The notes under the pieces are model-generated. The model had not been told where the DNA came from. It saw only the letters and a list, made by a program, of their open reading frames with translations, and made no database searches. Both the position numbers and the translations under genes were made by a program. A DNA stretch of 64,000 bases from assembly GCF_032444005.1 (NCBI RefSeq), contig NC_091285.1, forward strand, positions 683,860,001 to 683,924,000. Reading direction: 5' to 3'. This DNA comes from Ranitomeya imitator. Its lineage: Eukaryota. Positions 1 to 64,000 of the stretch are shown here, in pieces. The stretch's first letter is position 1; every line of letters begins with the position of its first letter.

Positions 1-3000
1 GCCCACTAATACAGTATTCTCCCCTCACACATATTCTCCGCTCACATATATTCTCCGCTCACACATATTCTCCGCTCACACATATTCTCCGCTCACACAT
101 ATTCTCCACCCACACATATTCTCCGCTCACACATATTCTCCGCTCACACATATTCTCCACCCACACATATTCTCCGCTCACACATATTCTCCGCTCACAC
201 ATATTCTCCGCTTACACATATTCTCCGCCCACTAATACAGTATTCTCCCCTCACACATATTCTCCGCTCACATATATTCTCCGCTCACACATATTCTCCG
301 CTCACACATATTCTCCGCCCACACATATTCTCCGCTCACACATATTCTCCACTCACACATATTCTCCGCTCACACATATTCTCCGCCCACACATATTCTC
401 CACCCACACATACAGTATTCTCCGCTCACACATATTCTCCGCTCACACATATTCTCCGCTCACACATATTCTTCGCCCACACATATTCTCCGCTCACACA
501 TATTCTCCGCTCACACATATTCTCCGCCCACACATATTCTCCACCCACACATACAGTATTCTCCGCTCACACATATTCTCCGCTCACACATATTCTCCGC
601 TCACACATATTCTCCACCTACACATATTCTCCCCTCACACATATTCTCCGCTCACACATATTCTCCGCCCACACATATTCTCTGCTCACACATATTCTCC
701 ACCTACACATATTCTCCCCTCACACATATTCTCCGCTCACACATATTCTCCGCCCACACATATTCTCTGCTCACACATATTCTCCGCTCACACATATTCT
801 CCGCTCACACATATTCTCCGCTCACACATATTCTTCGCCCACACATATTCTCCGCTCACACATATTCTCCGCTCACACATATTCTCCGCCCACACATATT
901 CTCCACCCACACATACAGTATTCTCCGCTCACACATATTCTCCGCTCACACATATTCTCCGCTCACACATATTCTCCGCCCACACATATTCTCCGCTCAC
1001 ACATATTCTCCGCTCACACATATTCTCCGCCCACACATATTCTCTGCTCACACATATTCTCCACCCACACATATTCTCCGCTCACACATATTCTCCGCTC
1101 ACACATATTCTCCGCCCACTAATACAGTATTCTCCCCTCACACATATTCTCCGCTCACATATATTCTCCGCTCACACATATTCTCCGCTCACACATATTC
1201 TCCGCTCACACATATTCTCCGCCCACACATATTCTCCGCTCACACATATTCTCCGCTCACACATATTCTCCATTCACACATATTCTCTGCTCACACATAT
1301 TCTCCGCTCACACATATTCTCCGCCCACACATATTCTCCATTCACACATATTCTCCGCTCACACATATTCTCCACTCACACATATTCTCCGCCCACACAT
1401 ATTCTCCACTCACACATATTCTCCGCTCACACATATTCTCCGCTCACACATATTCTCCGCCCACACATATTCTCCACCCACACATACAGTATTCTCCGCT
1501 CACACATATTCTCCGCTCACACATATTCTCCGCTCACACATATTCTCCACCCACACATACAGTATTCTCCGCTCACACATATTCTCCCCTCACACATATT
1601 CTCCGCTCACACATATTCTCCCCTCACACATATTCTCCGCTCACATATATTTTCCGCTCACACATATTCTCCGCTCGCACATATTCTCCCCTCACACATA
1701 TTCTCCGCTCACACATATTCTCCGCTCACACATATTCTCCGCTCACACATATTCTCCGCTCACACATATTCTCCGCTCACACATATTCTCCGCTCACACA
1801 TATTCTCCGCTCACACATATTCTCCGCTCACACATATTCTCCGCTCACACATATTCTCCGCTCACACATATTCTCCGTTCACACATATTCTCCGCTCACA
1901 CATATTCTCCGCCCACACATATTCTCCACCCACACATACAGTATTCTCCGCTCACACATATTCTCCGCTCACACATATTCTCCGCTCACACATATTCTCC
2001 GCCCACACATACAGTATTCTCCGCTCACACATATTCTCCCCTCACACATATTCTCCGCTCACACATATTCTCCGCTCACACATATTCTCCGCCCACACAT
2101 ATTCTCCACCCACACATACAGTATTCTCCGCTCACACATATTCTCCCATCACACATATTCTCCGCTCACACATATTCTCCGCTCACACATATTCTCCACC
2201 CACACATACAGTATTCTCCGCTCACACATATTCTCCCCTCACACATATTCTCCGCTCACACATATTCTCCCCTCACACATATTCTCCGCCCACACATATT
2301 CTCCACTCACACATATTCTCCGCTCACACATATTCTCCGCTCACACATATTCTCCGCCCACACATATTCTCCACCCACACATACAGTATTCTCCGCTCAC
2401 ACATATTCTCCGCTCACACATATTCTCCGCTCACACATATTCTCCGCTCACACATATTCTCCGCTCACACATATTCTCCGCTCACACATATTCTCCGCTC
2501 ACACATATTCTCCGCTCACACATATTCTCCGTTCACACATATTCTCCGCTCACACATATTCTCCGCCCACACATATTCTCCACCCACACATACAGTATTC
2601 TCCGCTCACACATATTCTCCGCTCACACATATTCTCCGCTCACACATATTCTCCGCCCACACATACAGTATTCTCCGCTCACACATATTCTCCCCTCACA
2701 CATATTCTCCGCTCACACATATTCTCCGCTCACACATATTCTCCGCCCACACATATTCTCCACCCACACATACAGTATTCTCCGCTCACACATATTCTCC
2801 CATCACACATATTCTCCGCTCACACATATTCTCCGCTCACACATATTCTCCACCCACACATACAGTATTCTCCGCTCACACATATTCTCCCCTCACACAT
2901 ATTCTCCGCTCACACATATTCTCCCCTCACACATATTCTCCGCCCACACATATTCTCCACTCACACATATTCTCCGCTCACACATATTCTCCGCTCACAC

Positions 3001-3817
3001 ATATTCTCCGCCCACACATATTCTCCACCCACACATACAGTATTCTCCGCTCACACATATTCTCCGCTCACACATATTCTCCGCTCACACATATTCTCCG
3101 CTCACACATATTCTCCACCCACACATACAGTATTCTCCGCTCACACATATTCTCCCCTCACACATATTCTCCGCTCACACATATTCTCCCCTCACACATA
3201 TTCTCCGCTCACATATATTTTCCGCTCACACATATTCTCCGCTCACACATATTCTCCCCTCACACATATTCTCCACTCACACATATTCTCCGCTCACACA
3301 TATTCTCCGCTTACACATATTCTCCGCCCACACATATTCTCCACCCACACATACAGTATTCTCCGCTCACACATATTCTCCGCTCACACATATTCTCCGC
3401 TCATACATATTCTCCGCTCACACATATTCTCCACCCACACATACAGTATTCTCCGCTCACACATATTCTCCCCTCACACATATTCTCCGCTCACACATAT
3501 TCTCCCCTCACACATATTCTCCGCTCACATATATTTTCCGCTCACACATATTCTCCGCTCACACATATTCTCCCCTCACACATATTCTCCGCTCACATAT
3601 ATTCTCCGCTCACACATATTCTCCGCTCACACATATTCTCCGCTCACACATATTCTCCGCTCACGCATATTCTCCGCTCACACATATTCTCCGCTCACAC
3701 ATATTCTCCGCTCACACATATTCTCCGCTCACACATATTCTCCGCCCACACATATTCTCCGCCCACACATATTCTCCACTCACACATATTCTCCGCTCAC
3801 ACATATTGTCCACCCAC
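1..3817. repeat. 17-bp tandem satellite (ATTCTCCGCTCACACAT)n with 22-bp variants carrying an ACAGT insertion; open at the window start
   Basis: Continuous 17-nt periodicity from base 1 to about 3817, with recurring single-base variants. Confidence 0.97.
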
Positions 3818-4109
3818 ACACTCTTCCTCCTGACATCATTTCCTTTCGGCAGCATTTTTGGAATGTAAATCCGCAAACCTTTTTACACGTCTGGTTTGGC
3901 TGTGGATTTGACTGACTCGGTGTAAGTCAATGGTGCAGAAACGCTGCAGATCCAGAAAAAGAACTGACATGCTGTGGAAAATAAAACGTTGTGAATCAGG
4001 TTAGAATTTTCCACAGCATGAGCTCACCAATTCTGGAATCTCATTGATTAACCTTGCTTGAACAATCCTTTGCGGATTTGGTGAAAACGCTACGGATCCG
4101 CAACAAATC

Positions 4110-5835
4110 TGCAATATGTGCACATAGCCTATGGCATCTCTCATCCTGATCCAATAGAATCTTGTTCTGATTTTGGCCTCAGTCTTGTGGAAACTAAAAT
4201 GTTCAGATTGGTTATGATTGTCTTTGAAGCCTATGTTGGCATGTTGCCTCAGTCCAAAGATCATGATTACTCACTCACAGGTAGTTGGATCAATGGTTCT
4301 TCAAAGCAGTAGTCCTCTTTCAAAGGATGGCCATTTAGACTGTCTCAACAGTCTGCTCATCTCAATGTTCCTGTGGCTGCCTTGGTCTCTATGGGGTCCA
4401 CTCTTCATAGTGACGATGTTTTTGAAGTATACAACATTCTGCTCTCTTCCTGGATTTGGATATATTGTCACTTTGGAACTGTTTCTCTTGCTGGTCAGAC
4501 AAGGCTGAGGATGTCACCTCATTGCAGGAGTTACTTGCTTTACAAACAATTGGTGGAAATCTGGCTTCTCTACTTCTTCCCATTCCTCACCTTCAGGCTC
4601 TTTACCAGTAGGAAGCATGGACAGCATGTTAGCATTGGTGTTAGATTTCCCTGCTCTGTATTTGGTAATGAATTGCTAATTTGCCAGTCATGATAGTAAC
4701 ATAGTAACATAGTAACATAGTTAGTAAGGCCGAAAAAAGACATTTGTCCATCCAGTTCAGCCTATATTCCATCATAATAAATCCCCAGATCTACGTCCTT
4801 CTACAGAACCTAATAATTGTATGATACAATATTGTTCTGCTCCAGGAAGACATCCAGGCCTCTCTTCAACCCCTCGACTGAGTTCGCCATCACCACCTCC
4901 TCAGGCAAGCAATTCCAGATTCTCACTGCCCTAACATTAAAGAATCCTCTTCTATGTTGGTGGAAAAACCTTCTCTCCTCCAGACGCAAAGAATGCCCCC
5001 TTGTGCCCGTCACCTTCCTTGGTATAAACAGATCCTCAGCGAGATATTTGTATTGTCCCCTTATATACTTATACATGGTTATTAGATCGCCCCTCAGTCG
5101 TCTTTTTTCTAGACTAAATAATCCTAATTTCGCTAATCTATCTGGGTATTGTAGTTCTCCCATCCCCTTTATTAATTTTGTTGCCCTCCTTTGTACTCTC
5201 TCTAGTTCCATTATATCCTTCCTGAGCACCGGTGCCCAAAACTGGACACAGTATTCCATGTGCGGTCTAACTAGGGATTTGTACAGAGGCAGTATAATGC
5301 TCTCATCATGTGTATCCAGACCTCTTTTAATGCACCCCATGATCCTGTTTGCCTTGGCAGCTGCTGCCTGGCACTGGCTGCTCCAGGTAAGTTTATCATT
5401 AACTAGGATCCCCAAGTCCTTCTCCCTGTCAGATTTACCCAGTGGTTTCCCGTTCAGTGTGTAATGGTGATATTGATTCCCTCTTCCCATGTGTATAACC
5501 TTACATTTATCATTGTTAAACCTCATCTGCCACCTTTCAGCCCAAGTTTCCAACTTATCCAGATCCATCTGTAGCAGAATACTATCTTCTCTTGTATTAA
5601 CTGCTTTACATAGTTTTGTATCATCTGCAAATATCGATATTTTACTGTGTAAACCTTCTACCAGATCATTAATGAATATGTTGAAGAGAACAGGTCCCAA
5701 TACTGACCCCTGCGGTACCCCACTGGTCACAGCGACCCAGTTAGAGACTATACCATTTATAACCCTCTCTGATGCCCCTCTCTGTTCCAAGGCTCCCAGT
5801 TGGGCTTATGTTCAGGTGTAACAATGGGCTATTGT
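4110..5835 (-). mobile_element. Decayed Ty3/Gypsy pol relic (RNase H end, connection, integrase Zn-finger start), split by a CR1 insertion
   Basis: Minus-strand translation gives DNSPLLHLN / AQLGALEQR (5765-5835) and then LAN*QFITKYRAGKSNTNANMLS...HFSFHKTEAKIRTRFYW (4690-4110), with stops and frameshifts. Confidence 0.75.
4693..5764 (-). mobile_element. 5'-truncated CR1 LINE (RT C-terminus, 3'UTR and octamer tail)
   Basis: ORF 4810-5790 has PQGSVLGP and FADD motifs. The tail is (ATAGTAAC)n on the + strand. It is nearly identical to the copy at 8854-9920 (about 5 differences by eye). Confidence 0.95.
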
Positions 5836-6018
5836 CTGAAAAGGAGTGTATTAACATATGAACACACTCTTTCTATTGCTGACCTCTAATGATGGTGGAG
5901 CATTAAAATGCTGGGAGTGCTCAATGCTGGAATCGAGCAGGTCAGATGCTCAGACTCAACTCGATGTCATACTCAACTCGAGTACTGAACATAATGGAAG
6001 TCAATAGGATATACAAAC

Positions 6019-6763
6019 TAAAGGCACCTTCACACTGAGCGACTTTAGAACGATAGCAATCCGTGACGTTGCAGCGTCCTGAATAGCGATATCGTTGTGT
6101 TTGACAGGCAGCAGGGATCTGGATCCTGCTGTGAGATCGCTGGTCGGAGCTAGAAGGCCAGAACTTTATTTCGTCGCTGGATCTCCCGCTGACATCGCTG
6201 AATCGGCGTGTGTGACACCGATTTAGCGATGTCTTCACTTGTAACCAGGGTAAACATCGGGTTATTAAGCGCAGGGCCGCGCATGTAACCCGATATTTAC
6301 CCTGGTTACCATTGTAAATGTAAAAAAACAAAACACTACATACTTACATTCCGATGTCTGTCGCGTCCCCCGGCGTCAGCTTCCCTGCACTGTGTCAGCG
6401 CCGGCCAGCCGTAAAGCAGAGCACAGCGGTGACATCACCGCTCTGCTTTACGGCCGGCGCTTACACAGTGCAGGGAAGCTGAAGGCGGGGGACGCGACAG
6501 ACACCGGAATGTAAGTATGTAGTGTTTTTTTTTTTTACATTTACAATGGTAACCAGGGTAAACATCGGGTTACTAAGCGCGGCCCTGCACTTAGTAACCC
6601 GATGTTTACCCTGGTTACCAGGGGACTTCGGCATCGTTGGTCGCTGGAGAGCTGTCTGTGTGACAGCTCTCCAGCGACCACACAACGACGAAACAGCGAC
6701 GCTGCAGCGATCGGCATCGTTGTCTATATCTCTGCAGCGTCGCTTAATGTGACGGTACCTTAA
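6019..6763. mobile_element. T2/Kolobok-type MITE
   Basis: Termini AAGGCACCTTCACAC...GTGACGGTACCTTAA at TTAA-like sites; internal inverted GGTAACCAGGGTAAACATCGGG blocks. Confidence 0.8.
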
Positions 6764-7094
6764 GAAGCAAATTCCCAAGTGAGGCAAAATTCTAAAAAAA
6801 GGGCATTTACCCCCATATCTGCCATCATGGAGTAGATACATTGCTTTGATTGACTCTTGTAAAATTGCAATGTGCCTTTTAATTTTTTCCTCATTATGCC
6901 ATTTACCAATTTTGTTTATTAGATTTATGTTTGGATAGATTGGACTTTTATGGACATGATTTCATTAAATATGCACAATTTTATGGGGGGAAAAGGTGGA
7001 TGATTTAAACTTTTTTTTTATTTTTTCCTATTTTTATAAACATTTTTTTTTTTACTGTACTTAGTATTTTATCTAGGCGACTTGGATATGTATA

Positions 7095-7517
7095 TAGCCT
7101 CTTTCACACTTGCAGCGGTACGGGTCCGTTGCTATGCATCGGGCCAACGTACCGACGTACGTTGAGAAATTTGTGCACGACGTGGGCAGTGGATGCAGTT
7201 TTTCAACGCATCCGCTGCCCATTCTGAAGTCTAGGGAGGAGGGGGCAGAGTTTCAGCCGCGCATGCGTGGTAGAAAATGGCGGACGCGACGGACAAAAAA
7301 ACGTTCACTTGAACGTTTTTTTCTTGCTGACGGTCTGCCAAAACACGAAGGATCCCTTGCACGACATACGCGACGTGTGGCCATCTGTCACGATCCGTCG
7401 CTAATACAAGTCTATGGGTAAAAAACGCATCCTGCGAGAACATTTGCCGGATCCATTTTTTCCCAAAACGATGGATTGTGACAGATTTCTAAAAACGCAA
7501 GTGTGAAAGTAGCCTTA
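7095..7517. mobile_element. MITE of the GGCTACTTTCACAC family
   Basis: Termini GCCTCTTTCACACTTGC...GCAAGTGTGAAAGTAGCC; related to 29724-30128. Confidence 0.7.
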
Positions 7518-7899
7518 GTTGCATTGCTTGTATATTAATAATTTTTTATTTTATTTATATAGCACCAAAATATGCAACACCGTACAATAATTCACCAGTT
7601 ACAGGAGGAGCGAGAGTCCGGATCACTAACTACAATCTTTAAGGAAATAGGGGACACAATAAGTAGAAAGTGCTTGTCATGTACGGTTCAGCCATCATTA
7701 ATTTTTCTACAGTTTTTCTGCATCGGTATTATCATTAAGGCCTCTCATGACTTATTTTACAGACTCAGGTAAATTTCGAATTTCTCATGTTATGTGTGTT
7801 TTGTCGTAAAAATTAATTTGCTGATATTCTTGCTTATTGCAATTTCTCCAGAAATCTATCTATCTAGATATTTGTTGGGAATCTCTCTCAGGCAAAAGT

Positions 7900-8240
7900 A
7901 ATGAATCCAGAAAAGGTAGAAGAGGATCTGCGATCATAGAACTAATTCTTACCAACAGGGAGGAAATGGTTGAGGAAGTAAAGGTGGCTGGGAATTTAGG
8001 AAGCAGCGATCATGCTATCCTCGAATTTTGGATTACAAGACCAGGACCAGAGAGGATTCACACTTTAAAGTTGGACTTCAGAAACGCAGATTTTAACGGA
8101 CTCAGAAGAGGGTAAGAAAGGTCCAATGGATGGATGTTCTAAAGGACAGAAATATCCAAGAAGGATGGGAGATTTTGGTAAATAAAATTCTCACAGTTCA
8201 ATTGGAATTTGAAGCATTTAAAGAGACCAGGATGGATGTC
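7900..8240 (+). mobile_element. Old CR1 LINE endonuclease fragment
   Basis: Translation ILTNREEMVEEVKVAGNLGSSDHAILEF matches the CR1 APE C-terminus (SDH motif). Confidence 0.75.
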
Positions 8241-8249
8241 ATAGGACAT

Positions 8250-8660
8250 CATGTTTTCTGGCAATTTAAGTAACTATGTTAAATAAGACAATACCTCAAA
8301 ATAAATGAAAATAGACTCATAAAATTATTTTTTTATTACTAATGTTTCATGAAAGTCATTTTTTAACTGCAATGAGCTCACTAACACACACTAAAATCGA
8401 TTATTCTTCCCTGTGAAGCTTCTCGGTACATTTACGCTTGCGAGTAGCATCTGGAATGTCTCTCTGAAGCCTCCAACAGCATTCTGCCATCATTGTAATG
8501 CTCCATCTTTCCTGGTATCTTCTTTCCATCTCCTTAATGTCATGGTGGAATCGTTCACCTTGCTCTTTACTCACAGCTCCCAAATTTTCAGGAAAGTTGT
8601 CAAGATGGGAATGGAATGGAGGAAATGCACTTTCAAACTCATCAGGCAACCTTTTCTCTC
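8250..8660 (-). mobile_element. DNA transposase C-terminal fragment, probably Chapaev3/CMC-like; duplicate of 15210-15700
   Basis: HSHLDNFPENLGAVSKEQGERFHHDIKEMERRYQERW in ORF 8401-8649. Family assignment is from memory. Confidence 0.55.
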
Positions 8661-8853
8661 GTGCATCCCCTACTCATATTTCACCAGAAATCTTAAAAGT
8701 GGCAAAATGATGCAATTTTCCCTACTTCTGAGCATTGCTAGTTTGTATTATTGAGGTTTGTGAATTAAAAAAAATCAACAAATTTTAAAGTTAAGAAATT
8801 CGCAAAACTTCAGTTCCTGAGTTCAGTTTCAGAGTCCAGAGTGCTAACCATTA

Positions 8854-11800
8854 ACATAGTAACATAGTAACATAGTTAGTAAGGCCGAAAAAAGACATTT
8901 GTCCATCCAGTTCAGCCTATATTCCATCATAATAAATACCCAGATCTACGTCCTTCTACAGAACCTAATAATTGTATGATACAATATTGTTCTGCTCCAG
9001 GAAGACATCCAGGCCTCTCTTGAACCCCTCGACTGAGTTCGCCATCACCACCTCCTCAGGCAAGCAATTCCAGATTCTCACTGCCCTAACAGTAAAGAAT
9101 CCTCTTCTATGTTGGTGGAAAAACCTTCTCTCCTCCAGACGCAAAGAATGCCCCCTTGTGCCCGTCACCTTCCTTGGTATAAACAGATCCTCAGCGAGAT
9201 ATTTGTATTGTCCCCTTATATACTTATACATGGTTATTAGATCGCCCCTCAGTCGTCTTTTTTCTAGACTAAATAATCCTAATTTCGCTAATCTATCTGG
9301 GTATTGTAGTTCTCCCATCCCCTTTATTAATTTTGTTGCCCTCCTTTGTACTCTCTCTAGTTCCATTATATCCTTCCTGAGCACCGGTGCCCAAAACTGG
9401 ACACAGTACTCCATGTGCGGTCTAACTAGGGATTTGTACAGAGGCAGTATAATGCTCTCATCATGTGTATCCAGACCTCTTTTAATGCACCCCATGATCC
9501 TGTTTGCCTTGGCAGCTGCTGCCTGGCACTGGCTGCTCCAGGTAAGTTTATCATTAACTAGGATCCCCAAGTCCTTCTCCCTGTCAGATTTACCCAGTGG
9601 TTTCCCGTTCAGTGTGTAATGGTGATATTGATTCCCTCTTCCCATGTGTATAACCTTACATTTATCATTGTTAAACCTCATCTGCCACCTTTCAGCCCAA
9701 GTTTCCAACTTATCCAGATCCATCTGTAGCAGAATACTATCTTCTCTTGTATTAACTGCTTTACATAGTTTTGTATCATCTGCAAATATCGATATTTTAC
9801 TGTGTAAACCTTCTACCAGATCATTAATGAATATGTTGAAGAGAACAGGTCCCAATACTGACCCCTGTGGTACCCCACTGGTCACAGCGACCCAGTTAGA
9901 GACTATACCATTTATAACCACCCTCTGCTTTCTATCACTAAGCCAGTTACTAACCCATTTACACACATTTTCCCCCAGACCAAGCATTCTCATTTTGTGT
10001 AGCAACCTCTTGTGCGGCACGGTATCAAACGCTTTGGAAAAATCGAGATATACCACGTCCAATGACTCACCGTGGTCCAGTCTATAGCTTACCTCTTCAT
10101 AAAAACTGATTAGATTGGTTTGACAGGAGCGATTTCTCATAAACTCATGCTGATATGGAGTTAAACAGTTATTCTCATTGAGATAATCCAGAATAACATC
10201 CCTCAGAAACCCTTCAAATATTTTACCAACAATAGAGGTTAGACTTACTGGCCTATAATTTCCAGGTTCACTTTTAGAGCCCTTTTTGAATATTGGCACC
10301 ACATTTGCTATGCGCCAGTCCTGCGGAACAGACCCTGTCGCTATAGAGTCACTAAAAATAAGAAATAATGGTTTATCTATTACATTACTTAGTTCTCTTA
10401 GTACTCGTGGGTGTATGCCATCCGGACCCGGAGATTTATCTATTTTAATCTTATTTAGCCGGTTTCGCACCTCTTCTTGGGTTAGATTGGTGACCCTTAA
10501 TATAGGGTTTTCATTGTTTCTTGGGATTTCACCTAGCATTTCATTTTCCACCGTGAATACCGTGGAGAAGAAGGTGTTTAATATGTTAGCTTTTTCCTCG
10601 TCATCTACAACCATTCTTTCCTCACTATTTTTTAAGGGGCCTACATTTTCAGTTTTTATTCTTTTACTATTGATATAGTTGAAGAACAGTTTGGGATTAG
10701 TTTTACTCTCCTTAGCAATGTGCTTCTCTGTTTCCTTTTTGGCAGCTTTAATTAGTTTTTTAGATAAAGTATTTTTCTCCCTATAGTTTTTTAGAGCTTC
10801 AATGGTGCCATCCTGCTTTAGTAGTGCAAATGCTTTCTTTTTACTGTTAATTGCCTGTCTTACTTCTTTGTTTAGCCACATTGGGTTTTTCCTATTTCTA
10901 GTCCTTTTATTCCCACAAGGTATAAACCGCTTACACTGCCTATTTAGGATGTTCTTAAACATTTCCCATTTATTATCTGTATTCTCATTTCTGAGGATAT
11001 TGTCCCAGTCTACCAGATTAAGGGCATCTCTAAGCTGTTCAAACTTTGCCTTCCTAAAGTTCAATGTTTTTGTGACTCCCTGACAAGTCCCCCTAGTGAA
11101 AGACAGGTGAAACTGTACAATATTGTGGTCGCTATTTCCTAAATGCCCAACCACCTGCAGATTTGTTATTCTGTCAGGTCTATTAGATAGTATTAGGTCT
11201 AAAAGTGCTGCTCCTCTGGTTGGATTCTGCACCAATTGTGAAAGATAATTTTTCTTGGTTATTAGCAGAAACCTGTTGCCTTTATGGGTTTCACAGGTTT
11301 CTGTTTCCCAGTTAATATCCGGGTAGTTAAAGTCCCCCATAACCAGGACCTCATTATGGGTTGCAGCTTCATCTATCTGCTTTAGAAGTAGACTTTCCAT
11401 GCTTTCTGTTATATTTGGGGGTTTGTAACAGACCCCAATGAGAATTTTGTTACCATTTTTCCCTCCATGAATTTCAACCCATATGGACTCGACATCCTCA
11501 TTCCCTTCGCTAATATCCTCCCTTAAAGTGGACTTTAGACAAGACTTTACATAGAGACAAACCCCTCCTCCTCTCCGATTTTTACGATCCTTTCTAAACA
11601 GACTGTAACCCTGTAAGTTAACTGCCCAGTCATAGCTTTCATCTAACCATGTCTCGGTTATTCCCACTATGTCAAAGTTACCTGTAGATATTTCTGCTTC
11701 TAGTTCTTCCATCTTGTTTGTCAGGCTTCTGGCGTTTGCGAGCATGCAGTTTAGAGGATTTTGTTTTGTTCCAATCTCCTCACTGTGGATTGTTTTAGAA

Positions 11801-11911
11801 ATGTTCTTACCTCCCTTCTGAGTATGTTTTCCTGGGTCGTCTTTGTTCGAGTCTAATGTTTTTCTTCCCGTCCCCTCTTCTTCTAGTTTAACGCCCTCCT
11901 GATGAGTGTAG
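8854..11911 (-). mobile_element. CR1 LINE, 5'-truncated at the end of ORF1, with CATTA target-site duplication
   Basis: Octamer tail at 8854-8875. The ORF1 end TLIRRALN* is at about 11884-11910. CATTA occurs at 8849-8853 and 11912-11916. Confidence 0.95.
8965..11745 (-). CDS. CR1 ORF2: APE endonuclease plus reverse transcriptase, uninterrupted 926 aa
   Basis: ITETW, MGDFN and SDH endonuclease motifs; YLDFSKAFD, PQGSVLGP and FADD RT motifs. Confidence 0.95.
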   Translation of the reverse strand: MLANARSLTNKMEELEAEISTGNFDIVGITETWLDESYDWAVNLQGYSLFRKDRKNRRGGGVCLYVKSCLKSTLREDISEGNEDVESIWVEIHGGKNGNKILIGVCYKPPNITESMESLLLKQIDEAATHNEVLVMGDFNYPDINWETETCETHKGNRFLLITKKNYLSQLVQNPTRGAALLDLILSNRPDRITNLQVVGHLGNSDHNIVQFHLSFTRGTCQGVTKTLNFRKAKFEQLRDALNLVDWDNILRNENTDNKWEMFKNILNRQCKRFIPCGNKRTRNRKNPMWLNKEVRQAINSKKKAFALLKQDGTIEALKNYREKNTLSKKLIKAAKKETEKHIAKESKTNPKLFFNYINSKRIKTENVGPLKNSEERMVVDDEEKANILNTFFSTVFTVENEMLGEIPRNNENPILRVTNLTQEEVRNRLNKIKIDKSPGPDGIHPRVLRELSNVIDKPLFLIFSDSIATGSVPQDWRIANVVPIFKKGSKSEPGNYRPVSLTSIVGKIFEGFLRDVILDYLNENNCLTPYQHEFMRNRSCQTNLISFYEEVSYRLDHGESLDVVYLDFSKAFDTVPHKRLLHKMRMLGLGENVCKWVSNWLSDRKQRVVINGIVSNWVAVTSGVPQGSVLGPVLFNIFINDLVEGLHSKISIFADDTKLCKAVNTREDSILLQMDLDKLETWAERWQMRFNNDKCKVIHMGRGNQYHHYTLNGKPLGKSDREKDLGILVNDKLTWSSQCQAAAAKANRIMGCIKRGLDTHDESIILPLYKSLVRPHMEYCVQFWAPVLRKDIMELERVQRRATKLIKGMGELQYPDRLAKLGLFSLEKRRLRGDLITMYKYIRGQYKYLAEDLFIPRKVTGTRGHSLRLEERRFFHQHRRGFFTVRAVRIWNCLPEEVVMANSVEGFKRGLDVFLEQNNIVSYNY

Positions 11912-12955
11912 CATTACACCATGGAACCAGCTGATGTGCCCAATCACTGACCTTCTTCATGACGCTATTGACATATGGTCTTGTCCACAGGTATGTAGTG
12001 TGATAAGACATTCACATATATCAATATTTGCATCTATACTTATTTATGTATTTTTCTTGTATTTTCACAACTTTTCATTATTTTACGTAATTACATATTT
12101 TGATCTACATTAATGTTTTGAGATTCCGCACTCCTTAACATTTTATTTTTACTTTGTTTTCATATCTTTTGATATGTTCACATGCATTCATATTTTATTA
12201 TATTTATCATATGTTAATTTAGATTGATTTTCTTTCTCACATTCAGTCATATGATTTTTACTTTAGGTTTCACGTTCCTCAGCATTTTCATTGTTTATAA
12301 TTGGTTATCTGTGCACAAATAGAGTCTCCTCTGCAGGTTTGATACAACCCTCAGATGTATGGATTGTGCTTGAACGCGCGTCGGGGCTTGGCACCGCATC
12401 CTGCAGGCTGTAATGCCTATTCTGTTACTCTGATTTTCATCTCAGCACTTTCTTATTCATTTACCTGGCTGTCTCCGCTGTTTCGGGCTCGGTCTGTCAT
12501 ACAACATATTGTAAGCAGTAGACTTGTGTTACCATATAACCCTTTACATATTTTTATCCTGTTAATAAATTATTTGTGTTTTTTTATTTTGATAAGACAT
12601 TGTTTCATATTGTATTTACATAATCTGCCATCCTAATGATATCATGTTTTTATTGTACATGTGACATGATAGTGAATTTTGCTTCTTACTTCCCTTGCTT
12701 GGAATTATTATTATTACTGAGTTTCCTCCTTAGCTCCTGCTCTTTCTGTTTTTTTTGTGTGGTGTGGCGCCACCTGCTGGTTCCCCATTTGTTATTCATT
12801 TTTATGTAATATTTTATTAAGAACTTTAAATGCCATTATGTTTGAGCCCTTCTTTGATTTTCTGGTCTTTTGCCACACCGACAGGGAGAAAAGTATCCTT
12901 CCACAGACTAGTATCAAAATATTATCTGAATCAGTGGCCAGTGGAGTTATCACAT

Positions 12956-25759: not shown

Positions 25760-26220
25760 GCAAGCTCTTTTGGCTTCCAGATATTTGTTCAGTCTCCCAT
25801 GATTTATTTTCCGTCGTCATCAATAATTTCTCATTGGTAATGTTATGTGTGTTTTCCTGCCAGTCTGTTTTTGCACTTGAATATCAAAATTAATTATATG
25901 GCAAAATAAAGCTAAATATTATCTATTTTAACATTATTTCCTATTTTCATTTAGGACCACAAATGACTGCTACAAAACTATTTCAATTGCATTACCGTGA
26001 ATTATTTTACTGACTCATCAACTATATTTCTAATTGCTGATTTTGTTTTTTTTTGCCATTAAAATATATTTACTGAAATTCTCATTTATACATATTTCAC
26101 CAGAAATCTTAAAAGTGGCAAAATGATGCAATTTTCCCTACTTCTGAGCATTGCTAGTTTGTATTATTGAGGTTTGTGAATTAAAAAAAATCACCAAAAT
26201 ATAAAGTTAAGAAATTCGCA

Positions 26221-26292
26221 AAATCCCACCGAGATTTGAACTCGGATCGCTGGATTCAGAGTCCAGAGTGCTAACCATTACACCATGGAACC
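26221..26292 (-). tRNA. TRNAQ-CUG: tRNA-Gln(CTG) variant with an altered 3' acceptor strand (GGGATTT instead of GGGACCT)
   Basis: A small deletion at the 3' junction turns G1-C72 and G2-C71 into G-U pairs; the rest is canonical. Confidence 0.75.
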
Positions 26293-27822
26293 AACTGATG
26301 TTCCCAATCACTGACCTTCTTCATGATGCTATTGACATATCGTCCTGTCCACAGGTATGTAGTGTGATAAGAAATTCACATATATCAATATTTGCATCTA
26401 TACTTATTTATGTATTTTTCTTGTATTTTCACTACTTTTCATTATTTTATGTATTTACATATTTTGATCTACATTATTGTTTTCTGATTCCGCACTCTTT
26501 AACAATTTATTTTTACTTTGTTTTCATATCTTTTGATATATTCACATGCATTCATATTTTATTATAATTATCATATGTTAATTTAGAATGATTTTCTTTC
26601 TCACATTCAGTCATATGATTTTTACTTTAGGTTTCACGTTCCTCAGCATTTTCATTGTTTATAATTGGTCAGCTGTGCACATATAGAGTCTCCTCTGCAG
26701 GTTTGATACAACCCTCACGTGCATGGATCGTGCTTGAACGCGCGTCGGGGTTTGGCACCGCATCCTGCAGGCTGTAATGTCTATTCTGTTACTCTGATTT
26801 TCATCTCAGCACTTTCTTATTCATTTACTTGGCTGTCTCCGCTGTTTCGGGCTCGGTCTGTCATACAACATATTGTAAGCAGTAGGCTTGTGTTACCATG
26901 TAAGCCTTTACATACTTTTATCCTGTTAATAAATTATTTGTGTTTTTTTTATTTTGATAAGAAATTGTTTCATATTGTATTTATGTAATCTGCCATCCTA
27001 ATGGTTTCATGTTTTTATTGTACATGTGACATGATAGTGAATTTTGCTTCTTACTTCCCTTGCTTGGAATTATTATAATTACTGAGTTTCCTCTTTATCT
27101 CCTGCTCTTTCTGTTTGTTTTTTGTTGTGGTGTGGCGCCACCTGCTGGTTCCCCATTTGTTAATCATTTTTATGTAATATTTTATTAAGAACTTTGAATG
27201 CCATTATGTTTGAGCCCTTCTTTGATTTTCTGGTCTTTTGCCACACCGACAGGGAGAAAAGTATCCTTCCACAGATTAGTACCAAAATATTATCTGAATC
27301 AGTGACCAATGGAGTTATCACATAATCCCCCAGATGATCTTTCTTCTGTTTCATTATCCAAAGTGTTTTGGTTAATTAATGTGATGACATCTCGAAATAG
27401 AAAAGAGTAGAAAAAGTTTTCATTGAGTCAAGAAGGCAAAGGATGAGAGAAGATCAAGGACACAAAGGAGAGAATAAGAATGTGGTGAAATCTTCTGTAT
27501 TTTTTCTTAATCATCTATTGACCACATATATTTTTCAATCACATTAGCCAAGGTGCAATTTTTCCACCGATCGGACAATTCCTTCAGCAAATCAAATACT
27601 GTTGAGAAATATCAGGTAGAGCGGTTGGACGTTCAAAGGTGCTGACTTACAATCTGCTGCCAACTGATGTTTTTTGGGGGAAATGTACTTCATGAGGCTA
27701 AATATATGACGACAGACCATGTTGTACTGTAGAAAAAGAAAGCAGCCCACCATAAAGTCTCCTGACAGCACTGGGAATCAAACCCACGGCCCCAAAGAGA
27801 CTGGAATAGTCAAACATCAGTT

Positions 27823-27896
27823 GGCCGGTTAGCTCAGTTGGTTAGAGCGTGGTGCTAATAACGCCAAGGTCGCGGGTTCGATCCCCGTACGGGCCA
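27823..27896 (+). tRNA. TRNAI-AAU: tRNA-Ile(AAT), canonical
   Basis: GGCCGGTTAGCTCAGTTGGTTAGAGCGTGGTGCTAATAACGCCAAGGTCGCGGGTTCGATCCCCGTACGGGCCA, followed by a T4 terminator. Confidence 0.97.
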
Positions 27897-28613
27897 GGTG
27901 ACTTTTGTTTACCAAAACAAATAAAGTGTAATTATTTTTATTATTAATATAACATCAACAAATTCTGCAGCACTCTACAATTGAGCGTGACATGTACAGA
28001 GAATAAAGGCATTAGAGAGTGACACAGATCAACAGTTACAGGAGGAGCGAGGGTCCTGCTCACAAGCTACAATCTGTAAGGAAATAGGGGGTCACATTAG
28101 GGAGAAAGTGCTGTCATGTGTCGTCCGGCCATCATCAGGGCATTTCAAATAATAAATAATAATAATACGGAGAACGATCAGTAATATGAAGGTTCTGGGC
28201 GCAGGGGCCGGCGGTTACATACAGCTGGACTCTCACTCATGGTGTTTAACTCATTATTTTATGCAGTTTTTAATTGTGTAAAAAAAACTCTGCAAAATTC
28301 CTGAAATAATTAACTTGATGCAGATTTGAAGGAAAGGAATGATTCATTAATTCAAATCAACAAATGCGCGAGAAGTAGGAAATCTCAATTACATTGCTGA
28401 TACTGGAAAAAGGCAGGAAAAGGAAAAAGTCCCAAATAGGAAAACTGCACGAGTGGTGATGTGAGCGTGTGGAGCGGAGTCCTGACGGTGAGGACATTAC
28501 ACGCTTTGAGGATTTGCCAACATACAGGGCTGAATTCCATAATTGATAAATATGAGCGCAGGGATAGGAGTTCTCTCCTTGTCAGGCGGCACAATGACTT
28601 ATGTCCCAGTACA

Positions 28614-28695
28614 GGTAGCGTGGCCGAGCGGTCTAAGGCGCTGGATTAAGACTCCAGTCTCTTCGGGGGTGTGGGTTTGAATCCCACCGCTGCCA
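28614..28695 (+). tRNA. TRNAL-AAG: tRNA-Leu(AAG) variant, possibly inactive
   Basis: G37A, B-box C56T (GTTTGA) and a T-stem C>T change. Confidence 0.65.
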
Positions 28696-29164
28696 ACAAG
28701 CTCTTTTGCCTTCCAGATATTTGTTCAGTCTCCCGTGATTTATTTTCCGTCGTCATCAATAATTTCTAATCTGTAACATTATGTGTGTTTTCCTGCCAGT
28801 CTATCTTTGCACTTGAATATCAAAATTATTTATATGGATATATAAATCTAAATATTATCTATTTTAACATTATTTCCTTTTTTTATTTAGGACCACAAAT
28901 GACTGCTACAAAACTATTTCAGTTGCATTCCCGTGAATTATTTTACTGACTCATCAACTATATTTCTAATTGCTGATTTTATGTTTTTTTTTGCCATTAA
29001 AATATATTTACTGAAATTCTCATTTATACATATTTCACCAGAAATCTTAAAAGTGGCAAAATGATGCAATTTTCCCTACTTCTGAGCATTGCTAGTTTGT
29101 ATTATTGAGGTTTGTGAATAAAATAAATCACCAAAATATAAAGTTAAGAAATTTGCAAAACTTT

Positions 29165-29236
29165 AGGTCCCACCGAGATTTGAACTCGGATCGCTGGATT
29201 CAGAGTCCAGAGTGCTAACCATTACACCATGGAACC
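29165..29236 (-). tRNA. TRNAQ-CUG: tRNA-Gln(CTG), canonical
   Basis: Identical to the 72-nt consensus. Confidence 0.97.
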
Positions 29237-29723
29237 AGCTATGTGACTCTGTTCACGATGATATTTATATGTGGTCGGGTCCACATGTATGTACTGTGAT
29301 ATGAAATTCATATATATCAATATTTGCATCTATACTTATTTATATATTTTTCTTGTGTTTTCGCTATTTTTCATTATTTTATGTATTTACATATTTTGCT
29401 CTACATTAATGTTTTGTGATTCTGCACTCCTTAACATTTTGTTTCTACTTTGTTTTCATATCTTTTGATATATTCACATGCATTCATATTTTATTATATT
29501 TATCATAAGTTAATTTAGATTGATTTTCTTTCTCACATTCAGTCATATGATTTTTCCTTTAGGCTTCACGTTCCTCAGCATTTTCATTGTTTATAATTGG
29601 TCAGCTGTGCACATATAGAGTCTCCTCTGCAGGTTTGATACAACCCTCACGTGTATGCATTGTGCTTGAACGCGCGTCGGGGTTTGGCACCGCATCCTGC
29701 AGGCTGTAATGTCTATTCTGTTA

Positions 29724-30128
29724 GGCTACTTTCACACTAGCGTCGTAGTCGCAGTGCGTCGGGCCAACGTACCGATGCATACTGTGGAAGTGCCGCACAA
29801 CGGGGGCAGCGGATGCATTTTTCCAGCACATCCGCTGCCCCATTTTGAGTTGCGGGGAGGTGGGGGCGGAGTTCCGGCCGCAAATGCACGGTCAGAAATG
29901 TCGGACATGACCCTCAAAAAAAGCAATGTTTTTTTTGTTCGGACGGTCCGCCACAACACGACGCAACTGTCGCACGATGGTTGCGACGTGTGGCAATGCG
30001 CCGCAATGCGTCATTAATGTTAGTCAATGGGGAAAAAACGCATCCTGGAGACAACTTTGCAGGATACGTTTTTTACCCAAAATGACGCATTGTCATGTAT
30101 CCCAAACGACGCTAGTGTGAAAGTAGCC
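29724..30128. mobile_element. MITE with 22-bp TIR GGCTACTTTCACACTAGCGTCG, flanked by a 108-bp direct duplication
   Basis: TIRs at both ends; 29616-29723 is repeated at 30130-30237. Confidence 0.85.
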
Positions 30129-30796
30129 TTAGAGTCTCCTCTGCAGGTTTGATACAACCCTCACGTGTATGCATTGCGCTTGAACGCGCGTCGGGGTTTG
30201 GCACCGCATCCTGCAGGCTGTAATGTCTATTCTGTTACTCTGATTTTCATCTCAGCACTTTCTTATTCATTTACTTGGCTGTCTCCACTGTTTCGGTCTC
30301 GGTCTGTCATACAACATATCGCAAGCAGTAGGCTTGTGTTACCATATAACCCTTTGCATACTTTTATCCTGTTAATATATTCTTTGTGTTTTTTTATTTT
30401 GATAAGACATTGTTTTATATTGTATTTACATTATCTGCCGTCCTAATGGTTTCAGGTTTTTATTGCACATGTGACATGCTGTTGAATTTGGCTTCTTACT
30501 TCCTTGTGTGGAATTATTATTATTACCGAGTTTCCTCCTTATCTCCTGCTCTTTCTGTTTGTTTTTGTGGTGTGGCGCCACCTGCTGGTTCCCCATTTGT
30601 TAATCATTTTTATGTAATATTTTATTAAGAACTTTAAATGCCATTATGTTTGAGCCCTTCTTTGATTTTCTGGTCTTTGTATCCTTCCACAGATTAGTAT
30701 CAAAATATTATCTGAATCAGTGACCAATGGAGTTATCAAATAATCCCCCAGATGATCTTTCTCCTGTTTCATTATCCAAACTGTTTTGGTCAATTA

Positions 30797-31130
30797 GGGT
30801 ACGTTCACACACACGACTTTTTTGCTGCGTATTTTTGCTGCTTTTTTTATGCTAATTTTCAGCTGCTTTTTACAGTACCAGCAAAGCCTGTGAGATTTCA
30901 TAAATCTCATGCCCACACATTGGGTTTTTGTTTGATCAGTATTTTCTGCTTTGCTGCGTTTTTTGGACACAGGGCATGTCACTTCTTTCAGCGTTTTTGC
31001 TGCGTTTTTGCAGCGTTTTTTCACCCATTGACTTGAATGGGTGATGGAAAAAACGCTACAAAAACGCAGCAAAAACGCATGTAGCATCATGGCCAGCAGG
31101 AAGTGATGTCACAGCCAAGAGATTAGGGGT
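30797..31130. mobile_element. One-ended T2-type MITE with an adjacent spacer deletion; mirrored at about 36380-36716
   Basis: TTAGGGTACGTTCACAC terminus. About 300 bp of the spacer seen in the 27.4-27.7 kb unit is missing. Confidence 0.65.
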
Positions 31131-31334
31131 GTGGTTAGTGAGGTGTCCATAGTGACAGTGAGCTATTGTGAGGTGTCCTGTCCAACTGATCTTTTTGGGG
31201 GGGAAATGTACTTCATGAGGCTAAATATATGACGACAGACCATGTTGTACTGTAGAAGAAAAAATAAAGTCTCCTGACAGTACTGGGAATCAAACCCACG
31301 ACCCCAAAGAGACTGGAATAATCAAACATTGAAC

Positions 31335-31408
31335 GGCCGGTTAGCTCAGTTGGTTAGAGCGTGGTGCTAATAACGCCAAGGTCGCGGGTTCGATCCCCGT
31401 ACGGGCCA
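31335..31408 (+). tRNA. TRNAI-AAU: tRNA-Ile(AAT), canonical
   Basis: Identical to 27823-27896. Confidence 0.97.
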
Positions 31409-31841
31409 GGTGACTTTTGTTTACCAACATAAATAAAGTGTAATTATTTTTTATTATTTATATAGCATCAAAAAATTCTGGAGCACTTTACAATTGAGCG
31501 TGACATGTACAGAGAATAAAGGCATTACAGAGTGACACAAATCACCAGTTACAGGAGGAGCGAGGGTCCTGCTCAAAAACTACAATCTGTAAGGAAATAG
31601 GGGGGACACATTAGGGAGAAAGTGCTGACATGTGTCGTCCGGCCATCATCAGGGCATTTCAAATAATAAATAATAATACGGAGAACGATCATTAATATGA
31701 AGGTTCTGGGCGCAGGTGCCGGCGGTTACATACAGCAGGACTCTCACTCATGGTGGTTAACTCATTATTTATGCAGTTTTTAATTATGTAAAAACATTCT
31801 GCAAAATTCCTGAAGTAATTAACTGGATACCAATTCAATCC

Positions 31842-31923
31842 GGTAGCGTGGCCGAGCGGTCTAAGGCGCTGGATTAAGGCTCCAGTCTCTTCGGGGGCGT
31901 GGGTTCGAATCCCACCGCTGCCA
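31842..31923 (+). tRNA. TRNAL-AAG: tRNA-Leu(AAG), canonical
   Basis: Identical to 25678-25759; T5 terminator downstream. Confidence 0.97.
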
Positions 31924-33177
31924 AAATGCTTTTTATCCAATATAGTCTCCCGTGATTTATTTAACATTGTCATTAATCCTTATGTGTGTTTTCCCGCCAG
32001 TCTTGTTTCTCACTTAAAAAATAAATATCATCTATTTTCACATTATAATTTATTTTTTATTTTTATTTTATGACCGCAAAGGAAGGCTAGAAAATGTTTG
32101 AAATTGCATTTGCTTTTTCCGTTAAAAATATTTCTAGATATTCAACATATTTTTTTTTCAACATGAGTGGGACTAGAAACAACTAATTGCACTGGCAGTA
32201 TCTCCCTTTTTTAGGCCTTATTTTCTATTTTGGATTCTGCTATTTATTTAGTTTTTTTATTTAGCCCTCACATTGTGCACCTGTAAGGTTTTTATAGATT
32301 TTTGGGGGCTTAACATATGAATACAGTCTTTTTTTATTGCTGATCTCTAGTGATGATCGAGTGCTCTGTACGGGAATCGAACAGGTCGGACGCTCGGACG
32401 GCCTCAACTCGAGTACCGAACATGATCGCAGTCAATGGGAACTCAAGCATTTTCCCCGAGATCCTAACAGGAGGGCAGAGGGGGAACTAAAATCACTGAA
32501 ATAGATGGAAACAGCATGTGGAAGACCCCTGGAAGCATCTCTGACTCCCAGGTCGCTGATGGGAACAATGGTGTCAGAGTATTACTCCACTTTTGCAGAT
32601 TCACAATAAAACATCTAAAAACAAAGAGAGAAAATAGATTTTGCAGGAAAAAATTATATAGAGACTATATAATGTAGACAAGAGAAAAGAAAAAGCCCCC
32701 ATGCAGAGGGTAAAGCCATTGGCCAGGTGAAACTGTGCCTCCTGTGAGAGCACAACAAACACGCTCATCCATGAGACCTAGCTTCCTGTCCCACTTTGCA
32801 GGGAGACGCGGGACACCACTCTTGAAGCCAGAATAATGTGAATAGGTGGTCAGTTAGATGGATGATAATGCTTCCATTATGTTTCTCAGCACCACCCTGT
32901 CTTCCACAATGTTTTAAGAGGCCCTCATATCCTCATCTATGTGTCTTCCAGGATGTATTGCAGTCCCTCCTTCTAATTTTTGGCAGCCCATCCACATAGC
33001 GCATTGGCTTTAGGGCTCTATGAGTCCATCTGATACTTCTAACAGAACATGCATGAGGCCCTCCTTTATGTCTATGATATGTCCGAGATAAGGTAGTAAA
33101 ATGTTAGAATTACATTTATCGATGACTATCGGGGGGGGTGACGTTTTATTCTCCCCTCTACTATTTCATCTACTGTA

Positions 33178-34741
33178 CAGTCATGGACAAAAATTTTGAG
33201 AATGAGACAAATATTAATTTTTCCAAAGTCTACTGCTTCATTTTTTCTAATGGCAATTTGCATATACTCCTGAATGTCAGAGTGATCAGCCTAACAGCAA
33301 TTACTGTACTTGCAAAGTCAATATTTGTCCAGAAAATGAACTTTAACCCCCAAAACACTTTTCAACCTCATTGCAGTCCTGCCTTAAAAGGAGCAGCTAA
33401 CATCGTTTTAGTGATTGATCCATTAACACAGGTGTGGGTGTTGATGAGGACAGGGCTGGCGATCAGTCATGATTAAGTAAGAATGACATCACTGGACACT
33501 TTAAAAGGAGGCTGGTGCTTGGTATCATTGTTTCTCTTCAGTTAACCATGGTTATCTCTAAAGAAACACGTGCAGCCATCATTGTACTGCACAAAGATGG
33601 CCTAACAGGGAAGAGTATCGCAGCTACAAAGATTGCACCTCAGTCAACAATCTATCGCATCATCAAGAACTTCAAGGAGAGAGCTTCCATTGTTGTCAAA
33701 AAGGCTCCAGGGCGCCCAAGAAAGACCAGCAAGCGCCAGGACCGGATCTTAAAACTGTTTCAGCTGCGGGATCGGACTACCAGCAGTGCCGAGCTTGCTC
33801 AGGAATGGCAGCGGGCTGGTGTGAGTGCTCCTGCACGAACTGTGAGGCGGAGACTCTTTGAGCAAGGCCTGGTATCAAGGAGGGCAGCAAAGAAGCCACT
33901 TCTCTCCAGAAAAAACATCAGGGACCGACTGATATTCTGCAAAAGGTACAGGGAGTGGACTGCTGAGGACTGGGGCAAAGTCATTTTCTCTGATGAATCC
34001 CCTTTTCGATTGTTTGGGACATCTGGAAAACAGCTTATTCGGAGAAGAAGAGGTGAGCGCTACCACCAGTCTTGTCTCATGCCGACTGTAAAGCATCCTG
34101 AAACCATTCATGTGTGGGGTTGCTTCTCACCCAAAGGAATCGGTTCACTCACAGTCTTGCCTAAAAACACAGCCATGAATAAAGAATGTTTCCAGAATGT
34201 CCTCCAAGAGCAACTTCTCCCAACCGTCCAAGAGCAGTTTAGCGCCCAACAATGCCTTTTCCAGCATGATGGAGCACCTTGCCATAAAGCAAAGGTGATA
34301 ACTAAATGGCTCACGGAACAAAACATAGAGATTTTGGGTCCATGGCCTGGAAACTCCCCAGATCTTAATCCCATTGAGAACTTGTGGTCAATCATCAAGA
34401 GACAGGTGGACAAACAAAAACCAACAAATTCTGGCAAAATGCAAGCATTGATTATGCAAGAATGGACTGCTATCAGTCAGGATTTGGTCCAGAAGTTGAT
34501 TGAGAGCATGCCAGGGAGAATTGCAGAGGTCTTGAAGAAGAAGGGTCAACACTGCAAATATTGACTTGCTGCATTAACTCATTCTAACTGTCCATATAAC
34601 CTATTGGTACTCATAATATGATTGCAATTATATTTCTGTATGTGATATAAACATCAGACAAACACTAATAAAAACCAGAGGGCAGCAGATCATGTGAAAA
34701 TATAATTTTGGTGTCATCCTCAAAAATTTTGGCCATGACTG
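33178..34741 (+). mobile_element. Tc1-family transposon, DD35E type, with TA TSDs and ~30-38-bp imperfect TIRs
   Basis: TA|CAGTCATGG...CCATGACTG|TA. Confidence 0.95.
33548..34564 (+). CDS. Intact Tc1-like transposase (338 aa from ATG 33548), DD35E
   Basis: GRPRKT, FSDES, QHDGAPCH and SPDLNPIE motifs; 35 residues between the second D and the E. Confidence 0.92.
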   Translation: MVISKETRAAIIVLHKDGLTGKSIAATKIAPQSTIYRIIKNFKERASIVVKKAPGRPRKTSKRQDRILKLFQLRDRTTSSAELAQEWQRAGVSAPARTVRRRLFEQGLVSRRAAKKPLLSRKNIRDRLIFCKRYREWTAEDWGKVIFSDESPFRLFGTSGKQLIRRRRGERYHQSCLMPTVKHPETIHVWGCFSPKGIGSLTVLPKNTAMNKECFQNVLQEQLLPTVQEQFSAQQCLFQHDGAPCHKAKVITKWLTEQNIEILGPWPGNSPDLNPIENLWSIIKRQVDKQKPTNSGKMQALIMQEWTAISQDLVQKLIESMPGRIAEVLKKKGQHCKY

Positions 34742-35588
34742 TAGTCATAGGCAATGGGGAAAAACAGTGAGAGATTGCCCGGCTATTATGGGGCGAAGAA
34801 GGTGATTTTTTGGGGGCTTTTTCTTTTGTCTTGTATACATTATATAGTCTCTATATAATTTTTTCCTGCAAAATCTATTTTCTCTCTTTGTTTTTAGATG
34901 TTTTATTGTGAATCTGCAAAAGTGGAGTAATACTCTGACACCATTGTTCCCATCAGCGACCTGGGAGTCAGAGATGCTTCCAGGGGTCTTCCACATGCTG
35001 TTTCCATCTATTTCAGTGATTTTAGTTCCCCCTCTGCCCTCCTGTTAGGATCTCGGGGAAAATGCTTGAGTTCCCATTGACTGCGATCATGTTCGGTACT
35101 CGAGTTGAGGCCGTCCGAGCGTCCGACCTGTTCGATTCCCGTACAGAGCACTCGATCATCACTAGAGATCAGCAATAAAAAAAGACTGTATTCATATGTT
35201 AAGCCCCCAAAAATCTATAAAAACCTTACAGGTGCACAATGTGAGGGCTAAATAAAAAAACTAAATAAATAGCAGAATCCAAAATAGAAAATAAGGCCTA
35301 AAAAAGGGAGATACTGCCAGTGCAATTAGTTGTTTCTAGTCCCACTCATGTTGAAAAAAAAATATGTTGAATATCTAGAAACATTTTTAACGGAAAAAGC
35401 GAATGCAATTTCAAACATTTTCTAGCCTTCCTTTGCGGTCATAAAATAAAAATAAAAAATAAATTATAATGTGAAAATAGATGATATTTATTTTCTAAGT
35501 GAGAAACAAGACTGGCGGGAAAACACACATAAGGATTAATGACAATGTTAAATAAATCACGGGAGACTATATTGGATAAAAAGCATTT

Positions 35589-35670
35589 TGGCAGCGGTGG
35601 GATTCGAACCCACGCCCCCGAAGAGACTGGAGCCTTAATCCAGCGCCTTAGACCGCTCGGCCACGCTACC
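35589..35670 (-). tRNA. TRNAL-AAG: tRNA-Leu(AAG), canonical (mirror of 31842)
   Basis: Exact reverse complement of the 82-nt consensus. Confidence 0.97.
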
Positions 35671-36103
35671 GCTACAAATTGGAATCAAGTTAATTCTTTC
35701 AGGAATTTTGCAGAATGTTTTTACATAATTAAAAACTGCATAAATAATGAGTTAAACACCATGAGTGAGAGTCCTGCTGTATGTAACCGCCGGCACCTGC
35801 GCCCAGAACCTTCATATTACTGATCGTTCTCCGTATTATTATTTATTATTTAAAATGCCCTGATGATGGCCGGACGACACATGTCAGCACTTTCTCCCTA
35901 ATGTGTCCCCCCTATTTCCTTACAGATTGTAGTTTTTGAGCAGGACCCTCGCTCCTCCTGTAACTGGTGATCTGTGTCACTCTGTAATGCCTTTATTCTC
36001 TGTACATATCACGCTCAATTGTAAAGTGCTCCAGAATTTTTTGATGCTATATAAATATTAAAAAATAATTACACTTTATTTATGTTGGTAAACAAAAGTC
36101 ACC

Positions 36104-36177
36104 TGGCCCGTACTGGGATCGAACCCGCGACCTTGGCGTTATTAGCACCACGCTCTAACCAACTGAGCTAACCGGCC
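36104..36177 (-). tRNA. TRNAI-AAU: tRNA-Ile(AAT) with one T-stem mismatch
   Basis: GATCCCAGTAC instead of GATCCCCGTAC. Confidence 0.85.
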
Positions 36178-37386
36178 GTTCAATGTTTGATTATTCCAGT
36201 CTCTATGAGGCCGTGGGTTTGATTCCCAGTGCTGTCAGGAGACTTTATTTTTTTTTTCTACAGTACAACATGGTCTGTCGTCATATATTTAGCCTCATGA
36301 AGTACATTTCCCGCCAAAAAAAGATCAGTTGGACAGGACACCTCACAATGGCTCACTGTCACTATGGACACCTCACTAACCACACCCCTAATCTCTTGGC
36401 TGTGACATCACTTCCTGCTGGCCATGATGCTACATGCGTTTTTGCTGCATTTTTGTAGCGTTTTTTCCATCACCCATTCAAGTCAATGGGTGAAAAAACG
36501 CTGCAAAAACGCAGCAAAAACGCTGAAAGAAGTGACATGCCCTGTGTCCAAAAAACGCAGCAAAGCAGAAAATACTGATCAAACAAAAACCCAATGTGTG
36601 GGCATGAGATGTCTGAAATCTCATAGGCTTTGCTGGTACTGTAAAAAGCAGCTGAAAATTAGCATAAAAAAATCAGCAAAAATACGCAGCAAAAAAGTCG
36701 TGTGTGTGAACGTACCCTAATTGACCAAAACAGTTTGGATAATGAAACAGGAGAAAGATCATCTGGGGGATTATGTGATAACTCCACTGGTCACTGATTC
36801 AGATAATATTTTGATACTAATCTGTGGAAGGATACAAAGACCAGAAAATCAAAGAAGGGCTCGAACATAATGGCATTTAAAGTTCTTAATAAAATATTAC
36901 ATAAAAATGATTAACAAATGGGGAACCAGCAGGTGGCGCCACACCACAAAAACAAACAGAAAGAGCAGGAGATAAGGAGGAAACTCGGTAATAATAATAA
37001 TTCCACACAAGGAAGTAAGAAGCCAAATTCAACATCATGTCACATGTGCAATAAAAACCTGAAACCATTAGGACAGCAGATAATGTAAATACAATATGAA
37101 ACAATGTCTTATCAAAATAAAAAAAACACAAAGAATATATTAACAGGATAAAAGTATGTAAAGGGTTATATGGTAACACAAGCCTACTGCTTACAATATG
37201 TTGAATGACAGACCGAGACCGAAACAGTGGAGACAGCCAAGTAAATGAATAAGAAAGTGCTGAGATGAAAATCAGAGTAACAGAATAGACATTACAGCCT
37301 GCAGGATGCGGTGCCAAACCCCGACGCGCGTTCAAGCGCAATGCATACACGTGAGGGTTGTATCAAACCTGCAGAGGAGACTTTAA

Positions 37387-37786
37387 GGCTACTTTCACAC
37401 TAGCGTCGTTTGGGATACGTCACAATGCGTAGTTTTGGGTAAAAAACGTATCTTGCAAAGTTGTCTCCAGGATGCGTTTTTTCCCCAACATTAATGACGC
37501 ATTGCTGCGCATTGCCACACGTCACAACCGTCATGCGACAGTTGCGTCTTGTTGTGGCGGACCGTCCGAATAAAAAAAAAACGTTGCTTTTTTTGAGCGT
37601 CGTGTCCGACATTTCTGACCGTGCATTTGCGGCCGGAACTCCATCCCCACCTCCCCGCAACTCAAAATGGGACAGCGGATGTGCTGGAAAAATGCATCCA
37701 CTGCCCCCGTTGTGCGGCACTTCCACAGTATGCGTCGGTACGTCGGCCCGACGCACTGGGACTACGACGCTAGTGTGAAAGTTGCC
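37387..37786. mobile_element. Mirror copy of the 29724-30128 MITE, also flanked by the ~108-bp duplication
   Basis: Same TIRs and same duplicated flank in reverse orientation. Confidence 0.85.
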
Positions 37787-38282
37787 TAACAGAATAGACA
37801 TTACAGCCTGCAGGATGCGGTGCCAAACCCCGACGCGCGTTCAAGCGCAATGCATACACGTGAGGGTTGTATCAAACCTGTAGAGGAGACTCTATATGTG
37901 CACAGCTGACCAATTATAAACAATGAAAATGCTGAGGAACGTGAAGCCTAAAGTAAAAATCATATGACTGAATGTGAGAAAGAAAATCAATCTAAATTAA
38001 CTTATGATAAATATAATAAAATATGAATGCATGTGAATATATCAAAAGATATGAAAACAAAGTAAAAACAGAATGTTAAGGAGTGCGGAATCACAAAACA
38101 TTAATGTAGATCATGTAGATCAAAATATGTAAATACATAAAATAATGAAAAATAGCGACAACACAAGAAAAATATATAAATAAGTATAGATGCAAATATT
38201 GATATATATGAATTTCATATCACACTACATACATGTGGACCCGACCATACATAAATATCATCATGAACAGGGTCATATAGTT

Positions 38283-38354
38283 GGTTCCATGGTGTAATGG
38301 TTAGCACTCTGGACTCTGAATCCAGCGATCCGAGTTCAAATCTCGGTGGGACCT
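38283..38354 (+). tRNA. TRNAQ-CUG: tRNA-Gln(CTG), canonical
   Basis: 72-nt consensus. Confidence 0.97.
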
Positions 38355-38770
38355 GAACTTTTATAATTTGTTGATTTTTTTTTTTTATTCACAAATCTCA
38401 ATAATACAAACTAGCAAATTGCATCATTTTGCCACTTTTAAGATTTCTGGTGAAATATGAATAAATAACAATTTCAGTAATGGCAAAAAACGCATCACAT
38501 CAGCAATTAGAAATACGGATGATGAGTGTAAAATAATTCATTGTAATGCAATTGAAATAGTTTTGTATCAGTCATTTGTGATCCTAAATAAAAAAAGGAA
38601 ATAATGTTAAAATAGATAATATTTATCTTTACATTGCCATACAAATAATTTTGATATTCAAGTGCAAAAATAGACTGGCAGGAAAACACACATAACGTTA
38701 CCAATTAGAAATTATTGATGACGACGGAAAATAAATCACGGGAGACTGAACAAATATCTGGAAGGCAAAA

Positions 38771-38835
38771 GAACCCACGCCCCCGAAGAGACTGGAGCCT
38801 TAATCCAGCGCCTTAGACCGCTCGGCCACGCTACC
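38771..38835 (-). pseudogene. 3'-truncated tRNA-Leu(AAG)
   Basis: The last ~17 nt (part of the T arm and the acceptor strand) are deleted. Confidence 0.9.
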
Positions 38836-39086
38836 TGTGCCACGTCCCTGCGCTCATGTTTAGGAATGATGAAATTCAGCCCTGTATGATAGCAAATCCT
38901 CACAGCGTGTAATGTCCTCACCATCAGGACTCCGCTCTGCGCGCTCACATCACCACTCGTGCAGTTTTCCTACTTAGGACTTTTTCCTTTTCCTGCCTTT
39001 TTCCAGTATCAGCAAAGTAAATGAGATTTCCTGCTTCTCGTGCATTTGTTGATTTGAATTAATGAATCATTCCTTTCCTTCAAATC

Positions 39087-42000
39087 TGTTATGGCTGGCA
39101 ATCAGGCAACACAGCGTGCAGTAATCAGCGCACATACAGAGATCTGGCAATAACCAAAAACAATAGGACGAGCTCTGAGACGTGGAATCTCTGTAGACTG
39201 CAGTACCTGATCTATCCTCACACAACTATAAGCAGCAGTGGATTGCGCCTAACAACTACCTATGCAACTCGGCACTGCCTGAGGAGCTGACTAGCCTAAA
39301 GATAGAAATACAAGCCTGACTTACCTCAGAGAAATACCCCAAAGGAATAGGCAGCCCCCCACATATAATGACTGTTAGCAAGATGAAAAGACAAACGTAG
39401 GAATGAAATAGATTCAGCAAAGTGAGGCCCGATAGTCTAGACAGAGCGAGGATAGCAAAGAGAACTATGCAGTCTACAAAAAACCCTAAAACGAAAACCA
39501 CGCAAAGGGGCAAAAAGACCCACCGTGCCGAACTAACAGCACGGCGGTGCACCCCTCTGCTTCTCAGAACTTCCAGCAAAAGACAATAGCAAGCTGGACA
39601 GAAAAAACAGAAAACAAACTAGAAGCACTTATCTAGCAGAGCAGCAGGCCCAAGGAAAGATGCAGTAGCTCAGATCCAACACTGGAACATTGACAAGGAG
39701 CAAGGAAGACAGACTCAGGTGGAGCTAAATAGCAAGGCAGCCAACGAGCTCACCAAAACACCTGAGGGAGGAAGCCCAGAGACTGCAATACCACTTGTGA
39801 CCACAGAAGTGAACTCAGCCACAGAATTCACAACAGTACCCCCCCCTTGAGGAGGGGTCACCGAACCCTCACCAGAACCCCCAGGCCGACCAGGATGAGC
39901 CACATGAAAGGCACGAACAAGATCTGGGGCATGGACATCAGAGGCAAAAACCCAGGAATTATCTTCCTGAGCATAACCCTTCCATTTGACCAGATACTGG
40001 AGTTTCCGTCTAGAGACACGAGAATCCAAAATCTTCTCCACAATATACTCCAATTCCCCCTCCACCAAAACAGGGGCAGGAGGCTCCACAGATGGAACCA
40101 TAGGTGCCACGTATCTCCTCAACAACGACCTATGGAATACATTATGTATGGAAAAGGAGTCTGGGAGGGTCAGACTAAAAGACACCGGATTGAGAATCTC
40201 AGAAATCCTATACGGACCAATAAAACGAGGTTTAAATTTAGGAGAGGAAACCTTCATAGGAATATGACGAGAAGATAACCAAACCAAATCCCCAACATGA
40301 AGTCGGGGTCCCACACGGCGTCTGCGATTAGCGAAAAGCTGAGCCTTCTCCTGGGACAAGGTCAAATTGTCCACTACCTGAGTCCAGATCTGCTGCAACC
40401 TGTCCACCACAGAATCCACACCAGGACAGTCCGAAGACTCAACCTGTCCTGAAGAGAAACGAGGATGGAACCCAGAATTGCAGAAAAATGGAGAGACCAA
40501 GGTAGCCGAGCTGGCCCGATTATTAAGGGCGAACTCAGCCAACGGCAAAAATGACACCCAATCATCCTGGTCAGCGGAAACAAAACATCTCAGATATGTT
40601 TCCAAGGTCTGATTGGTTCGTTCGGTCTGGCCATTAGTCTGAGGATGGAAGGCCGAGGAGAAAGATAGGTCAATGCCCATCCTACCACAAAAGGCTCGCC
40701 AGAACCTCGAGACAAACTGGGAACCTCTGTCAGAAACAATATTCTCAGGAATGCCATGTAAACGAACCACATGCTGGAAGAACAAAGGCACCAAATCAGA
40801 GGAGGAAGGCAATTTAACCAAGGGCACCAGATGGACCATTTTAGAAAAGCGATCACAGACCACCCAAATGACCGACATTTTTTGAGAAACGGGAAGGTCA
40901 GAAATGAAATCCATCGAAATATGTGTCCAAGGCCTCTTCGGGACCGGCAAGGGCAAAAGCAACCCACTGGCACGTGAACAGCAGGGCTTAGCCCTAGCAC
41001 AAATTCCACAGGACTGCACAAAAGCACGCACATCCCGTGACAGAGATGGCCACCAGAAGGATCTAGCAACCAACTCCCTGGTACCAAAGATTCCTGGATG
41101 ACCGGCCAGCACCGAACAATGAAGTTCAGAGATAACTTTACTAGTCCACCTATCAGGGACGAACAGTTTCTCGGCCGGACAACGATCAGGTTTATTAGCC
41201 TGAAATTTCTGCAACACTCTCCGCAAATCAGGGGAGATGGCAGACACAATGACTCCTTCCTTGAGGATACTCGCCGGCTCAGATAACCCCGGAGAGTCGG
41301 GCACAAAACTCCTAGACAGAGCATCCGCCTTCACATTTTTAGAGCCCGGAAGGTATGAAATCACAAAATCAAAACGAGCAAAAAATAACGACCAACGGGC
41401 CTGTCTAGGATTCAAGCGCTTGGCAGACTCGAGATAAGTCAAGTTCTTATGATCAGTCAATACCACCACGCGATGCTTAGCACCCTCAAGCCAATGACGC
41501 CACTCCTCGAATGCCCACTTCATGGCCAGCAACTCTCGGTTGCCCACATCATAATTACGCTCAGCAGCAGAAAATTTCCTGGAAAAGAAAGCACATGGTT
41601 TGAACACTGAGCAACCAGAACCTCTCTGTGACAAAACCGCCCCTGCACCAATCTCAGAAGCATCAACCTCGACCTGGAACGGAAGAGAAACATCAGGTTG
41701 ACACAACACAGGGGCACAGCAAAAACGACGCTTCAACTCCTGAAAAGCTTCCACGGCAGCAGAAGACCAATTAACCAAATCAGCACCCTTCTTGGTCAAA
41801 TCGGTCAATGGTCTGGCAATGCTAGAAAAATTACAGATGAAGCGACGATAAAAATTAGCAAAGCCCAGGAATTTCTGCAGACTTTTTAGAGATGTCGGCT
41901 GAGTCCAATCCTGGATGGCCTGAACCTTAACCGGATCCATCTCGATAGTAGAAGGGGAAAAGATGAACCCCAAAAATGAAACTTTCTGCACACCGAAGAG

Positions 42001-44776
42001 ACACTTTGATCCCTTCACGAACAAGGAATTAGCACGCAGTACCTGGAAAACCATTCTGACTTGCTTCACATGAGACTCCCAATCATCTGAGAAGATCAAA
42101 ATGTCATCCAAGTAAACAATCAAGAATTTATCCAGATACTCACGGAAAATGTCATGCATAAAAGACTGAAAAACAGATGGAGCATTGGCAAGTCCGAACG
42201 GCATCACCAGATACTCAAAATGACCCTCGGGCGTATTAAATGCCGTTTTCCATTCATCTCCCTGCCTGATTCTCACCAGATTATACGCACCACGAAGATC
42301 AATCTTAGTAAACCAACTAGCCCCCTTAATCCGAGCAAACAAGTCAGAAATCAATGGCAAGGGATACTGAAACTTAACAGTGATCTTATTAAGAAGGCGG
42401 TAATCAATACACGGTCTTAGCGAACCATCCTTCTTGGCTACAAAAAAGAACCCTGCTCCCAATGGTGACGACGATGGGCGAATATGTCCCTTCTCCAGGG
42501 ACTCCTTCACATAACTGCGCATAGCGGTGTGTTCAGGTACGGACAAATTAAATAAACGACCCTTAGGGAATTTACTACCAGGAATCAAATCGATAGCACA
42601 ATCACAATTCCTATGCGGAGGTAGGGCATCAGACTTGGACTCTTCAAATACATCCTGAAAGTCCGACAAGAACTCTGGGATGTCAGAAGGAATGGATGAC
42701 GAAATAGACAAAAATGGAACATCACCATGTACTCCCTGACAACCCCAGCTGGTTACCGACATAGAGTTCCAATCCAATACTGGATTATGGGTTTGTAGCC
42801 ATGGCAACCCCAACACGACCACATCATGCAAATTATGCAGTACCAGAAAGCGAATAACTTCCTGATGTGCAGGAGCCATGCACATGGTCAGCTGGGCCCA
42901 GTACTGAGGCTTATTCTTGGCCAAAGGTGTAGCATCAATTCCTCTCAACGGAATAGGACACCGCAAAGGCTCCAAGAAAAATCCACAACGTTTAGCATAA
43001 TCCAAATCCATCAGATTCAGGGCAGCGCCTGAATCCACAAACGCCATGACAGAATACGATGACAAAGAGCACATTAAGGTAATGGACAAAAGGAATTTGG
43101 ACTGTACAGTACCAATAACGGCAGAGCTATCGAACCGCCTAGTGCGTTTAGGACAATTAGAAATAGCATGAGTAGAATCACCACAATAGAAACACAGTCT
43201 GTTCAGACGTCTGTGTTCTTGCCGTTCTACTTTAGTCATAGTCCTGTCGCACTGCATAGGCTCAGGTTTACTCTCAGGCAGTACCGCCAGATGGTGCACA
43301 GATTTACGCTCGCGCAAGCGACGACCGATCTGAATGGCCAAGGACATAGACTCATTCAAACCAGCAGGCATAGGAAATCCCACCATTACATCCTTAAGAG
43401 CTTCAGAGAGACCCTTTCTGAACAAAGCCGCTAGTGCAGATTCATTCCACAGAGTGAGTACTGACCATTTCCTAAATTTCTGATAATATACTTCTACATC
43501 ATCCTGACCCTGGCATAAAGCCAGCAGATTTTGCTCAGCCTGATCCACTGAATTAGGCTCATCGTAAAGCAATCCCAGCGCCTGGAAAAATGCATCAACA
43601 TTACTCAATGCAGAATCTCCTGGTGCAAGAGAAAACGCCCAGTCCTGTGGGTCGCCGCGCAAAAAAGAAATAATAATCAAAACCTGTTGAATAGGATTAC
43701 CAGAAGAATGAGGTTTCAAGGCCAAAAATAGCTTACAATTATTTCTGAAGCTCAGGAACTTAGTTCTGTCACCAAAAAACAAATCAGGAATCGGAATTCT
43801 TGGTTCTAGCATCGATTTCTGATCAATAGTATCTTGAATCTTTTGTACATTTACAACGAGATTATCCATTGAGGAGCACAGAGCCTGAATATCCATGTCC
43901 ACAGCTGTGTCCTGAAGCACTCTAATGTCTAGGGGAAAAAAAAGACTGAAGACAGAGCTAAGAAAAAAAATGATGTCAGGATTTCTTTTTTCCCTCTATT
44001 GGGAATCATTGGTTTGGCTCCTTGTACTGTTATGGCTGGCAATCAGGCAACACAGCGTGCAGTAATCAGCGCACATACAGAGATCTGGCAATAACCAAAA
44101 ACAATAGGACGAGCTCTGAGACGTGGAATCTCTGTAGACTGCAGTACCTGATCTATCCTCACACAACTATAAGCAGCAGTGGATTGCGCCTATCAACTAC
44201 CTATGCAACTCGGCACTGCCTGAGGAGCTGACTAGCCTGAAGATAGAAATACAAGCCTGACTTACCTCAGAGAAATACCCCAAAGGAATAGGCAGCCCCC
44301 CACATATAATGACTGTTAGCAAGATGAAAAGACAAACGTAGGAATGAAATAGATTCAGCAAAGTGAGGCCCGATATTCTAGACAGAGCGAGGATAGCAAA
44401 GAGAACTATGCAGTCTACAAAAAACCCTAAAACGAAAACCACGCAAAGGGGCAAAAAGACCCACCGTGCCGAACTAACAGCACGGCGGTGCACCCCTCTG
44501 CTTCTCAGAGCTTCCAGCAAAAGTTAATAGCAAGCTGGACAGAAAAAACAGAAAACAAACTAGAAGCACTTATCTAGCAGAGCAGCAGGCCCAAGGAAAG
44601 ATGCAGTAGCTCAGATCCAACACTGGAACATTGACAAGGAGCAAGGAAGACAGACTCAGGTGGAGCTAAATAGCAAGGCAGCCAACGAGCTCACCAAAAC
44701 ACCTGAGGGAGGAAGCCCAGAGACTGCAATACCACTTGTGACCACAGAAGTGAACTCAGCCACAGAATTCACAACA
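39087..44776 (-). mobile_element. Full-length chromodomain Ty3/Gypsy (sushi-like) LTR retrotransposon
   Basis: 749-bp TG...CA LTRs at 39087-39835 and 44028-44776 with about 6 differences. PPT AGGGGGGGGTAC is adjacent to the 3' LTR. CAAATC is duplicated at 39081-86 and 44777-82. Confidence 0.97.
39715..43920 (-). CDS. Gag-Pol polyprotein, 1401 aa, uninterrupted
   Basis: CCHC knuckle CFYCGDSTHAISNC, protease DSGA, RT YLDD, RNase H, HHCC plus DDE integrase, and chromodomain YIVEKILD...YLVKWKGY. Confidence 0.96.
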   Translation of the reverse strand: MLQDTAVDMDIQALCSSMDNLVVNVQKIQDTIDQKSMLEPRIPIPDLFFGDRTKFLSFRNNCKLFLALKPHSSGNPIQQVLIIISFLRGDPQDWAFSLAPGDSALSNVDAFFQALGLLYDEPNSVDQAEQNLLALCQGQDDVEVYYQKFRKWSVLTLWNESALAALFRKGLSEALKDVMVGFPMPAGLNESMSLAIQIGRRLRERKSVHHLAVLPESKPEPMQCDRTMTKVERQEHRRLNRLCFYCGDSTHAISNCPKRTRRFDSSAVIGTVQSKFLLSITLMCSLSSYSVMAFVDSGAALNLMDLDYAKRCGFFLEPLRCPIPLRGIDATPLAKNKPQYWAQLTMCMAPAHQEVIRFLVLHNLHDVVVLGLPWLQTHNPVLDWNSMSVTSWGCQGVHGDVPFLSISSSIPSDIPEFLSDFQDVFEESKSDALPPHRNCDCAIDLIPGSKFPKGRLFNLSVPEHTAMRSYVKESLEKGHIRPSSSPLGAGFFFVAKKDGSLRPCIDYRLLNKITVKFQYPLPLISDLFARIKGASWFTKIDLRGAYNLVRIRQGDEWKTAFNTPEGHFEYLVMPFGLANAPSVFQSFMHDIFREYLDKFLIVYLDDILIFSDDWESHVKQVRMVFQVLRANSLFVKGSKCLFGVQKVSFLGFIFSPSTIEMDPVKVQAIQDWTQPTSLKSLQKFLGFANFYRRFICNFSSIARPLTDLTKKGADLVNWSSAAVEAFQELKRRFCCAPVLCQPDVSLPFQVEVDASEIGAGAVLSQRGSGCSVFKPCAFFSRKFSAAERNYDVGNRELLAMKWAFEEWRHWLEGAKHRVVVLTDHKNLTYLESAKRLNPRQARWSLFFARFDFVISYLPGSKNVKADALSRSFVPDSPGLSEPASILKEGVIVSAISPDLRRVLQKFQANKPDRCPAEKLFVPDRWTSKVISELHCSVLAGHPGIFGTRELVARSFWWPSLSRDVRAFVQSCGICARAKPCCSRASGLLLPLPVPKRPWTHISMDFISDLPVSQKMSVIWVVCDRFSKMVHLVPLVKLPSSSDLVPLFFQHVVRLHGIPENIVSDRGSQFVSRFWRAFCGRMGIDLSFSSAFHPQTNGQTERTNQTLETYLRCFVSADQDDWVSFLPLAEFALNNRASSATLVSPFFCNSGFHPRFSSGQVESSDCPGVDSVVDRLQQIWTQVVDNLTLSQEKAQLFANRRRRVGPRLHVGDLVWLSSRHIPMKVSSPKFKPRFIGPYRISEILNPVSFSLTLPDSFSIHNVFHRSLLRRYVAPMVPSVEPPAPVLVEGELEYIVEKILDSRVSRRKLQYLVKWKGYAQEDNSWVFASDVHAPDLVRAFHVAHPGRPGGSGEGSVTPPQGGGTVVNSVAEFTSVVTSGIAVSGLPPSGVLVSSLAALLFSST

Positions 44777-44814
44777 CAAATCTGCATCAAGTTAATTCTT
44801 TCAGGAAGTTTCCC

Positions 44815-46276
44815 ACATCCTAGATATCTGAATGAAATATCCTGATTGCAAATTTTTATTCATTACATAGTGGAATGTGTTCAGAACAATAAAACATAAC
44901 AGTTATCAAGATAAATCAAAAAGAATATCCCATGGAGGTCTGGATTTGGAATGATACTCAAAATCAAAGTGGAAAATCAAATTACAGGCTTATCCAACTT
45001 CAATGGAAAGATAACGAAATGATGCTCAGTAATGTGTGTGGCCTCCACATGCCTGTATGACCTCCCTACTGTACAACGCCTGGGCATGCTCCTGATGAGG
45101 CAGCTGATGGTCTTCTGAGGGATCTCCCAGACCTGGACTACAGCATCCGCCAATTCCTGGACAGTCTGTGGTGCTACTTCACTTTGTTGGATGGAGCGAG
45201 ACATGATGTCCCAGATGGTGTTCAATAGGATTCAGGTCTGGGGAACGGGCGGGCCAGTCCATAGCTTCAATGCCTTCATCTTGCAGGAACTGCTGACACA
45301 CTCCAGCCACATGAGGTCTGGCATTGTCCTGCATTAGGAGGAACCCAGGGCCAACCGCACCAGCATATGGTCTCACAAGGGGTCTGAGGATCTCATCTTG
45401 GTACCTAATGGCAGTCAGGCTATCTCTGGCGAGCACATGGAGGGCTGTGTGGCCCTCCAAAGAAATGCCACCCCACACCATTACTGACCCACTGCCAAAC
45501 TGGTCATGCTGAAGGATGTTGCAGGCAGCAGGTTGCTCTCCACGGCGTCTCCAGACTCTGTCACATCTGTCACATGTGCTCAGTGTGAACCTGCTTTTAT
45601 CTGTGAAGAGCACAGGGCGCCAGTGGCGAATTTGCCAATCCTTGTGTTCTGTGGCAAATGCCAAGCATCCTGCACAGTGTTGGGCTGTGAGCACAACCCT
45701 ATCTGTGGATGTCGGGTACTCAACCCATCCTCATGGAGTCGGTTTCAAACCATATGTGCAGACACATGCACATTTGTGGCCTGCTGGAGGTCATTTTTCA
45801 GGGCTCTGGCAGTGCTCCTCCTGTTCCTCCTTGCACAAAGGCTGAGGTAGCGGTCCTCCAGCCTCTGGACACTACGCTGACAGACACAGCAAACCTTCTT
45901 GCCACAGCTTGCATTGATGTGCCATCTTGGATGAGCTGCACTACCTGAGCCACCTGTGTGGGTTGTAGAGTCTGTCTCATGCTACCATGAGTGTGAAAGC
46001 ACAACCAACATTCAAAAGTGACCAAAACATCAGCCAGAAAGCATTGGTACTGAGATGTGGTCTGTGATCCCCACCTGCAGAACCACTCCTTTATAGAGTG
46101 TGTCTTGATAATTGCCAATAATTTCCATCTGTTGTCTATTCCATTTGCACAACAGCATGTGAAATTGATTATCAATCAGTGTTACTTCCTAAGTGGACAG
46201 TTTGATTTCACAGAAGTTTGATTTACTTGGAGTTAAATTCTGTTGTTTAAGTGTTCACTTTATTTTTTGAGCAGTG
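44815..46276 (-). mobile_element. Decayed Tc1 DD34E transposon; one TIR truncated
   Basis: TIR CACTGCTCAAAAAATAAAG plus TA at 46277. ORF piece 45179-45694 QDNARPH...SPDLNPIE. The other end has lost its outer TIR. Confidence 0.85.
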
Positions 46277-47836
46277 TATAATTGTATTGTCCTGCATAGC
46301 ATAGCTGAATGGGTCTCCTAGGATTCAACAGCTCCTGTTCCCTTCTGCCTCCTGGTAATCACATGAGTGTTGGTTTGGAGAAGGAAGCACTGTCAGTGCT
46401 TCCTATTTTGTTACACAATAGCTGGTTCAGTGCTGGACATATAAGAGTTAAGAAGAATAGTATGGTAAAAAAAATGTTTATCTTCTCTGTGAAGTGTCTG
46501 GCTGTGTCTAACAGTCGACCCCCGATTCCCACCACTTCACTATCTTGCGATCTGCTTAAACTGCATAGACATTTTAAAATGTCATTAGAGAGTACAGAGT
46601 GAATGACTATTGTCTATTTCTAGTCCTCAATTATTGAATTCTTTTCTCTCCTTGGGGATGTGGGTCCCCTTCCACGGCTGCTAGTATTTTGTCCTATTTT
46701 CTTTGTCTGACCCAGTACCATAGTACAGTGTGTGTCTTTACCTAGTGTCATAAAATATATATAAAGAATCATTCAAATGAGTCGGACATATATATCCAAA
46801 GTATATGAATGTGACAGTCGCAATAAATTCAGTCTTCTCGAGCCAAAGACGTACATGATGCTGTAGTAAAGGCACTGGTAAAATTTGCAATTTGGATGTG
46901 TACATTTATCTTAAAAATCAATTAGTATAAGGAAATAGTGAGTCTGTTTCTTTAAAATTGTTTGTTAAAAATAAAGAGAAGGGTTATTCCCGGCACCAAG
47001 TTAATTTTTTTGTCCTGTGTGTTATTTCAACCCAAATCCCCAGAAATAGCCTCATCGGATCTCTTCTGGGTGGTGCATACATAAAGAACATGTATTATAT
47101 CGGAAAAAGGAACAAGAAAAACAGCACTCGCCCGATCCTTCCTTCAAGATGGGGTTTTAATCCATAAAATCCTTGGTGACTTGATGCATGATTACTCTGT
47201 AGGAAGACTGATCTTGTGCAAGTCTATGTCCTCCAGGGTCTTCTCCACCATTATCTTGATAGTTTCAAGCCATCAGGTTGCTCGTCTTCCTCTTCACTTC
47301 TATAACCTATTCAAACACAATTTTATAGAAGGAAAAGGTAACATGAAAAACAGCACTCACCCGATCCTTCTCGCAAGATGTGGTTTTAATCCATAAAATT
47401 GGTTACATTGATATTTGCAGAGGTACAGGTGTCAGGGAAGTTTTTTTCATGAACAGTGAGACCTGCCGGAAAACTTGATGGACGCGTAGAAGCTCCAGCA
47501 AGGCGTTAAACGACCGCAGGTCTCACTGTTCATGAAAAAACTACCCCTGACATCTGTACCTCTACAAATAACTTTTCCTTCTTTAAAGTTGTGTTTGAAT
47601 AGGTTACAGAAGTGAAGAGGAAGACGAGCAACCCGATGGCTTGAAACTATCAAAAGAAGACCTGGTGGACCTAGCCTTGCAGAAGATCGGTCTTCCTACT
47701 GAGTAATCATGCATCAAGTCACCATAGCTCAAAATCGAGTCAAAAGCCAATAAAATAAATGAAATAAACAAAGGCCAATGGTTAGGATGAAAACATTTTA
47801 CTTGTTTGAAGAAAATGGAAAAGTAAGAAAAGGACA

Positions 47837-47910
47837 AGGCACTGCTGAGATTCGAACTCAGGATCTCCTGTTTACTAGACAGGCGCTTTAACCAACTAAG
47901 CCACAGCGCC
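47837..47910 (-). tRNA. TRNAT-AGU: tRNA-Thr(AGT), structurally intact
   Basis: GGCGCTGTGGCTTAGTTGGTTAAAGCGCCTGTCTAGTAAACAGGAGATCCTGAGTTCGAATCTCAGCAGTGCCT; all stems pair; T4 terminator. Confidence 0.96.
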
Positions 47911-48414
47911 AGACACTGCTGCACTTATAAATAATCGTATAACAGGAGACTGTGGGTTCAAATCCGGTGGCGGTGATGACAATATTTCACTTCTTCTCGT
48001 TATGGCAATTTTCCATTTTTACACTTTTCTTTTCTCCTCCCCTTATTCAAACAGTCATAACTTTAGGATTTTTTGGTAGAAATAGCCATATCACGACATA
48101 TTCTGCAAATTGTACATTAGAATGACACCATTTATTTTATCATGCAGCGCTGGAGACTAAGAATAGAAATTCCAAGTGAGGCAAAACTGAAAAACAAAAG
48201 TGCAAATACCCCCGTATCTGTCAATATGGGGTAGATGCAATGTTCTGATTGCCTCTTATTGCATTTTTTCAAGTGTTTTAGGGTAGCGAAAAAAGTCATT
48301 GTATTATAATATTATTTTATTTATCTAGCACCAACATATTCTGCAGAACTGTACAATTAAGAGGGGACATGTACAGACAATGAAGACAGTACAGAGGAAC
48401 TGATAATTCACCAG

Positions 48415-49160
48415 TTAAGGTACCGTCACACTAAGCGACACTGCAGCGATACCAACAACGATGTCAATCGCTGCAGCATCGCTGTTTGGTCGCTGGAGAG
48501 CTGTCACACAGACCGCTCTCCAGCGACCAACGATGCCGAAGTCCCCGGGTAACCAGGGTAAACATCGGGTTACTAAGCGCAGGGCCGCGCTTAGTAACCC
48601 GATGTTTACCCTGGTTACCGTTGTAAATGTAAAAAAACAAACACTACATACTTACATTCCCGGTGTCTGGTCAGGTCCCTCGCCTTCAGCTTCCCGCACT
48701 GACTGAGCGCCGGCCGGAAAGTACAGCGGTGATGTCACCGCTGCACAGCGTGCTTTACGGCTGGCCGGCGCTCACCAGTCAATGCGGGAAGCTGAAAGCG
48801 AGGGACATAACCAGACACCGGGAATGTAAGTATGTACTTTTTGTTTTTTTACATTTACAACGGTAACCAGGGTAAACATTGGGTTACTAAGCGCGGCCCT
48901 GCGCTTAGTAACCTGATGTTTACCCTGGTTACCATTGAAGACATCGCTGGATCGGTGTCACACACGCCAATTCAGCGATGTCAGCGGGAGATCCAGCGAC
49001 AAAATAAAGTGCTGGACTTTCCCCAGCGACCAACGATCTCCCAGCAGGGGCCTGATCATTGGTCGCTGTCACACATAACGATTTAGTTAACGATATCGTT
49101 GCTACGTCACAAAAAGCAACGATATCATTAACAATATCGTTATGTGTGACGGTACCCTTA
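48415..49160. mobile_element. T2/Kolobok-type MITE inserted in an old L2-tail remnant
   Basis: TTAAGGTACCGTCACAC...GTGTGACGGTACCCTTA. The flanks rejoin as CACCAGTTACAGGAGGAGC, the empty site seen after each Ile gene. Confidence 0.85.
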
Positions 49161-49276
49161 CAGGAGGAGCGAGGGTCCTGATCACGAGATACAATCTGTA
49201 AGGAAATGGGGGGACACAATAGAACGTGCTGTCATGTGCGGTCCAGCCATCTTTATACTAGTGGTGGCCCACTACG

Positions 49277-49304
49277 GCTGGACTTAGGCTCCAGTCTCTT
49301 TGGG
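49277..49304 (+). pseudogene. tRNA-Leu-derived fragment (anticodon and variable arm)
   Basis: GCTGGACTTAGGCTCCAGTCTCTTTGGG resembles GCTGGATTAAGGCTCCAGTCTCTTCGGG. Confidence 0.55.
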
Positions 49305-49380
49305 TTTTACCACTTCTAAGTGTATTTTTTCCTCTCTCCAGTTTGTACACATTAGTTTTATCACTATTGTCTCCGGTGAC

Positions 49381-50133
49381 TTAGGGTACTGTCACACTAT
49401 ACGATTTACCAATGATCACGACCAGCGATACGACCTGGCCGTGATCGTTGGTAAGTCGTAGTGTGGTCGCTGGAGAGCTGTCACACAGACAGCTCTCCAG
49501 CGACCAACGATGCCGAGGTCCCCGGGTAACCAGGGTAAACATCGGGTTACTAAGCGCAGGACCGCGCTTAGTAACCCGATGTTTACCCTGGTTACCAGCG
49601 TAAAAAAAAACAAACAGTACATACTTACATTCCGGTGTCTGTCCCTTGCCGTCTGCTTCCCGCACTCACTGACTGCCGGCCGTAAAGTGAAAGCACAGCA
49701 CAGCGGTGACGTCACCGCTGTGCTCTGCTTTCACTTTACGGCCAGCAGTCAGTGAGTGCGGGAAGCAGACGGCAAGGGACCTGACGGACACCTGAATGTA
49801 AGTATGTACTGTTTGGTTTTTTTTACATTTACGCTGGTAACCAGGGTAAACATCGGGTTACTAAGCGCGGCCCTGCGCTTAGTAACCCGATGTTTACCCT
49901 GGTTACAAGCGAACGCATCGCTAGATCGGTGTCACACACACCGATCTAGCGATGACAGCGGGAGATCCAGCGACGAAAGAATGTTCCAAACGATCTGCTA
50001 CGACGTACGATTCTCAGCAGGATCCCTGATCGCTGCTGCGTGTCAGACACAGCGATATCGTATGGATATCGCTGGAACGTCACGAATCGTACCGTCGTAG
50101 CGATCAAAATGGCACTGTGTGACGGTACCCTTA
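49381..50133. mobile_element. T2/Kolobok-type MITE
   Basis: TTAGGGTACTGTCACAC...GTGTGACGGTACCCTTA. Confidence 0.85.
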
Positions 50134-50330
50134 TTTAGCACTTATCAAGTATACTCCTAATGCCTAATGTTCTGCGTGCTTTGCCATGAAAATAAAGATA
50201 TTTGCTGAAACTCTTATTTATTCAAATTTCACCAGAAATCTTAAAAGTGGCAAAAAGATCCAGTTTTGGCTACTGCCCTACAAATCCACTTTAAAACACC
50301 CTAAAATCCTACATGAAGACATATTAGAAC

Positions 50331-50624
50331 TAGTGTTGAGTGCAAGCATTCCCTGCTTGAGTTTGCATCGGGTGCTTGAGTACTCACCAAGTATCGCGGG
50401 TGCTTGAATCCCTCCCCCGCATGTTTCACATCTGATAGACAGCCAAAAAAACATGCGGGGATTGCTTGCCATACATGAGCAATCGCCTCATGCTTTTTGG
50501 CTGTCTACAGGTGCAAAATATGTGAAGCGGGGACTCGAGCATGTCAGTTGAGCAAATGTGATACTCAGAGCATTCCAATACACCTGATGCAAACTTAAAT
50601 AGCGAGCACTCGCGCTCAACACTA
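50331..50624. mobile_element. hAT-type MITE
   Basis: TAGTGTTGAG...CTCAACACTA; 8-bp flanks ATTAGAAC and ATTATGAC. Confidence 0.7.
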
Positions 50625-50850
50625 ATTATGACCAGTTAATCCCCTGGAGAAATGGAGACAAACTTGGCTGAAATCAACCAGTCAAGGAGACTTTAGTGGT
50701 GTTGTTGGCTTCAGACAGCAGTATTGTGTGGAATATGATATAAGTTGGAATATATCTTCTTAAGGTACGTTCACACATTCAGCATTTTTCATCATTATTT
50801 GTAGCCAAGATTGGAAGCGGAACAATCAGATGAAAATTATTATAGGAACA

Positions 50851-51504
50851 TGTTGTCAAAATTCAACTGGCGAGTGACCTGGGACAAGGGGGCATCTTTC
50901 CTGACCCTAACACTAGGGGGCACCCTAACTCGCCCTGTTCCCCGGGATACTCTGCCCTTGCCTTATCTCCTACAATAGCACTATGTCTGTCCCACAACCC
51001 CACCCAGGGAAGAGAGGCGCTACTGTGTACCGCTGTACAATGACCTGACATACTAGGGGACAAAGACAAGGGTACAAACAAAATGACACACACACAAAAT
51101 ATACACTCACATATAACAGAGGTATTCACCAGGGTGTGTTGGGAGGGGAGAAAAGTAAGATGGGAAAGGATAAGGAATTTCCAAGTGTACAAACCAAGCA
51201 ACAGTCGCTAATAAACTCCACAAGCTCCCCTTTTCCACACCAGCTCCTCTCACTCCTGATCTATGTAGCTAATGCTAACTCAAACAAGGACCTGCCCAAC
51301 AAGCCAAGCTTTTATAGGGAAGAGGAGTGGTTAACTGAGCACAGCTTAATGCAGGAATTTCCAACATGGCTGATTAACCCCTGTTCTGCTGAAAGAAACA
51401 AACACGTTTAATACACTGGAGAAGCCCTTCTTCTCAGCAGTGGAGTAAGAGCCACCAGACGCTGCGGTCTTCTGGCTCCACTCTGTTGCGGTAACTCCGT
51501 GACA
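50851..51504. mobile_element. Probable solo LTR nested in a MITE
   Basis: TG...CA ends and LTR-like composition; no clean TSD found. Confidence 0.45.
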
Positions 51505-51602
51505 CGTCACCACTTCTGCATTTCTCATCCACTCCAGGCTTTGGCTTACAAATACTCATGTAAAATACTGACCAAATACTAAATGTGTGAATGTGGCTTT
51601 AA

Positions 51603-51930
51603 AGGGAATCTGTCACCTGAATTTGGAGGGAACAATCTTCAGCCATGGAGGCGGGGTTTTTGGGTGTTTGATTCACCCTTTCCTTACCCGCTGGCTGCAT
51701 GCTGGCTGCAATATTGGATTGGAGTTCATTCTCTGTCCTCCATAGGACACACCTGTGCAAGGCAAGATTACCTTGTGCAGGCGTGTACTACGGAGGACAG
51801 AGAATGAACTTCAATCCAATATTGCAGCCAGCATGCAGCCAGCGGGTAAGGAAAGGGTGAATCAAACACCCAAAAACCCCGCCTCCATGGCTGAAGATTG
51901 TTCCCTCCAAATTCAGGTGACAGTGTCCCT
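51603..51930. mobile_element. Near-perfect foldback T2 MITE with TTAA TSD
   Basis: TTAA|AGGGAATCTGTCACC...GGTGACAGTGTCCCT|TTAA; arms of about 150 bp. Confidence 0.92.
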
Positions 51931-52936
51931 TTAAGCAACTAAACTGCTATATCCACTATCCACTTATGAGCCACTTCTTCCAATCCCCAAACTTCTTTAA
52001 CTTTTCATCTGTTCTAAAAAATTTGCTAATGGCAATCATCTTGGTCAAAATAAGTAACACTTCTGGCTCACAGAGATCATATATCTGCTGCCGATTTAGG
52101 TCTATGGAGGCAGGATGAGCAGAGGGAGGCCCAGACATACACACACCTGTTCTGCTGACAGGAGCTAGTCTAGTTTAAATGAATCATGGGAAAATTCATA
52201 CTGACATGTACATTTGTATTCCACATGTAACGGTAACTGTCATTACTATTAGACCGGGGTTACACGAACATATGTTGTATCATGAGAGAGAATCGGACCG
52301 ATTATGCAAATGACACTCCGCTCAAGCACTGTCAGAGCTAGAGCCGACTGTCTGATGACTGTGCTCTGATTCTCTGGCATGAAAGTTATTCCTCTATTGC
52401 CTCCTTTGCCGGCATGCGGGGAGATCGGACTGCAGTCATCTGATTTATACGTCCATGTGGGCGAGACCTTTCGCCCTTCTAGTCCTTTTCCAGCAGGACG
52501 GGAAGGACAGTATCCTTCCTTGATTTAGTGTCAAACTATCATCAGATCAGGTGCCCAAGGAAGTGACAACATGATCGGATGCTCTAACTCCTGTCTCGTC
52601 ATCCAAATCCTTTTGGTCAACCAATGGGACAACCTCTCAATACAATTGGGAGTTAAAACAGGTTTCTGTGTCAAGAAGGCAAAGGACGACAGAAGTTCAG
52701 GGATGCAAAGAAGAGGGTAAGAGAGTGATGGAAGGTTTTGGAATTTTCTTAATCATCTATTAGCCACATGTATTTTTCATTCATTTTAATCAACGGTGGC
52801 CTACTACTTCAGCAGGTGAAATATTGTAGAAACATATCAGGTAGCGTAGCCAAGTATTGCAAAGTGCTGTCAACTGATTTTTTAGAATACGGTACAATTT
52901 TTCTATATGGTCTCTCGATTCCCGTAACTTAGTTAT

Positions 52937-53237
52937 TAGTGATGTGCGAATATACTCGTTACTCGAGATTTCTCGAGCACGCTCGGGGGTCCTCTGAGTA
53001 TTTTTTAGTGCTCAGAGATTTAGTTTTTCTTGCCGCAGCTGCATGATTTACATCTGTTAGCCAGCATAAATACATGTGGGGATTCCCTAACAACCAGGCA
53101 ACCCCCACATGTACTCAAGCTGGCTAACAGATGCAAATCATGCAGCTGCGGCAACAAAAACTAAATCTCCGAGCACTAAAAAATACTCGGAGGACCCCCG
53201 AGCGTGCTCGAGAAATGCGTATAGTCGCTCATCACTA
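52937..53237. mobile_element. hAT-type MITE
   Basis: TAGTGATG...CATCACTA; 8-bp flanks TTAGTTAT and TTACTTAT. Confidence 0.8.
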
Positions 53238-53395
53238 TTACTTATCATCATCATACAATATTTTCAATTAAACATTTCATGCATTCAAATTTCCCCAGAA
53301 ATCTTAAAAGCAGTAGAAAGATCCAATCTTCCCTTCTGATGTTAAAAGAAATTGAAGATTGGCAAATTCAAGAAATTATCAACAAAAATAAATTA

Positions 53396-53467
53396 AGGTC
53401 CCACCGAGATTTGAACTCGGATCGCTGGATTCAGAGTCCAGAGTGCTAACCATTACACCATGTAACC
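53396..53467 (-). tRNA. TRNAQ-CUG: tRNA-Gln(CTG) variant with C5A (acceptor-stem mismatch)
   Basis: 5' end reads GGTTACATGG; otherwise canonical. Confidence 0.8.
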
Positions 53468-53917
53468 TGCTGATGTATCCGTGACATTGACCCTTCTTGG
53501 TTCTTCCAAAAATAGTTTACAAGACAAAAATAGGACTCCGGGGTTTTCAGGCCACACTGGACACAATCCACATCAATGTGAATGCAAATTATTAGGAAAA
53601 ATGTTCAGGTTCCAGACAATTATATAACCTTGTATCATGGTACAGTCAGTATACCGAGTTTTCCCTGTGTCGAGAAGGTAATGGATGACAGAAGTTCAAA
53701 GACAGATTTATGAAGTGATGGAACTTTTGAAATCTTCATTAATCATTTATTAGGCACTTGTATTTTTCAATTTCTTTAGTCAAGATGCAATATTTTGGTT
53801 GATATTATTTGGGCACTGTGTGTTGGCATAAACTGACTCTGATTGTTTTATTTTTTTGTACATTTTTTTTGAGCACCGTATATTGCTATTATTTGTGCTC
53901 TGTGTTTTGTTACTGTA

Positions 53918-54226
53918 TTAAGGTACCTTCACACATAACGATATCGTTAACGAAATCGTTATGTGTGACAGCGACCAACGATCAGGCCCCTGCTGGGAGA
54001 TCGTTGGTCGCTGAACAAAGTCCAGAACTTTATTTTGTCGCTGGATCTCCCGCTGACATCGCTGAATCGGCGTGTGTGACACCGATCCAGCGATGTCTTC
54101 ACTGGTAACCAGGGTAAACATCGGGTTACTAAGCGCAGGGCCGCTGTCTGTGTGACAGCTCTCCAGCGACCAAACAACATCGTTGTCGGTATCGCTGCAG
54201 CGTCGCTTAGTGTGACGGTACCTTTA
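53918..54226. mobile_element. Internally deleted T2-type MITE
   Basis: TTAAGGTACCTTCACAC...GTGTGACGGTACCTTTA. Confidence 0.8.
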
Positions 54227-54613
54227 GCCTTGTAGAGTGGTTTTGTTCTGTATTATCTGGGCTCTTTATATTGGTTTGAGTCCTGTATTTGGCATTGTTT
54301 GGTTGGGAATTTTTGCTACATGTTATTTGAGCACTAGAAGTTGGTGTTATTTGAGATATATATAGTGCTATTATTTTTCCACTGTTTAGTGTTTTTGTTT
54401 GTTTACTTTTTGGTTTTCTATTGTGTATTTGTTGTGTGCATTACCTTTTGATGTTTTATTGTGTATTTGTTTTGTGGATTGTGCATTTGAAGTCTTTTGT
54501 GTTGTGTATTTGTTGCCGGTATTGTGTATCTGTGAATGGGTTGTCTGTACACATGGATGTGTTGGGTCCTCCACAGTGAGAGATGTAGAAATTAAAGTTG
54601 TAGATGTTGAGAC

Positions 54614-54829
54614 TAGTGATGAGTGAGTATACTAGTTGCTCGGGTTTTCCTGAGCACGCTCGGATTCCCTAGCAACCAGGCAACCCCCACATGTACTCAG
54701 TCTGGCTAGTAGCTGTAAATCATCCAGCTGAGGCGATGAAAACTAAATCTCCAAGCACTAAAAAATACTCGGAGGTCACCCGAGCGTGCTCAGGAAAACC
54801 CGAGCAATGAGTACACTCGCTCATCACTA
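54614..54829. mobile_element. hAT MITE with perfect 8-bp TSD GTTGAGAC
   Basis: TSD at 54606-13 and 54830-37; TIRs TAGTGATGAG...CTCATCACTA. Confidence 0.92.
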
Positions 54830-55591
54830 GTTGAGACCAATAAAGAGGAGCATAGTGAAGAAGAGTGTTGAATGGTGCAGATAGATCCAAGGGAATCTGC
54901 AAGGATTTTTATATGAACCAGGATAGAAGAGAGAGGATGTTTTATTAATTGAACCAGCTTACTTGGACACTGCATGTCGGTATTATTTGGGTATTGTAAA
55001 TTAGTACATTAGTTTGGTATAAGTTGGTATTATTATTTTTCTGGCATTGTTTGTGCACTGTATGGTGCCATTATTTGGTTTTTAATACTTAGGAAATGTA
55101 AACTTGTAATTAGTGTTGAGCATTCCGATACCGCAAGTATCGGGTATCGGCCGATATTTGCGGTATCGGAATTCCGATACCGAATTCCGATACTTCCCGC
55201 GTATCGGATACCGGAATCGGAAGTTCCCAGAATTCAAACTGAACGCAGCAGCCAATGAGGAATGATTGGAAGTGTGGGCACATCCTGTTTAGCATGGTGG
55301 GCATGTAAGTACTGGCAAGGCTTGGATTGGCTGCTGAAATGATGTCACTCTGCACTATAAAAAACGCTGCCGCTATTTTGCGCTCACTCTGCTGTGATTT
55401 CAGTTAGGGACAGGACGCTGTGTTCTAACTGAGGGCCAGTCGAGCTAGCTAATTGCTTTATTTTCCTTTCCAAAGGCTAATTTAGCAAAACGCTGTGTGT
55501 TCTTCCCTGTTCACCTTGCTCTTGCCTTGCAGCGCTGTTTTAACAGCGTTCTGCAAGGTCTCTGTGTGTGTGTGTGTGTGCAGCTCACTCT

Positions 55592-57135
55592 GTAGTCTGT
55601 GTGCAGCCATATACCCGGTTGTATTCAGCTCAGGGGGGGTTCACACTGCCTCACACAGTTGTCCTTTTTTGCTCTTAGTGCAGCCTGCTGCACATTTTTT
55701 CTCAAATTTCCTATTAGTGTTTTTCCACCAGTCTCCAGCTCTATTGTGGAAAAACACTACATAGGATAACCTAGAGGGGGGTTTTTGGGCCTTGCAGCGC
55801 CGTTTACGTCTGTCTGCACGGTCTCCGTGTGAGCCCAGCTCGGCCTGTAGTCTGTGTGCAGCCATAGCCGGTTGGATTCAGCTCAGGGTTCGTTACTGGC
55901 TCATACCTTGAGAAAAATTTTACTTTTTTTCAAATAGTGCAGCCTGTTTAAAATTTAAAAAAAAAAAATTCCTATTAGTGTCTTTCCACTCGTATCCAGC
56001 TAAATAGTGGAAAAACACTATATAGGATAACCTAGAGGAGGTTTTTTTGGCCTTGCAGCGCCGTTTACGGCTGTCTGCACGGTCTCCGTGTGAGCCCAGC
56101 TCGCCCTGTAGTCTGTGTGCAGCCATAGCCGGTTGGATTCAGCTCAGGGTTCGTTACTGGCTCATACCTAGAGAAAAATTTAACTTTTTTTCAAATAGTG
56201 CAGCCTGTTTAAAATTTGAAAAACAAAAATTCCTATTAGTGTCTTTCCACTCGTATCCAGCTAAATAGTGGAAAAACACTATATAGGATAACCTAGAGGA
56301 GGGTTTTTTGGCCTTGCAGCGCCGTTTACGGCTGTCTGCACGGTCTCTGTGTGAGCGCAGCTCGCCCTGTAGTCTGTGTGCAGCCATAGCCGGTTGGATT
56401 CAGCTCAGGGTGCGTTACTGCCTCATACCTTGAAAAACAATTTCCTTTTTTTCAAATAGTGCAGCCAGTTTAAAATTTGAAAAAAAAAATTCCTATTAGT
56501 GTCTTTCCACTCGTATCCAGCTAAATAGTGGAAAAACACTATATAGGATAACCTAGAGGAGGTTTTTTTGGCCTTGCAGCACCGTTTACGGCTGTCTGCA
56601 CGGTCTCCGTGTGAGCCCAGCTCGCCCTGTAGTCTGTGTGCAGCCATAGCCGGTTGGATTCAGCTCAGGGTTCGTTACTGCCTCATACCTTGAGAAAAAT
56701 TTTACTTTTTTTCAAATAGTGCAGCCTGTTTAAAATTTGAAAAAAAAAATTCCTATTAGTGTCTTTCCACTCGTATCCAGCTAAATAGTGGAAAAACACT
56801 ATATAGGATAACCTAGAGGAGGGTTTGTTGGCCTTGCAGCGCCGTTTACGGCTGTCTGCACGGTCTCTGTGTGAGCGCAGCTCGCCCTGTAGTCTGTGTG
56901 CAGCCATAGCCGGTTGGATTCAGCTCAGGGTGCGTTACTGCCTCATACCTTGAAAAACAATTTCCTTTTTTTCAAATAGTGCAGCCAGTTTAAAATTTGA
57001 AAAAAAAAATTCCTATTAGTGTCTTTCCACTCGTATCCAGCTAAATAGTGGAAAAACACTATATAGGATAACCGAGAGGAGGGTTTTTTGGCCTTGCAGC
57101 GCCGTTTACGGCTGTCTACACGGTCTCCATGTGAT
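55592..57135. repeat. About 6 copies of a ~260-bp tandem repeat upstream of the hAT ORF
   Basis: GTAGTCTGTGTGCAGCCATA at about 55592, 55847, 56108, 56369, 56629 and 56889. Confidence 0.92.
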
Positions 57136-57347
57136 TTAAACTAGCTCTGTAGCCCGATCTGCACCAAAAAAAAAGTTAAGTTCACCAAACACAACTTAAC
57201 ACTTGTGTAGGCCACATTTGAAAAATAATAAAGTTTAGTCCACAATTTACAACATTAGTGTTTCTTACACCTGTTAGGAGGAGCATTTCAGGAATAAGCA
57301 CACTAAGGCCTTAGTACTTTTCTGCTTATCTTTATCTGTCAACCAAG

Positions 57348-60300
57348 ATGAAGAGGGCAGGGAGTAAGGCACGTGGGCGTGGGCGCGGAGCAGGGAGAGG
57401 AGCAGGGAGAGGACGTGGTGATTCTGTGCCTGCTGCGGGCGCCGGTGACTCGTCGTCACTCAGTTTCAGCAGGGAACAGTCCTTCATGCGCAGCTTTGTC
57501 GGAGAGCGCCGTGCACCGCTGCTACGTGAAGACCAAATTGAAGCCGTTGTCGGGTGGATGGCAGCTAACGCCTCGGCATCGACTTCAGTTAGTGCCACAT
57601 CCTCCCAGGCACAGAGCACTGGAGAGCAGCCATCTGTCTCTTCACCACCTGCCAAATTGGCCAGGCAGTCAGAGAGCCCAGGACAGGAGCCGTCTCTACT
57701 TCTGTTCTCTGAATCTCTTGGCTTAGAAACAGGGGGCCAGCCAAGCAGCATTGGAGAAATGGAAGAAGAGGCAGTGTGCAGTGATGCCCAAAAGCTTTAT
57801 CTCTCTGACTCTGAAGAGGCAGGTGGGCCAGTGCCTCCGGTGACCACAGCGCAGTACGCATCTGATGATGAAACTCAGGTGCCGCTTTTTGATGCGTACT
57901 GTGCTGCCGAGACTACCCAGGAGGAGCAGTTGGTGGCAGAGGGTAGTGGAGATGATGAGGTCCTTGACCCATCGTGGCGTGAGGAACAGGAAGGTGGTGG
58001 GAGCAGCTCTGAGGAAGAGCTTCCCCTTACGGGCCAAAGAGGGAGAGGGAGGGGGAAGACTGCGGAGCCTGTAGCCTCCACTTTGGCACCCGTTAGGAGC
58101 CTGTCTCTTTCCAAAGCCAAAAAGGGCGCTCCCAAGACTTGCAGTGCCTGGTCCTTTTTTGACACAGTTGCAGATGACATTTGTTTTGTCAAATGCAAGC
58201 TGTGTCATCAGAAAGTAAAAAGAGGTAAAAGTGTCAGCAACCTCAATACCACAAATATGTGGAAACATGTGCGGAACAGGCACGCGGTGGAGTTACAGAA
58301 ACACAGTGAAGACGTAGGCCAACCAACAGCGGCAGCTACCACCTCTTCATCTCGTGTTGCCTCTTCCTCCACTGTTGTCCAGAGACCTAGTGTAATTCCA
58401 CCCACAGCACCACCTTCCCAGTCATCCTCACACTCCCAGTCTACTCTACAGCCATCGGTAGTACAGGCATGGGAGAAAAGGCGGGCATTCTCGGCCAACC
58501 ACCCCCGAGCACAGGCTCTGAATGCAGGCATTGCCAAACTGTTGTCCCTGGAAATGCTCTCGTTCAGGCTGGTGGAGACTGACAGCTTCCGTGACTTGAT
58601 GGCATTGGCAGTCCCACAGTACAAGGTGCCCAGCCGCTTTTACTTCAGCAGGCAGGCTGTCCCTGCCCTGCACAGGCATGTTGAGGCAAACATAAAACAT
58701 GCGCTACTGAACGCCGTCAGTAGCAAGGTCCACCTCACCACCGATGCGTGGACCAGTCAGCATGGACAGGGGCGATATGTTTCCCTCACTGCCCATTGGG
58801 TTAATGTTGTTGAGCCAGGTACAGATCGTGCGAGTGGCGCAGGACGTGTCCTGCCCACTCCAAGGATTGCAGGAATCCAGTCTGTACGCATCGACTCCTC
58901 CTCTTACACCAGTTCCTCTGATTCCTCTCTGCAGGATCCGTCACAGTCCACCTCCACATGGACCCGTGAACGTTTACCTATGACCGACATGAGCACAGCC
59001 GTGGCCAAACGTCAGCAGGCCGTCTTGAAACTAGTTTCATTGGGGCATCGAAGCCACACAGCGCAGGAGCTCTGGAATGCCATCAAGCAGGAGAGCGATG
59101 TGTGGTTACTGCCAGCGAATCTCCAGCCAGGCATGGTAGTGTGTGACAATGGCCGAAATCTGGTGGCAGCTTTGGCCCTTGGCAACCTCACTCACATCCC
59201 ATGTCTGGCACATGTGCTCAATTTGGTTGTGCAGAGTTTTCTGAGGGACTATCCGGATCTTGATGCCCTGCTGCACAAGGTCCGCCTAGAGTGTGCTCAC
59301 TTGCAGCGTTCCAGCTTGGCCAGATCCCGCATTGCTGCTCTGCAGCGCCGATTCCGCCTTCCGGAACACCGCATCATATGTGACCTACCTACCCGGTGGA
59401 ATTCCACGTTACATATGTTGGAGCGGTTGTGTGAGCAGCAGCAAGCAGTTATGGAGTACCAGCTGCATCAGGCGCAAAGAAGTCGCAGTCAGCGCCGATC
59501 AGACTTCACAACCACAGAGTGGGCCACTATGAAGGACGTCTGCCAGGTTTTGCGTCCTTTTGATTATTCCACGCGGATGGCAAGTGCAGATGATGCACTA
59601 GTCAGCATGACTGTCCCCCTTATCTGCCTGCTTCAGCAAACTTTGCAAGGGTTAAGGGATGATGTGGTGGAAGAGGTGGAGGATGAGGAGTCACCTTTTC
59701 CATCAGCTTCTGGAGAGTCAGCGCCACGTGGTTCCTCACAAAGGGGTACGCAGGGGCCAATTTGTGAGGAGGATGAGGAGGAGTCAATGGAGGAGGAAGA
59801 GCTCCGTCCAGAGGAGGGAGCGACACAATTGTCCAGTGGTCAGTGTGTACAGCGAGGGTGGGGTGATGACGAGCGGGCAGAGATCATGTCTCAAGCAGGG
59901 GACAGCGTTTCTGGGCCAGTTGGCACTCTGCAGCACATGGTGGATTTCATGCTGCAGTGCCTGAGAAACGACCGCCGCATCGACCACATTCTCAACATGC
60001 CTGATTATTGGGTGTTCACCCTCCTCGATCCTCGCTACCGGGACAACATCCAAAACCTCATCCCTGCGTTGACCCGGGAGCGTAAATTGCGGGAGTACCA
60101 CGACACACTGGTGAATTCCATCATCTTCTCCTGTCCAACTGAGAGGAGTGCTGCTAGTGCTTTACAAAGCAGCTCAGTGCGTCGAGGCAGTGGGGGAGGC
60201 TCTGCCCAAAGAGGGAGCAGAAGCAGTGCCTCTGCCCAAGGCAAGCCCAGTATGGCACAACTCTGGCACACTTTTGTGTGCCCGCCCCAAATGTCTACAC

Positions 60301-60635
60301 CATCACCGGCAGCTCCAGTCAGCAGGAGGCAACGGTTCCGTCAGATGGTGACAGACTACATGGCTTGCCCTCTTACTGTACTCCCAGACGGCTCTTCCCC
60401 GTTCAAGTTTTGGGTCTCTAAGCTGGATACATGGCCAGAGCTAAGCCAGTATGCATTGGAGGTGCTGGCTTGCCCTGCGGCTAGTGTCTTATCGGAACGT
60501 GTCTTTAGTGCCGCAGGTGGTGTACTAACAGACCGTCGCATGCGACTATCCTCCGATAACGTTGACCGGCTTACTTTCCTGAAAATGAACCAGGCCTGGA
60601 TCTCACAGGAATTTGCCACTCCTCTGCCTGATTAA
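57348..60635 (+). CDS. hAT transposase with BED zinc finger, 1095 aa, uninterrupted
   Basis: AWSFF...CKLC...HVRNRH (BED), TTDAWT, VCDNG, CLAH, PTRWNS, and the SVLSERVFS dimerisation motif. Confidence 0.95.
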   Translation: MKRAGSKARGRGRGAGRGAGRGRGDSVPAAGAGDSSSLSFSREQSFMRSFVGERRAPLLREDQIEAVVGWMAANASASTSVSATSSQAQSTGEQPSVSSPPAKLARQSESPGQEPSLLLFSESLGLETGGQPSSIGEMEEEAVCSDAQKLYLSDSEEAGGPVPPVTTAQYASDDETQVPLFDAYCAAETTQEEQLVAEGSGDDEVLDPSWREEQEGGGSSSEEELPLTGQRGRGRGKTAEPVASTLAPVRSLSLSKAKKGAPKTCSAWSFFDTVADDICFVKCKLCHQKVKRGKSVSNLNTTNMWKHVRNRHAVELQKHSEDVGQPTAAATTSSSRVASSSTVVQRPSVIPPTAPPSQSSSHSQSTLQPSVVQAWEKRRAFSANHPRAQALNAGIAKLLSLEMLSFRLVETDSFRDLMALAVPQYKVPSRFYFSRQAVPALHRHVEANIKHALLNAVSSKVHLTTDAWTSQHGQGRYVSLTAHWVNVVEPGTDRASGAGRVLPTPRIAGIQSVRIDSSSYTSSSDSSLQDPSQSTSTWTRERLPMTDMSTAVAKRQQAVLKLVSLGHRSHTAQELWNAIKQESDVWLLPANLQPGMVVCDNGRNLVAALALGNLTHIPCLAHVLNLVVQSFLRDYPDLDALLHKVRLECAHLQRSSLARSRIAALQRRFRLPEHRIICDLPTRWNSTLHMLERLCEQQQAVMEYQLHQAQRSRSQRRSDFTTTEWATMKDVCQVLRPFDYSTRMASADDALVSMTVPLICLLQQTLQGLRDDVVEEVEDEESPFPSASGESAPRGSSQRGTQGPICEEDEEESMEEEELRPEEGATQLSSGQCVQRGWGDDERAEIMSQAGDSVSGPVGTLQHMVDFMLQCLRNDRRIDHILNMPDYWVFTLLDPRYRDNIQNLIPALTRERKLREYHDTLVNSIIFSCPTERSAASALQSSSVRRGSGGGSAQRGSRSSASAQGKPSMAQLWHTFVCPPQMSTPSPAAPVSRRQRFRQMVTDYMACPLTVLPDGSSPFKFWVSKLDTWPELSQYALEVLACPAASVLSERVFSAAGGVLTDRRMRLSSDNVDRLTFLKMNQAWISQEFATPLPD

Positions 60636-61570
60636 GTAATTGGGTGTCATCCAGGTCTCCTGCTGTGTTCATCTTTCTACCACCTGAACTGCTATTCCTG
60701 GGCTCCAACACCGCCAGTTGCGGCTCAGAAGTGCAGGCTGCACAGTAAAAACATACGACCCAGTGTTATTGGGTTTCAGTAACGTCAGCTGATGCCCAGC
60801 TGTGTAGCCGGCAATGTGTCCTGCGACCGCCACGCTGGCACAACAACCTAAATGTAAGGGAACCTCGCCCCCCCCCCCCGTCGTTTGTTACTGAAAGAGC
60901 CATCTTGTGCAGCAGTAATGCTGCACAAGGAAAAGGTAGCTCTTTTTTTTTAGCTCCTTGCACACGCAGAACTTAACACTTATAAAATGTGTTCACTGAT
61001 ACCGTTATACCGTCCCGGAGCTGGGACTTTCCTTCGTAATGTGACGCAGCACAGCCGTCATTCCTACCCCCTTGGTGCCATGCGCTGCCTCCTCAGCGTT
61101 GTTTTAAGCTGTCACGGAGCTTGCGCTGTTCTGTTATCCCTTGGGCATGCCCTATTTGCGCTGCCTGTCTTCTGACATAATTTGGTGTCAGGCTGGCTGC
61201 GCCTGTGCGGCCGCGCTGCCAGAGATCCCGCCTCGCAGTGTCTTCTGATTGAGTCACACTGCGGGCCTGGGATCCATGGGCATGCGCAGTGCATATCTTC
61301 CCCTCGGGCTCTCGCTCATTTCCCTCCGCCTTCTTTAGACTGTGCGCCGTCAGCTGATCCCTAGCATGCCACGGCCGTGACACCGCACAGTCTGAAGAAG
61401 AGGGAAGGAGGGGAGTGAGAGTCGAGGTTATGCACTGTGCATCAGAGAAAAGAAAAAAAAAGTTGAATTCCAGCTCCTTAAAACATGACGTTTATTGTAT
61501 CCAAATAAAAAATCCAAATGTCCATGGTGTGCAACCTCCCACCGGTAAGTGCCTGGGATGACAGAGATAA

Positions 61571-61612
61571 ACGGCTACGCGTTTCGATCGGAGTGATCTT
61601 TATCAAAGCCAT
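61571..61612 (-). ncRNA. Hammerhead-ribozyme-like motif (minimal type I)
   Basis: AUGGC-U-UUGAUAA-A-GAUC(ACUCC)GAUC-GAAAC-GC-GUA-GCCGU. Confidence 0.6.
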
Positions 61613-61761
61613 ACCTGGATCAGGCAGCTTCTCCTACTTATAAGGAGGCTCACCCAACCAGATCATTCATTTGAGTCACATGGCAATTTGACAGGTCCTT
61701 TCATCTAAAATCATTGTTCTATATGTAACAACATAACAAAAATAAAGGATTAAAATCACAT

Positions 61762-63996
61762 TCAGCAATAATGTAACATAACTTCATGTCTTTTATTCAA
61801 TCCTGTTGGGACACAGGTGTTCAATTGGAAAATCCAATATGCTTCTCGTGTGAGAAGCCGGCGTCTAATGTCACCACCCCGACTAGGGGTATTAACCCGT
61901 TCTATGCCCTGAACCTGAAGAGTGACAGTGCTGCGTGCATGGTGCCTAACAAAATGTTTGGATGCTGCTGATATATTCCTGTCATTATTCTGAGTGTTAC
62001 CTATGTCATATAAATGTTCCCTAATGCGTGTTTTCAATTTTCTGGACGTACAGCCCACATACGACAGGTTACACTCTATACATTTGATTTTGTATACCAC
62101 ATTGCAAGAATTACAATTGATGTACTGCTTTATATCAAATTTGATAGTTTCATCCGCATTATAAAATGTCTTTTCAATACTGGCGAATTTACATGTGCTA
62201 CAATTTCGTGTGCCACACCTGAAAAATCCTGGATAATTTAACCAGGTTCTGATGGATTTATTTTTGGAGCAGAACAAGCTAGGGGCTATTTTATTACCAA
62301 TGGTCGGGGCTCTTCTCGACACCACATTAATGCCAGAATTTAGTATGTTATACAGCTGCGGATCTTCATATAAAATAGGTAAATATCTGTTGACAATATC
62401 TCTAATTCTAGCGAACTGCGGGCTATATTGGAAGCATATGTATGGCTTTTGTTCCATTTGTAAATTTCTATGCTTTTGTGCTGTAACTAGTTCTTTACGA
62501 TCTTTTCCTGCTACTATTTTTTTGGCCCGATTAATTGTCCATTGAGGGTATTGTCGATGTGTTAATTTATTTGCTATTTGCTCGATTTCACCCTTGAGAT
62601 CTTTTTCTGAGCTGCAATTCCTTTTAATCCTGGTGAACTCACCCACCGGAATTGATTTAATTGTATGCCTGCTATGGCTGCTTTTGGCATGCAGTATTGT
62701 GTTACCCCTCACTGGCTTGTGATGTGTTCTGGTGACGATATTTGAATCTATTTGCCCCGTGAGCTCCAGATCTAGAAATGATATACTTTTGCTATCTGCC
62801 CTATGCGTGAATCTAATATTGTACTCATTCTGATTCAGGTACTCCATGAAGCGCGGTATGGCAGACACATCCCCCTCCCATATCATGAGCGTATCATCAA
62901 TGTATCTGCCATACCACGCCACATATTCCAAATACGGATTGTTCACGGAAAAAACGCACTCCATCTCCCAGAAGGACATAACCAAATTAGGAAGGGAGGG
63001 AGAGTATTTCGCACCCATGGCCACTCCAGCTTGCTGCATATAAAATTGATTATCAAATGCAAAAAAATTACTAGTGAGCAAAAAATGTATTACCATCAGC
63101 AGATATTCAATCAAATCCTCAGAATACTGACTGAATTTGACAAGGTGATATTGGATCGCTCTTATTGCTAGATCGTGCGGGATGCATGTATATAAAGATA
63201 TAACGTCGCAGCAGAGCCAGGAATAATTTTTTTGCCATATCTTACCATCAAAAATACGTAATACCTCCTTAGAGTCTTTTATATATCCAGGGGAACGTTT
63301 TACAAGTGGCTGGAGGAGAGAGTCTACCCATTGACAGAGTCTTTCATTGCAGGACCCGATTCCAGATACTATGGGTCGCATTGGGGGAATCCCCTCTTTT
63401 TTATGTATTTTAGGGACCCCATATATTATAGGAGTGACTGGACATTCAACTATTAGATATTCCATTTGTGTTTTAGTTAATACCCCCAGATCGAATCCCT
63501 CCTTGATAATGACATCTCTCTTTTTAATAATTTCTTGTGAGGGATTATTTGTTAGTTTCTTATACGTGATTTGATCAGATAATAGTTCCAGCATTTTTTT
63601 CTGATAGTCCACTGTGTCCAATACCACTACCACCCCTCCCTTATCTGACATTTTAATTGTAAGATCTGGCATATTTTGTAGCTCTCTTATAGCGTTACGT
63701 TTTTTTATAGATATATTCTTAGGGTTGTATTTATTATTAGTTTTTATTTCCTTGTTTAATTGTCTGAGTTCCCTTTCTATGTTTTCTTGAAATTTGTCCA
63801 TACACTCAGATCTGGCCTGGATTGGATAATAGTAGGGATTTTTTGTAGTAAAATTCTTGGAAACATGCACCCGGTCACTATCCAGCAATGTATCTGAGCT
63901 GAGATCTTGTAGCGCAATTAGTGCTATTTGTTCTTTGAAGTCCATCTGTGAGTACTCATTATCCACCACTAATAAATTTATCCGCAACCTGACCAT
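61762..63996 (-). CDS. Penelope-like reverse transcriptase plus GIY-YIG endonuclease (5'-partial; frame open at the window edge)
   Basis: IKMSDKGG, YGVPKIHK, DVISLYT, GVAMGA and RYIDD motifs; VVYKIKC...YVGCT.R.LK.R..EH. Confidence 0.93.
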   Translation of the reverse strand: MVRLRINLLVVDNEYSQMDFKEQIALIALQDLSSDTLLDSDRVHVSKNFTTKNPYYYPIQARSECMDKFQENIERELRQLNKEIKTNNKYNPKNISIKKRNAIRELQNMPDLTIKMSDKGGVVVVLDTVDYQKKMLELLSDQITYKKLTNNPSQEIIKKRDVIIKEGFDLGVLTKTQMEYLIVECPVTPIIYGVPKIHKKEGIPPMRPIVSGIGSCNERLCQWVDSLLQPLVKRSPGYIKDSKEVLRIFDGKIWQKNYSWLCCDVISLYTCIPHDLAIRAIQYHLVKFSQYSEDLIEYLLMVIHFLLTSNFFAFDNQFYMQQAGVAMGAKYSPSLPNLVMSFWEMECVFSVNNPYLEYVAWYGRYIDDTLMIWEGDVSAIPRFMEYLNQNEYNIRFTHRADSKSISFLDLELTGQIDSNIVTRTHHKPVRGNTILHAKSSHSRHTIKSIPVGEFTRIKRNCSSEKDLKGEIEQIANKLTHRQYPQWTINRAKKIVAGKDRKELVTAQKHRNLQMEQKPYICFQYSPQFARIRDIVNRYLPILYEDPQLYNILNSGINVVSRRAPTIGNKIAPSLFCSKNKSIRTWLNYPGFFRCGTRNCSTCKFASIEKTFYNADETIKFDIKQYINCNSCNVVYKIKCIECNLSYVGCTSRKLKTRIREHLYDIGNTQNNDRNISAASKHFVRHHARSTVTLQVQGIERVNTPSRGGDIRRRLLTREAYWIFQLNTCVPTGLNKRHEVMLHYC

Positions 63997-64000
63997 CAGA

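What the first reader, a model, noticed from the sequence alone, without database searches (positions are those of the whole stretch)
8650..39086. Tandem tRNA gene array with a Leu(AAG)/Gln(CTG)/Ile(AAT) unit undergoing birth-and-death evolution
A ~2.9-3.5-kb unit (Leu on +, Gln on - about 0.5 kb downstream, Ile on + about 1.5 kb further) recurs at least five times. Copies range from canonical to truncated or interrupted. Amphibian tRNA arrays are known (the Xenopus 3.18-kb cluster), but I do not recognise this gene set and arrangement. The array explains most of the non-TE sequence here.
Basis: partly seen in the sequence, partly recalled or inferred. Interest (0 to 1): 0.7.

Follow-up and report, generated by a model that had tools for sequence, protein, structure and literature searches.

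The report
Decaying frog tRNA gene cluster
This stretch of a poison-frog genome is an ordinary but well-preserved cluster of transfer-RNA genes (Leu, Gln, Ile) that grew by repeated local copying, once in reverse, and whose copies range from intact, apparently active genes to mutated, truncated and transposon-split ones.

Summary
ARAGORN and Rfam both tRNA genes in the window. Spacers align between units at 80-98% identity, so these are copies of one roughly 3-kb unit.

"Tandem" is only partly right:
- Only units A (25.5-28.5 kb) and B (28.5-31.8 kb), plus a partial third (to 32.7 kb), lie head to tail.
- 34.8-39.1 kb is an inverted copy of 28.3-32.7 kb, so the two form a 4.4-kb-arm palindrome.
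- Older copies at 7.6-14.7, 16.3-21 and 48-54 kb are broken by CR1, Tc1 and other insertions.

Eight genes are canonical. The other eight carry lesions such as C56T, a 3' deletion, a 24-25-nt deletion or a CR1 in the D-loop.

Gene bodies are nearly invariant (0.9% mismatches) while the 20 nt upstream are hypervariable (28%). This is the published signature of purifying selection plus transcription-associated mutagenesis, so several copies are probably active. Birth-and-death evolution is supported, with some local homogenisation.

Heterogeneous tRNA gene clusters are already known from frogs and fish. This is a new member of a known kind, and of modest interest. The scan's other notes on this window (palindrome, CR1 in Gln) agree.

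The parts
7589..7857 (+). Oldest left-hand remnant (c0/c1 start). 7589-7700 matches the Ile-downstream part of the unit and 7743-7857 matches the Leu-Gln spacer. The Leu gene is deleted.
   Evidence: nhmmer with unit A; blastn
8667..8853 (+). Copy c1: Gln 3' flank plus the 3' part of a dead tRNA-Gln gene (about 8812-8853, gene on the - strand), which has two internal deletions totalling about 18 nt
8854..11911 (-). CR1-type LINE (endonuclease + reverse transcriptase ORF 8965-11745) inserted in the D-loop/A-box of the c1 Gln gene. It has a 5-bp target duplication (CATTA) and an 8-nt microsatellite tail at its 3' end.
   Evidence: Pfam; junctions read
11908..12957 (+). Copy c1: 5' end of the split Gln gene (11912-11929) and the Gln-Ile spacer, 95.3% identical to unit A 26276-27323
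14131..14667 (+). Copy c1: rest of the spacer (96% identical to A 27319-27691). The copy ends about 130 bp before the place of Ile. 12958-14130 between the two pieces is an insertion carrying 25/27-bp minisatellites.
16325..17014 (+). Copy c2, left part: decayed Leu pseudogene 16350-16428 (25.8 bits, below threshold) and canonical Gln-CTG 16887-16958 (- strand)
17015..19584 (+). Insertion in c2 holding Tc1/mariner transposase fragments (ORFs 18016-18390 and 18333-19061). It replaces about 500 bp of unit spacer.
   Evidence: Pfam
19585..20952 (+). Copy c2, right part: spacer and decayed Ile-AAT 20583-20656 (46 bits; 5 substitutions including G53; no T4 run within the 40 nt read downstream)
25481..28543 (+). 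Unit A: canonical Leu-AAG 25678-25759; Gln-CTG 26221-26292 (- strand) whose 3' end was changed by a 7-bp deletion (last two acceptor pairs become G-U, with a T4 run at the gene end); canonical Ile-AAT 27823-27896
28544..31835 (+). Unit B: Leu-AAG 28614-28695 with G37A, C48T and C56T; canonical Gln-CTG 29165-29236 (- strand); canonical Ile-AAT 31335-31408. It has an extra 406 bp (29724-30129) between 108-bp direct repeats.
31840..32701 (+). Partial unit C: canonical Leu-AAG 31842-31923 and about 0.8 kb, ending at the inner edge of the left palindrome arm
32702..34810 (.). Palindrome spacer: 474 bp, then a Tc1 element 33176-34743 (48-nt terminal inverted repeats, 349-aa transposase ORF 33515-34564), then 67 bp
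34811..39085 (-). Inverted copy of 28321-32701 (93.9% over 4395 columns): canonical Leu 35589-35670; Ile 36104-36177 with a C63A T-stem mismatch; canonical Gln 38283-38354 (+ strand); truncated Leu about 38774-38835 (a 24-25-nt deletion removes the 3' T-arm and acceptor strand)
39086..44776 (-). Ty3/Gypsy LTR retrotransposon (LTRs 39086-39835 and 44027-44776, 99.2% identical; 1401-aa gag-pol ORF) inserted about 30 bp inside the outer end of the right arm, with a 5-6-bp target duplication
44777..44812 (-). Last about 30 bp of the right palindrome arm, beyond the Gypsy (33/35 match to 28294-28328). The true arm is therefore about 28294-32701.
47837..47910 (-). tRNA-Thr-AGT, the best-scoring tRNA gene of the window (70.5 bits). 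It belongs to the cluster but not to the repeated unit.
48297..53795 (+). Old unit remnants (71-86% identical): 48297-48419, 49154-49255, 50137-50277, 52450-52883, 53259-53499 (with Gln-CTG 53396-53467 on the - strand, one acceptor-stem change C5A) and 53647-53795

Best explanation
This is a cluster of ordinary nuclear, RNA-polymerase-III-transcribed tRNA genes. One roughly 3-kb unit (Leu-AAG +, Gln-CTG -, Ile-AAT +) was copied locally several times.

The order of events, inferred from spacer identity, is:
- the remnants at 48-54 kb (about 25% diverged);
- copy c2 (12-17%);
- the split of the A/c1 lineage from the B lineage (6-8%);
- A versus c1 (4-5%);
- an inverted duplication of unit B plus partial unit C, which made a palindrome with 4.4-kb arms (2-3% in the inner part);
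- late insertions: a Gypsy element (LTRs 0.8% apart), a CR1 element (0.65% from another copy in the window) and a Tc1 element.

Copies then decay independently by point mutation, small deletions and transposon insertion. Selection keeps the gene bodies of at least some copies unchanged. The very high divergence just upstream of the genes is the known footprint of transcription-associated mutagenesis. From this I infer, without direct evidence, that several copies are transcribed in the germ line. Local gene conversion or unequal exchange has homogenised a few tracts.

Shown here: the genes, the homology of the spacers, the inversion, the lesions, the transposon target duplications and the substitution pattern. 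Inferred: the duplication mechanism (unequal crossing-over for A-B-C; a fold-back or template-switch type event for the palindrome), the transcriptional activity, and selection as the cause of gene identity.
For: tRNA calls agree between ARAGORN and Rfam. T4-5 runs lie 5-12 nt downstream of the canonical genes.

Spacer homology and copy map. The ML tree joins B and the inverted arm with 100/99 support and places c2 outside them.

Lesions were read directly.

Transposon insertions have target duplications and identifiable domains. Arm homology resumes beyond the Gypsy.

Gene versus flank divergence: Gln B versus c2 is 0/72 in the gene against 16/150 in the 3' flank; Gln B versus the 53-kb copy is 1/72 against 44/124.

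Summed over six young pairs: gene 4/456 (0.9%), inner 5' flank 30/108 (28%), far flanks 9.4%. The gene is lower than the far flanks with p=3e-13, and the inner 5' flank is higher with p=1.5e-7.

Leu C versus its inverted copy has 9/40 mismatches upstream of the gene, inside arms that differ by 2% in their inner part and are 99-100% identical just downstream of this gene (p=1.4e-7). This matches the pattern published for active tRNA genes (PMC6130373).

Contigs of two species labels carry the unit A spacer in several variants.
Against: No expression or Pol III occupancy data could be obtained; no listed run holding the stretch is on record as RNA. Activity therefore rests on a substitution signature that was calibrated on orthologues in mammals, flies and plants, not on frog paralogues.

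The paired comparisons share lineages and are not independent.

Identity of gene bodies could partly reflect short conversion tracts rather than selection.

The A-c1 sister relation is suggested by identity but not resolved in the tree.

tRNAscan-SE was not available. The copy number outside this window is unknown.
Confidence: 0.85

Rival explanations
1. Concerted evolution is the main force. Frequent gene conversion or unequal crossing-over between units, rather than selection on each gene, keeps the tRNA genes identical, as in classical tandem arrays.
For: The Gln 3' flank of A and B differs at only 2/189 positions, while neighbouring segments differ by 5-8%. The site pattern switches at the Gln gene. 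The inner 600 bp of the palindrome arms are 99-100% identical.
Against: Spacers remain 5-20% diverged. Copy-specific lesions persist next to canonical copies: the three changes in the B Leu gene, the deletion in the A Gln gene and the truncated Leu. The isolated old copies c2 and the one at 53 kb keep a perfect or near-perfect Gln gene inside flanks that are 11-35% diverged. A conversion tract would not skip the 30 nt upstream of Leu C.
Confidence: 0.1
2. The unit is the cargo of a mobile element (for example a Helitron or a composite DNA transposon) that spreads tRNA genes.
For: c1, the closest relative of unit A by identity, lies on the other side of the older copy c2. This is not what simple unequal crossing-over gives. 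The region is full of transposons.
Against: No terminal repeats, target duplications or transposase belong to the unit ends. The unit boundaries differ between copies. All copies lie in one 46-kb stretch. Every transposon found is an insertion into the unit with its own target duplication.
Confidence: 0.03
3. This is an assembly artefact: a falsely expanded repeat or a false fold-back palindrome.
For: Long-read assemblies can create inverted duplications. Only one assembly was seen.
Against: The arms differ by 149 substitutions and several indels, and are separated by a 2.1-kb spacer holding a Tc1 element. Tandem units differ by 5-8%. Contig variants from the short-read run X1 (possibly the assembly's own sample) show many of the letters that set copy A apart from B and the inverted arm, at the same positions.
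Confidence: 0.02

Closest known systems
Heterogeneous tRNA gene (tDNA) clusters of vertebrates with many tRNA genes, as surveyed in clawed frog and zebrafish (Bermudez-Santana et al. 2010, PMC2888827)
   Same: Several different tRNA genes recur together. They arise by local duplication, are interspersed with pseudogenes, lie in an unstable and transposon-rich setting, and turn over fast.
   Different: That survey reports nearly all neighbouring pairs in Xenopus as parallel. Here Gln is antiparallel inside the unit and one block is inverted. The Leu-AAG/Gln-CTG/Ile-AAT set was not found named in any searchable paper.
Xenopus laevis 3.18-kb tandem repeat with 8 tRNA genes, and other oocyte-type tRNA repeats (cited in PMC1635290, refs 61-62)
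   Same: A frog locus with a roughly 3-kb unit that carries several different tRNA genes and is repeated head to tail.
   Different: The gene set differs (3 genes, not 8). Only about 2.3 tandem units are present, diverged by 5-8% and partly decayed, rather than a large homogeneous array. Oocyte-specific use was not tested. The gene list of the 3.18-kb unit could not be read here because the paper is not held.
Active tRNA loci under transcription-associated mutagenesis (Thornlow et al. 2018, PMC6130373)
   Same: The gene body is conserved, and the hypervariable inner 5' flank peaks within about 20 nt upstream.
   Different: It is seen here between paralogues of one array rather than between orthologues or in polymorphism data.
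tRNA-derived SINEs
   Same: Repeated tRNA-like sequences in a transposon-rich genome.
   Different: The genes here are full-length and canonical, and a terminator follows each within 5-12 nt. The repeated entity is a 3-kb multi-gene unit with no tail or target duplication.

Membership tests
Eukaryotic nuclear tRNA gene (Pol III type 2 promoter) | Cloverleaf sequence and structure scoring above the curated threshold | tested here: met
   14 hits of 46-70 bits against a threshold of 29. ARAGORN makes the same 14 calls.
Eukaryotic nuclear tRNA gene (Pol III type 2 promoter) | Internal A box (positions 8-19) and B box (52-62, with G53 and C56) | tested here: met
   Read in the sequences. Both boxes are intact in the 8 canonical copies. 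They are broken in B-Leu (C56T), c2-Ile (G53 changed), the truncated Leu and c1-Gln (CR1 in the A box).
Eukaryotic nuclear tRNA gene (Pol III type 2 promoter) | A run of four or more T shortly downstream (Pol III terminator) | tested here: met
   A T4-T5 run lies 5-12 nt after each canonical gene. None lies within the 40 nt read after the decayed c2 Ile.
Eukaryotic nuclear tRNA gene (Pol III type 2 promoter) | Transcribed by Pol III and processed to mature tRNA | not testable with these tools
   No listed run holding the stretch is on record as RNA. The only evidence is the indirect mutagenesis signature.
Tandem tDNA repeat of the Xenopus 3.18-kb type | Head-to-tail repeats of a multi-tRNA unit with homologous spacers | tested here: met
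   A-B-partial C has periods of 2936 and 3228 bp and spacers 92-95% identical.
Tandem tDNA repeat of the Xenopus 3.18-kb type | The same gene content (8 tRNA genes per unit) | tested here: not met
   The unit holds three genes. The Xenopus unit holds eight, according to the title cited in PMC1635290.
Tandem tDNA repeat of the Xenopus 3.18-kb type | A large, homogeneous array | tested here: not met
   In this window there are only about 2.3 tandem units. The other copies are inverted, separated or decayed, at 71-98% identity. The genome-wide count was not tested.
Multigene family under birth-and-death evolution | Duplicates of clearly different ages together with pseudogenes and lost copies | tested here: met
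   The identity classes are 71-77%, 83-88%, 92-96% and 97-98%. Of 16 gene copies, 8 are canonical and 8 carry lesions.
Multigene family under birth-and-death evolution | Copies not homogenised with their neighbours | tested here: inconclusive
   This is mostly true, since spacers are 5-20% diverged. One A-B tract is 98.9% identical, and the inner palindrome arms are 99-100% identical.
tRNA-derived SINE | A tRNA-related head fused to a body and a tail, dispersed with target duplications | tested here: not met
   Canonical full-length tRNAs are followed at once by terminators. The homology extends over 3-kb units confined to one locus.

The most novel reading that the evidence does not exclude
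The Leu/Gln/Ile unit could be a lineage-specific amplified tRNA repeat of poison frogs, comparable to the oocyte-type tRNA and 5S arrays of Xenopus. This locus would then be one decaying member of a much larger family. Its graded series of paralogues and its 4.4-kb palindrome would give a natural experiment on how Pol III genes mutate through their own transcription and then die.
Probability: 0.12. Interest if true: 0.45.

Novelty: new member of a known kind. Interest (0 to 1): 0.27.

Why it matters
The finding mainly serves as annotation. It tells which of 16 tRNA gene copies in a hard-to-annotate, transposon-rich frog region are likely to work and which are dead.

It also shows the transcription-associated mutation footprint between young paralogues, inside palindrome arms that are otherwise nearly identical. 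Such arrays could therefore be used to infer tRNA gene activity in species without Pol III data. It does not change what is known about tRNA gene organisation.

Tried and rejected
- nhmmer on the whole window timed out. It was rerun with the 17-bp satellite masked.
- Paper searches for this gene set, for frog tRNA arrays and for poison-frog tRNA content gave nothing specific.
- The Xenopus 3.18-kb paper is not held.
- Sub-threshold Rfam microRNA hits at 6.4, 31.0, 36.5 and 48.5-50.5 kb hit both strands of hairpin repeats far below threshold. I dismissed them as MITE-like palindromes.
- I rejected the idea that the Tc1 element created the palindrome. Its terminal repeats lie inside the spacer, 474 and 67 bp from the arms.
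- I rejected the idea that the arm ends exactly at the Gypsy element. Homology resumes beyond it.
- I weakened the idea that the Gln-flank mosaic is only A-B conversion. Many of the sites that set the inverted arm apart are clustered changes and deletions private to that arm.
- Depth from contigs cannot give copy number.
- The reads tool was given only a tRNA-free spacer (26300-27815), because tRNA genes are nearly identical across vertebrates, humans included (my own knowledge).
Full report
**1. Observation**

ARAGORN and the Rfam tRNA model agree on 14 tRNA genes in the window.

| Gene | + strand | - strand |
|---|---|---|
| Leu-AAG | 25678, 28614, 31842 | 35589 |
| Gln-CTG | 38283 | 16887, 26221, 29165, 53396 |
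| Ile-AAT | 20583, 27823, 31335 | 36104 |
| Thr-AGT | none | 47837 |

In unit A the steps Leu to Gln to Ile are 543 and 1602 bp; in unit B they are 551 and 2170 bp. Leu-to-Leu periods are 2936 and 3228 bp.
- A relaxed Rfam scan adds a decayed Leu at 16350-16428 (25.8 bits).
- A 20-nt Leu pattern finds a sixth Leu copy at 38816-38835 on the - strand (0 matches in 100 shuffles).
- Notes of other agents describe the genome as a poison frog. The run labels I obtained were coded.

**2. Spacers align, so these are copies of one unit**

The evidence is self-BLAST, MAFFT identities and nhmmer with unit A. They give this map:

- **c0/c1:** 7589-7700, 7743-7857 and 8667-8853; then a CR1 element; then 11908-12957; then a 1.2-kb minisatellite-bearing insertion; then 14131-14667.
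- **c2:** 16325-17014; then a 2.6-kb Tc1-containing insertion; then 19585-20952.
- **A:** 25481-28543.
- **B:** 28544-31835.
- **Partial C:** 31840-32701.
- **Spacer:** 32702-34810.
- **Inverted copy of 28321-32701:** 34811-39088.
- **Old remnants:** between 48297 and 53795.

Identities are:

| Pair | Identity |
|---|---|
| A-c1 | 95-96% |
| A-B | 92-95% |
| B-inverted arm | 97-98% (inner part) |
| c2-others | 83-88% |
| 53-kb copy-others | 71-77% |

An ML tree of the segment shared by five copies joins B with the inverted arm (100/99 support) and puts c2 outside them. A-c1 is left unresolved.

**3. "Tandem" is only partly right**

- Only A, B and partial C lie head to tail.
- The block 34811-39088 is the reverse complement of 28321-32701 (93.9% over 4395 columns).
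- The arm really ends about 30 bp further out. A Gypsy element (39086-44776; LTRs 99.2% identical; 5-6-bp target duplication) sits inside the arm, and homology resumes at 44777-44812.
- The spacer holds a Tc1 element with 48-nt terminal repeats (33176-34743) and an uninterrupted 349-aa transposase ORF. The element lies 474 and 67 bp from the arms, so it inserted into an older spacer of about 540 bp and did not create the palindrome.
- The arms are 99-100% identical over the innermost 600 bp and fall to 81-97% in the outer 1 kb.
- The arms carry 149 substitutions and several indels, so a fold-back assembly artefact is very unlikely.
- Another first-stage note of this scan (s1-271913) described the same palindrome, and I confirm it.

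**4. State of each gene**

Canonical copies, identical within each type:
- Leu 25678, 31842 and 35589.
- Gln 16887, 29165 and 38283.
- Ile 27823 and 31335.

Damaged copies:
- **Leu 28614:** G37A, C48T and C56T. C56 is an invariant B-box and T-loop base (established knowledge of Pol III type 2 promoters).
- **Leu about 38774-38835:** a 24-25-nt deletion joins the T-loop directly to the terminator.
- **Leu 16350:** 7-11 substitutions plus an indel.
- **Gln 26221:** a 7-bp deletion replaces the 3' terminal bases. The top two acceptor pairs become G-U, and a T4 run sits at the gene end.
- **Gln of c1:** two internal deletions, and a CR1 LINE in the D-loop/A box with a 5-bp target duplication. This confirms note s1-271985.
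- **Gln 53396:** C5A.
- **Ile 36104:** C63A breaks a T-stem pair (53 against 61 bits).
- **Ile 20583:** five substitutions including G53, and no T4 run within the 40 nt read downstream.

All canonical genes have a T4-5 run 5-12 nt downstream.

**5. Selection and activity**

- Gene bodies are far less diverged than their flanks. Gln B versus c2 is 0/72 against 16/150 in the 3' flank. Gln B versus the 53-kb copy is 1/72 against 44/124.
- Over six young pairs the gene bodies show 4/456 mismatches (0.9%), the 20 nt just upstream show 30/108 (28%), and the far flanks show 9.4%.
- The gene bodies are lower than the far flanks with p=3e-13. The inner 5' flank is higher with p=1.5e-7. The far-flank figure is inflated by one non-homologous stretch, which makes the second test conservative.
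- The clearest case is Leu C against its inverted copy. There are 9 mismatches in the 40 nt upstream, 0/82 in the gene and 0/40 downstream. The surrounding arms differ by about 2% (p=1.4e-7).
- This is the pattern that Thornlow et al. 2018 (PMC6130373) attribute to transcription-associated mutagenesis together with purifying selection. They find it much stronger at active than at inactive tRNA genes.
- I therefore infer that several copies are, or recently were, transcribed in the germ line. This is an inference. No listed run holding the stretch is on record as RNA.

**6. Birth-and-death or concerted evolution?**

- Copies of several ages, independent lesions and diverged spacers fit birth-and-death.
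- There is also local homogenisation. In the 189 bp downstream of Gln, A and B differ at 2 positions (98.9%), while adjacent segments differ by 5-8%.
- The site pattern switches at the Gln gene. On one side A equals B; on the other side B equals the inverted arm.
- Part of that signal comes from clustered changes and deletions private to the outer inverted arm.
- By identity c1 is closest to A, although the older c2 lies between them. At least one duplication was therefore not a simple neighbour-to-neighbour unequal exchange.

**7. Other genomes**

- Contigs of four public runs were laid on the tRNA-free spacer 26300-27815.
- The best run of the same species label gave 65 pieces at mixed identity: 17 at 99% or more, 24 at 95-99% and 24 lower. 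Many of the other letters they carry stand at the positions where copy A differs from B and the inverted arm.
- A run of a second species label gave 37 pieces, 5 of them at 99% or more.
- The spacer family is therefore multi-copy and is shared with a close relative.
- Contigs cannot give copy number.

**8. What is known**

- A survey of eukaryotic tRNA genes states that the clawed frog and zebrafish have mostly heterogeneous clusters. It says local duplication is the prime suspect and that such clusters are dynamic and unstable (PMC2888827).
- Xenopus has oocyte-type repeats that encode several tRNAs, including the 3.18-kb unit with 8 genes (PMC1635290).
- No searchable paper names the Leu-AAG/Gln-CTG/Ile-AAT combination, and I found no frog paper describing it.
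- The unit is not a SINE. It has full-length genes, immediate terminators and 3-kb homologous spacers.

**9. Verdict**

This is a real and correctly located tRNA gene cluster, a new member of a known kind. The word "tandem" overstates the regularity, and the novelty is modest.

**Not done**

tRNAscan-SE, a genome-wide copy count, long-read validation and Pol III occupancy were not done.

Noticed in passing
window 15-3820: A 17-bp satellite of about 218 copies with 88% matches and an extreme strand asymmetry (GC skew about -0.75).
   Followed up: no
window 22406-22667 and 22780-24881: An interstitial run of degenerate telomere-type repeats (TTAGGG variants) lies directly beside a 391-bp satellite (5.5 copies). 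Both sit between the old copy c2 and unit A.
   Followed up: no
window 27695-27815 (also 31229-31323 and 36189-36285): Just upstream of each Ile gene lies a weak inverted match to the 3' half of the Leu gene and its downstream flank (nhmmer E about 1e-5). It may be a very old inverted Leu relic built into the unit.
   Followed up: no
window 29616-30237 (and 37278-37894 in the inverted arm): A 406-bp stretch absent from units A and c1 is flanked by 108-bp direct repeats that are 99% identical. A 73%-identical relative of the 406 bp lies at 7135-7518 beside an old unit remnant. Either it is ancestral and was lost from A/c1 by repeat recombination, or it is an insertion with an unusually long duplication. 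In c1, about 186 bp of unit spacer likewise appear on both sides of the insertion at 12958-14130.
   Followed up: partly
window 4697-5771 vs 8852-9927: Two CR1 LINE copies are 99.35% identical. The family that split the Gln gene was therefore active very recently.
   Followed up: no
window 33176-34743: A Tc1/mariner element with 48-nt terminal inverted repeats and an uninterrupted 349-aa transposase ORF (HTH + DDE_3). It may still be mobile.
   Followed up: partly
window 55704-57134 and 57348-60635: A 260-bp tandem repeat (5.5 copies, 95% matches) lies immediately upstream of an intact 1095-aa hAT transposase ORF (BED finger + hAT dimerisation domain). It may belong to the array-filled hAT family noted elsewhere in this genome (s1-294701).
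   Followed up: no
window 61762-63996: A 744-aa ORF on the - strand shows weak, below-threshold matches to reverse transcriptase and GIY-YIG nuclease domains, a Penelope-like combination. It runs to the window end.
   Followed up: no
window 30984-31085, 36433-36525, 6370-6690, 48475-50508: Hairpin repeats hit plant and animal microRNA models on both strands far below threshold. They look like MITE-type palindromes, and one sits in the B-specific part of the Gln-Ile spacer.
   Followed up: no
window 25678-47910: Three of the four tRNA species in the cluster (Leu-AAG, Ile-AAT, Thr-AGT) have A34 anticodons, which are edited to inosine in eukaryotes (my own knowledge). This is probably a coincidence.
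   Followed up: no
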